Positions 1 through 64,000 of a stretch of 64,000 nt of DNA are shown one piece after another; position 1 is the stretch's first letter, and the number at the start of each line of letters is the position of its first letter. The notes beneath the pieces were generated by a model. The model ran no database searches. It had not been told where the DNA came from and saw only the letters and a program-made list of their open reading frames with translations. A program made the translations under genes and the position numbers. The DNA is from Phycisphaerae bacterium (lineage in GTDB: Bacteria; Planctomycetota; Phycisphaerae; UBA1845), in the NCBI GenBank assembly GCA_963666835.2, contig CAXXGO010000003.1, positions 416,001-480,000 on the forward strand, in the 5' to 3' direction.

Positions 1-2317
1 ACTCCGCCCGGGACTCAAACCAGAGAATGCCCTCGTCGTACTTGGCCATGAACTCGGCTTCTTCGAACTCGGATGGCCACGCGTCGCCGGCGGCATCGAG
101 ATGCGCTCGGGCTGCCTCCGCATCCCCGAGCCGGGCCTGGGCGTTGGCAATGATCAGGTGGTTGATAGCCGGGAGATCTCCGAGTTCAAGAGCCAACCGG
201 GCATGCTTAGCCGCCTCGGCGAATTCGCCACACCGCAACTGGGCCAAAGCTCGCATTCGCTTGGCCCGGGCGTTGGTCTCGTCGGCCAGGTGGTCAGCGA
301 CTTCGGCGTACTCCAAGGCGATCCTCCAATCGGACGGACCTTCACCCACAAGGCGGACCCGGGCGCGGAGAGTCAAGCTCGGAACATCGTCTCGTTTCAA
401 GTCGATTGCGTCGTGGACATGCTCGGCGGCGCTGTCCTCGTGGAGGTACAGTTCGAGGGCCGCCAAGTTCCGCCAGGCGTTGGCGCGATCCACGGGTCGG
501 TCCCTACCCACCTCCTCGGCAAGCCGCGCCCCCTCAATCAAGCACTCCAGGGCCTTCTCGAGGTCTCCGGCCATCGCAAAGTAAGCCCCGAGGTTTGACC
601 ATGCGGCATAGTGACCGGGATCCAGGTCAGTGACTCTCTTGGTCACTTCTATGGCCTCGGCATAGCGTTCCAGCTCTTTGAGGATGATCCCGCGATAGTT
701 CAAGGCCGTGAGGTTGTGTGGCTCGCGATCAAGAACCCGGCGACACAGTTCGTCGATCTCCTCGCGATAGTCCGTCGTCCGCAATTCGGGTTCGGTTTTG
801 AGTTTCTCGATCTTCATCCACGCAACGGCCAACATGGCCCGAACGTGGTCAGGGTCGATTTCCAGAGCCCTCGCAAAGTCGGCCCCGGCATCGCCCCACT
901 CCCCTCTTTCCCCGAAGGCAATCCCGCTCTCGATGAACGCCTTGATGTCAGCCTCTCGACCGTCCCGCCACAGCTTGACGCAAACGGCCCCCGCACCGGC
1001 CAACAGAACGACAGCCACTACAGCAACCACGGCAGCCTTGTGTCGCCGGGTGAACTTCATCAATCTCCGAGCGAGCCCCGGGCGCTTCGCGCGGATCGGC
1101 AGGTCGTTAATGTAGCAGCGCAGATCCTCGGCCAGAGCCCTTGCGGTGGCATAGCGCGCTTCCGGAGACTTCTCCAGAGTTTTGAGGCAAATAGTCTCCA
1201 GTTCCGGCGGGACTTGGTGATCGACCTTCCGCGGTCCGGCGGGATCGCGGGCAATGATCGCCCCGAGAATCTCCTTATCATCATCGCCCGGGAAGGCCGG
1301 CTGGAAGCACAACAGCTCGTACATCGTGGCCCCGAGCGAGTAGATGTCGGTGCGGTGATCGACGCGGACTCGCTTGGCCATCGCCTGCTCCGGGCTGATA
1401 TAGCGGAGGGTCCCGAGCAGCGAGCCGGTAAGCGTGAGCGATTCATCATCGACCACTTTCGCCAAACCGAAGTCGGCGATCATGATCCGCCCATCGGTGG
1501 ATAGAATCAGATTGGCAGGTTTGACGTCGCGATGGACGATACCCTCGCCGTGGGCGTAATGCAGGGCGTCCGCCGCGTCTGCCATCCAGCGGGCCACCTG
1601 CTGATAGTACGGCCGGCCGCGCCCGGTGGACGAGGAAGCGATGCTGCTGGGCGGCTCGTCAACGGAATCAGATTCCGGCTCGGGCGATGTCGCCGTCTCC
1701 TTGGGGTCCGCGATAGCAGTGTGCAAAGCCGTCGCCAGCCGGGTCGGACCGACATGCCCGATGTTCTGCTCGGCGAATCGACGGATCAGGACATTGAGCG
1801 CCTGCCCGGTGATCAACTCCATCGCGCAGTAGTACGCATCGCGTGATTCCCCGAAGTCGTAGATCGGAACAATGTTGGTGTGATGCAGACGGGCAGCGGC
1901 CGTTGCCTCCCGACGAAACCGAGTTACCGCCGAGGGGCTGGCCGTCCCGACGATGGCCGGCAGCACCTTCAGGGCCACCGTGCGGTTGAGCCGCGTCTGC
2001 ACGGCCCGATAGACGATCCCCATCCCGCCCTGTCCGACAATCCCCACAATGCGATAGCCGTCAATCTTCGGGAAGTGCTGAGCGACCTTGGCCGCAGGGG
2101 ATGTGTCGTCAACATCCTCCGGCCGTGGCGGAGTCGTCACGGTCTTCGACGCCACCTCCCCGTCGTTCGCAGATGCTTGCGATGATCTGTACTGTTCAAA
2201 GGCGATCCGGCAGGTTTCGCAGGTCTCGAGATGCGAACGAAGGGCGCCTTCCTCACCCTCGGCGAGTTCCCCGGAGGACAGCCGTTCGATTTCGGCCAGC
2301 GATAGGCATCTTGACAT
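1..2317 (-). CDS. Ser/Thr protein kinase with N-terminal zf-HC2 (anti-sigma-type zinc finger), TM segment and C-terminal TPR repeats; 3' end runs off the window
   Basis: Not in the ORF track (no stop in window). Manual translation from ATG 2317: MSRCLSLAEIERLSSGE...HLETCETC (HxxxCxxC), VGQGGMGIVY, VALKVL, HRDVKPAN, DFGLAK, GTLRYISPEQ, followed by TPR-like helices. Confidence 0.9.
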   Translation of the reverse strand, partial: MSRCLSLAEIERLSSGELAEGEEGALRSHLETCETCRIAFEQYRSSQASANDGEVASKTVTTPPRPEDVDDTSPAAKVAQHFPKIDGYRIVGIVGQGGMGIVYRAVQTRLNRTVALKVLPAIVGTASPSAVTRFRREATAAARLHHTNIVPIYDFGESRDAYYCAMELITGQALNVLIRRFAEQNIGHVGPTRLATALHTAIADPKETATSPEPESDSVDEPPSSIASSSTGRGRPYYQQVARWMADAADALHYAHGEGIVHRDVKPANLILSTDGRIMIADFGLAKVVDDESLTLTGSLLGTLRYISPEQAMAKRVRVDHRTDIYSLGATMYELLCFQPAFPGDDDKEILGAIIARDPAGPRKVDHQVPPELETICLKTLEKSPEARYATARALAEDLRCYINDLPIRAKRPGLARRLMKFTRRHKAAVVAVVAVVLLAGAGAVCVKLWRDGREADIKAFIESGIAFGERGEWGDAGADFARALEIDPDHVRAMLAVAWMKIEKLKTEPELRTTDYREEIDELCRRVLDREPHNLTALNYRGIILKELERYAEAIEVTKRVTDLDPGHYAAWSNLGAYFAMAGDLEKALECLIEGARLAEEVGRDRPVDRANAWRNLAALELYLHEDSAAEHVHDAIDLKRDDVPSLTLRARVRLVGEGPSDWRIALEYAEVADHLADETNARAKRMRALAQLRCGEFAEAAKHARLALELGDLPAINHLIIANAQARLGDAEAARAHLDAAGDAWPSEFEEAEFMAKYDEGILWFESRAE

Positions 2318-2694
2318 GTACAGTAGTCTGCCTCGCGCGGGGCCAGGGTGTCAAGCGCCAGCCGGCCGGGCGGCTCCAACGAGTAGCCACTGGCGGTCCT
2401 CGGTTGCCCTCTCGCCTTGACCGTCATTCGGAGTCAACGGCAGGGGCGGTCGGCCGACAATCGAGCCGGAAAGCACGCACCGACCGTGCTGCCTCCGGCC
2501 TTGACCATGTCGAAGCGCACCGCGAGTTTGCGGCACCTTGCCCCCTGCCCCGCCTCATACACGGCAGATTGACCGCCCCGCCGTCTTTCTCGGCCCGGCG
2601 GACCACACATACCCCCGAAGTCATAATACGCAGCTCTGCCGCATCTGACGGCGGTTCGGGCACGCGGGCCCCGCGTGGAAGACCGCCGTGTCCG

Positions 2695-5600
2695 CTATTT
2701 GCTGAACGCCGTCTGGAACTCGCCGAAGTCCTTCAGGTCGACGTCGTCGTCAGTGTCGACGTCAAACGCATTCGTGCACATATCCGGCGTGGCCGGCAGA
2801 CTCGGGTCAGGTGGGACTCCGGGGCCACCAAGACAATACGCGAGATCCGCGATGTCCACGTCACGGTCGAAATCGACGTCTCCGGCAATGGCCGGGTTGA
2901 TGACCGCCTGGTAGTGCGCGTTGTTTGTCTCGTCGAACTCGGGGATCTCGCCCAGATCGTCGGCCACGGCGTAGACCTCGACCGTCTCATCGGGAACCAG
3001 CCCCTCCGTATCCCAGATGAAAGCAACCTCGTGGGCGCCGTCGGCCACGATCGAGGTAACGCCGCTTCGGCCGATCTCCAGGGCCGTCTGCGCTCTCGAG
3101 TCGCCAGGACAGCTCGAACGATCCGGTCGGGATTACTCCCGGGTTCGTAACGCGAGCCATCAGCGCGACAGACGTATATGACACCTGGCTGTTCCAGCAG
3201 TTCTCAATCGCCAGGTCCGGCAGAACCACGTCAATCGACGTCGAATTGTTGCCGCGATCTCGATCAAGGAACCCAAGCGTCGGGTCGGCAACTACGTAGA
3301 TCTCGTGCGACATGGGGAAGCTCGGCACCTCCCACACAACCGACACATCGGCGCTCGATCCGCCAATCAACTCGTCAGGGATAGTCTCCACGGTGCCGAT
3401 CAGCGTCCCGCCACCGTCCGGATCACCATCGTAAAACGCATACTCGACGGATTGGGCAACTTGCTCCCCGCGATTCTCCACCGTGGCGCGGATCGTCGCC
3501 GACGTCCCCGGCTCCGGATTTGGCGGCTCGATCACAAGCGAGTCCGCCTCGACGGCCAAGTCATGCCCGAGCGTGTGCTTCAGAAGGCAAAGGTCCGTCC
3601 GTCCCGGTTGGGGCACGTCCTCCAGGTGATGTACCTCCCCGTCGAACTCGATGTCGACAGCGTTTCGCTCGGTCTGGGTCTTCAGATAGGCGATGGCCAA
3701 TTGCACGCCGTCGCACGCGAGCGAAAGCGCGCTCTCGGCGTGTTCATCCTGCGTGAGCTGCCGGGGAAGCGACCACGTATCGAGCGTCAGATCGTAAAAC
3801 GCCGCGACGATATCCACGCCTTCCGGACCCTGGCTCGCATACGCAATCGCCGCTCCGCCACGCATAGTGACGCCATCGAGCGACGGGGCCTCGTTGGCCA
3901 GCGTGTCCTCGGCGTAGACCGGACGCGGATCCCAGACATCGAACTCCGTGTACATCACTGTCGCCCCCGATGCCCAGACACAGATGATCTCCCCGTCCGG
4001 GGCGACCAGCACCGGCAGCGCGTCCTCCACGGTGTCGTCAGTCAACCGCACGGCCGACTGCCATATTCCGTCTGCGGTTTCGACACCGTATAGCTCGCGG
4101 TCAGCCGTCGTATCGAGATCCCCGTCCTGGTCAACAGCAAACACGAGGTGCCCCTCGCCATCGTAATCACTGATGAAGGCGTGGCCGAGAATCCCGTTCG
4201 GGCCGGACCACAACATCTGCGGAGCGGACCAGTCGCTGCCGTCCCACTCGGCGAACATCAGGCGGTCGCCCGACGTCGCATGCCCCAGGCTCGCGTCGGC
4301 CTCGTTCTGGATCCAGATAACACCGGTTCTGCTTCCCATACGCGTCGGGTGCGGAGCCCGGTCTACAACATCATTGTCCACAACCAGAACCGGTGGGGCC
4401 CATTGCTCGGTGGCACGGTCAAACCACGACGCGGCGATCTCCAGATGTGGCGCGACGTCACCCGGGTCCTCCGCCGCCGAGACATCGCCATCAACCTGTT
4501 CCCACACCGCAAGGTCGGAGTTCCCGTCCACCGCATCGAGTGCCGGACCGAAGTCAGCCACGCTATCGTCCGCGATACGCTCCATCGTCCACGGCGCCCC
4601 GCCTACCGAGCGGATGGACGCGATGTCCGTGGCCTGGTGCCACGGCTTGTCGGGGTCGTGCATGGCGAAGGTGACGTGCGTTTCAGTCGATTCCGTGAGC
4701 AGCGATGGTTCCGCCAGTTGAGTCACGTTCTCCACGAGCGTTTCCTCCAGCACGCGCCCGCTCTTCTCTATGGAATCCGACCCCGGCAGCCGCCGGGCTC
4801 TACCGTTCGCGATCCGGTTGGCATCACCCCAACGCAATGCCTCCGAGCCGATGGGCCGCCATTTGCCGTTTAGCGACGGCTCATCCACCAGCACTCCGTT
4901 GACGATCAGCCCCTTCCCGCAATCGCCGAAGCAGAGTTCGGCACCAACCTCCGTGGAGTGCTTGAACAGCCAGGACTTGGCGAAAACACCCACATAAGCC
5001 CGGAGTTTGACGCTGTTGAACTCCAGGTCGGGGCAGATCTCGAACTCCGGTGTCCCCGTTCCACCGGCATAGACGCCGGCCTCGGCGCCGAATAGCTCCA
5101 AAGCTGCTTGCGCTTCGATCCCCATCATCCCGGAGATCGTCAGCTCATCCGCGCCGAGGAAGCAACCCGGACTTCCCTCGCTGTCGAAGTACTCACCCGC
5201 AACGGCTACGCCGCCGAGCACGTATACCTTGACCTTGAGCGCACCAACAACCTCTCTGACGACCGGCACAATAAGCAGTCCGTGGACGGCCGGTGCCGCA
5301 GGTGGGAAGATCACATCGACAGCCAAGACTACCGCCGCCCCCACGCCAGCTTTCCCAGTGAAGGACGCCTCCCACCCGGCCGTGACCTCAGGATCGTCGC
5401 AGCCGGCCAGGGAGATATCCAGGTGACCCGACAGATCGACCTCCGCACCGCCGATGAAGTTGAACCCGTGGCCAGGCACGGGGCATTCGAATTCCAGTCC
5501 GCCGGCGCCGGCCAATGTGCCGCTGAACGTCGCCCCGAGCAGGTCGTAACCCAAGCCGGCGGTAGCTCCAAGCGAGGCCGTCAGTTCCAAGTCCTCGCCC

Positions 5601-7339
5601 CCAATCGGAAGATCCCAATCGTGGGAGATCTCGTACGAGTGGCTGAGCGTCGCACCGTCGAGCGTCCACCAGATGTTGTCCTGATACCATGGGATGACGA
5701 TGCCGGGAATCGGCGATACGTGTACGCCCGTGTCAAACCAGGTCGTCTCTCCCTCGCCGTTGACCACTTCGACCTGCACTTCGCTACATAACCCGACCGC
5801 CGACGGCGCCGCGAGGGTCAAGGACGCCTGCGCAAGGCCACCACCCAGCTCGCTTACCGTAGCCTCTACTCGCACCCCGTTTACGTGGTAGAACACCGAC
5901 CCCGGCGAGCCGTTCCACGCCACGGCCACCTCGAACGTAACATCCCCCGGCATCCCCTCGATCAAGTGGTTGCCGCTGGGTGAGCGGAAATCAAACGCGC
6001 CCGGAGTATCACCCGACGACTCCGTCAAGAGCTGGAACGTCTCGTGCCGCGTTTGTCCTTCGAGGAGGTTCAGCTCGCGACTCACCGCGTGATACCCCGG
6101 CTTGCTGACAGTCAGCGTGAGCGGCCCGGGATCCAGTTGATCGAACGAGAACTGGCCGTCCTCCGACGTATCTTCTTCGGGACCATCTGTCACCGTTACT
6201 GTCGCTCCACCCAACGGCCCGCGAACCAGCCCCTGTGCGTCTACCTCCACGACTACACCCGCGAGAACGGACTCGTCGTGGATACTCGCACGCCTCTCGA
6301 TGATACCCCGACTTTCCGTCCATGAGTAATCGTCAAACCAGCCATCCGGATACGGACAGCCTTGCGTACAGTAGTTGATCGCAGCGTAGTTCTCGCCTGG
6401 TAGCGTACCATTCGGTTCGCCCGGATACCAATTCGTATATATGACCTCTTCACCACTGCTCCACTCCCATCCGCCGCGGGGCTCCGAGTACCCGGCATGG
6501 TCAGGATGTTGGTGCATGCCAATCCAGAGCCACTCGTCCGTTCCGAAGGTGTTCTGCAGCCACGTCTCCTCGGCCGCCGAGCGCAGGGTGGCAAGATGCG
6601 CCCCCCACGTGTTGACAGCTTCAGACTCCGCGTCCTCCCAAGTCATTGCGGTATCGGTCAGGCGAAAACAACGATCGTTCGCCGGATTGTGAATCCAGCC
6701 AGGTTCACATGCCCCACCGCCATCAGCCCGCCCGTACTGGACATGGTCAATCTTCCAGTCCGTAGCTTCTTCCTGAACACTGCGCAGGATAATCCTTGAG
6801 ATCCCCCCGGGATGGTAGACGCCGAAGAAGCGATCCTCAGCGGTCCCACCTGCGTTGGAGCCGTCGCCAACCGGTTTCGGGCCTTTCGTTCCGAGCGACA
6901 TCCCGGTTGAGTCGAACGCTTCGAACTCTACATGATCTTCGCAGTCACCCCCCACGTCTGTCCACACCACGCCAGCGCAAGTTGGAAGACTCCCTAAGGC
7001 GACCCCGTCGAACGTAAGTGTGAACTCAGCGGCATAGGGGTTGTACGAGTGACCGGCGGTGCCGGACTGATCGATCACACCGTCATCCTCATCGACGGAA
7101 TCTGTGGTATCTCCGGGCTGTATCACGGCACCCGGGTGTGCTGGTGAGACGCCCGGCTCATTGAAGGAATCGTCCTCAAAGTTCTCAAGGTGGAAGTAGC
7201 TGAAACTCGTACCTGCGAATGGGCTGTCGCCAAACTCGGCGTAGGGCGAGGGCCCGAAGAAGGTCGCCGCCAAAACCGACGACGGCGTCACTAGCAGCAC
7301 TGAGCTGCCCATAAGGTAGAGCACTACCCGGGTTATCAT
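2695..7339 (-). pseudogene. Large secreted multidomain protein (signal peptide, C-type lectin, carboxypeptidase-regulatory-like, CARDB x2, C-terminal dockerin-like), split by a 1-nt frameshift near 3080
   Basis: ATG 7339 has AAGGAG upstream. C-lectin motifs WEDAE, WIG, EPNG..ENY. The 1567-aa ORF loses the CARDB pattern after 'ESADGP' while ORF 2695..3048 continues it in another frame (EIGRSGVTSIVADGAHEV...EFDETNN...GDVDFDRDVDIADL). May be a sequencing error rather than a true pseudogene. Confidence 0.75.
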
Positions 7340-7739
7340 ATCTTCGCTCCTTCTTCGAAACGTACATGGCCGCCAGGACTGGTCAGCGGCGAGGACCTTG
7401 TCATGCAGAACATCCATAGGTCTTTCCCATTGACCGACGTTTGTCGGATACGGTACTTCAAGCTGCCAACGCGTCCGGAACAACGACCGGTCGCCGCCGA
7501 CGTCAAGGCACATCGCCTCCCGCCCGCCCTCACACGGGTCAGGCTGCCCGTTTTTGGTCTTTCTCGACCTGCCGGGCCAACCACACGCCGGAGCCCAGAA
7601 TACGACGCTCTGACGGTCGTGATGACGGGGTCCGGTGTTACTCCGTGAAGAGGTTCGTCGACTCCACCGAATGGCGTGCTTCACGCCCATTCCTCAGACC
7701 CACCTGACCCACATCCGCAATCCCTCTCCGCTGTTCCAA

Positions 7740-10700
7740 TCAGTCCACGACGTGGAAATCGGTGTTCGAGAAGTTCTCCAAGTCCGCCAACGTTGTGATA
7801 CTCGTGAGGTTCGCCATGATCTGGTCGGTGTTTCCGTCGATATTCACGTCGGTACCCAGCGTCGTCGTGAAGTACATCCGCGCGTAACCCTGCGTAGAGT
7901 CGAAGTAGATCACGACCGCGTCATTGGCGGAGGTCGAGCCCGCGACAACCGCGTCCTCGGCCGCACCCGCCGTAGCGTACGACGCACTCGTAACCACCAC
8001 TACCTGGTACGTCGTCGCCCCGAGTGTGGCAGGAGCACCTTCGTAGTAGTTTGTGCTGGTAACCGCACCCCCACCACCCCAGGCCGTGCCGAAGTAGTTG
8101 CTCTTGTCGAACTGTAAGTAGTCCGTGCCCGGAGTGAAGTCAGTAATCGTGTTCGTGCCCGCGGCGTATTGGGCGTTGTCCGTAAAATCCAGGAAGTGGA
8201 AGAAGTCCTGGCCAGGACCGCCTGTAAGGATGTCGTTGCCCCGACCACCGCATACCACGTCCTGACCGTCGCCGCCGTTGATGGTGTCCGCATTCCCGGA
8301 GCCTATCAGGGTGTCGTCACCGCTTCCGCCAACGATGCTTCCGCTGCCGCTCGCCACCATCGGAGCGGTCAGAGTCATCCTCAGGTCATGTGCGAAACCC
8401 GAGGCATCGATTCTGTCGGCCGTAACCGCACCCGTTATCGTGAGTGCCTCCGTACCGGTAACGACGACAGTCTCGAACGCGGCCGTGTTCGTCATGGTCA
8501 GCGCGCCGCCGATCACATTGACGCCCCCGCCGTCAGCCGCCGCACCCGAGACGTTCACGTCGGAGACCAGATTGAGGTTCTCGACACCCGTCATCGTGAT
8601 GGCCGCCGCCCCAAAGTCGTGGTCGGCCAAGACAAGCGTCATCGTGTCCGCGATTCCGCTGCCCGGGATGATGAACGACCGGGCGTTGGCGGTACTGTCC
8701 ATGCCGTCCTCGCAGACGACGGTCGTGCCGCTTGGTACCGTCAGACTAGTATTGTTGCCGAAACCGTTCTCTACCGTGAACGTGCCGATGTCACCCCACC
8801 AAGACGTATTGATCCACCCGGATAAGGGGTCTGTTATTCGCAACGCCTCGATACTCGTGGCGACGTTGGTACCCGGAACGGTTTCCGTGGCATTGTCGGC
8901 ATCGGCGGAAGATAGACGAAGGGTGTCGGTACCCTCGCCACCGTCAACGGTGTCGCGCATGGCGGTCGGCGTAATAAGGAACTCGCCGGGGCTGAACGTG
9001 AACTGGTCATCGCCGGGACCGCCGGTTACGGTCATGATCCCGCTGCCGGTTCCGATCTTCAGATTCCCGGCCGTCATCCCGCTTCCGTCAATTGTCGTTA
9101 CCTGATCCGGGAAGTCTGCGGTGACGGTAAGATCCTGATCACCGGTGACCACCACGGACGCCCAGGTGATACCGGTTGTCATCGGAATGGCGTCGAGGAC
9201 ATTCGGTGAACCCGTGGAGGCAATCGACATTGCCTCGATGCCGTTGGCTGCACCGGTCGTGATGCCCAGCGTCGAACCTGGCCTCGCCCCGGAGAGGGTG
9301 ACGGCCATGGCATCGTCCGGGCCGCTCGTCGCAGCAGCATCGAACATGAGCCACAGGTCCGCCGAAGTCCCCGTCAGGCCGCAATCGACCAACGTCGGCA
9401 AGACGTTGACCATTACGTTCGAGGAGCTGTCGACGCTGTTTATCGTAGTCACCCCGGAGAACTTGTTACCATTAAGCGTGGTTACTGCGGTGCCGGTATC
9501 CGAGATGCTGATCGTCTCGATATCCGTGATGGTCGGCGTTACGGTTTTCACCGCCGCGTGTTCGAACTCGACCTTCAGCACATCGCTACCGTCGCCTCCG
9601 TCAAGCGTATCTTGCGTCTGCAACGTCGCCACAAACGTGCCCGAATCGAACTCGACGAAGGCGTTGAAGATGTCGTCCCCGCAGCCCCCGGTGAACTCAT
9701 CGCGGTTGAGCGTGAGATCGTAGATCTCGGTTACGCAGGTGGTATCGACGCACTCATTGTTGTCGTCGCACTCTTCACCCTCACCGGTGCAATCGGCATC
9801 GGTCAGGCACTCGACGCAACCGCCGGTGTCCTCGTTGCAGAGCAGGCCTTCGCCGCAATTGTCGGTGAAATCACAGAGTCCGTCCTCGCCACACGTATCG
9901 TCAGTGCAAGCAACCCCGTCATCACAGTCCTCATCCCCAAAACAAGAAGGACCTTCCGCAACCCGAAAACCAACCGTGCGAAACTCGTCCGCGGGGTAGT
10001 CGCCGTCGCGGTACGCTGCCTGCATACCGTAGCCGTCGAAGTCGAACGACCCGCCGCGCAGACCACGAGACGAACCGGAGATCATCGCCTCATTCCACTC
10101 CCAGACGTTCCCGCCTTGGTCAAAGGTGCCGTACGGGCTATCTGACGGTTCGGCGTCGTACGCCCCAACCTCAGTCCGGAAGTACGGGCTGCCTATCGCA
10201 TAACCGGTATCGAAGTCATAGTAGTTCGCTGAGCCGTTCGCCTGGTCTGTGCCCGGAGGAACCTCCGACGTCGGCGTCATGTCCGGCCCCGTCGGATAAT
10301 TCCAGTAGTTGCTTGTGGGCCCGTCATTCTTGTGGTACGCCGCCTTGTACCACTCGTCCTCTGACGGAATCACCCATGTGGCCCCCGGTTCGCGCGTTAC
10401 TGTCATCAGATCAGCGTCAATCGTCGCCCCATCGAGGAAGTATGACCCATCCTCCGTCGTAGTCAGATCCTGATCTCCAACCGGCTGGCCATTGTGCATC
10501 CAGTTGCAGAACCGGGCGGCATCGCCCCAGGAAACGAAGTTCACTGGACGGTTGGCCCATTCGCTAACCACCGAGTAGTTGTAGCCCCCCGGCTTTGGCA
10601 ACGATCGGCGGATCTTGCAGCCGAAGCTGCTCGACCACATGTCCGGGTTATACAGATCGTAGGTGTCCGTCGCCGCTACGGCGTTAAGGAACTCCGTGTA

Positions 10701-11066
10701 CTGCCCAGCGGTCACCTCGAACTTGCCGATGCTGTAGACGTAGGCCACTGCGCCATAAACATGGTCTGGGCTCCAATCGCCGGGGTTTCCGGGATTGCCG
10801 ACGGTAACGGTGTCAATCACGACGGGAGGCGCCAACGGGCCGGTGAACCCCTCCAGAAAGAGGGCGTAATCCTCTACGTCAGTGTCGCAGTCCTTATCGA
10901 TGTCGCCCAGGGGACGTCCCTCCGCATCCACCGCGGTGCCCGCGGGTGTCTTGTCGCAGAGGTCCAAGGCGTCCTCCACACCGTCGCCATCAACATCGCT
11001 GGCCCATGCCCCCGATACGCAGAACACCGCCGACAACAACGCTGGAACGAAACCGTGATGCGACAT
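7740..11066 (-). CDS. Secreted protein: TSP3/dockerin-like N-terminus, FGE-sulfatase (SUMF1/CLec-fold) domain, Cys-rich repeats, C-terminal RTX/S-layer (RsaA-like) beta-helix region
   Basis: GGAGGG SD 6 nt before ATG 11066, then a signal peptide. FGE motifs IGKFEVTAGQY, RPVNFVSW, EDEWYKAAY, DQGGNVWEW, RGGSF..GFRV. RTX nonapeptides GGSGDDTL, GGDGQDVV, GGRGNDIL. Confidence 0.85.
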   Translation of the reverse strand: MSHHGFVPALLSAVFCVSGAWASDVDGDGVEDALDLCDKTPAGTAVDAEGRPLGDIDKDCDTDVEDYALFLEGFTGPLAPPVVIDTVTVGNPGNPGDWSPDHVYGAVAYVYSIGKFEVTAGQYTEFLNAVAATDTYDLYNPDMWSSSFGCKIRRSLPKPGGYNYSVVSEWANRPVNFVSWGDAARFCNWMHNGQPVGDQDLTTTEDGSYFLDGATIDADLMTVTREPGATWVIPSEDEWYKAAYHKNDGPTSNYWNYPTGPDMTPTSEVPPGTDQANGSANYYDFDTGYAIGSPYFRTEVGAYDAEPSDSPYGTFDQGGNVWEWNEAMISGSSRGLRGGSFDFDGYGMQAAYRDGDYPADEFRTVGFRVAEGPSCFGDEDCDDGVACTDDTCGEDGLCDFTDNCGEGLLCNEDTGGCVECLTDADCTGEGEECDDNNECVDTTCVTEIYDLTLNRDEFTGGCGDDIFNAFVEFDSGTFVATLQTQDTLDGGDGSDVLKVEFEHAAVKTVTPTITDIETISISDTGTAVTTLNGNKFSGVTTINSVDSSSNVMVNVLPTLVDCGLTGTSADLWLMFDAAATSGPDDAMAVTLSGARPGSTLGITTGAANGIEAMSIASTGSPNVLDAIPMTTGITWASVVVTGDQDLTVTADFPDQVTTIDGSGMTAGNLKIGTGSGIMTVTGGPGDDQFTFSPGEFLITPTAMRDTVDGGEGTDTLRLSSADADNATETVPGTNVATSIEALRITDPLSGWINTSWWGDIGTFTVENGFGNNTSLTVPSGTTVVCEDGMDSTANARSFIIPGSGIADTMTLVLADHDFGAAAITMTGVENLNLVSDVNVSGAAADGGGVNVIGGALTMTNTAAFETVVVTGTEALTITGAVTADRIDASGFAHDLRMTLTAPMVASGSGSIVGGSGDDTLIGSGNADTINGGDGQDVVCGGRGNDILTGGPGQDFFHFLDFTDNAQYAAGTNTITDFTPGTDYLQFDKSNYFGTAWGGGGAVTSTNYYEGAPATLGATTYQVVVVTSASYATAGAAEDAVVAGSTSANDAVVIYFDSTQGYARMYFTTTLGTDVNIDGNTDQIMANLTSITTLADLENFSNTDFHVVD

Positions 11067-11195
11067 CGCCATCCCTCCGAAAGACAAGACCCGCACAGCC
11101 GGTGAGGCGGCAGAGCCCCGACGGAGGCTGCGCGATAGGTGAAACCCCAGGATACCGAACGCGTCTGGAGAACTCAACCGCCGCAAAGTACTACT
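11067..11195 (-). promoter_or_regulatory. Conserved promoter/5' leader, copy 1
   Basis: Minus-strand AGTAGTACT lies exactly 120 nt before the start codon. Homologous to the copies at 16301-16429 and 30132-30260. Confidence 0.7.
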
Positions 11196-11845
11196 GAACC
11201 CGGCTGAGGGATTCGATCGGCCGACCTACTCGCAGCCTGGGTTGCCTCACGTATCGAGGCCAACGCCAGATTCGGGCTGAACGCGCCATCTGGCACGACT
11301 GACGGTCGAGTTGGAATAGACTCGCGGATCATCGTCCCAACCGTCCCGTGCGTCCCGAATCCCGCACGAGTATCCCGCCAAGCCGCACCGGCCGGGACGG
11401 AACAACATGCGGCGGGACGGACCCGCGGGAAGCCAAGCACCCCCGCCCCCGTGTTCTTCCCCAACAAGAGCGGACGGGTGTGCCAACGGAAGAGGTACGC
11501 CCGCCTGCGCGCTGCCGGAATCCCCGGCCGTGTTGTACGTTGCGCTGCCTACCTCACAGAACGTCGCCCCGTGCCCCGCACCAGGCCCGTCAGATTGGTC
11601 GTTCTGCGGCTCTCTCGACGCGGCGGGCCATCCATACCTGTCAGGCCGCCATACCAGGCTGTGACGTGCGTGACGGTGGGTTCAGGCTCTTAGGGCGTCT
11701 CAGAACAGGCGAAGCCGCTAGTCGCCCAACGACGTTCGCTCCAATCGGCAACCGCGGCGAGCTGACGTTGGACGCCGGAAACCCCGGTGTCCCGGAGTTC
11801 CCGGCGCCAATGAGATTGCCCGGCCGGGCAGCGCCCTTTCAAGCC

Positions 11846-14800
11846 CTACGGGCAGTCCGCCGGGGCGGGGAACGGGTACGGCTCGCCCTTGAACCCGGCC
11901 ACGGCTTGCTGGACGTCCGTCATGTTGACGATTGCGTTAGGCGTCTGGCCGTCGAGATCGCACCACGTCAACGGCGGTGCACTCGAGGTAGACGAGAAAC
12001 ACTGAAGCACGGCCATAATGTCGCTCATATTGACGGTCCCCTGCGGCTCGGTCCACGCGGCCCCGCCGAAGTCGCCCACCACGTCGGCCCAGTACTTCAC
12101 GCCCGGCTGCGGGATCGTGGTCACCGTCAGCGGGTCGGTGAGTATCTCACCATTGCAGGTTGCGCTGACCTCATACGTTGCGGCCGGCACCACGTGGCAA
12201 TCGCCGACGTGCACCGTCGCCGGCCAGGCGGAGCTGTAGTACGCCTCCGCAGCCAACCGGCAGATGTCGTCCGCATCCGGCTCGCCGACCCAGCCGTCGA
12301 AACCAACCGAACCGGGGAAGTAGTCACTGGCCGTCAGCTCCACGTGGAACGCCACGGGCTCGCCCGCGTTGTTCGGTTGGAAGGACAGATACCGGTTCTT
12401 CGGAGTCGCCACGGCCTCTGCGGCCGGCGATTCGATGGTCATAACGGGGATCAGGGCGCCGCCTCCGGCCGAGTCGATCACGGTCACTCCGCTGTCCGGG
12501 GCGTACGGGTCTTCAGGCGTCACCGTCACGTAGTAGACGTGGGAGCCGGCCAGGTCCAGGGTCGTGCCTTCATCGAGGACCAACTGTTCAACGTACACGG
12601 CCTCGGCCCCGGCGCCGGCGGCGTTGTCGTGGTCGTCAACAAGCTGGACAGTCGTGGCTGTGGGGCCGATGCGGATCCCGCCGAACGAGAAGAGAGACGG
12701 ATCGGGCAGGACCACGCAAGCGCCCACGTCCTCCGCAAGCACCTCGATTAACTGCGGATCATCCTCCGGCAGACCGACGAGCTGCAACGTGCCTGCTGTA
12801 ATGTTGAGCCGGGCCGGGTCGTTGATAGCAACGTCGAAGTCGCCCACCAGCTTCAGCGTTCCGTTGGCGACCTGCAGCGATCCCGGGGCGGCGGCCTGAT
12901 AGTCACCCAGAACGGTAAGGCCGTCGTTCCCGCTGCGGCCGAAGAAATCACCCACAATGGTCCCCGAGCCGGTCAGCGAGCCGAGAATCGTCAGGAGCCC
13001 GCTCTGGATCGTCACGAGGCCGTTGTTGACCAGATCGCCGACGATCTCCGTATCCGCCACGAAGGTCATCTCGCCGCCGTTCGTCGCGTCGGAGTCCACC
13101 GTGCCGAAACCGTAGATCAGCGCGGACGGGTCGTTGGTCAGGCTGGGGGCCCCGAGGGAGCCTCCCAGGATCGTGACGGTCCCGCCGGCCAGGTTCGTCA
13201 GCGCGGCGTCGAACAGCACACCGGCCTGCGTGTTGATCTCCAGCTGACCGCCTTGCGTCACCTCCGTTGATGCAACGTATACCAACGAACCGAACGGCGC
13301 ACCTACAAGCCCGGATGCCTGGTTTTGGAAAATGCTCCCGGAGAACAGCAGCATTCCCCCGGCCGCGCCGCTGATCTCGCCCTGGTTGACGAAGTCGGCC
13401 GACACCTCGCCGGATCCCGAGACGCTGCCACCCGCGTTGATTACGACCCCGCCTTCGAGCACCGTGCCCTGCAACTCGATTTCACCGCCGGCGGATATGG
13501 TGGTCGTGTTGTGCACCACGAGTTCCGCGAAGTTCTCAATCCGAAGGAACTGCCGGCCGGCGCTCGTAGCCCCGATCGCCAGGGTGCAGATCTCCCGCGA
13601 GCCGGATCCGCTCAGAATGCTCCGGTTGTCTACCTCCGTAACGTTCGACAGCACCGCATCGCCGCCAACCCCGGGCACCCCGGCCGGGTCCCAGTTCGCC
13701 AGTTCCTCAAACGACCCGTCTCCTGGCCCGACCCACCCGAAGGAGCCGTACCCGGCCTCGCACTCGTCGGGGACACCGCCGCTGTCGCAATCCGGACTCG
13801 TGCCCGCTGCGATGTCGCATTCGTCCGGGACGAGGTTCGCGTTGCAGTCCAAGCTCGTGCCCTCGCCGATGTCGCAGATGTCGCGGACCGCGTTCGTGTT
13901 GCAGTCTTCATCCGGCTGACACTCATCCGGCACATAGTCGAAGTTGCAGTCGTCGCTCGTACCGTCGGCGATGTCGCAGCCGTCCATTACGGAATTTCCG
14001 TTGCAGTCTTCGTCGGCCGGGTAAACGTGCGCGATCAGGATGTCGCCGTCGCTGCCGAGCCTTTCTTCGAAGTCTTCGTGTGAAGACCACACGGCAATCC
14101 AGCGCCCGTCTCGGTCGCTGGCCACGTGCGAGTCCTCGTCCGTCCCTTCATCCCCAAAGGCGTTGCTGTTCAGGACTTGCGACGCACTCCAAGTCTCGCC
14201 GTTATCAAGACTGTACGAGACAAGAATCTCGGTATCCTCGCCGGTCGTATCCCTCAAATCGTAACTGCCCCACACCGCAATCCACGCTCCATGCTCATTT
14301 GTGGTGAGGGACGGATCGCTATCGCCATAGCTCTGGGAGGAACCCGCGTTGCTGTTGAGTGCTGCCGGTGCTGTCCACGTATTTCCGTCATCGGAGCTTC
14401 GGGCAAACAGGATGTCACGGTCGCTGCCAATCGTCCCGTCGAGATCGTCGTTTGAGTCCCACACCGCGACCCAGTGCCCCACGCCGTCGGCAATCAACAC
14501 TACGTTCGAGTCGGTGCCAGTATCGGTTGCTGCGTTTGTGTTTAGGGGTGCCGGGGTCGACCATGACGCGCCGTTATCCGAGCTTTGTGCCACCAAGATG
14601 TCCTGGTCTGTCCCGAGCGGGTCGCCGGACAAGTTTCTGGACTGCCACGCCACTATCCAGCGTCCCGAACTATCTGTGGCGACGTGTGGATACGCGTCTT
14701 CCCGGTTGTCCGTGCCAGCCCCAACGTCCAACGGAAGTGCCGCCGACCACGTCTGCCCATCATCTGCACTACGCGAGAGGAGAATGTCCTGATCACTACC

Positions 14801-16300
14801 AATAGTCCCTCCAAGGTCATCCTCCGAAAACCACGTGGCCAACCAAGTTCCCTGCCCATCTGCTGCGAGTTGGACATCGTAGTCTCCAGAGTCGTCGCCG
14901 ACCGCATTGCTGTTCAACGCCACCGGGTGACTCCAAGTCGCTCCGTTGTCAGAGCTGCGAGTGAACAGAATATCCCAATCGGAATCGATCATCCCGCCCA
15001 GGCTATTGGCGGAACGCCACGCAACTACCCAGTTGCCCAGGCCATCGGTGGAAACCGTGGGCTGCTTATCGCTAGCATCGTCCGTCATTGCAGTCGCGTG
15101 GACCGGTACGGGTGCTGACCAGGTCATCCCATCGTCAGTGCTTCGAGAGAACAGGATGTCCCAGTCATCGCCAACGGTCCAGTCAAGCCGATCATTGGAC
15201 TCCCATACCACTATCCACGTGCCCTGGCCGTCGGCCGCAATCTGGGAATGGTCATCCTCGCCGGTGTCATCCACGGCATTCGTATTCAGCGGCTCCGGGT
15301 AGCTGATTACGGGGCACCAGGTCCTCGGCAAAGCCTCCGGGACATTGGCGACACGAAAGCCGTTGTTGTAATGCTCAAATGTCGGGTCACCGGACTTGCG
15401 GTGCGCCGCGAGCATGTAGCGATCGTAGCCGTGAAACGCCCCACCGCGGAAACCACGGCGCGTCCCGAAGAGTATGGCTTCGTTCCACTCATAGACATTG
15501 CCGCCCTGGTCGAACGTACCATACGGGCTTTCCGAGTTTTCGAAGTCGCCGGACTCGCTGCGGTAGTAAGGCGGGCCTAAGGCATAGACTAGGCCGAGCG
15601 TAGCGAAGTTCGCATTGTTGCCCGGATCGGGATCGACCAGTTCGTTGCTCGGCACATCATCCGTGCCCGTAGGGTAGTTGTAGTACGCGCCACTGCCACC
15701 ATCGTAGTACGCTGCTTTGTACCATTCGTCCTCGGTCGGGATTACGAAGTGCGCATCCGGTTCGCGCACGACGGCCAACAACTCCACGTCCATCGTCTCG
15801 CCGTTGACGTAATACGATCCGTCCTCTGTGGTACTCAGATCCTGAGGACCTGTCGGTTGCCCGTTCTGGAGCCAGTTGCAGAACCGGGCCGCGTCGCCCC
15901 ATGAGACATAGTTGACCGGCCGGTCGGCCCAGTCGGGAGCGATAGTGTAGCTATAGCTGCCAGGCGAGCCGCTACGTTGGATATTGCACCCCCACACTTC
16001 CTCGGTGGACGGATCAGCCATGTCCTCGTGGTACAGCCCATACGTGTCCGTTGCCGCCACCGCGTTGAGAAACTCGCAGTACTGCCCGGCCGTAACCTCG
16101 AACTTGCCGATGTCGAAGACGTAGTCTACCGATCCACAGACGCGGTCCGGGCCGTATCCGTCCGGCACACTCTCCCCCGATTCTTCGCCGAAGTTCCCCG
16201 GATTGCCCACGGTCACCGTCTCGATGACCACCTCGGCCCGACCGACTGACGCGCAGACCACGACCAGCAACAACACGGAAAGCACACGAGGACTCGACAT
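11846..16300 (-). CDS. Secreted protein: FGE-sulfatase domain, BNR/Asp-box (sialidase-like) propeller, DCNxNxxPDxCD repeats, beta-helix, conserved C-terminal dockerin-like domain
   Basis: Signal peptide and FGE motifs. Six SxDxGxTW Asp-boxes. C-terminal KNRY...YWADVVGDF...VNMTDVQQAVAGFKGEPYP shared with 26559..30131. Confidence 0.85.
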   Translation of the reverse strand: MSSPRVLSVLLLVVVCASVGRAEVVIETVTVGNPGNFGEESGESVPDGYGPDRVCGSVDYVFDIGKFEVTAGQYCEFLNAVAATDTYGLYHEDMADPSTEEVWGCNIQRSGSPGSYSYTIAPDWADRPVNYVSWGDAARFCNWLQNGQPTGPQDLSTTEDGSYYVNGETMDVELLAVVREPDAHFVIPTEDEWYKAAYYDGGSGAYYNYPTGTDDVPSNELVDPDPGNNANFATLGLVYALGPPYYRSESGDFENSESPYGTFDQGGNVYEWNEAILFGTRRGFRGGAFHGYDRYMLAAHRKSGDPTFEHYNNGFRVANVPEALPRTWCPVISYPEPLNTNAVDDTGEDDHSQIAADGQGTWIVVWESNDRLDWTVGDDWDILFSRSTDDGMTWSAPVPVHATAMTDDASDKQPTVSTDGLGNWVVAWRSANSLGGMIDSDWDILFTRSSDNGATWSHPVALNSNAVGDDSGDYDVQLAADGQGTWLATWFSEDDLGGTIGSDQDILLSRSADDGQTWSAALPLDVGAGTDNREDAYPHVATDSSGRWIVAWQSRNLSGDPLGTDQDILVAQSSDNGASWSTPAPLNTNAATDTGTDSNVVLIADGVGHWVAVWDSNDDLDGTIGSDRDILFARSSDDGNTWTAPAALNSNAGSSQSYGDSDPSLTTNEHGAWIAVWGSYDLRDTTGEDTEILVSYSLDNGETWSASQVLNSNAFGDEGTDEDSHVASDRDGRWIAVWSSHEDFEERLGSDGDILIAHVYPADEDCNGNSVMDGCDIADGTSDDCNFDYVPDECQPDEDCNTNAVRDICDIGEGTSLDCNANLVPDECDIAAGTSPDCDSGGVPDECEAGYGSFGWVGPGDGSFEELANWDPAGVPGVGGDAVLSNVTEVDNRSILSGSGSREICTLAIGATSAGRQFLRIENFAELVVHNTTTISAGGEIELQGTVLEGGVVINAGGSVSGSGEVSADFVNQGEISGAAGGMLLFSGSIFQNQASGLVGAPFGSLVYVASTEVTQGGQLEINTQAGVLFDAALTNLAGGTVTILGGSLGAPSLTNDPSALIYGFGTVDSDATNGGEMTFVADTEIVGDLVNNGLVTIQSGLLTILGSLTGSGTIVGDFFGRSGNDGLTVLGDYQAAAPGSLQVANGTLKLVGDFDVAINDPARLNITAGTLQLVGLPEDDPQLIEVLAEDVGACVVLPDPSLFSFGGIRIGPTATTVQLVDDHDNAAGAGAEAVYVEQLVLDEGTTLDLAGSHVYYVTVTPEDPYAPDSGVTVIDSAGGGALIPVMTIESPAAEAVATPKNRYLSFQPNNAGEPVAFHVELTASDYFPGSVGFDGWVGEPDADDICRLAAEAYYSSAWPATVHVGDCHVVPAATYEVSATCNGEILTDPLTVTTIPQPGVKYWADVVGDFGGAAWTEPQGTVNMSDIMAVLQCFSSTSSAPPLTWCDLDGQTPNAIVNMTDVQQAVAGFKGEPYPFPAPADCP

Positions 16301-16429
16301 ACCTTAACCTCCGGAAGATGAGACCCGCGCATCCGCCAGGGCGGCATAGTTCCGACCCGGCCGGCGCGATGACCAAACCCTGATAATACGGAACCCCGGC
16401 CGAACATACCAAGCGAAAACAGTACTACT
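16301..16429 (-). promoter_or_regulatory. Conserved promoter/5' leader, copy 2
   Basis: AGTAGTACT exactly 120 nt before ATG 16300. Aligns without gaps to copy 1 (ATCGCGC, TGCCGCC, GCGGGTCT, GGAGG). Confidence 0.7.
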
Positions 16430-16705
16430 TCAGCGGGATTGTGGCCTGGGGTCATCGACCCGGAAGGCCCCCTACGGACCGGTCGGCCCATGATGGACTC
16501 CGCCCGGCCGGCGTGCGGTAATCTCAATAACCGTGCCGATCGCTCTGGTCCCACCCCGAATAACGAGGTGGATATCTCCCGACCTCAGCTCAGTACCAAG
16601 AGAACACCCCCAGAACTCGGGACTGAGCCCGGAGGGCGCACACTATTCCGAGGCGCGCCCCGAAACCAGTCGACTTCGGTGACCCCTGCCCCTAGGATGC
16701 TCCCC

Positions 16706-17549
16706 ATGACGGCAGTGTCCAACGATACCGCGACCCAGGAACCCCGCTGCCCGAATTGCGGCTACTCCCTGGTCGGGTTGCCGGAGTTTCGTTGCCCCGA
16801 GTGCGGCGCGCCTTTCGACGCGGAGTATCTTCAGGACGCCGCCCCACCTGCTCCCCTGGGAGCGGCCCGAGGTCGGCGGAAGACTCAGACGGATGACTCG
16901 GACAGTAATCAACGCATCACTCCACCCTGGCCGGTTCTTCACGGCCGTCAGCCAACGCAAGGATCGCCGGATATCCGGCGCGGGTTCGTTCGTCGTTGCG
17001 TGCTTCCTCGCAGCCGTGTGCCTTCATGTCGCGGCGTTCGTTTTGAGGTATTTCGTCATCTTCCTCGAATCGGCATTCAGATTCGGCGATCCGCTGAGGG
17101 CCTTGGACTTGGTTGCAGCAACGATCGGGACAGTCGCCCCAACGGCGTGGTTCATGCCGTCTCTTCTGACCCTGCCGCTGCTCCTGTCCGTCTTCCCCAT
17201 CGCGTTTCTCCTCACGCGCCTGTTTCGGAGTCATTCCGGCGCACTTCGGACCACGGACTTCGCCGCGCTTCTGAGCCCGGCCATCACGCTTGGGGCGTTC
17301 ATCGCCGCCGTCACCGACGTCCTCCAGACGCCTCTCCAACATGCCTCCACGGTCCTCTCCACGCTGAAGGCCTACGGCGGGGACGCGGCCCTGCTCTTGC
17401 TTGTCTGGCATCTGTGCCGGAAGCTGCTGGCCCTGAGTCGCGTGCGGACCGGGGCGATGGTCGTGGTGTGCTGGGTCCTACTACATGGCGTCTACGTTGC
17501 CGTTGACTCGGTCCTCACGTCGCTGTTGTGGTCGATGATCTTCCCGTGA
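16706..17549 (+). pseudogene. N-terminal zinc ribbon plus multi-TM (Yip1-like) membrane protein, frameshifted near 16840
   Basis: RCPNCGYSLVGLPEFRCPECG lies in one frame. PHLLPWERPE...MTRTVINASLHPGRFF and about five TM helices continue in the frame of ORF 16893..17549. Confidence 0.65.
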
Positions 17550-17601
17550 CTCTCAAGGTGGTCAAGTGCTGTGCCTGATAGCCCGCAGAACGCCGCAGTA
17601 G

Positions 17602-18096
17602 TCACCCGCCCTCATCCTCCGGAGGCTGGGGTATCGCGCTGCTGGCGGCCGTTTGCCGGGGCACGGGCGTCCCACACTCCGAACATCGGCCCGAGACGTT
17701 CCCCGTCAAGTCATACCCGCACTTCGCACAATAGCCCGGCGGAATCCGGCGGTCGCGACGCCAGGCCAGGAATGTCGGGACTCCGATCACGACCAGGGGG
17801 ATCCAGAGAGGGACCTCAAAAATCAACCATACAGGATAACCGCCCTGGCTCTCGGGCAATAAGAAAACCGTCGGCCTATCTCTCCTGCGGCACTCCCAGC
17901 CTCGCGGGACCGAAGGGTGGAATCCACCTGAGTCGTATTCGAAGCCGGCAACCCCCGCGCCAAGGCCGCCCCCGCAATTCTGACCGGTGTAGCGACAGTA
18001 CCACCATGGGGTTATGACCATGGCCAGAAACAGGACCACGCACGCCACCAGCCCCGCCCACTTCAGGAACCGCCGTTTCCGAGAGATGGTCCGCAT
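17602..18096 (-). CDS. Membrane protein with C-terminal zinc ribbon (array member)
   Basis: Two TM segments, then PPGYCAKCGYDLTGNVSGRCSECG. Confidence 0.8.
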   Translation of the reverse strand: MRTISRKRRFLKWAGLVACVVLFLAMVITPWWYCRYTGQNCGGGLGAGVAGFEYDSGGFHPSVPRGWECRRRDRPTVFLLPESQGGYPVWLIFEVPLWIPLVVIGVPTFLAWRRDRRIPPGYCAKCGYDLTGNVSGRCSECGTPVPRQTAASSAIPQPPEDEGG

Positions 18097-18101
18097 GGTG
18101 G

Positions 18102-18587
18102 TTATCCGGGAGCCTCATCCTGCTTGGGATCGATCGGGACGCCGCACTCGGGACAGACGCCCGTGATGTTGCCGGTTAAGTCGTAACCGCAGCCGACGCA
18201 GAGGCCACGTTTCAGTCGGTAGCGCCTGATGGTACGAGGTAGTAACGGATAGGCGACAACCGGAAGCAAGACAAGAAGAGATAGATGGAGCGGCACTCTG
18301 ACCCGCCACTGGCTCGGCACTGAAAAGTCGATACTAGGCAGCATTTGCCAGGGCACATATGCCGGGGGGTGGTATGCGTGAAATGCACCGTACCAGGGCA
18401 GAGTGTCCAAAGGCGTTCCTGAAGGAGCCCAGTATGGGTTGCAGCCCAGCATACCATGCTGGAAGTAGACGTAGACGCGGTAACCGGGATCCCACCAGCC
18501 AACGATCCAACGGAAACTCAGCGCTATGGCCACGAGCACAAGGGCCGTCCCGGCGAGCGCCACCCACCATCGCCTGCGAAAGGTCAC
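18102..18587 (-). CDS. Membrane protein with C-terminal zinc ribbon (array member)
   Basis: GTG 18587 overlaps the upstream TGA (GTGA). Ends KRGLCVGCGYDLTGNITGVCPECG. Confidence 0.8.
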   Translation of the reverse strand: MTFRRRWWVALAGTALVLVAIALSFRWIVGWWDPGYRVYVYFQHGMLGCNPYWAPSGTPLDTLPWYGAFHAYHPPAYVPWQMLPSIDFSVPSQWRVRVPLHLSLLVLLPVVAYPLLPRTIRRYRLKRGLCVGCGYDLTGNITGVCPECGVPIDPKQDEAPG

Positions 18588-19135
18588 CGCACATCCTCCC
18601 CGCATTCTGAGCAGACGCCGGACTCGTTGCCGGTCAGGTTGTAGCCGCAGCTGATGCACAGACCTCGCTTCCGGCGACGGCGGCGGCGAAGGGGACCGCG
18701 GATGAAGGCGACGGCGGGGAAGATGGAGAACATGACAGCCACGAGCCATGTAGGTAGTGCCAGCGCGCGAATGTGCATGCGCGGTTCCATTGGCATGGGG
18801 ATACTCATACAGCAGAAATCAAGGATACAAGCCCCAAACGGTCCGCCTGGGTCCAGTATCTCATGAAGGGCATCTACATGGGGCCAGTGCTTGTTATACC
18901 AAAACTCGTCTCGGACATGGACAAACATCTCCGTGGCAGCCCGCAAATCGTTCCCCTCGGCTGTCCAACTATACAAGTAAACGACGCCGACCCCATCTCG
19001 TATGTCGAACATCGCCTGCGCGCGACTCATCGGACGACTCATCCAGAACACGCGATCGGTGTAGCTCCAGAGAGAGATGACGATGAACAAGCCCGTGAAC
19101 ATCAGCGATAGACCCAATAGGGCTTTGCGAAGCAC
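18584..19135 (-). CDS. Membrane protein with C-terminal zinc ribbon (array member)
   Basis: Probable GTG start VLRKALLG. Ends RGPLRRRRRRKRGLCISCGYNLTGNESGVCSECG. Confidence 0.8.
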   Translation of the reverse strand: MLRKALLGLSLMFTGLFIVISLWSYTDRVFWMSRPMSRAQAMFDIRDGVGVVYLYSWTAEGNDLRAATEMFVHVRDEFWYNKHWPHVDALHEILDPGGPFGACILDFCCMSIPMPMEPRMHIRALALPTWLVAVMFSIFPAVAFIRGPLRRRRRRKRGLCISCGYNLTGNESGVCSECGEDVR

Positions 19136-19245
19136 GTTCGATCCCCTGTCCCATGGACACTCGTCACCAGAACCCCAGGAGTACCTTGGGGCCCGCTCAC
19201 GCCCTCGCATCCCGCACCACCTCGCCTCTCGCTCTCACTCGCAAG

Positions 19246-19480
19246 CTATCGCATCATCATAATACCGCGTCCCCTGCTGGCGCCTTCGGTGGGATTGTAG
19301 CCACAGGTAATACAGTGGCTGTCCTTGCGGCCACCGCGAGGCATGGGGCCATGAGCCAGGAAAGCGCGAGGGCGGCCAACGGCAGAAGCACGACCGAACG
19401 ATCGGTACCCGATCCACAAGCAGTCAGGCGGATGCCCCAGCGTCCGCCAGTCGGCCCCCGCCCCAGTGGAAAACGCACAG
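19246..19480 (-). pseudogene. Degenerate C-terminal remnant of a zinc-ribbon membrane gene
   Basis: TM-like VVLLPLAALAL in one frame and GPxxRxxRKxxHCITCGYNPT in another; the second Cys pair is lost. Confidence 0.5.
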
Positions 19481-19502
19481 CTACGCCACACCCGCTCTGG
19501 AA

Positions 19503-20618
19503 CTATGGTCGATCATCGGGGCCCTCTGAATGCCCTATATCGCGAACAACGCGGAAACCGACGATCTGTCGGAAGCCCACCTCTTCCCCCGAGAAGGGAA
19601 CACGGTCAAGGAGAGGCAGCGGGAAGCGAGCGGTGGATGTGCATGCCAGCGGGTTATCTGCCAGCCACGCACCGCTTCGAAGAACGTGAGTCCACCCAGC
19701 TGGCGGCCCCACCGGATCAACCATGAGGCCCTTCGCCTCGCATTCCAAGTAATAGGAATTGGAGAACCAGTCATGTACCCACTCAGCAACGTTGCCATGC
19801 ATGTCGTAGATTCCCCACGCGTTTGGTTTTAGTCCTGCCACGCGGGAGGCGCGTCCAATGTCCCTCTTGCACCACCCGTAGTCGGCAAGTCCGAAGCGGA
19901 AACGTCCAAACGACCACTGGGTATCGGTGCCTGCCCGACAAGCGTATTCCCATTCAGCTTCGGTTGGCAGCCGGTAGACCGCGTCTTCCTTCTGAGAGAG
20001 AGTATCGCAGAAGCGGCGCGCTTGTTCCCACGTTACCCCCACCGCCGGAGAGTCAGGATCCGGCGAATACGCGCTTGCTTTGAACGACGGGGACAGCTGC
20101 TGCATCTCCTCGTTGGTTACCTCGGTAACCGCGATGAAGAACGAACGGGAGATTCTGACGGGATGGGCAACATCTTCTTCATATATCCTGTGTTTGTCCG
20201 GCCCCATTGTGAACTCACCGGGGGCAATCTGAACAAACCTCATCCCCAGCGTGTTTACACGGGCGGCCACCCAGACCTGACCGCGGTTCACAGGATCTCT
20301 CTCGGCGATTCGCCCCAGGGCCTGTGTGGCCGGATACCAATCCGCACGCTTGCTCTGTTTCGTCAGGCTAACCAACTGAGCGAATTCGCTTGGGCTCTGC
20401 TCGCTGTGCCCCTCATCCGGCTGGGCGTGGGCCACACTCGACGCGGTCGAGACGATGGCAAGCGCCATCAACAACTGCGTGATCGCGATGCCAGAAGCAG
20501 CCTTACCTATCGCGTCTCTTCGGCCGATCGAGAACCGAGCAACCTCACGATCAGACTCTGGTGAAGTCGGGCACTGGCCCTGCTTGCCTATCATCTTGTC
20601 GCCTCCACTTTCAGTCAC
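19503..20618 (-). CDS. Formylglycine-generating enzyme family (FGE-sulfatase) protein, classical type
   Basis: NTLGMRFVQIAPGEFTMG, TEVTN, YRLPTEAEWEYACRAG, PNAWGIYDMHGNVAEW, RSGAW...GFRVV. Confidence 0.85.
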   Translation of the reverse strand: MTESGGDKMIGKQGQCPTSPESDREVARFSIGRRDAIGKAASGIAITQLLMALAIVSTASSVAHAQPDEGHSEQSPSEFAQLVSLTKQSKRADWYPATQALGRIAERDPVNRGQVWVAARVNTLGMRFVQIAPGEFTMGPDKHRIYEEDVAHPVRISRSFFIAVTEVTNEEMQQLSPSFKASAYSPDPDSPAVGVTWEQARRFCDTLSQKEDAVYRLPTEAEWEYACRAGTDTQWSFGRFRFGLADYGWCKRDIGRASRVAGLKPNAWGIYDMHGNVAEWVHDWFSNSYYLECEAKGLMVDPVGPPAGWTHVLRSGAWLADNPLACTSTARFPLPLLDRVPFSGEEVGFRQIVGFRVVRDIGHSEGPDDRP

Positions 20619-20720
20619 GCCACAACAGACCAGATGATCTACCGCGTCGCGGGCTCCTCTTCCATCTCGCTCGCTGGTCGCCCCCGCGCATTGGGGCGCC
20701 GGCCAGATGCCCGAACGACT

Positions 20721-20810
20721 TCATCCCATCCAATTATCCACCGTTAGCACTCCAAGCGTCAACCCGACGATGACGGCCACGCGCAGCACCCTGAGGATCT
20801 TACGAATCAC
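20721..20810 (-). pseudogene. Truncated N-terminal remnant (29 aa) of a zinc-ribbon membrane gene
   Basis: VIRKILRVLRVAVIVGLTLGVLT resembles VIRKFLRVFRVTVVVGLTLGAAL of 21373..21903. It starts at a GTGA overlap and stops early. Confidence 0.65.
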
Positions 20811-21376
20811 TGCGGAATCTCCGAACCGCACTCAGGGCAGACTCCCGAGGCGTTCCCCTCTAGGCTGTACCCACACGTCAGGCACAAGCCTCGCTTTCTT
20901 CGACGCCACCTGCGAACCGGGCCACGCACTAAGACAAGCCCCGGATACGCTGCCAGGACGACGAACGGGAACCAGCTTGGCATCTCAATCGCCCGGGTCA
21001 CTTCTGACGGACCGGGACCCGCGATAGATTTCTCCACCGCCCATGCAAGGCTCCCGAGGCCAATCCGCCTGACCGTCACGCCTCTCGGATCCTCCGCTCG
21101 GTTTATGAGTACCACGCTGACTCGGTCTGGCCTGACCCCAACCAGCAGGACGCGATTAAACGAGACCGCCCCTCCACGTTCGCGCCCGTTCAACCTCTCA
21201 GTGCCGAAGCTCAGCGAGAACACACTTATGGAGTGGCGCGGCAGCCGAAAGACATGCATTCTCTGATCTTCGGACATCCAGCCAAAGTTGGCTCCCGGGA
21301 ACGCCAGGACCACCCACGCGACGGCGTAGACAACCGCCCCCAGCACGCACCCGAATAGGATCGTCTTGCGGATCAT
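20807..21376 (-). CDS. Membrane protein with C-terminal zinc ribbon (array member)
   Basis: ATG 21376 in an ATGA overlap. Ends RGPVRRWRRRKRGLCLTCGYSLEGNASGVCPECG. Confidence 0.8.
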   Translation of the reverse strand: MIRKTILFGCVLGAVVYAVAWVVLAFPGANFGWMSEDQRMHVFRLPRHSISVFSLSFGTERLNGRERGGAVSFNRVLLVGVRPDRVSVVLINRAEDPRGVTVRRIGLGSLAWAVEKSIAGPGPSEVTRAIEMPSWFPFVVLAAYPGLVLVRGPVRRWRRRKRGLCLTCGYSLEGNASGVCPECGSEIPQ

Positions 21377-21903
21377 GAGGTGGTTGCCCTCCCGCATTCG
21401 GGGCAGGTGCCGGAGGTGTTGCCGGTGAGGTTGTAGCCGCAGGCGAGGCATAGCCCACGCTTCCGGCGACGGTGACGACGGAGTGGGCCGCGGTAGAAAA
21501 CCGCCGACGGATAAGCTCCGAATAGGACGACGGGCAGCAAGAGCCCAACTAAGATACGATCCGCCTTCATGTGCACTCCAGCGTTGGGTGCCGAGTTGGG
21601 GAATGTGAAACCGCTCTCGTCGCATCCCAACACGACAAGCCGCAACTGCGGTAGCACGACCCAATGTGTCCGTCGAGTTTTCTGTGCCGTATCCACCACC
21701 GTGTACCGCCAGAAATTGACCCTGCCATCGACGAAAACTACCACAAACTGCTGTTCACCAACGACGAACAAAGGTCGGTCAGGGATCATCACCTCGACCT
21801 GCGTGAAGAACCCGACAATGCCACACCCCAGCGTGAGGGCTGCCCCCAACGTCAACCCAACGACGACGGTCACGCGGAACACTCTGAGGAACTTGCGGAT
21901 CAC
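21373..21903 (-). CDS. Membrane protein with C-terminal zinc ribbon (array member)
   Basis: GTG 21903 in a GTGA overlap. Ends RGPLRRHRRRKRGLCLACGYNLTGNTSGTCPECG. Confidence 0.8.
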   Translation of the reverse strand: MIRKFLRVFRVTVVVGLTLGAALTLGCGIVGFFTQVEVMIPDRPLFVVGEQQFVVVFVDGRVNFWRYTVVDTAQKTRRTHWVVLPQLRLVVLGCDESGFTFPNSAPNAGVHMKADRILVGLLLPVVLFGAYPSAVFYRGPLRRHRRRKRGLCLACGYNLTGNTSGTCPECGRATTS

Positions 21904-22493
21904 GGCCTGATCTCCGACCCGCATTCCGGGCAAACACCGCTGACGTTGCCGGTGAGGTTGTAGCCGCAGGCGATGCAGTAACCGGGCGGAGGGAGTCGAA
22001 ACCAACGGAGCTTCGCGATGATGGCGGCGATGAGCAATCCGATGTGCATGGGCAATATCGCGTAGATCGGCACGAAAAGGAAGATCATGCCGTCGTTCGG
22101 TCCCACCCGTGCGCCAACATAGATGGTACTCCAATAAGCGGCGTACACCGGCACCAACACGCTGAAGATCCCCAGCAACCCACACCACAGAAACAGAAAG
22201 CACTGTCTTCGCAACCGCTTCCTACTCAGCACGAGAATCCAGAGGGTCAGGCCGACGAAGGGAACGAGAGTCCAACCGAACGACACACCCAGTGTGCCAC
22301 GCATGCTCAGTGGCCAGCGGAGAACGTCCGCCGCAGCCGGAGCGAATGCTACCTTTCCTGCGACACACCGCACTGCCAGTTGAGCCAGGCCCAGGGTAAG
22401 CGTGCCCATAACCAATGGCAGCAGCATGAGGTAGATGCGTGTGGAGCCCGTCACTTTCTCCGAGTACCGGGTTGGAATGTGGACTGTGGGCAC
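21900..22493 (-). CDS. Membrane protein (about 4 TM) with C-terminal zinc ribbon (first array member)
   Basis: Ends PPPGYCIACGYNLTGNVSGVCPECG. Confidence 0.8.
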   Translation of the reverse strand: MPTVHIPTRYSEKVTGSTRIYLMLLPLVMGTLTLGLAQLAVRCVAGKVAFAPAAADVLRWPLSMRGTLGVSFGWTLVPFVGLTLWILVLSRKRLRRQCFLFLWCGLLGIFSVLVPVYAAYWSTIYVGARVGPNDGMIFLFVPIYAILPMHIGLLIAAIIAKLRWFRLPPPGYCIACGYNLTGNVSGVCPECGSEIRP

Positions 22494-23045
22494 CGCGATC
22501 TACCTCAAAGCAGTTTCGGCAAGAAACTCGCAGACAGAGAACGAACAGAGCCCAGGAGCCTCCATGCCGATTCTCTCCAGCGTCTGCGCTGCCAGCGGGA
22601 CAACGAGGTAGCCGCGGCGACGCGCAGATAATCCCCAGCATGATACCGAACCAGCCCCCTGTTCGCCAGCGCTATCCAGGATCGCCCAGCGAAAACTGCT
22701 CACGCGTCGGAGGGGGGTTAAGTCTAGATGGTACCGCCAGGATCGACCGGGGGGCGTGGTTCAGCTTTTCCAGGCCGATAGGGGGCCCACGTCTTTCGAT
22801 TCGCCCTTCCACACGTGCTTCGCCTTCGGCGCCGGCACCTTCGGGCGATGCCATAAGCGCGGCACGTTGCAGAGAGAAGGCGCCTTCATCCGGCATCGAC
22901 TCACCGCAAACAACGCGGAGACGAACCGGAAGGACATCGGAAACACCTTGAAAACAAGGGTGAAACACGCTCAGCGGATTACATTGGTATAGTGTCATGA
23001 CGTGGCATTTTTTTTGCGCAACCCACCGGTGGTATAATTTTCTTC

Positions 23046-23074
23046 TTGCATTCCCCTAATTCGTGGGGTATGTT
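23046..23074 (+). promoter_or_regulatory. Sigma70-like promoter of the ArdC operon
   Basis: TTGCAT-17 nt-TATGTT in an AT-rich stretch upstream of the operon. Confidence 0.45.
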
Positions 23075-23155
23075 TGTTGTGTTGAATGAGAAGTGGTCCC
23101 GCGATGCTACCAACATCCGGGACCGTGGCCAACACCTACTGGAGAGGTATTGACG

Positions 23156-24013
23156 ATGGAAACTGTAGCAAGAGAATCGACGAAGGACAAGGCGAAGCGA
23201 CTCCGTGAGACAATCGACAAGAGCCTAGACACACTGGCCAACGCGGTTGACGCGGTTCGCGCTTCGGAGACGTTTCAAGCATATCTGGCGATTCAAGCCA
23301 AGTTTCACCGCTATTCTTGGCACAATTCGCTTCTAATCCTCTCGCAATGCCCGAACGCTAGCCACGTTGCCGGGTTCAAGGCATGGAAGACCAAGTTTCG
23401 GCGTAGCGTCCGCAAGGGCGAGCGCGGAATTATGATCTTCGCCCCACGTCCCTACTCGAAAGAGATCGAGAACGCGGACGGGGAAACCGAAACGGTTAAC
23501 GGCGTGTCCTTCCGTGCCGTTCATGTCTTCGACGTTTCGCAAACCGACGGGGAAGACTTGCCGAGCGTCGACTGTCCGACAATCGACGTTGCAGCCGATA
23601 CGCTGCTATCCAATCTGCAAGCGGTTGCCACGAATCGCGGAATCGCCCTGGAATTCAAGCGGATTGACGGCGGAGTCTTCGGTGTAAGCAAGGGCGGTTC
23701 AATCGAAGTCGACAACACGCACGAAACGGGACAACAGGCAAAAACGCTCGCCCACGAGCTAGCCCACGAAGCCCTACACAAGACAAACCGGGGCGCGTTA
23801 ACCCGCAATATGGCGGAGCTTGAAGCCGAATCGGTCGCCTACGTGGTTTGTGCTCACTTCGGTCTTGACGTCGAAGTCCGAGCAAGTCGCTACATCGCCC
23901 TTTGGGACGGAGACTCGAAAGCCCTGCGCGAGAGCCTGGACCGAATCAGCAAGACCGCACGGGAGATTATCGACGATGTCGAAACCCTCAAGACCCGAAA
24001 GGCGGTGGCATGA
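23156..24013 (+). CDS. ardC: ArdC-like ssDNA-binding (DUF1738-type) domain plus zincin (MPTase/ImmA-like) domain
   Basis: FHRYSWHNSLLI, VAGFKAWK..RSVRKGERGIMI, VFDVSQTDG; then TLAHELAHE (HExxH) and ELEAESVAYVV. ATG 23156 follows GGAGAGGT. Confidence 0.85.
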   Translation: METVARESTKDKAKRLRETIDKSLDTLANAVDAVRASETFQAYLAIQAKFHRYSWHNSLLILSQCPNASHVAGFKAWKTKFRRSVRKGERGIMIFAPRPYSKEIENADGETETVNGVSFRAVHVFDVSQTDGEDLPSVDCPTIDVAADTLLSNLQAVATNRGIALEFKRIDGGVFGVSKGGSIEVDNTHETGQQAKTLAHELAHEALHKTNRGALTRNMAELEAESVAYVVCAHFGLDVEVRASRYIALWDGDSKALRESLDRISKTAREIIDDVETLKTRKAVA

Positions 24014-24270
24014 TGAAGGCTATCGACCTTGACGCCGCATTGGCTATCGCCCGGTCCGATCGGCCGTTGAACATGGACGACTTATCGATCTTCGACGGGT
24101 TCGGACTAGCGGACTTCAAACCCGTGACATGCACTATCGAAGCGTTGGCAATGCTAGTGCGTTGGCAGTGTGTCTGCTTCGACGGTTCGATCGACGCTGA
24201 GAATCTCCTAGAGATAGCTACGGTAGGCCGACACCGCTTCACCGTGCTTTCCGGAAAGGCGGTGGCATGA
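24010..24270 (+). CDS. Hypothetical protein
   Basis: ATGA coupled to the ArdC stop; ends in KAVA like its neighbours. Confidence 0.65.
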   Translation: MMKAIDLDAALAIARSDRPLNMDDLSIFDGFGLADFKPVTCTIEALAMLVRWQCVCFDGSIDAENLLEIATVGRHRFTVLSGKAVA

Positions 24271-24548
24271 TGACCGGGCCGAGACGAATAAGAGCCAAGT
24301 ATGCTGGAAAGTGTCGGGATTGTGGCGGTGAAATTCGCGTTGGCGATTCGGTTTACTGGCAACGCGGACACGGGGCAAGGCACGTCGACTGCGAAACCGC
24401 TCGATTGCGGGATAGCGTCTGCCCGGTGTGTAGTGGACATGGGGCAAGCTGGAACGGTACACCGTGCCGGTCTTGTGACGCTACGGGTAGCCGGGAGGTT
24501 TACGAATTCGCCAAGGCCGGGGGACATCCGAGAAAGGCGGTGTCCTAA
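24267..24548 (+). CDS. Small zinc-binding protein (AKYAGKCxxC...H..C plus DnaJ-like CxxCxGxG)
   Basis: CRDCGG, HVDC, CPVCSGHG, CRSCDATG; coupled start. Confidence 0.7.
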   Translation: MMTGPRRIRAKYAGKCRDCGGEIRVGDSVYWQRGHGARHVDCETARLRDSVCPVCSGHGASWNGTPCRSCDATGSREVYEFAKAGGHPRKAVS

Positions 24549-24742
24549 TGAAACTGTCAAAGGCCACAAGCCGAGCAATCCGCCGGAGTCGCCAGAGCGA
24601 CGAACCGGTCTACGTGGTCTTCGATCCGACTGAAGACTGCAATCACGCGGACGCCTACTTCGTGACCGACGATGTAGGCTTGGACACTTACTACGCCGGG
24701 ATAATCCCGACTGCCTGTTACCTTGGGGGAACGCCATGCTAA
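24548..24742 (+). CDS. Hypothetical protein
   Basis: TAATG overlap with the upstream gene. Confidence 0.55.
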   Translation: MKLSKATSRAIRRSRQSDEPVYVVFDPTEDCNHADAYFVTDDVGLDTYYAGIIPTACYLGGTPC

Positions 24743-25425
24743 GCGAACGATACCGACCGCAGACGTGGGAAGACTTCATCGGCCAGCCGATTATCGACGA
24801 CATCCGGGAAGCCTGCGCCGACGATTGGCTGTTTGAGGGTTGCGGCGAGCGCTGGTTATTCGAGTCGGACGGGATTGCCGGTTGCGGCAAGACTAGCGCG
24901 GCCTACGTCACCGCTCGCGCTCTTGGTTGCTCCGATATGAGTATCGAGCGGATCGATAGCCGGTCCGTGTGCGTCGCGGACTTCCGTGCCCTGGAAGCGT
25001 CGATGTATTGCTTCGCTATGGGCGGATCGGGGCGACGCGCCTTCATTGTCGATGAGATTCAACACCTTAATAGAGATTGCCAGCGCCTGTTACTGGGGCT
25101 TCTGGAGAATCTGCCGAATCACGTCATCGTCATCGGGACCACGACAAGCACAACGTGGGCGAGCGAAGTCGACGGACTGGCCAGTCGGTGGCGCCGGTTC
25201 CGGTTCCGCAAACCCAGCGCTCCGGCCGTTGCTGAGCACCTGGAGCGAATCGCGCGAGAAGCGAACCTACCGATTCCACCAGGTTTCCGGTTCCTTTCCT
25301 ACGTTCAAGGCAAGTGTGGAGTCGATCTGAAGGGCAACAACATCCGGGACGCTATCGACCAGCTTCCCGACACGCTCCGTAGGTACAAGGGCAAGCCGGT
25401 CAAGGCGGTTCACGTAGCCGCCTAG
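24736..25425 (+). CDS. Clamp-loader clade AAA+ ATPase (DnaX/RFC/RarA-like), ATPase module only
   Basis: LSERYRPQTWEDFIGQ, GIAGCGKTS (Walker A), IVDEIQHL (Walker B), LLGLLE, ASRW in place of SRC. Confidence 0.8.
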   Translation: MLSERYRPQTWEDFIGQPIIDDIREACADDWLFEGCGERWLFESDGIAGCGKTSAAYVTARALGCSDMSIERIDSRSVCVADFRALEASMYCFAMGGSGRRAFIVDEIQHLNRDCQRLLLGLLENLPNHVIVIGTTTSTTWASEVDGLASRWRRFRFRKPSAPAVAEHLERIAREANLPIPPGFRFLSYVQGKCGVDLKGNNIRDAIDQLPDTLRRYKGKPVKAVHVAA

Positions 25426-25445
25426 GCGCGGGGAAGGAATAGAAT

Positions 25446-26138
25446 ATGAACGCTGTAGGATACACGCGCGTAAGCACGCAAGAACAGGCGAGTAGCGGGC
25501 TCGGGCTGGAAGCGCAGGCCGAGCGGATCAAGGCCTACGCAACGCTCAAGGGCTTGTCGCTGGCCGAGATAATCGTCGATGCCGGAGTATCGGGCGGGAA
25601 GCCGTTGGCCAGCAGAGAAGGCGGGAATCGGCTGCTGGAGTGTCTCCGGGAGCGCCGCGCCGGAGCGGTGGTCATGTTGAAGCTCGATCGAGGGTTCAGG
25701 AACGCTGGCGACTGCCTGAACACCGTGGAGCGTTGGGACCGGAAGGGAATCGCCCTGCACGTGGTCGACTTGGGCGGGAATGCGATCGACACGACATCGG
25801 CGGCCGGGAGGTTCATGCTGGTAGTCTTGGCCGGCGCGGCTGAGATGGAACGCAACCTCACCCGCGAGCGAACCAAGTCCGCCATGGCCGTGAAGAAGTC
25901 GAACGGCCAGAGAGTCGGGACGGTACCCTACGGTTACGATCTTGCCGAGGACGGGATAGCGCTCATCCCGAACGAACCCGAGCAGGCCGTAATCCGGGAC
26001 ATACAGGCTATGCGGGCGAGCGGGAACACCCTCGTGGCCATCGCCGAAAAACTGACGGAACGCGGCATCCCTACTAAGACGGGCAGGTCGAAGCAGTGGA
26101 GTCACTCGGCGGTAGTGCGGATACTGAAGAGGGAGTAA
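25446..26138 (+). CDS. Serine recombinase (resolvase catalytic domain plus short recombinase-type DNA-binding domain)
   Basis: VGYTRVSTQEQ (catalytic Ser), DAGVSG, KLDRGFRN, AEMERNLTRERT, PYGY, IAEKLTERGIPT. Confidence 0.9.
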   Translation: MNAVGYTRVSTQEQASSGLGLEAQAERIKAYATLKGLSLAEIIVDAGVSGGKPLASREGGNRLLECLRERRAGAVVMLKLDRGFRNAGDCLNTVERWDRKGIALHVVDLGGNAIDTTSAAGRFMLVVLAGAAEMERNLTRERTKSAMAVKKSNGQRVGTVPYGYDLAEDGIALIPNEPEQAVIRDIQAMRASGNTLVAIAEKLTERGIPTKTGRSKQWSHSAVVRILKRE

Positions 26139-26387
26139 GTATGAGGCGAAATCACAGGTGCATGCACGTCGTCCTTCCGAGACCCACCATTCAATCCCCT
26201 CCCCAGGCAATGAGCAACTCACTCAACGCCCACAGGGGCGATCTGCGCGATTGGAGGCATTTGCCCACAAGATAGGGCGATCGTCCAACACAGGGCGATT
26301 CTGTGCGAATGAGCGGCGGCTGAGGGCGAGTCGATACGCGATTCAGATCCCCAATGTGCCCCATGAGTCTATACACACACAAGAATC

Positions 26388-26424
26388 CCCCGACAGGCGA
26401 GCATGACTCACCCGCCTGTCGGGG
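26388..26424. terminator. Strong hairpin between convergent genes
   Basis: CCCCGACAGGCG-13 nt-CGCCTGTCGGGG, a perfect 12-bp stem. Confidence 0.55.
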
Positions 26425-26558
26425 TCAGCAGTTTCAGTTATATGGCGAGCGAGGGGGCTCCACCAACACTATCATTGCGGCCCTTGCCGCAAGTCCCGGT
26501 CGGCTTGGCGACGTTCTTAGCGCCCCGCCACTCCATCGCGACCTCGCAGCAATCCTGT

Positions 26559-29500
26559 TCACGGGCAGTCCGCCGGATCGCTAAACGGATAGGGCTCGCC
26601 CTTGAACCCGGCCACGCCCTGTTGGACGTCGGTCATGTTCACAATCTTGTTCGGCACCTCGCCATCCAAGTCGGCCCAGGTCAAATGCGGCGCTGTTTCC
26701 GAGCCGGAGAAGCTCTGGAGAATCGCCTGGATGTCACTCATGTTGACCACGCCGTTGGGCTGGTTCCACGTCCCCGAAAAGTCCCCCACAATGTCCGCCC
26801 AGTACTTCACTCCTGGTCGCGCGATCGTAGCGAGTGTCACTGGATCGACGAAATCAACGCCGTCGAAACTACCCCAAACTTCGTACGTTGTCGAAGGCCC
26901 GATCCGGCAATCGCCGATGTGCACAACTGTCGGCCACCTATCCAGATACACCGGCGCGCCTACGATTCGAGAGATGTCGTGCTCGTCCGGCTCCCCCACC
27001 CAGCCGATCTCTCCTACTGATCCTGGCCACGATAGGCTCTCAACTATCTCCACACGCAAAGCGATCGCATAAGGCCAATATTGGGTCACGAGAGAAACGT
27101 ACCGATTCTTTGTCGCCTCACAATCATCCGGCACGTCGTTCACGTTGTAGTCGTCTGCATTCCCAGATGCTATATCACATTCATCCGGCACACCGTTAGC
27201 GTTGCAGTCCCCCGCTAGGTCGAACGAGATCTCACATTCGTCCGGGATGTCGTTCGAATTGCAGTCTTCCGCTCCGTTGTTAACGGCATTGTCAATGACT
27301 ACCGAGGCCAACGCGAGATTCCCCGCGTCATCCCTGGCGAGATAGTGCACTGTATACACTTGCCCACAGCTCCCATTGCACTGCGCGCGCAAATCGAAAC
27401 TCCGATCGTCCGTACCAAACACAGCCCCAACCACATCGCCCTCTACCCAATCCCACGCCCCCTCAATGCTATGAAGTATGACTTCCGGCGTATCATCCGT
27501 CTCATCGTTCACGGTCACGTCCATATAGACCGCAACTAGACCACCGTCACACGAACTGATCCCGCCCGGGACGGCCGTGACTGATATTATGGGCGGCGTC
27601 ACGTCCACCGGCACTGTAATAGGCTCCGTGGGAAGCTCTATGACCTGCACTTCGTCGAGCAGGACCGTTGTCTGCCCTCGATCCTCTACAATGAGCGTCA
27701 CCAGTGCGTCTGGGGCCGCACCGGTCTCGGGGATGACTGAGATCAAATAGGTGCCGCCTAGCGGTACTGCAATGCGTATCTCATCATCGAGATCCCCATC
27801 CCCATTCAAATCCTCTTCTATGTAAATGGCCTCACCAATCTCGTTGATAGCCTTTCCTATCACATCTCCATTCGGATCCACGATTGAGAGATCCACCGGG
27901 CAGGTTGTCTGGGCGACGATTCCGCCATCATAGATCGGGTAGAATCTCGTTACGCCCAAGACTTTGATAGGGTTTCCTCGACCCCATTTCCAGAACTCCT
28001 CGTTGCCGATCATCTGAACCGCCCCCTGTTGGCCCATTTTTGCATCCGAGTTGCCATCCTCGAACCCATCGCGCACAGCAAACCACTTGTCATTGTTCAC
28101 GTCCACGTAATACCCATAGGCGACGATACTGTGGCCCAGATTATGCTCCCCCTCATAGTCGATGTGCAACTTAACAATGACAGGACGTCCCGCATCAATC
28201 TCCGCTTTCAGGATCCCGAAGTCGGACCACCGTTCATACACTCCATGGAACGCAGTGTCTTCCCCTTGGTTGTTGACGAAATCTGAGAGGAAGCGGAGAT
28301 TTTCGGACAGCGTAGAGCCACAGCCAAGCAGCCACTTCGATGTCCGAATGAAGTCCGAAAGACAGTTGTAGGCTCCGCAGTCACCGCCTTCACAACGGCA
28401 GGCGCAGTGGCTATCGGATGTGATGCTACTCCGAAAAGCGGCGACAAAAGGTTCGGGCGCGAACGGGGGAGTGGAATCCGCAAATGGATGAGGACCTATC
28501 CCGGGAGCGCGCCCCCCGGGAAAGATGTTCTCATACTTGCCAGAAGGATCGCGATCCCACCATCCGAGGACGACAGCTGCTGCATTTGGCGTACAACCGC
28601 CAATCGATCCGGGGCATTTGTATGCCCAAGAAGAGCTGTATCGGGGAACTGCACGGAAACTCTCGCGATCACCCCAGATATACTTCGCACCCGTAGTGTC
28701 TGGTGGTATGGACACCGCATTAAGCTCAACTCCAACTGGGCTGTTGACGGCTTCGGCACTGTCAATCCGAAGACCGGCCACATTCTCTCCGGACGCTCCC
28801 CTCGCGACGGTGACTATGTGCGTCCTTTTCTGACTCGGGCCAGTGGATGACCCTTCAGTTGGAAGCACGTCAACAGACGAAAACCCGCCATGTCTTGCGG
28901 CCGTATTGAACAGGCGTTCCACTATTTCATAATGCAGGGTCCCGTCGCCAGAATTCCAGACCTCAAACTCAAGCGACGAATCGACGCCACCGAAGTCCAG
29001 GATGGGTTGATCCAGTGAGGTTGCGATGACGGGACCAATGCAATCCTCCGGGCAATTGGCGGAGTCCTCACCGGGTTCACACATGCCATTCCCGCAATCA
29101 GGGGCCGGGGGGGGCAGGGCGATGCGAAAGCCACCGCTGTGGTACTCGCTCGCGGGTGCACCGGGGTTGTCGCGGTATGCCGCCGTCAGGGACTCCGGAA
29201 CGTGGAAGTAGGTGTACGAGCCGCCACGAAAGCCACGAAACGTACCAACTACCGTTTCATTCCACTCCCACATGTTCCCGCCCTGATCGTAGCTGCCGTA
29301 AGGGCTGCTCGAGTTCTCCCATTCTCCGACTCTCGTGCTGTAGAATGGGCTGCCGATGCCATAGTCGCCTCCGTCACCGTCATACGTCGCGTAGTTGCCG
29401 GGATCGGTTCCGCCTTCCGCGAAGGCAGTGCCAGCCGGGTACAGATTACCGCTGTCGTTTACGTAGCCCGGAACGCTATCGCTGCTCGTGGGATAGTCGA

Positions 29501-30131
29501 AGTAGTTGCCTGTTGCCCCGTCGTTGTAGTGATACGCCGCCTTGTACCACTCATCCTCCGACGGGATTACCCACGTGGCGTCTGGCTCGCGGACGACTGC
29601 CATTAGCTCGGCGTTGCTCATCGCTCCGTTGAGGTAGTATGTTCCGTCTTCCGTAGTGTTCTGGTTCTGGTCTCCAACCGGCTGCCCGTTGTGCAGCCAA
29701 TTGGCGAACCGAGCAGCATCGCCCCAAGAAACGAAGTTCACTGGGCGGTTCTCCCAGTCAGCTTCCGTCCCACTCGGACGCCCGCTGAAATCGTACGTGT
29801 AGCTTCCGCTGGTGCCGTGCCGCGTGATTTGGCAACCCTTAGAATGGTCATCCATCTCCGCGTTGTATAGCCCGTATGTGTCGTCCGCCGCCACAGCATT
29901 AAGAAACTCGCAATACTGCCCGGCCGTCACCTCGAACTTGCCAATCTCATAGACGTAGTCGACGGCCCCACAGATGCGGTCAGGACCCTCGCCGCCCGCT
30001 CCTGTACCCGACAGCTCCCCGGCATTCCCCGGATTCCCGATGGTTACCGTTTCGATGACGACGTCGGCCTGAACCACCGAGACGAAAAACACCGCCAACA
30101 TCAACGCTAGAACGAAGCCGAAACGCAACAC
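26559..30131 (-). CDS. Secreted protein: FGE-sulfatase domain, BACON-like Ig domain, papain-like (C39/C10-like) peptidase domain, Ig-like domains, conserved C-terminal dockerin-like domain
   Basis: GTG 30131 after GGAGGG, then a signal peptide and FGE motifs. GGCTPNAAAVVLGWW...EIDAGRPV...GHSIVAYGY...VRDG gives a Cys-His-Asp triad. C-terminus is like 11846..16300. Confidence 0.85.
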   Translation of the reverse strand: MLRFGFVLALMLAVFFVSVVQADVVIETVTIGNPGNAGELSGTGAGGEGPDRICGAVDYVYEIGKFEVTAGQYCEFLNAVAADDTYGLYNAEMDDHSKGCQITRHGTSGSYTYDFSGRPSGTEADWENRPVNFVSWGDAARFANWLHNGQPVGDQNQNTTEDGTYYLNGAMSNAELMAVVREPDATWVIPSEDEWYKAAYHYNDGATGNYFDYPTSSDSVPGYVNDSGNLYPAGTAFAEGGTDPGNYATYDGDGGDYGIGSPFYSTRVGEWENSSSPYGSYDQGGNMWEWNETVVGTFRGFRGGSYTYFHVPESLTAAYRDNPGAPASEYHSGGFRIALPPPAPDCGNGMCEPGEDSANCPEDCIGPVIATSLDQPILDFGGVDSSLEFEVWNSGDGTLHYEIVERLFNTAARHGGFSSVDVLPTEGSSTGPSQKRTHIVTVARGASGENVAGLRIDSAEAVNSPVGVELNAVSIPPDTTGAKYIWGDRESFRAVPRYSSSWAYKCPGSIGGCTPNAAAVVLGWWDRDPSGKYENIFPGGRAPGIGPHPFADSTPPFAPEPFVAAFRSSITSDSHCACRCEGGDCGAYNCLSDFIRTSKWLLGCGSTLSENLRFLSDFVNNQGEDTAFHGVYERWSDFGILKAEIDAGRPVIVKLHIDYEGEHNLGHSIVAYGYYVDVNNDKWFAVRDGFEDGNSDAKMGQQGAVQMIGNEEFWKWGRGNPIKVLGVTRFYPIYDGGIVAQTTCPVDLSIVDPNGDVIGKAINEIGEAIYIEEDLNGDGDLDDEIRIAVPLGGTYLISVIPETGAAPDALVTLIVEDRGQTTVLLDEVQVIELPTEPITVPVDVTPPIISVTAVPGGISSCDGGLVAVYMDVTVNDETDDTPEVILHSIEGAWDWVEGDVVGAVFGTDDRSFDLRAQCNGSCGQVYTVHYLARDDAGNLALASVVIDNAVNNGAEDCNSNDIPDECEISFDLAGDCNANGVPDECDIASGNADDYNVNDVPDDCEATKNRYVSLVTQYWPYAIALRVEIVESLSWPGSVGEIGWVGEPDEHDISRIVGAPVYLDRWPTVVHIGDCRIGPSTTYEVWGSFDGVDFVDPVTLATIARPGVKYWADIVGDFSGTWNQPNGVVNMSDIQAILQSFSGSETAPHLTWADLDGEVPNKIVNMTDVQQGVAGFKGEPYPFSDPADCP

Positions 30132-30260
30132 GGCAGACCCTCCCAAAGAGTGAAACCCGCACAACCGGCAGGACGACGACGCCCCTCCAAGGCCGCGCGG
30201 AAGATGAGAGGTCAGCGTATCGAGGGTATTCCGGGCATGCAATAGCTGCAAAGTACTACT
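30132..30260 (-). promoter_or_regulatory. Conserved promoter/5' leader, copy 3
   Basis: TTCAGTAGTACTTTGC is identical to copy 1 and lies 120 nt before the GTG. The 3' part CCGGTTGTGCGGGTTTC...GGGAGGG is homologous. Confidence 0.7.
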
Positions 30261-30263
30261 GAA

Positions 30264-30614
30264 TCAGGCCGGTGCGTTGACCTTGTTGAGCAGGTCCATC
30301 GCCTTGACCTCGGCCCGCCAGGCCATCTGGGACTCAAAGTAAGCGAGCCACTCAGGCTTGTCGGCGGTGTGACCGCCCAGAGCTGCAGCCAGCGCGTCTA
30401 CGAGCAGCCGGATGTTATGCCGCGGAATCGTGAAGTACCTTTTCGTCGGATACCAGCAGTCATGTACCCGATGCCGGTTCCAGGTATGGAGATGGGTGTA
30501 CTCGCGCCCGCCGTGATGGCAGTTTTCAACGATCACCAAGCGACGATCGCCATCGCCCCAAGGGACTTCCGCGATGAAATCCTTGCGTGTACTACAGATG
30601 TCGACCTTGGCCAT
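30264..30614 (-). CDS. PC4/YdbC-like ssDNA-binding protein
   Basis: YTHLHTW...WYPTKRYFTIP...LVDAL resembles the PC4 pattern YVDIR.W....W.PTKKGI.LP. Confidence 0.5.
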   Translation of the reverse strand: MAKVDICSTRKDFIAEVPWGDGDRRLVIVENCHHGGREYTHLHTWNRHRVHDCWYPTKRYFTIPRHNIRLLVDALAAALGGHTADKPEWLAYFESQMAWRAEVKAMDLLNKVNAPA

Positions 30615-31093
30615 GACCGGCAAACTCCGTAATCTCGGACAGGCGCTTTTAGTTTCAGATGTTAACTATTGAGTATTGTGTACTAATACGTCGGCAAGTC
30701 AAGTCCGGCCACCGGCAGGAAGGCAGCCGAGGCGGCGGGGAGATAGCCCCATCCCCCAACCACGAGTCTGGCTCAGGAACCCTCCAGGTACCCAACTTCG
30801 ATCCCCAGCGGCTCCAACTGCCATCCGCGCATCCACAAGCCCCACCCCTCTCGCCTCTCTTGTACTACACCAGCCCCCCCGTCCACGATCACCATTCTTC
30901 CCGCGAAGCTGATCCTCGGAGGATCGAAAGCCAACCACGGAGTAACTGGAAGAGGCGCCACCCGGGTAGTCGGCGTCGCGGGAAATTGATCATGATCAGG
31001 ACCGCCCCCGCCCTGGACGAGCGTCACGGGTCTCTTAGACGCTCATATCGGGTGCCGTTGAATAAAGCCGACGATCACTCGATCTTGGCACTG

Positions 31094-31317
31094 TCTGGTG
31101 ACACAACCTCCCAGAATCGCCCTCTCTGGTGACACTACCCCATCTCAGAGGCCGCAATCACCGGTAGTGGCACCGTCACCAGTGTCACCCACAAAAACGT
31201 CAAGACTACCCCGCATGTTGGCGCACCCGTCCCGAGGTGCTGGACCGCACGCGATGGCGACCGGGGCATCCTCGGTCGGTGGCGTTCTTCTGTTGGTGAC
31301 AGCGGTGAAGGTGACGC
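31094..31317. repeat. Cluster of GGTGAC(A) direct and inverted repeats (iteron/ori-like)
   Basis: TCTGGTGACAC at 31094 and 31125; inverted GTCACCAGTGTCACC at 31175; GGTGACAG at 31295; GGTGACGC at 31310. Confidence 0.5.
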
Positions 31318-31914
31318 TACCTCCACTCCGGTCTGCCACCGTACGAATCTCCCGTGGTCCATCCGGCCACCGTTGGGGAGATCCTCCAATACCGACCGTT
31401 TCCAGTTCCAGACCATACGCGCGTACAGGAATTCCGAAACAGCGTCGTTCTTGCTTGGCCAGAGCTATCCCCGCCCCTTACGCGCTCAGTTGCTTATGCA
31501 CCGAGTTGTTCACAGACTCAGTCGTGGGTCTGGGGGAACGTGCTCCGAACGCCCACGGGCGACTCTGCTTCTGGGCGTGCATCTTGATCACCCGCAAGGG
31601 CGATGGCAGAACGGCGAAACCTCCGCTGCCCTCAGATTGCGCAGAATCGTACTCCCACCGTTGTAGATGTGCGCGGGTCCGACTCTTGCCACTGAAGCGG
31701 CAGATCGGCCAGCACAGGGCGTTACTGGGGGCCGGAAACCGATTATAATGCTTGACCCTTGGTCAAGAGGTCGCCAAGGGTTGGTTCTTGGTCTTGCCCC
31801 TCAAACACCCCCGTTTTTGTGGCATTATTCGACGCGCGTCTTGGTCTTGGAAGTGGACACAAACAACAGTGTGCGCCTATGTATACAGTGTTTGCCGATC
31901 TTCGGCGCGCAACT

Positions 31915-31956
31915 CTGGGGGTCAAGAGGTCGCTGGTTCGAATCCAGTCGCCCCGA
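31915..31956 (+). mobile_element. att site: 3' half of tRNA-Pro(GGG) starting at the anticodon loop (not an intact tRNA)
   Basis: CTGGGGG-TCAAG-AGGTC-GCTGG-TTCGAAT-CCAGT-CGCCCCG-A has the anticodon loop, T-arm and acceptor 3' strand. No 5' acceptor strand or D-arm upstream. Confidence 0.85.
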
Positions 31957-32266
31957 TCGTAAAGCCATTTGTTTTCAACTACTTACGGACGTTTTCGGAC
32001 CTTTGACGAGGCAGCGCGAACGGCTTCTTCTCGGTCTGTTGGGCCAACGTCCCAACGACTCAACAACGCCGTGGCGTAACGTTAAACCCGGGTCTTGGCC
32101 GTGCCGTTCCTCGCAGGCAGTGCGGGGAACGGCGACAGCGTGGATTGGACGCAAACGTCTACACGTGGCGATTCGCTAGTTGCTTTGCATGGCTGACTGC
32201 CCCATCCGGGTCTCCGGCTCGGGCGGCGGTTACGTATACACGCCGCGTATAGCCGCACAACGCAGA

Positions 32267-33016
32267 TCAGATCGGCTGCGCGGTTGGTCGGAACAGGATC
32301 TCGTTCACATCCACGTCTTGCGGCTCGTTGATTGCGAACGCGACCATACGAGCAAAGGTCTCGGCCGGAACGGCGATCCGGCTTACGAACTCCTTAGTTG
32401 CGGCCTGGATCTTCTCTTCACTTATGTGCTCAAGCAATTCGCTTGCGACAGCACCCGGCGAGATTACGGTCGTTCTAATGCCATAAGGCTTGACTTCCTG
32501 ACGAAGGCCCTCCGACAGAGCCCGAACAGCAAACTTCGTAGCACAATAGACTGTGGCGTCAGGACCGAGTTTATGACCGTAAACGGAGGACACGTTGATG
32601 AGATGGCCGCTTTTCTGCTGCTTCATATACGGCAACGCCGCCGCTATTCCGTAGAGCACACCCTTGAGGTTCACGTCGATCATCTGATCCCATTCTTCGG
32701 TCTTGAGCTTCTCGAGCGGCGCAAGTGGCATCAGGCCGGCGTTGTTGAGCATGACATCGACCCGACCGTAGGTGTCAACCGCCTTGTCGACGAGCTCCTT
32801 GACTTGCTGCCGGTCAGTAACATCCGTAGCCACGGCCAGTGCCTTTCCGCCCTTGCCCTTGAGTTCGCCGGCCAATGCAGTGATGCGATCCGCTCTCCGC
32901 GCCGCCAGCACAACCGTTGCCCCTTCTGAAGACAGCAGCCGCGCGGTTGCCTCTCCAAGACCACTGCTGGCCCCGGTGATAACGACGACTTTACCTTCGA
33001 TATTCTCAGCGATCAT
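32267..33016 (-). CDS. SDR family oxidoreductase (NADP-dependent YdfG-like)
   Basis: [17 protein letters not shown] (YxxxK). Confidence 0.95.
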
Positions 33017-33073
33017 TGTTGGATTCCTTTCGTTGATCTCTGGGGTCGAGTGACAAACTCCTCGCGCTCCCGG

Positions 33074-33157
33074 TTACTCCCCGTAATCACCGTCAGTCAC
33101 GTGTTCCATCCACTCCACGGGACTACCATCCTGCGCCTCCTGAATGGCGATGTGTCG
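33074..33157 (-). pseudogene. C-terminal remnant of a cupin-domain protein
   Basis: RHIAIQEAQDGSPVEWMEHVTDGDY* matches the typical cupin C-terminus (THIAIQE.LDG..V.WME.V.D..Y); no N-terminal part is present. Confidence 0.65.
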
Positions 33158-33495
33158 CTCCTTTGAGTTGTGCGTGGCAGCAGCCGCGCTCACGATGCGT
33201 TAGTGTCTGCTCGCCATCCCCGTCCGATAAAAAGCAGCATAAGGCGATCTCAGGACAGCATCAAGAGTGCTAACACAACGCGGAAACCAAGTGCAGAAAA
33301 TGGTGGACATCCATGCAGAAGAACCTGATATAATGACGTTTTGAGTCGGGGATGCTGCCGACAGCGAACCCGGTGTCGAGGGCTGAGAGCTCATCTTATC
33401 TGTCTGCAGGATCCTCTCCACGTATTGCCATCTGGCTAAGCAACCGGCACGCACCGGGCTTAAGCGTGCGTTGAGACACATCGGAGATCGATGAA

Positions 33496-34830
33496 ATGAG
33501 ATCAGCCACATTGGGGATATTTTTCGTAACCACCGGTCTGTTCCTTACGTCGGGGTCGAACACCCAGGGCGAGCCGGTCGGCACAGCGTTTACATATCAG
33601 GGGCAGTTGAAGCGCGCCGGCGTTCCCGTTACGGGGTCGGTGGACTTCGAGTTCAGCATGTGGACGGCCGCATCAGGCGGTACACGGCTGGCGGTCATTG
33701 GGCCTGTTACGCTGGAACTCGTGGACGGGCTGTTTACCGAGCGGCTCGATTTCGGCGAGGGAGTGTTCACGGGAGACGCGAGGTGGCTGGAGGTTCTCGT
33801 GGAGGATACGTTGGGCGCCCGGGCTACGTTATCCCCACGCCAGCAGATAACGACTACACCTTACGCGCTCACGGCGAAACAGGCTGAGGATCTCGAATTG
33901 CCCTTTTCCGGGACGGTCGACACGGCGGCCATCGGAGTGGCTCTGACCCAGGTGGGTTCGGGGAGGGTGCTCAGCCTGAATAAGACGGGAGGGGGAAGTG
34001 AGGCGGTGGTGTACGCCAGCCAAGGTGGGACCGGGGCCTGTGGTCAATTCCTGGTCGCCAACCAGGCGAACAGCAATGCGGCAGTGGAGGCAACGAGTGC
34101 CGGTTCCGGCCCTGGAGTGCATGGGAAGGCCGCAGCGAGCGGGGTGGCGGTGAAGGGCACGGCGTTGGGGAGTGGGCGGGCGGCGTCCTTCCACACGGAG
34201 TACGCCACGAACGACAGCCCCACGGTCTACGCCGAACAGAAGGGCGGAGGTCGGTGCGGACATTTTCGGATTACCAACGCCAATAACGACACTGACTCTG
34301 TGGCCGCCTCGACGACGGGCGATGGGGCCGCAGTGTCAGGTTACACAATCGGCGAAGGCTCCGCCGGCAAGTTCGAGATTAACAACACGAGCAGCGTTGC
34401 GCCGGCCGTTTTCGCGAAGACCAACGGCAGCGGCTACGCGGTCTCGGCCGAGTCGGCAACCGATGCCGCGCCCTCCGGCGGTGGTACTGTCATCATCGGT
34501 TCGCCGGGCGGGCTGAACGTTGTCCTTGACAAGGACGAGGTCATGGCTCGCAACAACGGAGAAACACCGACCCTGTTCATAAACAACGACGGCGGGGACG
34601 TAGTGTTCGGCGGGGCCATCGACATTGGGTACGAGCGCGTCAGCTTCAGTAGTTCGAGTGACCACGCCGAGGTTCACTGCCCTGCGGGGAAGAAGGTGAT
34701 CAGCGGAGGATGCTCCTGTGGTATGGACGATGTCCAACTCTCGTACCCCCCCGAGGATGGGGACAGTTGGTATTGCCTGTGCAGCGGTGACGGCACGAGC
34801 GCCATTGCGATTTGCGCGAACGTGAAATAG
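33496..34830 (+). CDS. Secreted beta-helix/fibre-like repeat protein with GTAFTYQGQL N-terminal domain
   Basis: Signal peptide; AFTYQGQL...FSMW...DGLF...LDFG...RWLEV...PRQ.IT.TPYA; Gly/Ala-rich repeats; Cys-rich tip. Confidence 0.75.
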   Translation: MRSATLGIFFVTTGLFLTSGSNTQGEPVGTAFTYQGQLKRAGVPVTGSVDFEFSMWTAASGGTRLAVIGPVTLELVDGLFTERLDFGEGVFTGDARWLEVLVEDTLGARATLSPRQQITTTPYALTAKQAEDLELPFSGTVDTAAIGVALTQVGSGRVLSLNKTGGGSEAVVYASQGGTGACGQFLVANQANSNAAVEATSAGSGPGVHGKAAASGVAVKGTALGSGRAASFHTEYATNDSPTVYAEQKGGGRCGHFRITNANNDTDSVAASTTGDGAAVSGYTIGEGSAGKFEINNTSSVAPAVFAKTNGSGYAVSAESATDAAPSGGGTVIIGSPGGLNVVLDKDEVMARNNGETPTLFINNDGGDVVFGGAIDIGYERVSFSSSSDHAEVHCPAGKKVISGGCSCGMDDVQLSYPPEDGDSWYCLCSGDGTSAIAICANVK

Positions 34831-34890
34831 CACAGGCCGGCGATGCCGTACGTATGGTTCGCCGATCATCATCGTATCGCCCGAGCTTCA

Positions 34891-35127
34891 CTACTCCCGC
34901 CCGGGCTCTAACGGCTTAGCCTCCAGGGTGCCGTCGGATCGTCCCTGCAGTTGCAGGATCTTCTGCTCGGCCTTGGCGAGCGTACCGCGGCAATGCTGGA
35001 CCAGCTTCATGCCCTCTTCGTACTTCTTAATGGAGTCCTCGAGACCGATCTCGCCCTTTTCGATCTGCTCGGCGATCGCTTCGAGCTGTCCGAGGGCCTC
35101 TTCAAACGTTACCTTTTTCTTGCCCAT
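34891..35127 (-). CDS. xseB: Exodeoxyribonuclease VII small subunit
   Basis: TFEEALGQLEAI...LEDSIKKYEEGMKL..C...L..AEQKI; adjacent to xseA. Confidence 0.95.
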   Translation of the reverse strand: MGKKKVTFEEALGQLEAIAEQIEKGEIGLEDSIKKYEEGMKLVQHCRGTLAKAEQKILQLQGRSDGTLEAKPLEPGRE

Positions 35128-35129
35128 GA

Positions 35130-36689
35130 TTAGTCGAATAACTCCAGTTGGTTTAGATTGACAACCCCAGCTTCGAACTCACCGTCGGTCAGCTCGGTTA
35201 CGATTCGATCGTGGTCGTGTAGTTGGCTGAGCGAACGGACCACCCGCCGCCCTTTCTTGGTTCGCGTGATGGAGAAACCGCGGCCGATTACGCTCTTGTA
35301 ACTCAAAGCCGCCAACAGATCCTCCTCACCGCGAATGCGCTCCGTCAGAACGGCGATTCGCCGTTGCAGTGCCGCGGCGAACCTCGCGGCACACCGGTCA
35401 ACCTCGTCACGGCGCCTTTCAACAAGGTGCCTCGGCGAACTCTGTGCCACCCGCCCGACAACGCCGCGAAGATCGACCGCAAGCTCACCCATACGTCGCC
35501 GAACAGCCCAGTCGATCCGGTGCTGAGCATCGCGCAGCTCGAGCGTGGTCCGCAACAGGTAAGTGTGCGGGGCGATGCGCTGAACTACGCGTTCGAGGGC
35601 ATCGAGGCGGCTACGAACGAAGCTAACCCGCTCGACAAACGCCCGCTGCATCCGCACGTTCGATTCGTCAACAGCCTGTTCACGCCGATGCACCGTAGCC
35701 AACGGCTCGGCAAAGACCCGCCGGTGCAGCAAACCAGCAAGCCGGGCACCCTGCAGGTCGGCATTCCCCATAATCGCCCGCGTCATGCGACCGCAAAGCG
35801 CATCCAACGCATCGAGCACCTCATCGAGAACGGGAACGGCAATCTCCGCGGCAGCGGTGGGCGTAGCGGCGCGCACATCGGCGACCAGATCCGCAATCGT
35901 GACGTCCACTTCGTGCCCTACCGCGCTGATGGTCGGAATACGGCCGGCATGAATCGCCCGAGCAACGGCCTCGTCGTTGAAGGCCCACAGGTCCTCGAGC
36001 GATCCGCCCCCCCGCCCGACAATCAGCAGATCGACCCGGCCGAGCCGCTCGGAATTCGCGTTGATTCGTTTGACGGCCGCGGCAATCTCTGCCGCCGCCC
36101 CCGGACCTTGTACTCGGACCGGATACAGCATCAACTGCACGCACGGGTACCGCCGCGCGATCGTCCGCAATATATCCGCAAGCGCCGCTCCGGTAGGACT
36201 GGTCACCAGGGCAATCCGGCGCGGATATTTCGGCAAGGAACGTTTGTGCCGTTCGTCAAAAAGGCCCTCGCCCGCGAGCTTCTCGCAAAGCTGTCGAAAG
36301 GCCAGCTCGAGAGCGCCAACGCCACGCGGCTCCAGCTTGCGAACATAGAGCTGATACCGACCGGCCCGCTCGAACACCTCCACCGCACCGGTGGCAACGA
36401 CCTCCAAGCCGTCCTGGGGATCGAACTTCAACTTACCGGCAGCACTCCGCCACATCACCGAGGAGATCTCGCTGGACTGGTCCTTGAGCGTGAAATACAG
36501 GTGTCCGCTGGAGTGGCGTTTGAAGTTGCTGATCTCCCCGACCACATGAACCGTGGGAGGCAGAGCCGATTCGATGGCACCCTTTACCATCGCGGTAAGT
36601 TGCGACACGCTCAACGGAGTTGCGGTTGCCGTAGCTCGCTTCTGTTGCGGCGGGCGAATCAGATCAGGGTTGAATGGTTCACGAGTCAT
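35130..36689 (-). CDS. xseA: Exodeoxyribonuclease VII large subunit
   Basis: GEISNF..HSSGHLYFTLKD, TSPTGAA, RGGGSLEDLWAFN, SAVGHEVD, TPTAAAE. Confidence 0.97.
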   Translation of the reverse strand: MTREPFNPDLIRPPQQKRATATATPLSVSQLTAMVKGAIESALPPTVHVVGEISNFKRHSSGHLYFTLKDQSSEISSVMWRSAAGKLKFDPQDGLEVVATGAVEVFERAGRYQLYVRKLEPRGVGALELAFRQLCEKLAGEGLFDERHKRSLPKYPRRIALVTSPTGAALADILRTIARRYPCVQLMLYPVRVQGPGAAAEIAAAVKRINANSERLGRVDLLIVGRGGGSLEDLWAFNDEAVARAIHAGRIPTISAVGHEVDVTIADLVADVRAATPTAAAEIAVPVLDEVLDALDALCGRMTRAIMGNADLQGARLAGLLHRRVFAEPLATVHRREQAVDESNVRMQRAFVERVSFVRSRLDALERVVQRIAPHTYLLRTTLELRDAQHRIDWAVRRRMGELAVDLRGVVGRVAQSSPRHLVERRRDEVDRCAARFAAALQRRIAVLTERIRGEEDLLAALSYKSVIGRGFSITRTKKGRRVVRSLSQLHDHDRIVTELTDGEFEAGVVNLNQLELFD

Positions 36690-36752
36690 TGCTGCGTCCG
36701 TGCCGGAGCCGGCGGTCGACCTTATTACGCGCGGCGGAAAGTCGCAACGTTC

Positions 36753-38438
36753 CTACTCTGCCAGCGAGTCCTGATTGCGTTGCATAATGATGATCACCGG
36801 ACTGATCTTCCCGGGCACCGGCGTGCCCCACCCGGCCACACTCAGCCAGGACGATCCGGTTCCGAGATATCGAGGGCCAAAGCCGGCTACCGGCGAGTAC
36901 CCCAGCCGACCCGCAACGAGCTCTCGCCGGCAGGCTTCCTGAGTTCCATCAAAATCTTCGTAGTTGTAGCTCGACATAACGAGGTAATCCGGTTGAGGGC
37001 GATCAAAGGACTCCCGGGTCATCTGCACCTTATACGTATTGAAGCCCATCTCATTGAACCGCGGCAGATACTGGGGACTGGAAAACGCCCCCACACTCGC
37101 AACCGGATCGACGTTCTGCTTGAACCAATGCTCCGCCCGGACCCGCGAGTCAGTGAGCATCTCGACATTGACCGCCAACGCATACCCGAGCGACAAAAGC
37201 AGCACAACCGCGGGGATCCCCAAGCGGATCTCCCCCGGCAAAGTGCAACAGCGCCACAGGTCCGCCCCGGCCAAGCCCACCAGAACCGCGAGCATCGCCA
37301 GCGGAGCGAACAGGAAACGGGAGTACACGAAGTCGATCCGCATAATCACGATCACGTAATAGCCCAGCACCGAGGCTAAAACGACCAGGGCAACTCGCCG
37401 ATGCCGGCGAAGGCAATGCACTACGGCAACCGACATCGCCGCCACCATCGGCCAACCGACCGCCGCGGCCGCATACCGAACGGTCGCCAGGAGGAGCTGC
37501 AACTGGTTCGGATATCGCAGTTGCCGGGCGTGCAGCGAGCCGGCGGTCGGATCCAACCAGTAGTTCATCCGATCCCGATAGGATTCGGGATCCGAGAACA
37601 CTCCGTACAACAGCAGGTACGGCAGAACGAACGCGACCACGCCTAGCAGCCACTTCATCTGAAACAACGAACGACAAAGGGCCACTCCAAGGGGATGGGC
37701 TTTGAGTGTCCTGCGCGCGTCTTCCACAATCAACGCCAGAGCTAACCCCGCGTACATCCCCCCTACCGCGTCCTTCGTACTTATCGCAAACGACCCTAAC
37801 AGACCGAGCAGTACGGCATCGCTCCACCGGCCTGACCGAAGCAGCCGAGCAAAAAAGAACACGCTCCAGGTGAACCAGAAGACCGAAGGTATGTCGACGT
37901 TGCCCAAGTGGGCAAAATACGTGAATGCGGCACCGATCATCAGCGCCACCGCCGCCAAGACACTGGCGGCCTCGTCGCCGGTTAACACCCGCGCCGCGCT
38001 CCAAAGTCCCAGTCCGGCTCCAATCGCCATGACAACCGTGGCTGCCCGGCCAATCAGAATCAGAAGAGAAATCTTCGGGGCGTGAGGTGGCCTAAGAACC
38101 GTTCGTCCGGTCGCGGGGTCTACGATACGCTCACCGCTGCGTTCCCAATGATTAAGAACGGGTTGGTAAGCTGCCGCCAGAATCAGGTACTGCAGCGGTG
38201 GATACCGCCCGACCCAGGTCTGCGGCCATGCCTCTACCGCCCCTAGCGTCCGAACCCCGGCGATCGTGTCCTGACTCCAGGATACGGTGGCCGGCAGCCC
38301 CCACTTCAGGCCCGGCAGGTAAAGCGCCAGCCCCAGACCTACCAGCAAAAGAGCGCCGCGCCAACACCGCAAGCCGGTACGAGGTTTCCCGTCTTTGGTT
38401 TCGCCGGGCTTCAAGAGTGTCGCCGGTGTTTCACCCAT
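36753..38438 (-). CDS. Glycosyltransferase family 39 / ArnT-PMT-like membrane protein
   Basis: Multi-TM; WGLP..SWSQD, YPPL, AHLGNVD, STK motifs typical of the GT-C fold. Confidence 0.75.
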   Translation of the reverse strand: MGETPATLLKPGETKDGKPRTGLRCWRGALLLVGLGLALYLPGLKWGLPATVSWSQDTIAGVRTLGAVEAWPQTWVGRYPPLQYLILAAAYQPVLNHWERSGERIVDPATGRTVLRPPHAPKISLLILIGRAATVVMAIGAGLGLWSAARVLTGDEAASVLAAVALMIGAAFTYFAHLGNVDIPSVFWFTWSVFFFARLLRSGRWSDAVLLGLLGSFAISTKDAVGGMYAGLALALIVEDARRTLKAHPLGVALCRSLFQMKWLLGVVAFVLPYLLLYGVFSDPESYRDRMNYWLDPTAGSLHARQLRYPNQLQLLLATVRYAAAAVGWPMVAAMSVAVVHCLRRHRRVALVVLASVLGYYVIVIMRIDFVYSRFLFAPLAMLAVLVGLAGADLWRCCTLPGEIRLGIPAVVLLLSLGYALAVNVEMLTDSRVRAEHWFKQNVDPVASVGAFSSPQYLPRFNEMGFNTYKVQMTRESFDRPQPDYLVMSSYNYEDFDGTQEACRRELVAGRLGYSPVAGFGPRYLGTGSSWLSVAGWGTPVPGKISPVIIIMQRNQDSLAE

Positions 38439-38584
38439 CGATTCTGCGTCGGTTGGAAGACCGATTCATAACCCGGCTGATGGCGTCCCGTAACGCACGC
38501 TCCCGGTAGCACAGGCTCCCAGCCTGCCCCCGATGAGCCTTCGCAAGGAAGGACGGATCTACAACCACTTTTCAGAAAACGGCC

Positions 38585-39691
38585 CTACGTCACACGGCCG
38601 GCCACCGCCTGGCACTCCTCCATCACGCGCAACACATTACCGCCCAGGACACCGGTCAACTGCGATTCCGAATAACCGCGCCGCAACAAACCGGCAGTAA
38701 GATACGGCAACTTCGAGCAATCCTCCAGGCCCACCGGGAGCATCGGTACGCCGTCGAAGTCGGACCCGATCCCGACGTGATCCGGTCCGATCACTTGCAG
38801 GGCGTGGTCGAAGTGGTCTACAAGCACCTCCAGCGGGGTCTGATGATCCGTCAGCCGAGCTTTTTCATCTCTCTTCTTGGCCTCCTCATACGCCTGGTAG
38901 TCCGCCAACTCGAGCTTCGGAAAGGCCGGATCGATGAACCCCGCACAAAAGTTGATCTGGACCACACCTCCCGTTGCGGCAATCTCGCGCATCAACGCAT
39001 CGCTGAGATTTCGTTGATGAGCAGCGACGGCCCGACAGGACGAGTGCGATGCTATAATCGGAGCGGCTGATGTCTCCAGAACGTCCCGCACGGTCAGGTC
39101 ATGAACATGCGAGACATCAACCATCATCCCCAGGCGGTTGAGCTCTCTCACCACCTCTCGACCGAAGTCGGTTAACCCGCCATGTTGCGGAGACAACGCC
39201 TCGGCCAGACCGGAAGAATCGGCCCAACTCGTGTGGAACCCGTGCGTAAGTGTCAGATAGCTAGCACCCCGGGCATGATACTCGCGGAGGTTCTCCAGAG
39301 AATCCTCGATCAGGTATCCACCCTCGATGCCGATCAACCCGGCAATCCGATTCTCGACATGAGCCCGGCGAACATCGTCGGCCGTACGGGCGGGCACCAT
39401 GTGGTCTGAGTGCCGCGAGATTGTCGCTTGAATTCGAGCGAGCTGTTCCCGCGCCGCGGCCAATCCAGCCCCCGGTTCGACCGGTCCCGGCACCCAGACG
39501 GCGAAAAACAACGCCGCGACCCCTCCTTCGAGAAGCCGCGGAATATCCACATGCCCCACCTCGTGCCGCTGTCCGAAGTCCCAATCCGGATCCACCAGCC
39601 GGCCCGTCGTATCGCAGTGGGTATCCACGACCGCGACCCGCCCGTGTAGCCTTTTCGCGCGCTCAACGTAGCCGTCGGAATGTATGTCCAT
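38585..39691 (-). CDS. Membrane dipeptidase (peptidase M19)
   Basis: VDTHCD, GHVDIPR, GIEGG, YLTLTH, MVDVSH, IASHS, HVGIGSDFDG. Confidence 0.93.
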   Translation of the reverse strand: MDIHSDGYVERAKRLHGRVAVVDTHCDTTGRLVDPDWDFGQRHEVGHVDIPRLLEGGVAALFFAVWVPGPVEPGAGLAAAREQLARIQATISRHSDHMVPARTADDVRRAHVENRIAGLIGIEGGYLIEDSLENLREYHARGASYLTLTHGFHTSWADSSGLAEALSPQHGGLTDFGREVVRELNRLGMMVDVSHVHDLTVRDVLETSAAPIIASHSSCRAVAAHQRNLSDALMREIAATGGVVQINFCAGFIDPAFPKLELADYQAYEEAKKRDEKARLTDHQTPLEVLVDHFDHALQVIGPDHVGIGSDFDGVPMLPVGLEDCSKLPYLTAGLLRRGYSESQLTGVLGGNVLRVMEECQAVAGRVT

Positions 39692-39960
39692 AGCGCGCGA
39701 TTGTATCACAGAGCCTGTTCCAACGCCCTCGTGCCAAGCTGAAATGCCCGGCAGTACTGCGGACGTGACCATTATAGGACCATCGCCCACCCTGGCCTCT
39801 CGGCCGATCCCCGGCCGCTCCGAGACCGATAATTTGCGAATGTTACCCGCGAATCCTCTCGATAGTTATGGGATGAAGTACCCCGAGTTTAGAGAGCGGT
39901 AGAACCCTCGCGAGGTGAGACAGATCACGACTCGCGATCAGAGCCTTGAGGAGCAAGCCA

Positions 39961-40476
39961 ATGTCCGGAACGTCTCGTCGTTTGATTCTCCTTCCCGTCG
40001 TGCTCGCTGCCGTATCAGCCTGCAACAGCCAGGTGAAGAACGCCACCGAAATCCAGCAAACACGCATGGATGACATGAAATGGGAGCTGCGTCCGCACCT
40101 GACCTACATGGTGGACAATGCCATGTTGCACGACATGTCCATCGCGGACATCCACTTCGTACCGCACACCAGCGAGCTGAGCGGAACCGGGATCGTCAAA
40201 CTCGACCGCTTCGCCATCCTGCTCGACACGTACGGGGGAACTCTCCGGTACGACACCTTCATCGAAGATGAGGAGCTGATCGAGCAACGCCTGGAGCACA
40301 CTCGAGAGTATCTCGCGATGGCCGGCTGCGACATGAGCCGGGTACGCGTCGAGACAATGATGCCGGGCGGTAGAGGCCTGCCCGCAGTCGATGCGATCGA
40401 AGCTAAAGAGCGCGCGGAGACTCAAGCTTCCGGCTCCCAAGCCGCAGGCATGATGATGCCGATCGCCGGTCAGTAA
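39961..40476 (+). CDS. Lipoprotein, hypothetical
   Basis: GAGGAG SD; lipobox VSAC after a hydrophobic stretch. Confidence 0.7.
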   Translation: MSGTSRRLILLPVVLAAVSACNSQVKNATEIQQTRMDDMKWELRPHLTYMVDNAMLHDMSIADIHFVPHTSELSGTGIVKLDRFAILLDTYGGTLRYDTFIEDEELIEQRLEHTREYLAMAGCDMSRVRVETMMPGGRGLPAVDAIEAKERAETQASGSQAAGMMMPIAGQ

Positions 40477-40556
40477 GCTAACCGGCCGGCCGGATAATGG
40501 GGAAAGTCCACCGAATCACAGTAACACGAGGGCACGTACGAGAGGTGATGCCAGCC

Positions 40557-42968
40557 ATGTTGCGAAATGTGAAAACGACAATCTTGTTAGTCGCGACGCT
40601 TCTAGTCGCCGGATGTGCGAATTCCGACTACATGGGGCCGCGCTATCCGAAGTTCCGGCAGAATCAGCCAAGAGCCCGCGCCGACATCCGGCCCGCGATG
40701 GAACCGAGAATCCTACCGGAAACCTACATGGCGGCGGCGAAGCTGTTCGAACAGCAAGGGAACTACGAACAGGCCATCAAGCAGTATCGCATGGCCGTCG
40801 CGGTGAACCACGACTATGCGGCAGCCTACCACCGCCTCGGTGTACTGCTGAGCGGGGTGGGGCATTACATCGAGTCCGTCGAGGCCCTCGATCGCGCAGC
40901 CGCCCTCCGCCCGGACAACCCCGTCGTGCAGAACAACCTCGCGTTTGTTCTGATGCTCCAGGGTAAGTGGGCCAAGGCGGAACAGCACTTGCGAGCGGCT
41001 ATTGATACTCAGCCGTGGTTTGTTCGCGCCCAGATCAACCTGGGCATGACCCTTGCTCAGTTGGGACGCCGCGACGAAGCTCTGGACACGTTTCGCAAGG
41101 TCCTGCCGGAAACCGACGCATACTACAACTTCGGTTTGATGCTCCGCTCCACGCAGAACTATGACGAGGCCGCGGAAGCGTTCCGCCACGCTCTCAGCCT
41201 GAACCCCGAGTTCTCCGCGGCCGCCAGACAACTCGATCAGATCGCCCATCATCTTACCCCCGCCGAACCGAAAGAGACCGAAGAGCCGGCGGAACCGGAT
41301 GACTTTGCTCGGGAGAAGATGGCCGAAGTGCAGGAACCGTCCGAGCAGACCGTCGCACCGGAAACAGTCGCGGTAGCTCCGCCAACCACGGTCCAACGAC
41401 AGAAGGCAGAACCGACAGCGTCCGCTCAGAAGGAGCAGCCTACTCCCGAGGCTCCAGCTAAAACTGTCGTCGCCACTACTGTCGGCGAAGACCGCTCTTT
41501 CGAGGATCGCCGACCTGCCGATTCTGCACGCAAGACAGAAGTGGCGACGAAAGCCCCGAAACCGGTTCAGCCTCAGAAGAACACCGCTCCCGCAATACCC
41601 ACAACTGCCGCGGGCACGCCCGCGACCTTGGACACGGCCGGTGACTCGGCTGTCGTAAACACAATGATCGACGCGGTCTACCCGGGCCTGATTCGCGAGA
41701 CAGATGACCCCGAAATGGTCTCTCTTTCCCCGCCGACTCCCCAAACCGAAGAGACGCCGGCCGGTAGAGCCGAACCGGATGAGCCGCGCCTAATCGCCGA
41801 GCAGGTGGCTGAACCCGAGAAGGACCCCTGCGAAATCGATACTGTGGTTGTGTTGGGCGAGCCCTACTACGACCCCCCTGCCGTTGAGCCGAAGCAACAG
41901 GATTCCCAAGTGACCACAGCGGTTACACCAACGAAGCCCGCGCGGACTGCGCCTCCGCCTTCCGAGCCCGTAGCGGAGAGCACGCCGGGCTTCAAACCGC
42001 GAGCCGTCGAGACGCCCCGCCCGTCGGAAGACGAGGAGCAACCCTGCGAGATCGATACCGTGGTCGTCTTGGGTGAGCCCTATTACGAGAAGCCGGCCGT
42101 AGCCGTCAAACAACCTGCCAAGGCCGAAGCCCCCGTGCAGCCCAATGGCAACGAGGACGTTATGGACCGCTACGACTGCGAGACGGTCATAGATACGCTG
42201 GCCTTGCTGATTGCCGGGTTCCCGGGCGACATCTATCTCTGGGACAATCTCGATTGGGATCTGGCGGATGCCGTCGAGGCAACACAAACTCCGAATGCCG
42301 CCACGATCACTCTTGTTCATGAGACCTGGGAAGAACCGATTGACGCCAAAGCGTCCCCGGCGACGACCAGCCCGGTCCACGTCACCAAAGCGACTCCGAA
42401 CACGCGGCAGGATAAGTACCGCGCGCTCGATCATCAGCTCACCCTGGTTCGCGAGGAGATTCGCTGCTGGGACGAGACCATCGCAGAAGAGCACCCGGAT
42501 CTCGTATTGGTCGAAGCCATCGAACCGACTCCGGTTTCGCGACCATTGCCTCCGTTCGACGTGAATGCCGAAATGACGCCGCCATTCCCCCCTATCGATA
42601 TGTTTCCCTACCTCGCGGCAACGCGGCGTTTTCCGCTCATTCTGGATCCGGCGCAGCTTACGTTCGACATGACCGAGCAGCTCGACTCTCCGGCCGTCGC
42701 GAAGACGACACCTGAGAAAACCGAGAAACCTACGACCAAGCCCCCTCAACAGCCTGAGCAAGCCCCCGTTCTGGTGCGTGAGCTTCTGCCCGAACCTGCA
42801 GAGAAGGAGGAGGGCAAGACGGAAAAGGAGACCACAAAGAAGCTCCGGAAGCCGACCGCCCAAAACGGCGCCGCGGATTGGCGGGCCATGTTCGGCGAGC
42901 TTGCCGATCAACTCTCCATCGCAGAGAACGAAGTCCGCTGCGTACTGGCAACCGGCATCGAACTCTAG
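40557..42968 (+). CDS. TPR-repeat lipoprotein with long Pro/Thr/Glu-rich disordered tail
   Basis: Lipobox VAGC; about five TPRs (AYHRLG, NNLA, NLG, AYYNFG); low-complexity C-terminal half. Confidence 0.8.
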   Translation: MLRNVKTTILLVATLLVAGCANSDYMGPRYPKFRQNQPRARADIRPAMEPRILPETYMAAAKLFEQQGNYEQAIKQYRMAVAVNHDYAAAYHRLGVLLSGVGHYIESVEALDRAAALRPDNPVVQNNLAFVLMLQGKWAKAEQHLRAAIDTQPWFVRAQINLGMTLAQLGRRDEALDTFRKVLPETDAYYNFGLMLRSTQNYDEAAEAFRHALSLNPEFSAAARQLDQIAHHLTPAEPKETEEPAEPDDFAREKMAEVQEPSEQTVAPETVAVAPPTTVQRQKAEPTASAQKEQPTPEAPAKTVVATTVGEDRSFEDRRPADSARKTEVATKAPKPVQPQKNTAPAIPTTAAGTPATLDTAGDSAVVNTMIDAVYPGLIRETDDPEMVSLSPPTPQTEETPAGRAEPDEPRLIAEQVAEPEKDPCEIDTVVVLGEPYYDPPAVEPKQQDSQVTTAVTPTKPARTAPPPSEPVAESTPGFKPRAVETPRPSEDEEQPCEIDTVVVLGEPYYEKPAVAVKQPAKAEAPVQPNGNEDVMDRYDCETVIDTLALLIAGFPGDIYLWDNLDWDLADAVEATQTPNAATITLVHETWEEPIDAKASPATTSPVHVTKATPNTRQDKYRALDHQLTLVREEIRCWDETIAEEHPDLVLVEAIEPTPVSRPLPPFDVNAEMTPPFPPIDMFPYLAATRRFPLILDPAQLTFDMTEQLDSPAVAKTTPEKTEKPTTKPPQQPEQAPVLVRELLPEPAEKEEGKTEKETTKKLRKPTAQNGAADWRAMFGELADQLSIAENEVRCVLATGIEL

Positions 42969-43392
42969 CTCGTCTCAGCAGACCCCGGCGAATTGCACTC
43001 GCCACGTCATATTGCCAGCAAGAATGGCCAATAGTGGCACCAAGTGCATCATTTCCAGCCACACAGTTGCAGAGGGATACGAAACTCGCTATATTACCGG
43101 GCGGTTAATCGCTCAGGTGACGGCGCGGGCACGGGCCCACCGAATCCGCGTGTAGGCTAGGCAGCCTACAAGGCGGAGGCGGAGGAGCCGAAGGGCGATC
43201 ATAAGAGAACGGGCACTTCGCCACGAGTGTAGGGGTAGGATCGGGACGAACACCGGGCGGCCAGTGCTATTATCGTGTCATGGCGGGACGCGGTTGAGGG
43301 GCGAGTGCGGTTGGCGCCGCGTGTGCTCCAGCAGGCTGCGGGTCGCAAACATTTTCGGGTTCTAATGTAGAATGTTAGGGAGGGTGTCGCTG

Positions 43393-45018
43393 ATGTTTCA
43401 ACGTCACGGATTCGTGGTGCGAGTAGCGTTTGTAGGTCTAATCGCAACCGCTATGGCGGTTGTGCTGAGTTCACCGGTTCTTGCGGAACCGGTGTCGCCT
43501 TGGGGAAGCGACTTGGCTTTGGACCCGGCACGCCCGCCGGGCGAACCGCCGGTGCTTCCCGGTGATATCGCCGGTCTTCAGGCGGGAGCCGATCAGATCG
43601 TCGACCAGCAGTGCCCGGACGGAGGATGGGGCTGGCCTCACGACACCTGCACCACCACCTACCACAACATCACGGGGCCGATCGCGCTGGGTCTGCTTGA
43701 CGCATACCCCCTTACCGGCGACGCCGCCCATTTGGCCTCTGCGGTAGCCGGAGGAGACTTCGATCTTCTGAGCGAATACCCCACCGGCAATCCGCGATTC
43801 GGTAGTTTCACCGCGTATTTCATGTGGAGGCTGTCGGAGGCCTCGGGCGATTCGACCTACAGCGATTTCGCGGCTACCGAGTTCTTTGACGCCCTCGACG
43901 CCGGAACGTATGGTCCGGACGGTGATTGGACCACGGCCGATTTCGTGACCGCAGTTCAGGCAGCCCGCGCGGGCGCCTGGATCAATCTGTTGCCGTGGGA
44001 ATTCAGCACATTAACGTTCACGGCCACCCAGATCGGCAATGCCGGACAAGACGCAGTGTTTCAGGATGCAATCCTGGACGGTCTTGACACGCTCGATAGC
44101 ACGGACCCCGGCAGCGTATACGCCGACCTGCTCGGCCTGGCCGGTGGTATCCGCGGGCTGGCTTTGATTGGAGTAACAACCTTCGACCCGATTAATGCCC
44201 CCAATTGCGCGGCGATTGACGGGATCGATAACCTCGGCGACCTCGCGGACGTGCTCGTCAGTTTTCAGAACGTCGACGGGTCATGGAACTGGCACTCCGC
44301 TGTGCCCGCACCGACGGAGGGTGACAAGGACACCCAGAACTCCGCCTATGCGGTCATGGCCCTGGCTGCGGCCGACCCGCTGCTGGCGGCTGACTACTCG
44401 GCGGCCATCGTAAACGGTCGCACCTGGCTGTGGAGCATGCAGCTCCCGTCGGGCGGTTTCCTCAGCTATCCGGGCGGCGACGAGAACACCGAGGTCGAAG
44501 GCGAGGCCTTGTCAGCACTGGCCGCGCCGATGGGCGCCTGCTGTGCCGTCGCCGGCTCCTGCTCGGTGATCGAAGAGGCCGAGTGTACCGTTGCGGGCGG
44601 AAGTTATCTGGGTGACGGCACCGCGTGCGAAGGCGACGCCGACAGTGACGGCGTAGACGGGGAATGCGGTGACGAATGCCCGGACGATCCGGGAAAGACC
44701 GAGCCGGGCATCTGCGGCTGCGGAACGCCCGACACAGACACCGACGATGATGGTGTCCCGGACTGCCAGGACGGCTGCCCGCTTGACGAGAACAAGATCG
44801 AGCCGGGAATCTGCGGATGTGGCGTGAGTGACTCCGCCGACGATGACGGCGACGGGGTACCCGACTGTATCGACCTTTGCCCGGGAGCGGATGACGCCCT
44901 TTTCGGTCCGGACTGCGTTTCGGCCATCCCGACCGTCTCGACGTGGGGGCTGGTCGTCCTGGCATTGATCGTCCTTACGGGAGCCAAGATCGCGTTCAGC
45001 CGGCGCCGCACGGCATAA
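43393..45018 (+). CDS. Secreted alpha/alpha-toroid (prenyltransferase/QW-repeat-like) protein with TSP3-like repeats and IPTL-CTERM sorting signal
   Basis: QCPDGGWGW, QNVDGSW, QLPSGGF; DxDxDGVPDCxDxCP repeats; C-terminal AIPTVSTWGLVVLAL...RRR. Confidence 0.8.
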   Translation: MFQRHGFVVRVAFVGLIATAMAVVLSSPVLAEPVSPWGSDLALDPARPPGEPPVLPGDIAGLQAGADQIVDQQCPDGGWGWPHDTCTTTYHNITGPIALGLLDAYPLTGDAAHLASAVAGGDFDLLSEYPTGNPRFGSFTAYFMWRLSEASGDSTYSDFAATEFFDALDAGTYGPDGDWTTADFVTAVQAARAGAWINLLPWEFSTLTFTATQIGNAGQDAVFQDAILDGLDTLDSTDPGSVYADLLGLAGGIRGLALIGVTTFDPINAPNCAAIDGIDNLGDLADVLVSFQNVDGSWNWHSAVPAPTEGDKDTQNSAYAVMALAAADPLLAADYSAAIVNGRTWLWSMQLPSGGFLSYPGGDENTEVEGEALSALAAPMGACCAVAGSCSVIEEAECTVAGGSYLGDGTACEGDADSDGVDGECGDECPDDPGKTEPGICGCGTPDTDTDDDGVPDCQDGCPLDENKIEPGICGCGVSDSADDDGDGVPDCIDLCPGADDALFGPDCVSAIPTVSTWGLVVLALIVLTGAKIAFSRRRTA

Positions 45019-45161
45019 CCGAGTTGTTTGAGCAAGGAACGCGGGTTAGCTCTTATCGTGCAGCCCGCATTCCAGCAGATTGCCCGGCGGAGGAGCTGGT
45101 GCCGCGAGACGTAGATTCGCAAGGCAATAGCGCTTGGCCGGGCCCACATACTGAAGAAAAC

Positions 45162-45206
45162 GCGAATGGCGAGTGAGCTGCCCAACAGGCCTCATTCGCC
45201 ATTCGC
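45162..45206. terminator. Bidirectional terminator / REP-like hairpin
   Basis: GCGAATGGCGAGTGAG...CTCATTCGCCATTCGC inverted repeat between convergent genes, with A-rich and T-rich flanks. Confidence 0.55.
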
Positions 45207-45289
45207 CTTTCTACGGTCCCGCCGCCGCGTCAGCCAACGCCTGCCGCAAAAGAAGCCGGCCGGGCAGTTCGTATGGTCGTACGGCACAC

Positions 45290-46417
45290 TCACCGTCGCC
45301 GGCTCCTCAGCAGAACGAGAAACACCGGAACGCCGATCAAGGCGGTAACCACGCCGATGGGCAGCGTCGCGCTGCCCAGGTGCCGCCCGGTTAACGAACC
45401 GGCAAGGCGCATCGTCAGTTGGGACGCCCAATCGCAGATAATCAGAAACGCCCCGCCCGCGATTGCCGACGCCGGAAGCAGGATCCGGCAATCCGGCCCT
45501 ACCAGCAGCGCTAGAGCATGTGGCACGACCAACCCGACGAAGCCGATCGGACCGCAATGGGCTACGACCGCCGCCGTCGCCAACGTCGCAACGAGCACAC
45601 AGACTCCCTGCAGCCGCGTGACATCGACCCCGCGCGCGGCCGCCAGCTCATCCCCAAGCCGGTACTGGTTTAGAGAACGGCTCGCCCCCACCAAGACTAT
45701 CCAGGCCGGCATAACAAACGGGAGAATCACTGCTCCGGAAACCCGCGTGATGGAATCGAGAGACCCCATCATCCATCGAACTGCGGTAAACGTAACCCGC
45801 TCGTCAGATACCGCCGTAACGAACATCATCATCGCCGAACAGAACAGACCGATCGTCACTCCGGCCAGCAGCAGCTCGTTCGAAGTAAGCCGGCGCGAGC
45901 CTCGGGCGATCAAAAACACCGCCCCCACTACGATGACCGCTCCGCCAAACGCGCAGAGCGCCGGCGAGGAGATTCCCAACACCGCAACCGTCCAACCAAG
46001 CCGGATGGCAATCAGAGCGCCGAGTGACCCGCCGCTGGCAATGCCGAGCGTATAGGGCGTCGCAAGGGAGTTCCGAAACAAAACCTGAAACGTCGCCCCG
46101 CAAAGAGCGAGCGTGATACCAACCTGCAAAGCCAGCAGACTCCGCGGGAACCGCTGATCGAAGATGTGCCGGGCTGTTGCTGCGAAACCGGCGGCTTCCT
46201 CCTCGGATACGGTGCCGTCCCCATCGATGTCGGCAAACGCCCGTCCCTGCAGCTCACTTGGCGCGATCTCCATCCCCATTCGCGCCCGCCAGACATCCGC
46301 CCAACCGAACGTGCCCGACTCCGTTCCGATCCCGGGGCTGATGATAAGCAAGGTCAGCACGCCGGCGGTGCCCGCGGCTAGTTGCAGCACATATTTTCTT
46401 CGCGTAAGGCCGGTCAT
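45290..46417 (-). CDS. Iron-siderophore/cobalamin ABC transporter permease (FecCD/BtuC family)
   Basis: RFPRSLLA, FQVLFRNSLATPYTLGIASG, WMMGSL, GPIGFVGLVVPH, PIGVVTALIGVP. Confidence 0.93.
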   Translation of the reverse strand: MTGLTRRKYVLQLAAGTAGVLTLLIISPGIGTESGTFGWADVWRARMGMEIAPSELQGRAFADIDGDGTVSEEEAAGFAATARHIFDQRFPRSLLALQVGITLALCGATFQVLFRNSLATPYTLGIASGGSLGALIAIRLGWTVAVLGISSPALCAFGGAVIVVGAVFLIARGSRRLTSNELLLAGVTIGLFCSAMMMFVTAVSDERVTFTAVRWMMGSLDSITRVSGAVILPFVMPAWIVLVGASRSLNQYRLGDELAAARGVDVTRLQGVCVLVATLATAAVVAHCGPIGFVGLVVPHALALLVGPDCRILLPASAIAGGAFLIICDWASQLTMRLAGSLTGRHLGSATLPIGVVTALIGVPVFLVLLRSRRR

Positions 46418-47208
46418 CCGTTCCCCGCCGCCTCCCCCGCCGGGACGATCCACCACCGTGGGGAATCCCCTGCCATCCTAATCGCCGAAAGGTCTACGCC
46501 GTATACCGGCTGGAGGATTTCCGGAGTCAGAACCTCGGCCGGCGGCCCGCTCGCTATCTGAACGCCATCGTTGAGCACCAGCACATCCGAGCAGAATTGT
46601 GCCGCCAGGTTGACATCGTGCGTCACGACCACCACCGCAAGCCCCTCCCGCACCGCACGATCCCGCAAGATACCAAAGATGTCCAATTGATGCCTAAGGT
46701 CCAGCGATGCGGTAGGCTCATCCAGCAGGAGAAGCTCAGGTTCCTGAGCCAGCGCCGCCGCCAGATGAACGCGCTGGGCCTCGCCGCCGGAAAGTGTCGC
46801 CATCCTTCGTTCCGCAAACGGCAGCGTGGCCGTCCGCTGCATAGCACCCTCCACAATCTCAAGGTCCTCGGCGTTCTCGAATAGGCCAAACGGCCGGTGC
46901 GGAAACCGCCCGAGCAGAACCACCTCTCGAACAGAGAGGTCGATATCGCCGGACACCTGCTGGGGCACGAGAGCGACCCTCCGAGCCCGTTCGCGCGCGG
47001 GGATATCCGCAACCGCAGCCCCGCCGAGGGTAATCACGCCTTGCGTCGGCTTAGTCAACCCGGCCATCAAGCGTAACAGAGTGCTCTTACCCGCGCCGTT
47101 AGGCCCGACGATGGCCCAGTGTTGACCGCCGCCGATCGACAGCGAGACCGGCCCCAGAAACTCCGGTCGGTTCGGAAAGCCGAATTGCACATCTTCGAGG
47201 ACGAGCAT
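46414..47208 (-). CDS. Iron-siderophore/cobalamin ABC transporter ATP-binding protein
   Basis: GPNGAGKST, LSGGEAQR, LLLDEPT, HDVNLA. Confidence 0.95.
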   Translation of the reverse strand: MLVLEDVQFGFPNRPEFLGPVSLSIGGGQHWAIVGPNGAGKSTLLRLMAGLTKPTQGVITLGGAAVADIPARERARRVALVPQQVSGDIDLSVREVVLLGRFPHRPFGLFENAEDLEIVEGAMQRTATLPFAERRMATLSGGEAQRVHLAAALAQEPELLLLDEPTASLDLRHQLDIFGILRDRAVREGLAVVVVTHDVNLAAQFCSDVLVLNDGVQIASGPPAEVLTPEILQPVYGVDLSAIRMAGDSPRWWIVPAGEAAGNG

Positions 47209-47218
47209 GGACTTGGCC

Positions 47219-48163
47219 TTAAGGCTCAATCTCGTCCTCCGAATGGAGCAGTCGGGAAAGTCTCTCGATGATCTCCACATAACGCGGAGAGGGGATCAGG
47301 CAATTGTCTTCCGTGAGGAAGTACACGCGGTCGTTGTCCAGGGCGGGCACCCCCTGGAGCTGCCTCCATTGCTCGAGCATCTCCTGACGAATTGCCGGAG
47401 TAAGCTCCACCTCGGGCATAAGCTCCACGATGACCTCCGGCCTGCGGGCCACGATCCCCTCCGCACTCACCTGGGGGTACGGCATGTCCACGTGGCCAAA
47501 GACGTTTCGCCCGCCCGCAATCTCCAACATCTCGTGCAGGAACGTCCCCTTGCCGGTGGTCAAGACGTTCGCCAGACGGCCCGGGCGCCGCGCCACGGTA
47601 AGAAGGACCCCCGGACGTTGCCGACCCGTGACCCGATCGCGAATGGCCTGCAGGCGGCGGCGCAGATCCATCCGCAGACTCCGAGCTTCGTCAGCGCAGC
47701 CGAGGTAGCGGCCTAATTCGGTTATTCCGGTCTCCACGTCAGCCAGGGTCTCCGTCCTATCGAAGTAGATCGGAATATCCAGCCTGTCACAGAGTGACTC
47801 CACTGAGTCACTCCGCCCGCGCAGCACCAGAAGATCAGGACGCAGGGCGACGATCCTCTCAAGATCAGGATCGAACAGCCCCCCCACGCGCGGCCGCTCG
47901 ATAAGCTCGGGCGGATACACGCAGAACTTGCTCACCCCCACTATCCGATCAGCAACCCCTAGCGCACAGAGAACCTCCGCCGAGTTCGGGGCAATTGTGA
48001 CAATCCGTTGCGGCCCGCGAGGTGCGGAAGTTGCCTCGACGGGTGCCTTGGAGGGATCCGGCGAATTCGCGCTTGCGGCAAGGCCCAACACCCCGGCCAG
48101 GCCGACCGCCAGCAACATCAGCCGGTAGAACCGCCGCCTTGTCAGATAGCTTTGCGCGAACAT
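47219..48163 (-). CDS. Periplasmic binding protein (BtuF/FepB family)
   Basis: RIVTIAPNSAEVLCALG, VGVSKFCVYP, DLERIVALRPDL, PSPR. Confidence 0.9.
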   Translation of the reverse strand: MFAQSYLTRRRFYRLMLLAVGLAGVLGLAASANSPDPSKAPVEATSAPRGPQRIVTIAPNSAEVLCALGVADRIVGVSKFCVYPPELIERPRVGGLFDPDLERIVALRPDLLVLRGRSDSVESLCDRLDIPIYFDRTETLADVETGITELGRYLGCADEARSLRMDLRRRLQAIRDRVTGRQRPGVLLTVARRPGRLANVLTTGKGTFLHEMLEIAGGRNVFGHVDMPYPQVSAEGIVARRPEVIVELMPEVELTPAIRQEMLEQWRQLQGVPALDNDRVYFLTEDNCLIPSPRYVEIIERLSRLLHSEDEIEP

Positions 48164-48248
48164 GCGACCATCGTAGGCCCGCAGCGCCGGCCTGCAAGAA
48201 AAATCCGCGCCCCGGATCGAACATCAGCCAAATCAAGCGAGAATCGAA

Positions 48249-50012
48249 TCAGACTTTGGGGACGAGACAGGCATCCTGCACACTGTGGCCACAGATGCTC
48301 GCTACGCTAACAGTGGCGCGAGGTCGCTCCGCCTTCCCGGGCGACCAACAGAACAACCGATCGCGAAGCTCATTCGTAGCGACGATCAGATCAGGGGCAA
48401 CCTCGACTCGACGCAAAGTCTGACCGCCCGCCTCATAACGACAGGCGAAGCTGTCGCCTATCACACAGGCATGGACGTGCAAAGACGTGTCCGTGAAGAC
48501 CAAACGCCGCACACCCTGCGTCGCCAGCAACCAAACCGACTCGGCCGCCCGTTGTGACCCGCGGTGCAAACGCTCCGGACTCGAGTCTTGCCCTGGTCTC
48601 CAGCGTAGGACATCCCCCGCGCTGTTGCCCGCAAACACGCCATCCGAAGTGGCACAGACCGCGGAAATCGCGCCCTCGCTGCCAGTGTAAACGCTCGCGG
48701 GACGATGCGACCGGTCGTCAGCCGGCCAGCGGATTACTCGATCGTCGATCGCACAATACAAATCGCCGGCTAGTAAGGTAATCCCCCGGACGGTCTGCGC
48801 ATCGCGGGTCATTGACTCAAAACACCGCCGGACGTTCTCTACGTCACCGATATCCCACTCACATATACCCAGCTCGGAGTGAGAGCCAAACACCCGCCCG
48901 CCAACTGCTACCACCGAGTTGAACCCGTATCGAACCACAGGGGCTTCCGCAACGGGCAGAACCAGGTCCGGTGCCGACGCTTCCAACGGCAGCCGGTAGA
49001 CGCCGGTGGCGGCGCCCAGCAACAACGCCTGTTCGCCGTTTTCCGCCTGCGCTAACTGCACCGACCGTACCGCCCCCACGGCCCCAGCAATCGGTATCGT
49101 CATTCGCGGAGCTTCCAAGCTATCCGCAGCGAAGAAGAGCAATTCGCCTCCTGCGCTCACGACGATCCACTGAGTGCGGTCCGTTGGCACGTCGGAGGCG
49201 AATAAAGCCTCATACAACTCGCCGCGCTGGTGTTCGGAGAACGTGCGGAGCAACTCCGGCATATCCGCATCCGGCGAGTCCGCGGACATTGCTTTTAGAC
49301 GCTCCAACATCGACGCCAGATGGTCGAGATGGTCGCCCTGAGCCCGTTCAAGGGCACGCTGGACCCCGCGGGCGGCCACGTGTTCGGCTTGGCTGCGCAC
49401 CGCCCGCTGCTGAGTATCACGAATCTGACGAAGCGTGTCCGACGAAACCAGCACGGTGGGCTTGCCCTGCAAAGTCAATCCGGCGGCGAAACACGCGCCA
49501 TCAAGAGCCGCAACGAGGGCATCGGCCACCCTCTCGCCGGCACTGCCCTCCACAAGTTCCGCGGCCTCGTGCTCGGCGGTTGACCGCAGTACGCTATCGC
49601 GAACTGCAGATGCGAGAGCCGTTAAAAGGGACTCGGTCCGCACAGTGCGTCTGCTGCCGAGGATCTTCTCGCTGAACGATCGCAATTCACCGACTTCCGG
49701 AACGGGCGCCACACTCAACCGAACATCCGCCCGACATCGATATCGATCACTCGTGAGGGCATCTTCCACCCTCAAGGCCACCTCGACCGGAGAGACCCGC
49801 ACAAAGAGCAGATCGTCCGCGTCACCCGCCTCGACCACCGCCCCGGGCGGGGCCACTACGTGGTCGCGAGTCGTTCGAGTTACAAGCGCCGCCCAACCGT
49901 GTGGCAGGTCCAATGACCGAGTCAGCAAGCCGAAAACATCCGCAGCCGGAGCAATAGCGGCGAGGTTGCCGTCGTCAGCAAAGAACTTTTTGAGATTGAA
50001 CTTCCCAGCCAT
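48249..50012 (-). CDS. SPFH/Band-7-like N-terminal domain, coiled coil and C-terminal beta-propeller (WD40-like) protein
   Basis: N-terminal beta-rich region then helices ending in CFAAGLTL (SPFH-like end); helical linker; repeated 4-strand blades with AGNSAGDVLRW-type motifs. Confidence 0.55.
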   Translation of the reverse strand: MAGKFNLKKFFADDGNLAAIAPAADVFGLLTRSLDLPHGWAALVTRTTRDHVVAPPGAVVEAGDADDLLFVRVSPVEVALRVEDALTSDRYRCRADVRLSVAPVPEVGELRSFSEKILGSRRTVRTESLLTALASAVRDSVLRSTAEHEAAELVEGSAGERVADALVAALDGACFAAGLTLQGKPTVLVSSDTLRQIRDTQQRAVRSQAEHVAARGVQRALERAQGDHLDHLASMLERLKAMSADSPDADMPELLRTFSEHQRGELYEALFASDVPTDRTQWIVVSAGGELLFFAADSLEAPRMTIPIAGAVGAVRSVQLAQAENGEQALLLGAATGVYRLPLEASAPDLVLPVAEAPVVRYGFNSVVAVGGRVFGSHSELGICEWDIGDVENVRRCFESMTRDAQTVRGITLLAGDLYCAIDDRVIRWPADDRSHRPASVYTGSEGAISAVCATSDGVFAGNSAGDVLRWRPGQDSSPERLHRGSQRAAESVWLLATQGVRRLVFTDTSLHVHACVIGDSFACRYEAGGQTLRRVEVAPDLIVATNELRDRLFCWSPGKAERPRATVSVASICGHSVQDACLVPKV

Positions 50013-50070
50013 GATTCCGTCACTCAATGATCGCTTCGCAGTCTCAGCAAGCGCTGTAGCCGCCGCACCC

Positions 50071-51189
50071 TCATTTCTCCCCCTGCGCAAACTTCTCGTA
50101 GCGGACCAGATCTGAAGGATGCACCGAAGGGGGATTCTCCTCGATCGCCGTCAGAACGTCCGCCACCGAGATCGGCCGCGGCTCCTGCCCCGCAATCGCC
50201 TCCATAAACGGGCGCTGGGCAGCCCGCTGGGCAATACTCTTGATGTCGGCCCCGCTGTATCCGGCAAGCCGGTCGCATAGTGCGCCGAAATCCACATCGT
50301 CCGCCAGCGGCCGGTCTCCGAAGTGGATTTCCAGCAGTCTATACCGTGCCGGAGCGTCCGGCAGACCCACGTGGATCTTCGCATCGAGCCGACCGGGGCG
50401 GAGCATGGCCTCGTCCAACATCCAAGGCCGGTTTGTGGCTCCGACAAACAGCAGAGCTCGATCGCCTCTGCGGTCGAAACCCTCCAGCTCCTGCAGAATC
50501 TGCGGCACAACCCGTTGCATAACCGTCGAGCTGTCGCTCTTTCGCTTTGGTACCAGAGCCTCCGTCTCGTCGAGGAAGATCACCGACGTAGGTTCCGCCT
50601 TGGCTGCGTCAAAAAGCTTCTGAATGTTCTGCTCCGCCTCCCCGACCCACTTGCTGAGCATCTGCGCCGGGCTGACTACGAAGAACGTAGCGTCAATCTC
50701 GTGGGCAATGGCCTTGGCGATCATCGTTTTGCCCGTACCCGGCGGGCCGTACAGCAAGATACCCCCGCCGCGGCCAATCCCATACTTCTGAGCCAGCTCA
50801 GGATGCGCAAACGGGTAAATCATCTTTAGCCGGATCTCCTCCTTGACATCATCCAGCCCGGCAATGTCCTCGAAACCGATGGTCGGCTTGTCTTTAACGA
50901 TCCAGTCCGAGGCATCCGCCCCGGAGTCGCCCTCTTTCTCGCGTTGCCGCTGGCGGGCGGCTTTCGGTGACTTGTGCAAACGATCGCAGTCCTTGGCCAG
51001 GTCGATCAACTCCGCGGCCAGCTCCTCGTGCTGACGCTGGGCCTCGGGCGATTGGGTCGCCGCGGCCAGCTCGATCATGCACTCGGCCGCATCGACCAGA
51101 TACGCCTTGGCCGCCAAGTAGTCGCCCTTCTGATAAGCGGCCACCCCTTTGCTCTTGAGTCGATCAAATGTGGCAAACGAAACTGCCAT
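50071..51189 (-). CDS. Vps4/CdvC-like AAA ATPase with N-terminal MIT-like three-helix domain
   Basis: Single AAA domain: KPTIGFEDIAGL, GILLYGPPGTGKT, LSKWVGE, IFLDE, ATNRPWMLD; C-terminal PSV...DL.RYEKF helix. N-terminal A-YQKGDY-AA-Y...AAELIDLA helices are MIT-like. Confidence 0.8.
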   Translation of the reverse strand: MAVSFATFDRLKSKGVAAYQKGDYLAAKAYLVDAAECMIELAAATQSPEAQRQHEELAAELIDLAKDCDRLHKSPKAARQRQREKEGDSGADASDWIVKDKPTIGFEDIAGLDDVKEEIRLKMIYPFAHPELAQKYGIGRGGGILLYGPPGTGKTMIAKAIAHEIDATFFVVSPAQMLSKWVGEAEQNIQKLFDAAKAEPTSVIFLDETEALVPKRKSDSSTVMQRVVPQILQELEGFDRRGDRALLFVGATNRPWMLDEAMLRPGRLDAKIHVGLPDAPARYRLLEIHFGDRPLADDVDFGALCDRLAGYSGADIKSIAQRAAQRPFMEAIAGQEPRPISVADVLTAIEENPPSVHPSDLVRYEKFAQGEK

Positions 51190-51210
51190 GCGGTCCCTTT
51201 GGGCTTGTTC

Positions 51211-51585
51211 CTATTCGCGCCTCGTCACCGGGAGCCGGCGAACACGAATCGCTGTATCTCCGATCACGACAATCGCCCCGCGGACGAGGTCATCGTCAAG
51301 CTCATCCAGATTCGCGAGCAAAGCAGATGTATGCTCCTCTGGTCGACCGTTGTGCATTCTGAGGATGATGACCGACGGTTGGGCGTCAAACGAGCCTGCT
51401 AGCAACGTGCCGAAGTCCGTGTCCTGCGTAATGATGACACGTTCTTCGTCTGCCGCACGCCGGAGAATAGTCGCATCGTCAGCGGCCGCCAGTCCCAGAT
51501 CGCGAACGTGTACCGCATCGTTCCCCTCGGCTGCCAGATCGCGTGCAACTCTCCACGAAACGGCTTGGTCAACCAAGAACCTCAT
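51211..51585 (-). CDS. DUF5615 PIN-like toxin (VapC45-type)
   Basis: MRFLVDQ, HVRDLGL..ADD..I, RVIITQDTDFG. Confidence 0.9.
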   Translation of the reverse strand: MRFLVDQAVSWRVARDLAAEGNDAVHVRDLGLAAADDATILRRAADEERVIITQDTDFGTLLAGSFDAQPSVIILRMHNGRPEEHTSALLANLDELDDDLVRGAIVVIGDTAIRVRRLPVTRRE

Positions 51586-51586
51586 C

Positions 51587-51829
51587 TCAGGATCCAGTCT
51601 CTTTCAGTGGGACAATCCGGTCTTCGGTCAGTGTTGCGGCATAGCGCAGCGCCTCGACAATATCTTCTTCCTCGAGATCGGGGTATGCCTCCAGGATCTC
51701 ACCGTGAAGCATACCACTGGCCAAGCAACGTACGACGGTGGCGACGGGGATCCGCAAACCGCGAATGCACGCCTGCCCACCCATCTGTTTGGGATCAAAA
51801 GTCAACCGTCCCCATTCCATTGTTCTCAT
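51587..51829 (-). CDS. DUF433 antitoxin (VapB45-type)
   Basis: DPKQMGGQACIRGLRIPV, EILEAYPDLEEEDI.EAL.YAA. Confidence 0.92.
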   Translation of the reverse strand: MRTMEWGRLTFDPKQMGGQACIRGLRIPVATVVRCLASGMLHGEILEAYPDLEEEDIVEALRYAATLTEDRIVPLKETGS

Positions 51830-52048
51830 CCTTCACGCAATCACCGTCTGTCACGCAGAAAGCCCCGGTTTCCGCGCCGTAGTGTCTACCCCAAGAACTC
51901 AAGCCCCATCGCAATTGGCAACTCGGCGGAAGCCCCCCCTTCTCAAAACGAAATTTCATTATCGTGCTCGTGCGGAACAAACACCAAACCCTATGATAAG
52001 AGCCCCCCTCATACCAGCAACGTATTCGTGCCACACGAATTCCCAGCA

Positions 52049-52774
52049 TCAAAGCTCCTCGAAGAAGCGATTCTGCCAGTCCGGAATGCCGTTCACTCCT
52101 GGGCACGCTCCGGTGTAAGGTTGTTCAAGAACTCGCGCCGGGATCCAAACATACTCGTGTTCTCTCAATGTCGCACGTACTGTTTGGCGGACTTCATCCT
52201 TGAGCCCGTCTTCATTGACAATCCCAGCCAGCCGACCGAAGTTGCTCGCACATATCCGTGCATAACCCCATTCCTCGTTATTGATAAGGCAAACAGCCGG
52301 CAACCGGACAGCGCCATGATAGCTCGCGTCCTGTATTTGCGGGCACATCTCCACCTTCGCTTGATCCGGAGAACAGTCAAAATCAGTAGTCAGGTTGAGA
52401 GAGAGCTTCGTGCAGAGATCATCCGCAAACCGCCTGAACTCATCGACCGCAACATCCCAGACAAAACCAAACGGGCATTCACTGCGCTTCGGGTCATCTG
52501 CCTCTGACAGAACCTCTAACCACACGACATCTGCCGGCCTCTTGAGACGCGGAGACTCCATTGAGTTCGGTGTCGTATCATTCCGCGCACTGTTGGCGTT
52601 CTCAATCCTATCCTGGCCGATAGCCAGCACCGCCTCGCTCAGCGACAAACCGAAAACACCGCGGATCACTCGGATGGAGGAAACCGCAGTAGCTCCATCT
52701 GACATCAGCGTATCGAACACATCCACCGGCGTTGCACCGCTTGTCTTTAACTCCACGTATTTCGTCGTGTCCAT
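52049..52774 (-). CDS. Hypothetical protein (appears lower in GC than its flanks)
   Basis: 241-aa ORF; N-terminal SIRVIRGVFGLSLSEA resembles a ribosomal L7/L12-like helical motif. Confidence 0.6.
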   Translation of the reverse strand: MDTTKYVELKTSGATPVDVFDTLMSDGATAVSSIRVIRGVFGLSLSEAVLAIGQDRIENANSARNDTTPNSMESPRLKRPADVVWLEVLSEADDPKRSECPFGFVWDVAVDEFRRFADDLCTKLSLNLTTDFDCSPDQAKVEMCPQIQDASYHGAVRLPAVCLINNEEWGYARICASNFGRLAGIVNEDGLKDEVRQTVRATLREHEYVWIPARVLEQPYTGACPGVNGIPDWQNRFFEEL

Positions 52775-52946
52775 TGTACGGCTCGCGACTCAGGCGGTAT
52801 TCCTTGGATCGGTGCGAACGCAAGTGACGAAGCTCTGCTCTTGCCACCCAGGCCACCTCGAACCACTTTGCCGCTCCTTGGCACAGGTAGAATAGGGGAA
52901 AGCACTCTCGACTGTCCCAATGCTCTTGCCCACGAGTGGATCCCCT

Positions 52947-53555
52947 CTACTTCTGCTTCTCCCCCTCGCCCTTGAGGGCGTTCAGTTCGGCACGCAGGCC
53001 GGCGAGTTTGTCTAGTTCCTTCTGATGCTCCGCTTCCGTCTCGGCGTCGATCAGGCGGTCGATCTCGTCGTCGGTGACGACCTCGCCCGCCTTGCTCATC
53101 TCAATGTCTTGGGCGGCGACGTCCTCCACCGTATCGAGGAACATATCCATCCGCTCTTCCATGGTCTGAGACTGCACCATGGCCTTCTCCCAATCGGCCT
53201 GGGTCTTGACCAGATCCGTCTCGCCGAAGAGCTTGCCGATCTCCCCGGCCATCATCCCCATCGCCTGGGCAAAATCGGCCGACGCCTCCGCCTGCCGCTT
53301 GACCAACAAAGCGTTCTTGACGGACAGAAGCTGTCTTTCGAGCATCCGGCGGATAGTGGCGGTCTTCTTGAGCGAGTTGCGAATGAAGACGTATTGCTGG
53401 GTGTCGCCGATCTTCTTGGCGTGCTGGGCGTTCTTGATGAACTCATCCTGGAACTTGCCCTGCTCGCGAATCGACTTCTCTATCCGGCGGATCCCCTGCC
53501 GGATCTTGATGTCTCGTTCGATCCGCCGCTCTTCCGGTGATTTGAAAAGTCCCAT
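52947..53555 (-). CDS. ESCRT-III (Snf7 superfamily, Vps2/Vps24/CHMP2-3-like) protein
   Basis: 202 aa, all helical. MGLFK N-terminus; basic hairpin KIRQGIRRIEKSIRE...AKKIGD; acidic DDEIDRLI helix; C-terminal LAGLRAELNALK (MIM1-like). By eye it matches the CHMP3 layout. Confidence 0.7.
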   Translation of the reverse strand: MGLFKSPEERRIERDIKIRQGIRRIEKSIREQGKFQDEFIKNAQHAKKIGDTQQYVFIRNSLKKTATIRRMLERQLLSVKNALLVKRQAEASADFAQAMGMMAGEIGKLFGETDLVKTQADWEKAMVQSQTMEERMDMFLDTVEDVAAQDIEMSKAGEVVTDDEIDRLIDAETEAEHQKELDKLAGLRAELNALKGEGEKQK

Positions 53556-53642
53556 GAGAATTAACTCTCAGATATCCAAACGCGTCCACCGGCCAACCGC
53601 CGCAACCGATTACAGCTTCCCCCGGCGCCCCTGAGCCCGCGG

Positions 53643-53858
53643 TCAATAATACTCGCGCTCCGGAATGATAAGCCAAAGCACGAGGTAGATGACGCACATA
53701 ATGAAACCGGGAAAACCAATTGGCAGTATCGATAACAGTGCATAAACCACCCGCACGGCAACCGGGTCAATACCCAGGTACTCGCCGAGTCCGCCGCACA
53801 CCCCGCCGACCCATCGGTTGGCCACGCTTCTTCGCAACTGCTTCGGATAACCATTCAC
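53643..53858 (-). CDS. pspC: PspC domain protein
   Basis: LRRS..NRWVGGVCGGLGEYLGIDP..VRV...YLVLWLIIPE. Confidence 0.92.
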   Translation of the reverse strand: MNGYPKQLRRSVANRWVGGVCGGLGEYLGIDPVAVRVVYALLSILPIGFPGFIMCVIYLVLWLIIPEREYY

Positions 53859-53906
53859 CGTCTTAATCTCATTCCATCCGCCACCGCGGTCCGCCCGCCG
53901 ACCCGG

Positions 53907-54512
53907 CTACTGTTCGGGAGCCGCTTGTCTTTCCCGCACGCTCCGATCGGCTTCGTCGAAGCCCTCGGTTGTGTCGGTGATAGCCCCGGCGTCCATCTTC
54001 TCCCACACGTTCATTACGGTCTGCCCCGCTTCTGTCAGACCGGCGGCACCTTCGTCCACCGTAGCCCCCAACGCGAGAATCTCGTCCAGCCTCTCCTGGT
54101 AGACCTCGGCCCTGATCCCGTCCGACTCGATTAGCTTGCCGAGCCGCAGCATGTCCGCTTCACTGATCAACCCCAGCTTCGACGATTGCCCGGCTCGTTC
54201 GGTGTTCTCGCGCAACATACGCAGGCGGGATACGGTCATCATCTCTTTGCTGCGGACGTTGAGCTGCCGCGAGAGCATCAACTGCTCACTCGTGCGCAGT
54301 TCAAACTCCTGGGCGTAAGCCCGCCGAAGCTCCGGAGTCTTTTCCTGGGCTCCGCGCTCGAAGATCCCCTGCTTCTCCTTGGCAAGCTTCGCGATCTTGT
54401 TGAGCAGGCGCGTACGGTCCTTCTCGAGCAGCAGTTCCTGCCGCCGCAACTCCGTCCGCGTCATCCGCGAGAGCGGTCTCTTTCGCTTGGTGAGCCATTC
54501 GAGAAAGGCCAT
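53907..54512 (-). CDS. ESCRT-III/Snf7-like coiled-coil protein
   Basis: 201 aa. Amphipathic MAFLEWLTKRK N-terminus, basic helical hairpin, acidic C-terminal half. Confidence 0.55.
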   Translation of the reverse strand: MAFLEWLTKRKRPLSRMTRTELRRQELLLEKDRTRLLNKIAKLAKEKQGIFERGAQEKTPELRRAYAQEFELRTSEQLMLSRQLNVRSKEMMTVSRLRMLRENTERAGQSSKLGLISEADMLRLGKLIESDGIRAEVYQERLDEILALGATVDEGAAGLTEAGQTVMNVWEKMDAGAITDTTEGFDEADRSVRERQAAPEQ

Positions 54513-54578
54513 AGTCAACACATCCCCCGCAAAGCGGAAAAACCCACTAGTGACATCGCATCGTCACAATACCGACTT

Positions 54579-56042
54579 TCAGATAGCCTCCGGATCGGCC
54601 GGTCGATCCTTCTGCTTCTCAGGCACGTCCGTAGTACCGGAGTCCGCCAGCGGCGGCATGGCCGAATCCGCCGCGGCGGTCGAAGCCGGCTCCTCCGCGG
54701 TCGGGGCTGCCTTGTCCGGCTCGACCGGGGCGGCGGCGGGCCCCTCGAACTCGCGCAGGATGGCCAGCTCATCTTCGCTCATTAGGGCTTGTTCCATGCC
54801 GGTTTCGAGCCCCCCGACCATCTCCGCGTCGGCCTGCAGCGTCTCGAGCATCTCCTCGGCCGCGACGGCGTGTTCGGTCAGCTCCGTTGTGTCGGGCAGC
54901 TTGGCCGCCTCGCCCTGCTGGATCAACGTCAAGTTGTGGATGTCCGTACTGATGATGTTGATCTGCTGATTCAGCATCGCCGCAGTCGTGTTCTGCCGAG
55001 AGATATCCTTGCGCATCTGGGCCAGTTGCGCCGCGATCCGCCGCCGCGGAACTTGCGACGTCGCAGCCTTGCCCTCTTCGAGGAGCGTAGCCTCCTTCTT
55101 CTCCAGCTTGCCGATGTCTTCGTAGATCCGATCGCGGCGTTGGGCCAGCGCCGCCCGCCGTTCCGCCAGCAAGTTGATCTTCTCCGCGTCGTCGCCTTCG
55201 CCGGAGAAGAGCTGTTTGATTCGATCGATGACGTTCATCGAGTGTCTCTCCTGACGGTGCACTGGTGCACCCCGGAACAACAGGAATTCGCCTTCCTTAC
55301 GGGTGAGGCGTAGCTCCGGCTCAGCGTCCGCCACTTGCTGGAATCCCGCGCGGACTACCTCCTCAGGAAGTCCCGTCTCTCTAGCTACCGACGATACCGA
55401 TAACCCGCCGGTGAGCAAGTCGGCGCTGCGGGCTTCGATCCCGTCACGAACCCGCTCCAGTTTCTGCTTCGCCCCTTCCGGATCGAATATTTTCAACAAC
55501 CGCGGATCCACATTTTCGCCGCCGCCGGTGGTCTTCCAGCCACCGCACCCGTCCGGCTCAATCAACACCACGGTTACATCCCCGGCAGAAAGTGAAGCCG
55601 CCCGAGCCTCTTGCGAAAAGCCCGTTGTGCTGCACACGCCGATGATGTGCGGCACCCGCTCGTCGGCTACCAACTTGCGAACGTGATCGCTCAGCTCCCC
55701 CAGACCGATCGGCGGCGGTTCGCTACTGCCCGGGTCGGCGAAGTGACTCAAGGGCGACAGAACCGAGGCAACCGCGACCCCTGTCCGTCGCTTCCAAAAT
55801 AGAAAACGACGTTCATAGCCATGTAGCGCGATCCGACGGTTGGCCGGAAGCGTTTTGAGCAGTTCACGGTCGTAATTGCGGTTCTTGGCCATCAAAGCCC
55901 GCAGCCGGTCACCCTCGTCATGCTGCGACCGCTGCCAGGATGATCCGCGTAAGTACTTTCGCTTCGCCGCTCCCAGATTCGCCTCGACCCCCGAGAGGAA
56001 CTCGGTCTCGTACTGAAGAGCTTTCGATGCGTCAATCGTCAT
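54579..56042 (-). CDS. Fusion protein: Mrr/REase-like fold, winged helix, C-terminal ESCRT-III (Snf7/Vps20-like) domain
   Basis: IIGVCSTTGFSQEAR...VVLIE (Mrr_cat-like); LSVSSVARETGLPEEVV...LRLTRKEGEFLLFR (wHTH); then MNVIDRIKQLFSG and a long helical hairpin with an acidic Pro-rich tail. Confidence 0.55.
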   Translation of the reverse strand: MTIDASKALQYETEFLSGVEANLGAAKRKYLRGSSWQRSQHDEGDRLRALMAKNRNYDRELLKTLPANRRIALHGYERRFLFWKRRTGVAVASVLSPLSHFADPGSSEPPPIGLGELSDHVRKLVADERVPHIIGVCSTTGFSQEARAASLSAGDVTVVLIEPDGCGGWKTTGGGENVDPRLLKIFDPEGAKQKLERVRDGIEARSADLLTGGLSVSSVARETGLPEEVVRAGFQQVADAEPELRLTRKEGEFLLFRGAPVHRQERHSMNVIDRIKQLFSGEGDDAEKINLLAERRAALAQRRDRIYEDIGKLEKKEATLLEEGKAATSQVPRRRIAAQLAQMRKDISRQNTTAAMLNQQINIISTDIHNLTLIQQGEAAKLPDTTELTEHAVAAEEMLETLQADAEMVGGLETGMEQALMSEDELAILREFEGPAAAPVEPDKAAPTAEEPASTAAADSAMPPLADSGTTDVPEKQKDRPADPEAI

Positions 56043-56048
56043 CTCGAT

Positions 56049-56318
56049 CTACTTCCGATCAGGGGGGCCATCAATCAACGGTGCTCCGCACTGGCTGCAG
56101 TATCGCCCTTCACGAACTTCGGTCTTGCCACATTGCTCCCTCGAACAGACTCGCACTCGGGGTCTTTGTCCTCGACCACCCCGCGGACCGCGAAGGACGG
56201 CGAAGAACCCCTTGCCGACCTCCCCGAAAGCCCGCGCAATGACATACAACAAGCCAAACAACAGGGCCGCGATCCCCAGTACGAGAATGAGAATGATAAC
56301 CAGAGCATCACCGGTCAT
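56049..56318 (-). CDS. Small single-TM protein with C-terminal zinc ribbon
   Basis: N-terminal TM; CSREQCG...YCSQCG. Confidence 0.75.
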   Translation of the reverse strand: MTGDALVIILILVLGIAALLFGLLYVIARAFGEVGKGFFAVLRGPRGGRGQRPRVRVCSREQCGKTEVREGRYCSQCGAPLIDGPPDRK

Positions 56319-56337
56319 CCCCGCCCCCCTAACGTAC

Positions 56338-57366
56338 TCACTTCAGAACACTCAGGTCGTTGCCGCAGAAGATGCAGAACCGATCACTCGCATGCACGAA
56401 GGCCTGGCAAGCGGCGCATCGCGGCACCGATGCCACCAGTTGCTGCCCGCATTGTATACAGAACTGATCGTCGCGGTGGACCGGGTTGTTGCACGCCGGG
56501 CAAACCGGATCCCCCCCCGGCGGCACCCAACACCGCGAGGCCGCCCGCTCCGTCTCCGCCGGCGCCCCCGCCACAGCGTCCAGCATCTGCCGCGCGGAGG
56601 AGAATCGTCTTTCGTATCCCGTGTACGACCGCTGGAATACCTGATCCAAATGGGCGGGAACCCCGGACCGCAACGAACTCGGCAAATCACCGCCCTGAGG
56701 CTTCTTGCCGGTCAGCATCTCGAACAGGACTACTCCGCATGAAAACAGGTCACTGCGTGCATCCAGCTCTGCACCTTCCCGTTGTTCCGGAGACATATAA
56801 GCCAGAGTACCCGCAATGCTCCGCCCCTCTTCGGTCTGCATGCTCCCGCTCTGCATTATCGATTGCGCGGTGACACCGCCCACGCGCCCGAGACCGAAAT
56901 CCGTAATCTTGACAGATTGCTCACTGATGGAGGCAAGCTCCTCGAGCGGATGACTCAACAGCACGTTCGCCGGCTTGATGTCTCGATGGACAAGATTGTT
57001 CTCATGCGCCGCCGCCAGCGCTTGAAGGATTCCCCGAAGGACCGCCACGGCCGCACCGACGGGAAACTCCCCCTGATACCGATCAACCGCCTCCCGCAGA
57101 GACGGGCCGTCCACGTACTCCATAACCAGATACGGCGGGTCGGCATAGGGATCGAGATCAATGGCCCGGACGATGTTGGGATGGCGTAACCCGTGCACCG
57201 CAGTACCCTCGCGCTGCAGGTTCCGAACAAACTGCGGGTCGGTCGGGATCTTGATGGCCACCGCCTCACCGAACACGTGATGGCGCGCCCGCCAGACCTC
57301 GCCGAAGCTGCCCGCCCCGACGCGCTGCTCAAGCAAATAGTTGCTTATCCGGTCTCCCTCTTTCAC
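56338..57366 (-). CDS. Ser/Thr protein kinase with C-terminal double zinc ribbon
   Basis: GTG 57366 after GGAGGG. GAGSFGEV, VAIK, HRDIKPAN, DFGLG, YMSPEQ; CPAC..FCIQCG and CAAC..FCIFCG. Confidence 0.92.
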   Translation of the reverse strand: MKEGDRISNYLLEQRVGAGSFGEVWRARHHVFGEAVAIKIPTDPQFVRNLQREGTAVHGLRHPNIVRAIDLDPYADPPYLVMEYVDGPSLREAVDRYQGEFPVGAAVAVLRGILQALAAAHENNLVHRDIKPANVLLSHPLEELASISEQSVKITDFGLGRVGGVTAQSIMQSGSMQTEEGRSIAGTLAYMSPEQREGAELDARSDLFSCGVVLFEMLTGKKPQGGDLPSSLRSGVPAHLDQVFQRSYTGYERRFSSARQMLDAVAGAPAETERAASRCWVPPGGDPVCPACNNPVHRDDQFCIQCGQQLVASVPRCAACQAFVHASDRFCIFCGNDLSVLK

Positions 57367-57407
57367 AAAGACGATCCCTCCACCGCCATCCACAATCACA
57401 AGGCGAA

Positions 57408-57812
57408 TCAGACCTCCTCCAGCCGCTCGGCTTGGAATTCGCACACCTTGAAATTGTAGACTCCGGCCGCAAGAAAACCAAGTACCAGGACCACCCACGT
57501 CAGGGCGGCATGCCCAGTCACCCTCCCGATCATCCAGAAAGCCACCAGAACGTCGGCCAGCAGATACCCGATCAGCATGACTGCGGCGGCCACGTTGGAG
57601 TCCTTCGAGACCACCCATGACGTCACGAAAAACGTGGCCCACGGCAGAACCAGCACGAACCCCAGCCACGCAACAACATACTTGACCGTTGACCAGATCG
57701 TCTCCAACTGCTCGGGATGATTCCAGAACCAGATTACGGCTCCCGCCCCCGAGACGACCAGAACGGCGGTCACTACCTTGCTACCTACGTATTGTCCAAT
57801 GGCGGCCAGCAT
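57408..57812 (-). CDS. 4-TM membrane protein
   Basis: GAGGAG SD; four hydrophobic segments; first gene of the cluster. Confidence 0.75.
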   Translation of the reverse strand: MLAAIGQYVGSKVVTAVLVVSGAGAVIWFWNHPEQLETIWSTVKYVVAWLGFVLVLPWATFFVTSWVVSKDSNVAAAVMLIGYLLADVLVAFWMIGRVTGHAALTWVVLVLGFLAAGVYNFKVCEFQAERLEEV

Positions 57813-57982
57813 CCGATTGGGCTCCTCATCTGGCAGCGTCCCCACCAAGCAGGGACCATCCCGGGCTCCCACGTATACTCTACCGCAGAATACCGGCGCC
57901 GGCGATTACAAAGTCCGCATCACTCTGTAGTGTTGATTCGAGGAAAAGCGATGATTATCCACAAAATCCGACATGGACGGGA

Positions 57983-59395
57983 TCAAACCAGTACGGAGCA
58001 CGCCTCAGACCGGGCAGCAACCATACAGTTCTTCCCCGCGGCCTTGGCTTCGTAGAGCGCGCGATCCACCGCCCGGATAAGTGACTCGGGGTCCGTCGCC
58101 TCCACTGAGTGCACGCTGGCAATACCTAAGCTCAGACCCGCGTCAACATGCGGCAGGCTCGCGCGGACAGCCTCCGCAAAGCTCTCGACGATCCGCCCGC
58201 CCAGCACTTCGGCCCTTTCCACGTCGGTTTGTGGAAGGAGTACGATGAACTCGTCTCCGCCGAACCGGGCGGGGATATCCGAAGCGCGCAACTGGCTCGT
58301 GATGGTCGCGGCCGTCATCACCAGAAGCTCGTCTCCGACATGGTGCCCGAAGGCGTCGTTTACCGCCTTGAAGTCATCCAGATCAATCATGATGCATGAC
58401 AGATCCACGTCGTAGCGGCGCACTTCGGAGAAACTCCGCGCAATCACTTCATTGAAGTGCCGGCGATTGTAGAGCCCGGTTAGAGGGTCCCTCGCGGCCA
58501 GCTCGCGGAGCTGCCTGGTCCGCCGTGCCACCCGATCTTCCAGGTCCGCGTTCAAACGCACGATTCGTTCGTGGGACTGCTGGTGTTGATCCGCCATTCG
58601 GTTGAACGCGTCTGCAAGCCGCCCGATCTCATCACGGCGGCCCACGGGATTGCGAACGTCCAGGCGTCCCTGGGAAAAACGCTGCATCGCCACCCCGAGA
58701 CCCTCCAACGGCGACACTATCCTGCGGATTAGCAGAAAGCCTAACGGAATCGCGACCGCAGCCGCAAGAATGCTCACCCCGACCAACAGATCCGTCCGGT
58801 TAGCCATCCACTGCCGCCACGCATCAGCGGCCATCCCAGCGCACAAGTAACCGACCAGAACAGTCTCGCCCGCTTCCTCGGCGTCCTTCTGATCGGTTCG
58901 CACATTGATAGGGTATTTGATATCCAGGAAGCCGGAGACCCCACCAATTGCGGCCCGATAGACGGGAGTTCCCGGCACCAGCCCGTCCTCGAGGTGCCGC
59001 AGCCCGGCACCGGCAAGAGCGTCACGGCCGTGGCTCTGCGCCCCGGCCAGACGGACTCCCTGATCATCGAAGAAGGCGATATACGCCAAGGCGTGGCCGT
59101 CGGCGACATCATCCGCCAGAGCTTGGAGTGCCTCGCTATCTCGCTGGGCTACCGAAGTCGCGGTGGTCCGAGAGAGCATCGACGCCAACTGCGTGAGAAC
59201 CTCGTTTTGCTGCGCCCGGGCCAGTTGAGCTGTGGATCGCAGGAAGTAACCCGACACAATTGCGGTGACCCCGAGAACCAGTGCCACGACCAGGACAGTA
59301 GCCTTGGACTGCAGACTCAGCGCAGTATCCAGCAGCCGGTTCCAATACCCGGCTAGCCCCGTTGTTCCCGCACTCTCCATCCGGACGTGGTCCAT
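57983..59395 (-). CDS. Membrane-bound diguanylate cyclase (sensor-HAMP-GGDEF)
   Basis: Two TMs; HAMP (DEIGRLADAFNRM); DPLTGLYNRR, DLDDFKAVND.FGH..GD, RFGGDEF. Confidence 0.95.
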   Translation of the reverse strand: MDHVRMESAGTTGLAGYWNRLLDTALSLQSKATVLVVALVLGVTAIVSGYFLRSTAQLARAQQNEVLTQLASMLSRTTATSVAQRDSEALQALADDVADGHALAYIAFFDDQGVRLAGAQSHGRDALAGAGLRHLEDGLVPGTPVYRAAIGGVSGFLDIKYPINVRTDQKDAEEAGETVLVGYLCAGMAADAWRQWMANRTDLLVGVSILAAAVAIPLGFLLIRRIVSPLEGLGVAMQRFSQGRLDVRNPVGRRDEIGRLADAFNRMADQHQQSHERIVRLNADLEDRVARRTRQLRELAARDPLTGLYNRRHFNEVIARSFSEVRRYDVDLSCIMIDLDDFKAVNDAFGHHVGDELLVMTAATITSQLRASDIPARFGGDEFIVLLPQTDVERAEVLGGRIVESFAEAVRASLPHVDAGLSLGIASVHSVEATDPESLIRAVDRALYEAKAAGKNCMVAARSEACSVLV

Positions 59396-59586
59396 AGCTC
59401 ACCAGCCCGCTCTCAGCCTGAGTTGAAGCGGTCGGCTAGCGCCCTACACACTACCCAGAGTCTTATCGGGGGGGGGCAAGCCGGACTGAAGGGGGAGATC
59501 CACCGACCGGGACGCCGGACGTATCAACGTACAAACATAAACCGACGGTGGACGAAACGATGCCGAACGGCGGACCGGGAGGCCGG

Positions 59587-60585
59587 CTACGCCTCCGCCA
59601 TCTCGCTGCGCTGGCGGGCTCGTTCTCGCAGCGTGTCGAGGGCCTCACGTACCTCATTAGCCATGCGGGCGTTGGGGAAATCCCGCACTAATTCTAGCCC
59701 CGTATTGATGGCATCGTTCCAACGCTTCTCGGTAACCGCAAAGCGAAACTGCACGCCAAGCTGCAACAGTTTCTCTTTGAAAACGTGCCGGGCGGAACTC
59801 TGCAAGGTATGTGCTTCAGCGGGTGAAAGATACTGATCCAACTCCCGGAGGATGTCTATAGCCAAGTCTGTATCGCTTCGACGAACTGCCTCCTGCCAGG
59901 CAGCCTTCATCTCCTCCTTGTGCTTCTCCTTGAGCATCTTCTCGCGATCAACCAATGCCGCCACCTTCGTATTGCCGGGCAGCGCCGCCGCCAGCCGGTC
60001 GATCTCCACGCGGGCGCGAGCCCAATCATGCGCCGCAAAGTGAACCTCGATCATCTTGATCGCCTCGGCGAGCCGAGCTTGGATAGCATCCCCGCGAGCG
60101 TTGTCCAACTCCTCGCGCAGCGCGTCCGCCTCTTCCTTCGCACCGAAGCGGTTTTCCATTGCCTCGATCAAACCAAACGCCGACTCCCATTTCTGGTTTT
60201 CGATGTCCGCGCGAATAGCCGCCCGCAAAGTCTCAAGCTCTTGGTCACGATGAGTTAGTGACTTGGCCGCATCGGAAAAACCGGTGTTCCGTGCAATAAC
60301 CTGCAGATCCGCAGATTGCCGCGCAATCTCGTTCTTTAGCTCACGGAATTCGCTGAGCTGGCGCGCCACGGTTGCCTCCATTTTGACCAACAGAGGCATG
60401 ATCGTCATGAAGACCGCGGCCAGGAGCAAACCGAAACCGCCGGCCACCATCAGCCAGCCGCTCGGCGAAGATTCCACCCCGACAAGCCCCAACGTCACCA
60501 GCGCGCAGCCGCCGACTATTCCAAGCACGCATGCCAGGTTATGAAGCCAGCGAAGTTGCGAAAACCGAATAGGTGGAGTAGCCAT
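59587..60585 (-). CDS. 2-TM protein with cytoplasmic coiled-coil/TPR-like helical domain
   Basis: Two N-terminal TMs followed by helical repeats. Confidence 0.7.
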   Translation of the reverse strand: MATPPIRFSQLRWLHNLACVLGIVGGCALVTLGLVGVESSPSGWLMVAGGFGLLLAAVFMTIMPLLVKMEATVARQLSEFRELKNEIARQSADLQVIARNTGFSDAAKSLTHRDQELETLRAAIRADIENQKWESAFGLIEAMENRFGAKEEADALREELDNARGDAIQARLAEAIKMIEVHFAAHDWARARVEIDRLAAALPGNTKVAALVDREKMLKEKHKEEMKAAWQEAVRRSDTDLAIDILRELDQYLSPAEAHTLQSSARHVFKEKLLQLGVQFRFAVTEKRWNDAINTGLELVRDFPNARMANEVREALDTLRERARQRSEMAEA

Positions 60586-60817
60586 CTCAAGTTCCTCATC
60601 CTGAGAACAAGCGACCATTTCGAGCCGCCAAATGTTGCGTCGCCAATCGACATGCGGCCCTTCCGCAACCCTGAGCGACCGGCCCATCCTTGAGCCACCG
60701 GACCATCCTCTTTAATCCTAGTTCGCTTAGGTGGCCCGTCAACCGCCGACCGCCTCGACAAGAACGTGCGCTGCGAAATCCTCAAATACCAACCGGCCCT
60801 GCAACAGCCTCACGTCT

Positions 60818-61012
60818 TCAATCGCCCTCATTGCCTGTGCAGGCCGTAAGCACCATTCCCTCCGCCCCGCGCGACTGGGCCTTCCGTTCACGCTGTTCAA
60901 CAAGGCGCATTAGCTGCTCACTTCGCTCGATTGTGTTCGCAACCAGAGCGAGAAACACCAACACGCCCCACCCGCACGCGGTCAACCATATTAAAGCACC
61001 CCAGCCAATCAT
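60818..61012 (-). CDS. Small single-TM hypothetical protein
   Basis: GGAG SD; TM followed by a charged helix. Confidence 0.45.
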   Translation of the reverse strand: MIGWGALIWLTACGWGVLVFLALVANTIERSEQLMRLVEQRERKAQSRGAEGMVLTACTGNEGD

Positions 61013-61164
61013 AGACGCGTTGCTCCGAGGACTTCCCCGGATGTATCGGTCTATCATTGCCGCAGCATGGGTTAACCGCTGCCAACACCGCCAATGCACC
61101 GATTCCTGTCACACTGCACTGCCGGGTGCGCGGCGGCGGCCGCAAGGCATGATGCGTAAACAAA

Positions 61165-61198
61165 GCCACGACCGGCTCTTCAGGAAGCCGGTCGTGGC
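61165..61198 (-). terminator. Intrinsic terminator downstream of ilvE
   Basis: GCCACGACCGGC...GCCGGTCGTGGC 12-bp stem followed by TTT on the minus strand. Confidence 0.7.
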
Positions 61199-61245
61199 AT
61201 TATGAGGCACAAACACCCGCGAACGGGTAGCAGCTATCCGTTCCG

Positions 61246-62148
61246 TCAACCGCGGCATTCCGCGCGGTAGTACTCGACGAAGTCCCTGTTGAGCTGCTGG
61301 GTAATCGGCCCGGGCTTGCCGTCCCCCACCGGGCGTGATTCGACCTTCGTAATCGGAATCACCTCGGCGGCTGTTCCAGTCCCGAAGATCTCGTCGGCGA
61401 TATACAGATCGTGGCGAATGAGCGTTTTCTCGACCACGTTGAGACCGCGCTTGCGAGCCAGATCAATCACGAGGTTACGCGTTATCCCCTCCAAAATGCC
61501 CTCGCATGTTGGCGGCGTGAAGACCTCGCCGTGGCGCACCAGAAAGATGTTGTCACCAGTGCATTCACAAATGTGGCCCTCGGTTGTGAGCATGATTGCC
61601 TCATCTGCGCCGGCGTCCTTGGCCTCCGCCTTGGCCATGATGTTGTTCAGATAGTTCAACGACTTGACCCGCGGGCTCGTGGTGTTGGGGTGATTCCGCG
61701 CCAAACTGGAGACAATGCAGTTCAACCCGCGCTCATAGACCTCCTTCGGATAGAGCTGGATCTTGTCGGCAATGATAAACACTGTCGGATTGGCCGTGTG
61801 CCCGATCGACAAGCCCAACAGACCGACTCCTCGCGTGATAACCAGGCGGATGTAACCGTCGCCGGTTATTCCGTTGGCAGCCATGGTATCGTACATGGCT
61901 TTGGTAACCTGCTCGGGCGTCATCGGAACCGCAAGGCGGATTGCCTTGGCCGATTCAAAGAACCGGTCGACGTGCTCCTTCTCCTTGAAGATCTTGCCGT
62001 CGTAAACACGGATCCCCTCAAAACAGCCGTCCCCGTAGAGGACCCCGTGATCGAAAACGCTGATCCTGGCTTCCTGGACAGGTACAATCTCTTCCCCAAC
62101 CCACACCTTCAGGTCCGGTCTCGGCAAATACGGATTCTCTGGCATCAT
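61246..62148 (-). CDS. ilvE: Branched-chain amino acid aminotransferase
   Basis: DHGVLYGDGCFEGIR, KSLNYLNN, ECTGDNIF, LEGITR, GTAAEV. Confidence 0.95.
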   Translation of the reverse strand: MMPENPYLPRPDLKVWVGEEIVPVQEARISVFDHGVLYGDGCFEGIRVYDGKIFKEKEHVDRFFESAKAIRLAVPMTPEQVTKAMYDTMAANGITGDGYIRLVITRGVGLLGLSIGHTANPTVFIIADKIQLYPKEVYERGLNCIVSSLARNHPNTTSPRVKSLNYLNNIMAKAEAKDAGADEAIMLTTEGHICECTGDNIFLVRHGEVFTPPTCEGILEGITRNLVIDLARKRGLNVVEKTLIRHDLYIADEIFGTGTAAEVIPITKVESRPVGDGKPGPITQQLNRDFVEYYRAECRG

Positions 62149-62223
62149 TCAAACCTCACACCTTGCTGGATTCAAAGGGCCACGCGTCCTGGCGCCCACC
62201 GTCCCGTGGCCTTTCCGTCATCT

Positions 62224-62916
62224 CTAATCAAGCACATTGCGAAGCACTCCCGCAGTCAACGTGACGCGCCGGTGCGCCCGTGATGCGACCTTGGGATCAT
62301 GCGTCACCATCACGATCGTCTGACCATCCCGGTTCAACTCGACGAGAAGGTCCAGCAGATCTCCACCAATCTTCTCATCCAGGTTACCGGTTGGCTCATC
62401 CGCAAGCAAGAGCGACGGGCGGTTCAGCAGGGCGCGAGCCACCGCTACCCGCTGCCTTTCTCCACCGGAGAGCTCGCGCGGGCGGTGCCGCACGCGATGT
62501 TGCAGGCCGACCCGTTCGAGCATCTCTTCCGCATCACGTCGCGCCTCACGACGCGCCCCCCACCAAGCCAGACCGGAATGCGTTATCAGACGCGGCAGCA
62601 CCACGTTTTCCAGAACGGACAGCTCGGGTAACAGGTGATAGAACTGAAAAACAAACCCTACCCGCTCATTACGGTAGCGTTCGCGGAACCCATTCGACTG
62701 TTGAAACAAGTCCTGGCCCTCGAACTTCACGGTCCCTCGGTCCGGAATATCCAGCGCCCCGAGGATGTGTAGCAGGGTGCTCTTGCCGGAACCGCTGGCT
62801 CCGACGATTACCAGAAACTCACCTTCCTGGGCCTGCAAAGACGCGCCCCGCAGGACCCGCACCTCGCTCGATCCCATGGTGTACGATTTGTTAATACCCT
62901 GTGCGTGCAGCATCAC
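62224..62916 (-). CDS. lolD: Lipoprotein-releasing ABC transporter ATP-binding protein
   Basis: GASGSGKST, GFVFQFYHLLPE, LSGGERQRVAVARAL, ADEPTGNLD. Confidence 0.9.
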   Translation of the reverse strand: MMLHAQGINKSYTMGSSEVRVLRGASLQAQEGEFLVIVGASGSGKSTLLHILGALDIPDRGTVKFEGQDLFQQSNGFRERYRNERVGFVFQFYHLLPELSVLENVVLPRLITHSGLAWWGARREARRDAEEMLERVGLQHRVRHRPRELSGGERQRVAVARALLNRPSLLLADEPTGNLDEKIGGDLLDLLVELNRDGQTIVMVTHDPKVASRAHRRVTLTAGVLRNVLD

Positions 62917-62919
62917 GGT

Positions 62920-64000
62920 TTACTCGTAACGGAGCGCGTCGACCGGCCAGACCCGGCCGGCCAGAAACGCCGGAACCACGGAACCGATTACGGAAGCGAC
63001 CACCGCCACGGATGCCACCCAAATGGCATCAGCCAGCTTGACGGCTTCCGGGATTCGATCAAAGGAATACACGTCGGGAGTCCAGACTCTCAACTGCGGG
63101 TTGATCCACGCTAGTGCCTCTTGGATGTCGTTGATGTTCCACACGAACAGGCTGCCGACAATCGTGCCCAAGATCGCCCCGGTGATCCCGACCATTCCCG
63201 CATAACCCATAAACAACGCCGCCACCCCGCGTCCGGAAGCGCCCAGAGCCTTCAGGATGCCGATGTCGCGGGTCTTCTTCTCGACGATCATGAAGAAGAT
63301 CAGGCCGACCAGGGCAATCGCCACGAGGCAGATAATCCCGAGGATTATCAGCATCAGGACCTTCTCTTTTTCAACCGCATTGATGAAATGTTTCTGCAGA
63401 TCCTCCCAAGTATAGACCTGCACATAACTCAGCGACTGCTGATCCGTCAGGGTAAGGTCCATGCCCAGCGTACCGAGAAAAGCCGACCACTCATCGCTGA
63501 TCGCCTTCTGGGCTGCATTAAGATCGACCCCCTCGTTAAGCCCGATCAGGATCTGGTTGGCTCGAGGTTTCGAGAAGCTCCCGTCGATCAACGGCTGAGC
63601 ATCCATACCCAGTTTCTGCTGCACCATGGCGAAATCAACGTACACACTCAAGCTGTCGATCTCAAAAATGCCCGTGCGCGAGTCGTCAACGTAACGCAAG
63701 GGGATGCGAACCGGGGGTTCGCCCGTGACGTTCCCGGATTGGCTCAGCGGCATCAACGTCAGTGCCACCTCCGCCCCGCGAGCCAGGTACCTTTCGAAGC
63801 TGCCGTCCGTCTTTCGCCGTTCATACAGAAGATCAGCGCCAACCACGATCCCATAACGCTCGGCGCCGGCGTACCGCGGACCATCGAACCCCACCGAATA
63901 TACGCGCTGCCCGGGAGATGCCGTGACCCGCGGGTACTGCGCAATCTCGTACGGCGCCTCATCATACTGTTCCAGAACGTGCGGATCCTGCTCCGCCGCC
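62920..64000 (-). CDS. lolC: Lipoprotein-releasing ABC transporter permease (LolC/E, FtsX family); 5' end outside the window
   Basis: VEKEK..M, MIVEKKTRDIGILKALGAS, C-terminal PVDALRYE; adjacent to lolD. Confidence 0.85.
   Translation of the reverse strand, partial: AAEQDPHVLEQYDEAPYEIAQYPRVTASPGQRVYSVGFDGPRYAGAERYGIVVGADLLYERRKTDGSFERYLARGAEVALTLMPLSQSGNVTGEPPVRIPLRYVDDSRTGIFEIDSLSVYVDFAMVQQKLGMDAQPLIDGSFSKPRANQILIGLNEGVDLNAAQKAISDEWSAFLGTLGMDLTLTDQQSLSYVQVYTWEDLQKHFINAVEKEKVLMLIILGIICLVAIALVGLIFFMIVEKKTRDIGILKALGASGRGVAALFMGYAGMVGITGAILGTIVGSLFVWNINDIQEALAWINPQLRVWTPDVYSFDRIPEAVKLADAIWVASVAVVASVIGSVVPAFLAGRVWPVDALRYE

Follow-up and report, generated by a model that had tools for sequence, protein, structure and literature searches.

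The window analysed here is a stretch of 64,000 nt from a Phycisphaerae bacterium (assembly GCA_963666835.2, contig CAXXGO010000003.1, positions 416,001-480,000). A first-pass annotation had described, at positions 48249..57812, a co-oriented cluster of genes on the minus strand, and each of these genes could indeed be found, all on that strand and in the order claimed. The cluster encodes successively a small membrane protein, a Ser/Thr kinase, a transmembrane zinc-ribbon protein, a winged-helix fusion, a helical protein, a PspC protein, a further helical protein, an insertion, an AAA ATPase (AAA1) and an SPFH/beta-propeller protein. The three helical domains, including the one in the fusion, are called E3a, E3b and E3c below. 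Gaps between the core genes range from 6 to 87 bp; promoter and terminator matches at the locus were no better than chance.

Three Snf7-like proteins had been proposed, of which E3c (52947..53555, minus strand) matches Snf7/CHMP directly, whereas the two others do so only through archaeal homologues. E3c had been called CHMP2/3-like, and its family profile retrieves CHMP3, Snf7 and CHMP2A, which account for all eight PDB matches at E ≤ 1 (best E 1e-5), PspA being absent from them (0/8). Pfam Snf7 (PF03357) is matched at E ≤ 0.05 by 22 of 55 family members (best 2.7e-6), and one distant member, P0246, lies above the Snf7 cut-off (35 vs 27.3 bits). The profile also retrieves arCOG07402 (E 3e-20). 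The window protein by itself gave no Snf7 match in Pfam, and neither Snf7 nor PspA was detected when the three helical proteins were scanned singly against Pfam and NCBIfam. The E3c model (pLDDT 74) has helices at residues 7-49, 52-110, 115-149 and 162-201, which corresponds to the ESCRT-III arrangement of a predicted helix 1-2/3 hairpin followed by helix 4 and helix 5. By its profile matches, E3c is homologous to Snf7/CHMP and not to PspA. Foldseek placed CHMP2A, CHMP3, CdvB and Loki CHMP4-7 at its top ranks, but with E > 0.1. Fold searches were generally undiscriminating, with all Foldseek E values above 0.1 and VIA Z scores of at most 10.7, level with generic hairpins. The C-terminal helix of E3c is amphipathic and conserved. 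The strict MIM1 consensus occurs in none of the 55 tails; a looser amphipathic pattern, picked once the alignment had been inspected, is present in 47 of 55 (shuffled mean 1.1, maximum 5). Many planctomycete loci, the Chloroflexota loci L220 and L221 and the archaeal locus L251 have AAA1 immediately downstream of E3c. Elsewhere, the E3c domain is found fused to FtsK or to RuvB+NERD.

The fusion gene (54579..56042, minus strand) associates an alpha/beta domain and a winged helix (55257..56042) with E3a, which extends from a conserved internal Met (54579..55238). The gene is a fusion, as had been described. Its N-terminal part matches the C-terminal half of arCOG09748, an ESCRT-II-like winged-helix protein whose named members are retrieved at E 1.6e-19 and 1e-13, and E3a lies C-terminal to this winged helix. 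The fusion model, of low confidence, shows three helices and then a beta-hairpin at residues 188-257. E3a helices are predicted at 271-279, 285-326, 330-375, 385-416 and 423-433 in the same model (pLDDT 53, computed without alignment). The winged helix is a separate gene in most distant loci, and is fused to E3a in 20/20 loci of the same order, which led us to reject an artefactual read-through. The E3a profile matches arCOG09749 (E 1.6e-7), with hhalign values of 95.5% to the arCOG09747/09749 set and 3% to PspA. E3b (53907..54512, minus strand) matches arCOG09747 (E 4e-12) and arCOG09749 (E 4e-11), with corresponding values of 98.6% and 6%. In Makarova et al. 2024 (PMC10936438), both arCOGs bear the name 'Snf7 family'. 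Between E3a and E3b the value is 95%; against E3c it is 59% (E 9e-5) for E3b and only 2.6% for E3a. No significant Pfam Snf7 or PDB ESCRT match was obtained for either, the only PDB matches of E3b being CdvB (E 0.098) and CHMP2A (E 0.96), and their assignment therefore stands on the arCOG labels and on the weak similarity to E3c.

All three helical domains had been described as basic at the N-terminus and acidic at the C-terminus, with amphipathic N-termini. The charge split was observed, with net charges of residues 1-100 and of the remainder of +11/-15, +12/-11 and +3/-21, and it is kept in 55/55 members of the E3c family and in 54/54 and 29/42 members of the two others. An amphipathic N-terminus is clear only in E3a, however (helix moment 0.67 over 11 residues, compared with 0.03 and 0.14), E3b and E3c starting with a hydrophobic and then a basic stretch.

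AAA1 (50071..51189, minus strand) is a single intact AAA domain (Pfam AAA, E 4e-39) prolonged by the C-terminal Vps4 helix. Vps4_C (PF09336) scores 28 bits for a cut-off of 21.3, and is detected at E ≤ 0.01 in 24 of 34 aligned family members; Walker A, Walker B and R267 are invariant in these 34 ATPases. Its N-terminal profile matches 2mpk, which we take to be an MIT-type domain, over profile positions 10-67 (E 1.7e-4), as well as T. peptonophilus Vps4 (E 1.5e-4) and 2w2u (E 0.49). For the first N-terminal hairpin, TPR proteins outscore the MIT-type matches, and Pfam MIT (PF04212) is not among the matches listed. Just upstream of the arginine-finger region lies an invariant, Vps4-like PW motif. 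The region itself reads RPGR, as in Cdc48, both in the window protein and in its family; the shortened form typical of Vps4/CdvC (RRF or SRF, no PG), seen in every sampled CdvC, Asgard and Main-clade Vps4, is not present in AAA1. The best NCBIfam score was that of CdvC (residues 14-368, 227 bits), level with PAN (226.8 bits), both under the cut-off. Two-domain Cdc48 proteins dominate the phmmer matches in the PDB, which we did not read as an affinity.

An AAA phylogeny, which the annotation had suggested as a check, places AAA1 as sister of all sampled Vps4 (support 100/99), outside crown Vps4 (92/95). Grouping AAA1 with Cdc48-D2 was rejected (p-AU 0.005); grouping it with the Main clade gave a p-AU of 0.03. 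Before the last trees were built, we removed 7 atypical single-domain AAAs and 2 long-branch Cdc48 domains and then thinned the set to 41-43 of 270 domains; the 87-row tree is a quick version. When the long-branch rows were retained, the joint node of AAA1 and Vps4 did not resolve (SH-aLRT 86). The trees contain no eukaryotic, katanin or spastin rows, nor the TPR-linked ATPase of Ravi et al. The proposed MIT-AAA Vps4-like ATPase has the Vps4 helix and probably an MIT-like N-terminus, but it is not a canonical Vps4, given its RPGR motif and its position outside the crown. Makarova et al. 2024 (PMC10936438) used the presence of an MIT domain or of nearby ESCRT genes as working criteria for Vps4, and AAA1 falls within that working definition.

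The kinase (56338..57366, minus strand; Pkinase E 8e-40), with a likely GTG start chosen from an RBS-like sequence upstream, has intact catalytic motifs and ends, as had been claimed, with a double zinc ribbon (DZR, E 7e-9). The SPFH/beta-propeller protein (48249..50012, minus strand) was also correctly recognised: it combines a band 7 domain (Pfam Band_7 in 9/30 family members, best E 2e-9), a coiled coil and a propeller whose profile matches WD40 propellers, and it is encoded in 16/20 loci of the same order and 21/40 distant loci. The small membrane protein (57408..57812, minus strand; about four hydrophobic segments, counted by eye), with no match in Pfam or NCBIfam, has homologues in 18/20 loci of the same order and in 13/40 distant loci; in the distant loci it aligns with the C-terminal end of a membrane protein that is longer. 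The PspC protein (53643..53858, minus strand; 77.8 bits) and the transmembrane helix-zinc ribbon protein (56049..56318, minus strand; weak zinc-ribbon Pfam matches) had been counted as cluster members. They are present here, but are order-specific accessories, found in 9/20 and 17/20 loci of the same order and in 0/40 distant loci. The inserted genes stand outside the system, in line with their initial description. They comprise an ORF with no Pfam or NCBIfam match (52049..52774; GC3 0.60) and a toxin-antitoxin-like pair, DUF433 (51587..51829; E 8e-23) and DUF5615/PIN (51211..51585; E 3e-26), all on the minus strand. Their GC3 (0.59-0.62) is below that of AAA1 and the three ESCRT-III-type genes (0.75-0.83), and none was seen at this site in 60 other loci, where the ORF has no homologue either.

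The gene order recurs over these 60 loci (20 of the same order and 40 distant ones), and the linkage of the cluster genes is not due to chance. The three ESCRT-III-type paralogs, the arCOG09748-type winged helix, the MIT-like AAA, the SPFH/propeller protein and the kinase travel together. E3c was matched in 59 of 301 Planctomycetota genomes, as well as in 2/251 Chloroflexota and 3/201 Thermoproteota. It was retained in 10/10 genomes of one family and 21/24 of the family of the present bacterium, and was not found in the 242 other genomes of the phylum, including 16/16 genomes of the same class that are 98-100% complete and 15/15 genomes of another planctomycete family. Among 30 distant E3c clusters looked up, 4 have a member in or near a named taxon (Pirellulaceae, Planctomycetales, Clostridiales). 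Viral and metagenome scans gave no relatives. A whole-genome Snf7 search, with nothing above the cut-off, is uninformative, since 14 controls including Sulfolobus were equally blank.

The archaeal 'Main clade' ESCRT is composed of arCOG08177, arCOG09748, arCOG09747/09749, arCOG07402, the Vps4 arCOG01307 and STK/STP (Makarova et al. 2024, PMC10936438). Within it, E3a, E3b, E3c and the winged helix have one-to-one counterparts among arCOG07402, 09747/09749 and 09748 (E 1e-7 to 3e-20), with PspA controls at E ≥ 0.3. The gene order is nearly identical in a Thermococcus plasmid locus carrying the matched arCOGs, listed as ESCRT in the table of that study. Besides this order, the bacterial operon and the archaeal system have in common a kinase and proteins of the arCOG07402, arCOG09747/09749 and, for its C-terminal half, arCOG09748 families. 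The present system differs in being bacterial, in its shortened arCOG09748 part fused to an ESCRT-III domain, in its SPFH domain fused to a beta-propeller, in a second ATPase lineage, AAA1, which is the only one kept in this order, and in that no phosphatase or FHA gene was seen in the bacterial core. An 11-sequence profile of arCOG08177 (Cas2-like + TBP) gave at best E 0.037 in the window and the 60 loci, while a search of the whole genome returned no match at E ≤ 0.01, so the operon is a variant of the Main-clade ESCRT and not a member. By these profile matches, it is a relative of a described archaeal type and not a de novo bacterial system. With CdvABC (TACK) and the Asgard/eukaryotic ESCRT-III/Vps4 systems, it shares several ESCRT-III-type paralogs, an AAA with an MIT-like N-terminus and a Vps4_C helix, and the CHMP3/Snf7 matches of E3c. 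It differs in the RPGR motif and out-of-crown position of AAA1, in lacking a strict MIM1, in that no CdvA or ubiquitin-linked parts were seen, and in its winged helix, N-terminal to the ESCRT-III domain instead of C-terminal as in CdvB. Vps4-like AAAs with a TPR+6TM partner have been reported in bacteria, including Planctomycetes (Ravi et al. 2024, PMC11237479); there, the TPR/6TM gene displaces snf7, whereas three Snf7-type genes are kept here. No description of this system in bacteria was found in the literature searched, and recent reviews consider that bacteria are devoid of the ESCRT membrane-cutting machine of archaea and eukaryotes. A conserved operon in about one fifth of the sampled Planctomycetota and in some Chloroflexota contradicts this view.

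The operon very probably encodes an ESCRT-type system. The annotation had read it as a bacterial ESCRT-III/Vps4 system and had named three findings that would speak against this: helical proteins without the ESCRT-III fold, an ATPase of the Cdc48/PAN group without MIT domain, or genes unlinked elsewhere. The helical proteins appear instead to be of ESCRT-III type, the ATPase falls outside Cdc48/PAN with an MIT-like domain, and the neighbourhood survey shows linkage in other genomes, which supports its reading. Our preferred interpretation, with a probability of roughly 0.6, is a bacterial ESCRT-III/Vps4-type membrane-remodelling machine, akin to the archaeal Main-clade ESCRT, with a non-division job. 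If the system works as Cdv and eukaryotic ESCRT do, the membrane proteins and the SPFH/propeller protein would mark a patch of inner membrane and its cargo, and the winged helix, fused here to E3a, would nucleate filaments. E3a, E3b and E3c may then co-polymerise on the cytoplasmic face via their basic N-terminal hairpins. The ATPase, as a hexamer, would hold the amphipathic tail of E3c through its MIT domain and strip subunits, driving constriction and then scission or sealing of the bud neck, while the kinase would switch or tag the process. The job would probably be regulated formation of vesicles or internal membranes, cargo sorting or wound sealing, rather than routine division; Main-clade systems have been proposed to sort phosphoproteins (Makarova et al. 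2024, PMC10936438). The operon is a candidate that could be reconstituted for the shaping of planctomycete internal membranes, and through it the archaeal Main-clade ESCRT, still unstudied, could be approached in bacteria.

The operon could instead be a mobile module serving defence or conflict: the kinase would be set off by a phage attack or by contact, after which the filaments would seal off, shed or breach the membrane. Such a module would fit the patchy spread given above, the plasmid location of archaeal relatives, the toxin-antitoxin-like inserts of this operon and of the T. gammatolerans one, the FtsK and RuvB+NERD fusions and an automatic 'viral defense' label on one distant member. 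It looks unlikely in view of the family-wide retention of a single-copy system with 86-94% identity among the best 119 homologues listed, genome-like GC and housekeeping neighbours, a core without nuclease or other effector, and no viral homologue found. The FtsZ-independent division suggested initially would make the operon a CdvABC-like machine. No FtsZ or tubulin was found in this genome (92% complete), three paralogs with an ATPase resemble CdvB/B1/B2 with CdvC, and conservation inside the order is strong. Since E3c was not found in the 16 near-complete genomes of the same class, nor in most of the phylum and the 15 genomes of the other family, such a role is nevertheless very improbable; moreover, the archaeal relatives are of non-Cdv type, one archaeal genome has both this operon and a separate cdvABC (loci L217 and L218), and nothing resembling CdvA was seen among the core genes.

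PspA/Vipp1 shares the superfamily hairpin with the helical proteins, as well as PspC and SPFH/band 7 neighbours. A PspA-like stress scaffold next to a Cdc48-type segregase with unrelated substrates, devoid of Vps4-like coupling, would account for PspC within the operon in part of the same-order loci, the RPGR motif, the Cdc48/p97 top matches in the PDB and the fact that PspA was not found in this genome. This is hard to reconcile with helical proteins showing no similarity to the PspA profile and a dedicated ATPase with an MIT-like domain and Vps4_C helix for which the Cdc48 grouping is rejected, and we hold it to be highly unlikely. PspA is present in 24/58 E3c-positive and 58/242 E3c-negative genomes (hand count), so the system is no replacement of PspA, an option that was rejected on these co-occurrence counts.

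A bolder version of the membrane-remodelling reading, to which we would give somewhat less than even odds, is that many Planctomycetota lineages possess a full ESCRT scission machine, powered by ATP and made of several paralogs, which contributes to building internal membranes or vesicles. AAA1 would then be a surviving Cdc48-Vps4 intermediate with its own ESCRT-III partner, having already acquired the MIT domain and Vps4 tail and kept the Cdc48 arginine-finger region. If so, ESCRT-III/Vps4 systems would occur in all three domains of life; the AAA1 lineage bears on the proposed Cdc48-to-Vps4 transition. A second ATPase, AAA2, a true Main-clade Vps4, was found neither in this genome nor in the 20 loci of the same order, and 151 genomes from the phylum that includes Methanobrevibacter gave no strong match. 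The bacterial AAA2 sequences are nested among archaeal rows, archaeal monophyly being not rejected (p-AU 0.155). In other planctomycetes AAA2 groups with Main-clade Vps4 (99/99), and it is present in 28 of the 40 distant loci.

The cluster at 48249-57812 is real and conserved; it is a bacterial version, itself new, of a type of system known from archaea, and we put its identity as an ESCRT-type system at a probability of about 0.9. All twelve genes read along the minus strand at the positions given in the first-pass annotation, and neighbours in the core are 6-87 bp apart. They encode three helical domains on that strand: E3a (54579-55238), the C-terminal part of a 487-aa fusion protein whose N-terminal part is termed Ndom, and the proteins E3b (53907-54512) and E3c (52947-53555). 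The cluster's ATPase is termed AAA1. Close homologues bearing a taxon name belong to Planctomycetota, several of them to Phycisphaerae. The linkage recurs in the neighbourhood survey suggested earlier for this phylum: E3c was matched in 59 of 301 genomes sampled across it and the Ndom-E3a fusion in 36 of 41 close relatives, the source genome being counted both times, and the fetched loci share a gene order. These comprise 40 of the 58 distant matches, long contigs being favoured, and 20 of the 35 close ones (own-order loci); some are truncated by contig ends. Ndom, E3a and E3b are present in 36, 35 and 37 of the 40 distant loci and in all 20 own-order loci, E3c in 40 (by selection) and 19, AAA1 and SPFH each in 21 and 16. 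PspC and the TM-zinc ribbon gene occur in 0/40 distant loci, and in 9/20 and 17/20 own-order loci, respectively.

The genes usually run in the order Ndom, E3a, E3b, (AAA2), E3c, AAA1, SPFH-propeller, membrane protein and kinase. AAA2, a second ATPase, is encoded in 28/40 distant loci (with AAA1 in 15/40); none of the 20 own-order loci has it, and a search of the source genome (92% complete) did not find it. In other planctomycete classes, it is a canonical Vps4 of the archaeal Main-clade type located between E3b and E3c (e.g., L032:8531-9748); L051 holds two copies, and E3b is duplicated in some distant loci. Most distant loci encode Ndom and E3a separately, and 20/20 own-order loci have the fusion, nearly always with a Met at the junction, so that an internal start is possible there. 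The same module was found in Chloroflexota (2/251 sampled genomes, plus G347); among representatives at 50% identity, 615 match the E3c profile. A predicted lipoprotein-like coiled coil (family F15) is encoded just upstream of E3c in L031, L033, L041, L053 and L066. In other organisms, E3c-type domains are fused N-terminally to FtsK/SpoIIIE or RuvB, one with NERD (P0217, P0258, P0270, P0245, P0264); a related fused cluster (P0239) has one member named Clostridiales.

Between E3c and AAA1 lie the inserted ORF and the DUF433/DUF5615 pair, which are lower in GC3 and lack a counterpart at this site in the 60 other loci; they are passengers in the cluster. This junction (51190-52946) holds inserts of ~0.8-3 kb in 6/20 own-order loci, which suggests an insertion hotspot. 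The T. gammatolerans operon is likewise interrupted, by a MNT-HEPN pair. On the same strand, 85 bp downstream of the cluster, lies an ABC transporter operon with a periplasmic-binding protein (45290-48163), which the neighbourhood conserved among the 40 distant loci does not include.

Judging from its sequence matches, E3c is an ESCRT-III protein. In the PDB, its profile (55 sequences) matched eight sequences with E≤1, every one of them CHMP3, Snf7 or CHMP2A (best 1e-5), with no PspA or Vipp1 among them; Pfam Snf7 was matched at E≤0.05 by 22/55 members, and one distant member lies above the Pfam cut-off. The predicted model is a long hairpin followed by further helices. The top four Foldseek hits are ESCRT-III entries, none significant, and VIA gave Z 9.9 for Snf7 (104 aligned, rmsd 2.3) and 9.5 for PspA, both tied with generic hairpins. 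E3a and E3b are homologous (95% in profile comparison) and E3b shows a weak similarity to E3c (59%, E 9e-5), with no similarity detectable between the E3a and E3c profiles. The earlier proposal of three ESCRT-III-like domains thus stands directly for E3c, through its PDB and Pfam Snf7 matches; E3a and E3b, with no significant ESCRT match in Pfam or PDB, are assigned through archaeal arCOGs.

AAA1 has invariant Walker and PW motifs and a Vps4_C helix. The N-terminus is a helical domain whose profile matches T. peptonophilus Vps4 (E 1.5e-4) and, from end to end, PDB entry 2mpk (E 1.7e-4); TPR proteins also score, on the first hairpin. Among the Atlas neighbours of AAA1 outside planctomycete clusters are Vps4 clusters and archaeal ones. 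In a careful 43-row tree, AAA1 and one archaeal member, encoded beside an E3c gene (L251), form a clade (100/100) whose sister group comprises all sampled Vps4 (100/99; the crown of Vps4 has 92/95), and AAA2 joins Main-clade Vps4 (99/99). A 41-row tree gives the same placement; with long-branch rows kept, the AAA1+Vps4 node loses resolution. The trees used LG+G4, with no mixture, on sequences other than eukaryotic, katanin or spastin ones. Grouping AAA1 with Cdc48 D2 (p-AU 0.005), AAA2 (0.0002) or AAA2 plus Main (0.03) is rejected. The Vps4-like MIT-AAA assignment fits the sister relationship and the Vps4_C helix, less so the position of AAA1 outside crown Vps4 and its RPGR, a motif shared with Cdc48, in place of which CdvC, Asgard, Main-clade and AAA2 sequences, as sampled, carry RRF or SRF. 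A transfer of AAA2 from archaea to bacteria would be the simplest reading, although archaeal monophyly is not rejected (p-AU 0.155). According to PMC7619361, bacteria appear to lack a Vps4-like ATPase. Ravi 2024 (PMC11237479) describes bacterial Vps4-like ATPases, Planctomycetes included, in whose loci a TPR/6TM gene has taken the place of snf7, as well as some bacterial Snf7-clade genes accompanying other AAA ATPases. No published description of a bacterial operon of this kind was found in the open literature, though the web app and table rows of Ravi 2024 could hold such loci.

Homologues of Ndom, E3b and AAA2 stand together in an archaeal operon (L217); further operons were found in Thermoproteota (3/201) and the phylum of Methanimicrococcus (13/201 matched, 8 of the 13 loci fetched). 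The 600-aa protein of the L217 operon matches plasmid genes listed as arCOG09748 in Table S2 of Makarova 2024 (PMC10936438). When the bacterial profiles were searched against named T. peptonophilus and H. mukohataei proteins, Ndom matched arCOG09748 (E 1e-13 and 1.6e-19), E3b arCOG09747 (4e-12) and arCOG09749 (4e-11), E3a arCOG09749 (1.6e-7) and E3c T. peptonophilus arCOG07402 (3e-20), the three H. mukohataei arCOG07402 proteins being unmatched; planctomycete PspA controls (16 usable of 20 fetched) gave E≥0.3. The T. peptonophilus order (08177, 09748, 09747, 09749, kinase, Vps4, phosphatase, 07402) is close to the bacterial one. Neither the bacterial loci nor the source genome yielded arCOG08177, which all Main-clade systems encode according to Makarova 2024 (PMC10936438). 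By these matches and the similar order, the cluster shares ancestry with the Main clade and would work like it, yet it is not filed as a member. Main-clade-type operons with FHA and kinase genes occur in some Thermoproteota (L217, L231, L232); G341 has one in addition to a separate cdvABC (L217, L218). E3c homologues lie in archaeal loci L250:12944-13498 and L251:9894-11646, followed in L251 by an RPGR-type AAA1; the E3c/AAA1 sub-module thus also exists in archaea.

By analogy with Cdv and eukaryotic ESCRT, the SPFH/propeller and membrane proteins would define the site, the winged-helix domain would nucleate assembly and the paralogs E3a, E3b and E3c would co-assemble. The MIT-AAA would pull out subunits via the conserved amphipathic E3c tail, leading to scission or sealing under control of the kinase. 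The tail pattern is seen in 47/55 members (shuffle mean 1.1), with no strict MIM1 among the 55. The way these genes pair up again and again across loci points to two sub-modules, one of E3a/E3b with AAA2 and the other of E3c with AAA1, cut to one ATPase in the own order. Such a scission or sealing role outside division is somewhat favoured. The FtsZ-independent division envisaged earlier would fit the fact that FtsZ is not detectable in the source genome, but is unlikely since E3c was not found in 16/16 same-class genomes of 98-100% completeness. Nor is the cluster a substitute for PspA; the source genome yielded none, but PspA is present in 24/58 E3c-positive versus 58/242 E3c-negative genomes (hand count, kin not independent). 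The cluster may also have a defence role.

A second, satellite locus of the source genome lies outside the window on the minus strand (G000:C1 ~447000-469000), with no match to the ESCRT-III or AAA profiles. It encodes an HTH/zinc-finger/Ndom protein (460331-461677, minus), a zinc-ribbon SPFH protein (456415-458259, minus), a probable lipoprotein, a membrane protein and several near-identical Ser/Thr kinases.

Follow-up and report, generated by a model that had tools for sequence, protein, structure and literature searches.

The window analysed here, 64,000 nt of a Phycisphaerae bacterium (GCA_963666835.2 CAXXGO010000003.1:416001-480000), carries at 50071..51189 a gene for a single AAA ATPase, named AAA1 below, in which motifs typical of Vps4 stand beside an arginine finger of the Cdc48 type. 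A first-pass annotation of the sequence had described it as an MIT-domain, single-ring ATPase of mixed Vps4 and Cdc48 signatures. The locus raises the question of what kind of ATPase AAA1 is, and what it might do in a bacterium.

The AAA module and its N-terminal domain

On the minus strand the region is a single clean ORF of 372 aa, and the plus strand there is full of stops. Its parts are as follows (all on the minus strand).

50071..51189, minus: AAA1 (P0001, 372 aa), putative MIT domain plus single classical AAA ATPase, probable sister lineage of Vps4 (ORF, Pfam, NCBIfam, model, tree)
50971..51177, minus: probable MIT-fold three-helix bundle, residues 5-73 (model, fold search, profile)
50365..50760, minus: AAA core, residues 144-275, Walker A/B intact (Pfam and motif positions)
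50422-50427, minus: PW motif (motif position)
50389-50400, minus: RPGR finger (motif position)
50083..50184, minus: C-terminal helix matching Pfam Vps4_C, non-diagnostic (Pfam)

The motifs that had been picked out by eye are all where they were said to be: the pore loop SKWVGE at residues 179-184 (pore-loop Trp181), ATNRPW at 251-256 followed by MLD, RPGRLD at 264-269, and the C-terminal motif PSVHPSDLVRYEKF at 354-367. With Walker A (GPPGTGKT, 148-155) and Walker B (VIFLDE, 203-208), they make up one classical AAA module in which Walker A/B, sensor 1 and the aromatic pore loop are all intact.

Pfam models AAA, AAA_lid_3 and Vps4_C are matched by AAA1. The Vps4_C model (PF09336), which had been proposed as a check, passes its cut-off (28 bits versus 21.3), so the C-terminal helix described as Vps4-like is indeed there; it is not specific to Vps4, however, since the same cut-off is also passed by four of six archaeal Cdc48 D2 C-termini, and Vps4_C was dropped as an uninformative classifier. 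The top NCBIfam match is CdvC (NF041006, 227 bits over residues 14-368, cut-off 650), level with PAN (226.8 bits, cut-off 500), next to CDC48 (219.6 bits, cut-off 802.65) and ARC (164.9 bits, cut-off 504.75), and the PAN and ARC matches begin at residue 92-96. Asgard Vps4 proteins also score far below the CdvC cut-off (269-362 bits), and for this reason it was likewise discarded as a classifier. The PDB sequence matches are headed by Cdc48/p97, whose two domains add up in score.

The MIT-like character claimed for the N-terminus holds for its fold, in that three helices superpose on MIT domains, but not for the exact pattern given (A..A.Q.GDY.AA..Y..AA), as the protein reads G..A.Q.GDY.AA..Y...AA. 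In the AlphaFold2 model (18-row alignment, mean pLDDT 75), the helices span residues 5-20, 24-44 and 48-73, and a fold search superposes them on MIT domains over 70-77 residues with Z 11.4-12.3 and rmsd 1.4-2.5. Six of the nine fold-search rows over this region are titled MIT, Vps4, katanin or calpain-7; the superpositions include MITD1 (Z 12.3, rmsd 1.7, 73 aligned), VPS4A (Z 12.2, rmsd 1.4, 70 aligned) and an archaeal Vps4 MIT (Z 11.8, rmsd 2.3, 72 aligned). The remaining three rows (NASP, an SRP chain and chitin synthase) tie at Z 11.7.

Profile searches gave a more divided picture. The Pfam MIT model (PF04212), also suggested as a check, found no match in the isolated N-terminus at E<=10, and among the N-termini of 30 family members Pfam returned a weak TPR_2 match in nine and a weak MIT match in two. 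With a 30-row profile of the N-domain, consensus TPR proteins match helices 1-2 only, outscoring MITs there. Among natural proteins matched over all three helices, the best is a 74-aa domain of chitin synthase 1 (E 1.9e-4), which we take to be an MIT, and the next are VPS4B and calpain-7 at E 0.03-0.12. An MIT fold is the best reading of the AAA1 N-terminus, with the reservation that helical-bundle Z scores at this level are no proof.

An operon with ESCRT-III-like genes

The first-pass annotation overlooked the surroundings of AAA1, which lies in a co-oriented cluster. Its order is membrane protein, kinase, zinc-ribbon TM protein, a 487-aa fusion, E3b, PspC and E3a, continued after E3a by a three-ORF insertion, AAA1 and an SPFH-propeller protein.

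57408..57872, minus: conserved multi-pass membrane protein, first gene of the cluster (conservation across loci)
56338..57669, minus: Ser/Thr protein kinase with C-terminal double zinc ribbon (Pfam, NCBIfam)
56049..56318, minus: small membrane protein with zinc ribbon (Pfam; in 9/15 order-level loci)
54579..56042, minus: 487-aa fusion of globular domain, winged helix and E3c (model, profiles, archaeal-locus homologues)
55263-55475, minus: winged helix of the fusion (model and fold search)
54582-55238, minus: E3c, third ESCRT-III-like domain, in the fusion (paralogy, archaeal-locus homologues)
53907..54521, minus: second ESCRT-III-like protein E3b, probable ATG start at 54512 (archaeal-Vps4-adjacent homologues, paralogy)
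53643..53858, minus: PspC-domain membrane protein, 71 aa (Pfam PspC 77.8 bits, cut-off 25)
52947..53555, minus: ESCRT-III-like E3a (P0002, 202 aa), Snf7/CHMP-type (profiles, Pfam, ESM Atlas)
about 52962-53021, minus: MIM1-like last helix of E3a (sequence spacing)
52049-52774, minus: 241-aa ORF, in the insertion
51587-51829, minus: DUF433, in the insertion (Pfam)
51211-51585, minus: DUF5615, in the insertion (Pfam)
48249..50012, minus: SPFH/Band-7-like domain, coiled coil and beta-propeller, 587 aa from the ATG at 50012

The locus and its gene order are genuine and not a product of assembly, as one contig from a second study covers 47500-55340 with 49 differences. A promoter/terminator scan gave counts at chance level (2 vs 2.2; 7 vs 8.0). 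The insertion at 51211..52774 (minus strand) is of lower GC, absent from the other loci (0/40), and no part of the ESCRT-like system. The true start of the kinase is probably about 100 codons further in, its orthologues being mostly 343-380 aa. In other planctomycete classes the parts of the fusion are separate genes. The model of its N-part (pLDDT 92) contains a globular domain and a winged helix at residues 190-260, and fold searches with the latter gave generic winged-helix matches (best Z 9.2). The matches listed were taken up by winged helices, with none to the globular domain among them; ESCRT-II winged-helix proteins were likewise not among the matches listed.

The Snf7/CHMP-type character of E3a comes from its family profile. 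This profile (30 rows, 24 planctomycete and 6 from other bacteria) matches yeast Snf7 (E 1.6e-4), CHMP3 (1.8e-4) and CHMP2A (0.006), and weakly CHMP1B and CdvB; PspA/Vipp1 is absent among its 18 matches down to E=10. Pfam Snf7 is matched by 14 of the 30 members at E<=0.1 (best 2.7e-6), the window's own E3a falling below the cut-off, and the ESM Atlas lists Snf7-bearing clusters for it at 0.97 and 0.94. Its named homologues are Planctomycetota/Phycisphaerae, and identity across the order is 67-90%. In both E3a and E3b the N-half is basic and the C-part acidic, and the C-terminus of E3a, LxxLxxELxxLK, has MIM1-like spacing as judged by what we take to be the MIM1 consensus.

For E3b and E3c, no significant ESCRT-III match was found in PDB. 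By hhalign they are related to one another (94%) and E3a weakly to E3b (60%), and E3c aligns with CdvB at E 0.26 over 6-171. Local hhalign/HMM comparisons of all three with CdvB, Asgard ESCRT-III and PspA gave weak results, in a series in which the positive controls failed too and unrelated neighbours contaminated the Asgard set; Snf7 and PspA were not separable there for E3b and E3c. Their assignment as ESCRT-III-like leans on paralogy and on homologues that flank euryarchaeal Vps4 (E down to 1e-11). Archaeal Vps4 loci, in a Methanomicrobiaceae genome and its relatives, carry homologues of several operon partners (winged-helix E 8e-15, E3b 1e-11, SPFH 1e-11), and the SPFH N-terminal profile matches a Pfam Band_7 protein from an archaeal Vps4 locus.

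The ATPase and E3a travel together. Within the order, AAA1 is present in 37 of 41 Phycisphaerae genomes, that of the window included (25 of 27 high-quality ones), and E3a in 35; all four genomes without AAA1 are also without E3a, two of them being 93% and 97% complete. Among 250 other genomes of the phylum, at least 33 have a full-length AAA1 orthologue at E<1e-74 (phylum counts of AAA1 are lower bounds, with 7 candidates scored per genome) and 48 have E3a. Both occur in 32 of those 33, and many such loci are also in the E3a profile; the 14 same-class genomes of the phylum sample have no E3a. Around AAA1, 15 order-level loci contain E3a (12), E3b (12), E3c (11), the winged helix (11), SPFH-propeller (14) and PspC (6), and 25 loci of the phylum sample contain E3a (20), the winged helix (19) and SPFH (16), the E3b/E3c positions in the latter often being filled by more divergent proteins missed by the profiles, which made a call in 3/25. 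In 3 of the 15 order-level loci AAA1 is apart from the ESCRT-III genes, E3a then being elsewhere, with the rest of the cluster in two. AAA1 is carried by named Phycisphaerae loci. Named Bacillota and Mycoplasmatota have related ATPase and E3a pairs, and relatives of the ATPase were seen in Lentisphaerota, Actinomycetota and Pseudomonadota.

In the window's genome (92% complete), neither PspA nor tubulin/FtsZ was found, and besides AAA1 the only AAA found is FtsH-like. PspA passes its cut-off in 2 of the 41 order genomes, and the tubulin/FtsZ family was found in 1. Outside the order PspA often coexists with E3a (8/8 in family f35), so that a strict exclusivity of the two was rejected at the phylum level.

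Many planctomycete operons outside the order hold AAA1 together with a second ATPase, AAA2, upstream of E3a. AAA2 has a similar helical N-terminus, SKYFGE, ATNRPW and SRF. It was found in none of the 41 order genomes, where the best match is AAA1 or a longer AAA, the latter in one genome. The reverse is seen in family f66, in which all five genomes tested have AAA2 and an FtsH-sized AAA and no AAA1, with AAA2 near E3a in all nine loci fetched (an identification of this family as anammox was dropped, its GC being 61-64%); in one genome an AAA2-type copy occupies the AAA1 position. Lineages keep AAA1, AAA2 or both; that one or the other is retained next to the same ESCRT-III gene is the strongest indication that AAA1 may do the job of Vps4.

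Charge patterns were also compared between the two partners. Over 25 loci, the net charge of MIT helix 3 is inversely related to that of the E3a tail (Spearman -0.75): this order and, as a separate case, family f35 combine an acidic helix 3 with a neutral or basic tail, and most other groups have the reverse. Independent contrasts gave r -0.52 (p 0.008), the best of 12 post-hoc pairs and a value that fails correction for 12 tests. An independent-pairs test had no power, and control segments of E3a and the AAA module showed no significant charge covariation. Helices 2-3 of MIT presumably form the MIM1 groove, and as a sign of MIT-E3a tail recognition the covariation is suggestive only. A complex prediction for MIT (1-78) and the E3a tail (160-202) scored 0.14 and 0.23, the mark being 0.32, and has no bearing either way.

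Position among classical AAA domains

Reference domains were taken from named loci and from phylum searches around named archaea, and the labels Cdc48, PAN, MBA, DPANN-type and Halobacteriota are our own assignments from architecture, motifs and recall. The sampling left out labelled eukaryotic Vps4, katanin, spastin and ARC and, among archaea, labelled Thermoplasmatota, Thermococci, Methanococci and Methanobacteria. A representative search dominated by multi-AAA proteins contributed to a first set of 652 domains, with only two of its proteins present in the smaller trees; of the 652, 101 domains were used under LG+G4 and 59 under LG+C20, the last set omitting the long-branch L211 domains and three compositionally odd rows.

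The placement of AAA1 depends on the model. FastTree puts it on the Cdc48-D2 side (93). In the IQ-TREE LG+G4 tree the AAA1 clade (96/94) lies outside D1, D2 and PAN and joins two Vps4 groups and MBA in a polytomy; uniting AAA1 with Vps4 improves on the free tree by 1.0 lnL (p 0.52), and uniting it with D2 costs 23 lnL but is not rejected (p 0.21). Under LG+C20 PMSF, canonical Vps4 and AAA2 form one clade (100/97), in which AAA2 falls inside euryarchaeal Vps4 (100/98), and the AAA1 clade (92/86) is sister to all sampled canonical Vps4/CdvC plus AAA2 (97/89). Here the D1 (100/100) and D2 (100/98) clades both exclude AAA1, PAN is a separate clade, and a union of AAA1 with Cdc48 D2 is rejected (AU p=0.0195). 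By the best model, then, AAA1 would be a sister of Vps4 and not nested inside the canonical clade. This tree, with archaeal CdvC/Vps4 included, is the one that the first-pass annotation had called for, with the thought that the N-terminus might prove to be a TPR or unrelated fold and the AAA domain a member of the bacterial Cdc48-like or ARC families. MIT is the best reading of the N-terminus, and among the groups sampled the AAA domain nests in neither Cdc48 nor PAN. Of the suggested early-branching or acquired Vps4 lineage, the early branching agrees with the sister position; horizontal acquisition is supported for AAA2 in other planctomycetes rather than for AAA1.

The motifs fit this topology. 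PW after the sensor-1 Asn is present in 55/55 AAA1, almost every Vps4 (27/30 in Asgard) and 0/102 parsed Cdc48 domains (most TACK rows were collected with a pattern requiring PW). The RxGR finger is found in 55/55 AAA1 and also in Cdc48, with RPGR[FL]D in 4/4 PAN, and bears out the earlier view of a Cdc48/proteasome-like finger rather than a Vps4 one; [RS]RF is found in 105/105 parsed canonical Vps4 and 14/14 AAA2 and, among the groups compared, only there. Given its presence in PAN too, the RPGR[FL]D finger is probably ancestral. Since the motifs map simply onto the LG+C20 tree, the mixed signature of AAA1 is best read as derived Vps4 traits together with a retained ancestral finger, and not as a chimera.

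Where this lineage came from is a separate matter. We see an even chance that the entire operon, with AAA1, came from euryarchaea at an early point in Planctomycetota history, AAA1 being an archaeal Vps4 offshoot and not native bacterial. Such an import would agree with the nesting of AAA2 among euryarchaeal Vps4, with the archaeal homologues of the winged-helix, E3b/E3c and SPFH genes, and with four archaeal sequences in the AAA1 clade, one of which (L349) has the same winged-helix, E3a and AAA1 module. The sampled members of the clade are, however, mostly bacterial (Planctomycetota, Bacillota, Mycoplasmatota, Lentisphaerota, Actinomycetota and Pseudomonadota), and the archaeal ones fall in two separate places.

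Proposed function and comparison with known systems

Vps4 recycles the filaments of ESCRT-III, which cut membranes in archaea and eukaryotes. In Vps4 biology, ESCRT-III paralogues form polymers on membranes, the MIT domain binds a C-terminal MIM, and the hexamer extracts subunits. The same scheme is summarised in passages of PMC7619361 and PMC8281802. By analogy, AAA1 is likely to serve a bacterial ESCRT-like membrane-remodelling system as its ESCRT-IV-type ATPase, the operon with ESCRT-III-like genes being the main evidence for its function. Vps4 is defined in a passage of PMC10936438 by an MIT domain or ESCRT neighbours. AAA1 appears to have both, namely the MIT fold and E3a in 12/15 order-level and 20/25 other planctomycete loci, and it can be called a Vps4 member by this operational definition and a sister by tree and finger motif. 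The lack of a Pfam MIT match, the TPR scores on helices 1-2, the non-MIT bundles of equal Z, the RxGR finger, the model dependence of the tree, the lack of a significant PDB match for E3b and E3c, the 3/15 loci with AAA1 apart and the coexistence of PspA with E3a outside the order count against the ESCRT-IV reading.

In such a system, the three ESCRT-III-like proteins would polymerise together at the cytoplasmic membrane, on its inner face, recruited by PspC, the zinc-ribbon TM protein, the SPFH-propeller protein and the winged-helix domain, with the kinase as their regulator. AAA1 would dock via its MIT on the MIM1-like last helix of E3a, assemble as a single hexameric ring, thread subunits past the KWVG pore loop, and dismantle or remodel the polymer. 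The likeliest job, to which we would give about half of the total probability, is membrane repair or stress remodelling, replacing the PspA that is mostly absent in the order. It is favoured over an essential role in division because of PspC, SPFH, the near-absence of PspA and the joint loss of AAA1 and E3a in well-assembled genomes.

The same machine might instead bud vesicles or sort cargo at internal or outer membranes, a role put forward for the euryarchaeal 'Main' and Meth_adaptin systems, and we regard this as rather unlikely: the gene set does parallel the systems of PMC10936438, as far as they are described there, in its winged-helix protein, ESCRT-III paralogues, kinase, SPFH and beta-propeller, but no adaptin-like cargo adaptor was identified (without a dedicated search) and PspC, a stress-sensor domain, is embedded in the operon in part of the order. 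It is improbable that the locus encodes a Cdv-like division machinery in place of FtsZ. The rarity of tubulin/FtsZ in the order (1/41 genomes, against 37 with AAA1 and 35 with E3a) and the conservation of E3a would suit it, but the two genomes of 93% and 97% completeness have neither AAA1 nor E3a, E3a is missing from the 14 same-class genomes, and related modules occur in Bacillota, which divide with FtsZ.

A bolder idea, to which we attach little credence, is that the RPGR-type MIT-AAA and its Snf7-type partner are a natively bacterial sister of the whole Vps4/ESCRT-III machine, a Cdc48-to-Vps4 intermediate as old as the archaeal system, which in FtsZ-less Phycisphaerae would carry out ATP-driven membrane scission for division or internal compartments. 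Very improbable is a one-ring Cdc48 derivative with a TPR-like adaptor, acting as a general membrane-protein unfoldase on substrates other than its ESCRT-III neighbours, since the RPGR finger, the Cdc48/p97 matches in PDB, the FastTree grouping and its non-rejection under LG+G4, the TPR matches on helices 1-2 and the status of AAA1 as the sole non-FtsH classical AAA found in the genome are set against the rejection of the D2 union by the mixture model, the PW motif (55/55 AAA1, 0/102 Cdc48 domains), and the loss of AAA1 together with E3a and its reciprocal exchange with true Vps4.

Under the ESCRT-IV reading, the locus departs from earlier accounts. A Vps4-like ATPase appears absent in bacteria according to the relevant passage of PMC7619361, and Snf7-type proteins are placed in archaea and eukaryotes in that of PMC8281802. 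Excerpts of PMC11237479 (Ravi et al. 2024) mention occasional bacterial Snf7 homologues and PspA/Snf7-AAA operons and, in Text S2.2, bacterial 'VPS4-like' ATPases, Planctomycetes included, that have a TPR+6TM neighbour and a displaced snf7. The latter are probably the 450-500-aa planctomycete ATPases of the same broad clade, an identity that we infer; three ESCRT-III-like genes are kept here, whereas snf7 is displaced in the loci as described there. In the portions of the published literature covered, no description of this operon was found, and PMC7203096, which mentions ESCRT, may bear on priority.

The locus, which is conserved throughout an order and found in several further planctomycete families, contradicts the absence of a Vps4/ESCRT-III pairing in bacteria as stated in recent papers, Makarova et al. 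among them. The AAA1 lineage, a putative Vps4 sister sharing PW and MIT and keeping the older Cdc48/PAN-type RPGR finger, has the mix of characters expected of a Cdc48-to-Vps4 intermediate. With operons that hold both AAA1 and true Vps4, and with reciprocal loss, the specificity between ATPase and ESCRT-III can be tested directly on small soluble proteins. The system is also a tangible candidate for how membranes are remodelled in a phylum noted for its unusual membranes and for dividing without FtsZ.

Among known systems, Cdc48/VAT/p97 shares with AAA1 the RPGR[FL]D finger, SKWVGE as in archaeal D2, a similar C-terminal helix and the best PDB sequence scores; it has tandem D1-D2 behind a double-psi-barrel N-domain, whereas AAA1 has one AAA module, a probable MIT and PW, and lies outside the D1 and D2 clades. 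PAN and ARC carry an N-terminal coiled coil and OB fold that AAA1 is without, and its scores are below their cut-offs. The phage-shock (Psp) systems have in common with the locus PspC in the operon, an SPFH partner and an effector of the ESCRT-III superfamily, but here the effector E3a is of the Snf7/CHMP type, not PspA, and a dedicated MIT ATPase is present.

The euryarchaeal 'Main clade' ESCRT system (Makarova et al. 2024, PMC10936438), as far as described there, shares a winged-helix protein whose globular domain is unmatched, along with ESCRT-III paralogues, Vps4 and a kinase; arCOG08177 (Cas2-like plus TBP fold) is a component of that system. The N-part of our fusion fits the description of arCOG09748 in that paper, which suggests that the two may be equivalent. 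The order differs in that the Main-type Vps4 (AAA2) is lost and the sister-lineage AAA1 remains with its own E3a, and in that the winged-helix protein is fused to ESCRT-III and SPFH to the propeller. With archaeal Vps4/CdvC and ESCRT-III/CdvB (Sulfolobales MIT 2w2u), AAA1 would share an MIT, a single AAA and C-terminal helix, PW and ESCRT-III neighbours, while differing in its RPGR in place of (R/S)RF, its probable position as sister to the Vps4 clade, its bacterial host and the PspC in its operon.

The insertion and the genes flanking the cluster

In the window, the ATPase gene (AAA1, an MIT-domain protein with a single AAA module) is separated from the gene of its Snf7/CHMP-type ESCRT-III-like partner, E3a, by an insert that was found at none of the 40 other loci, and whose GC content (54–56% at 51500–52500, versus ~62%) is low. 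The DUF433/DUF5615 pair is a putative toxin-antitoxin system. In other genomes, the same spot between E3a and the ATPase carries insertions of other kinds. The neighbours at 40497–48163 are ordinary.

Window genes around the ATPase/ESCRT-III cluster
40497–42968, TPR protein whose low-complexity tail is long
43372–45018, IPTL-CTERM secreted protein
45290–48163, periplasmic-binding/ABC transporter set
51211–52774, minus strand, DUF433/DUF5615 pair and a 241-aa orphan ORF (the insert)
57983–59395, minus strand, HAMP-GGDEF diguanylate cyclase
59587–60687, minus strand, helical membrane-anchored protein of 366 aa, without family
61246–62148, minus strand, presumably a branched-chain aminotransferase

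Among the 41 order-level genomes, the sole tubulin/FtsZ-family gene (G008:C50:794–1273) lies close to a contig end.

Variant ATPases and canonical Vps4 elsewhere

Longer AAA1-clade proteins (660–700 aa) with a second AAA-like module were seen at L083:1015–3120 and L142:5644–7713 and in P0135 and P0139, and the two gut-bacterial loci of this set have the long form near E3a-type genes. A Rhodospirillaceae MAG encodes an ATPase of the true Vps4 clade (AAA2 type, L066:5194–6435), with no ESCRT-III detected within ~6 kb. Directly upstream of AAA2 in an operon of the planctomycete family f66, a 363-aa ORF (L365:6259–7350) faintly matches the AAA1 profile and is possibly a decayed or repurposed ATPase.

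Vps4 ATPases of canonical type (L073, L132, L316–L325) occur in an archaeal phylum with small genomes (10 of 61) and in one Micrarchaeota genome; at the four loci examined, no ESCRT-III neighbour was detected. PMC7619361 describes DPANN as lacking ESCRT-III.

Archaeal members of the AAA1 clade

A planctomycete-type module, comprising a winged-helix protein, an E3a-type ESCRT-III and AAA1, is present in an archaeon (G333, of the same phylum as G291; L349:6845–10649) on a contig of 422 kb, and its ATPase is the sister of planctomycete AAA1 in the tree (support 98/96). Three further archaeal genomes (G355, G379 and G301; L346–L348) encode RxGR-type single-AAA ATPases of this clade, which neighbour SPFH-zinc-ribbon genes and, at one locus, also a PEGA protein; a profile search of these loci detected no ESCRT-III neighbours. 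These three ATPases may be related to the Meth_adaptin type of Makarova.
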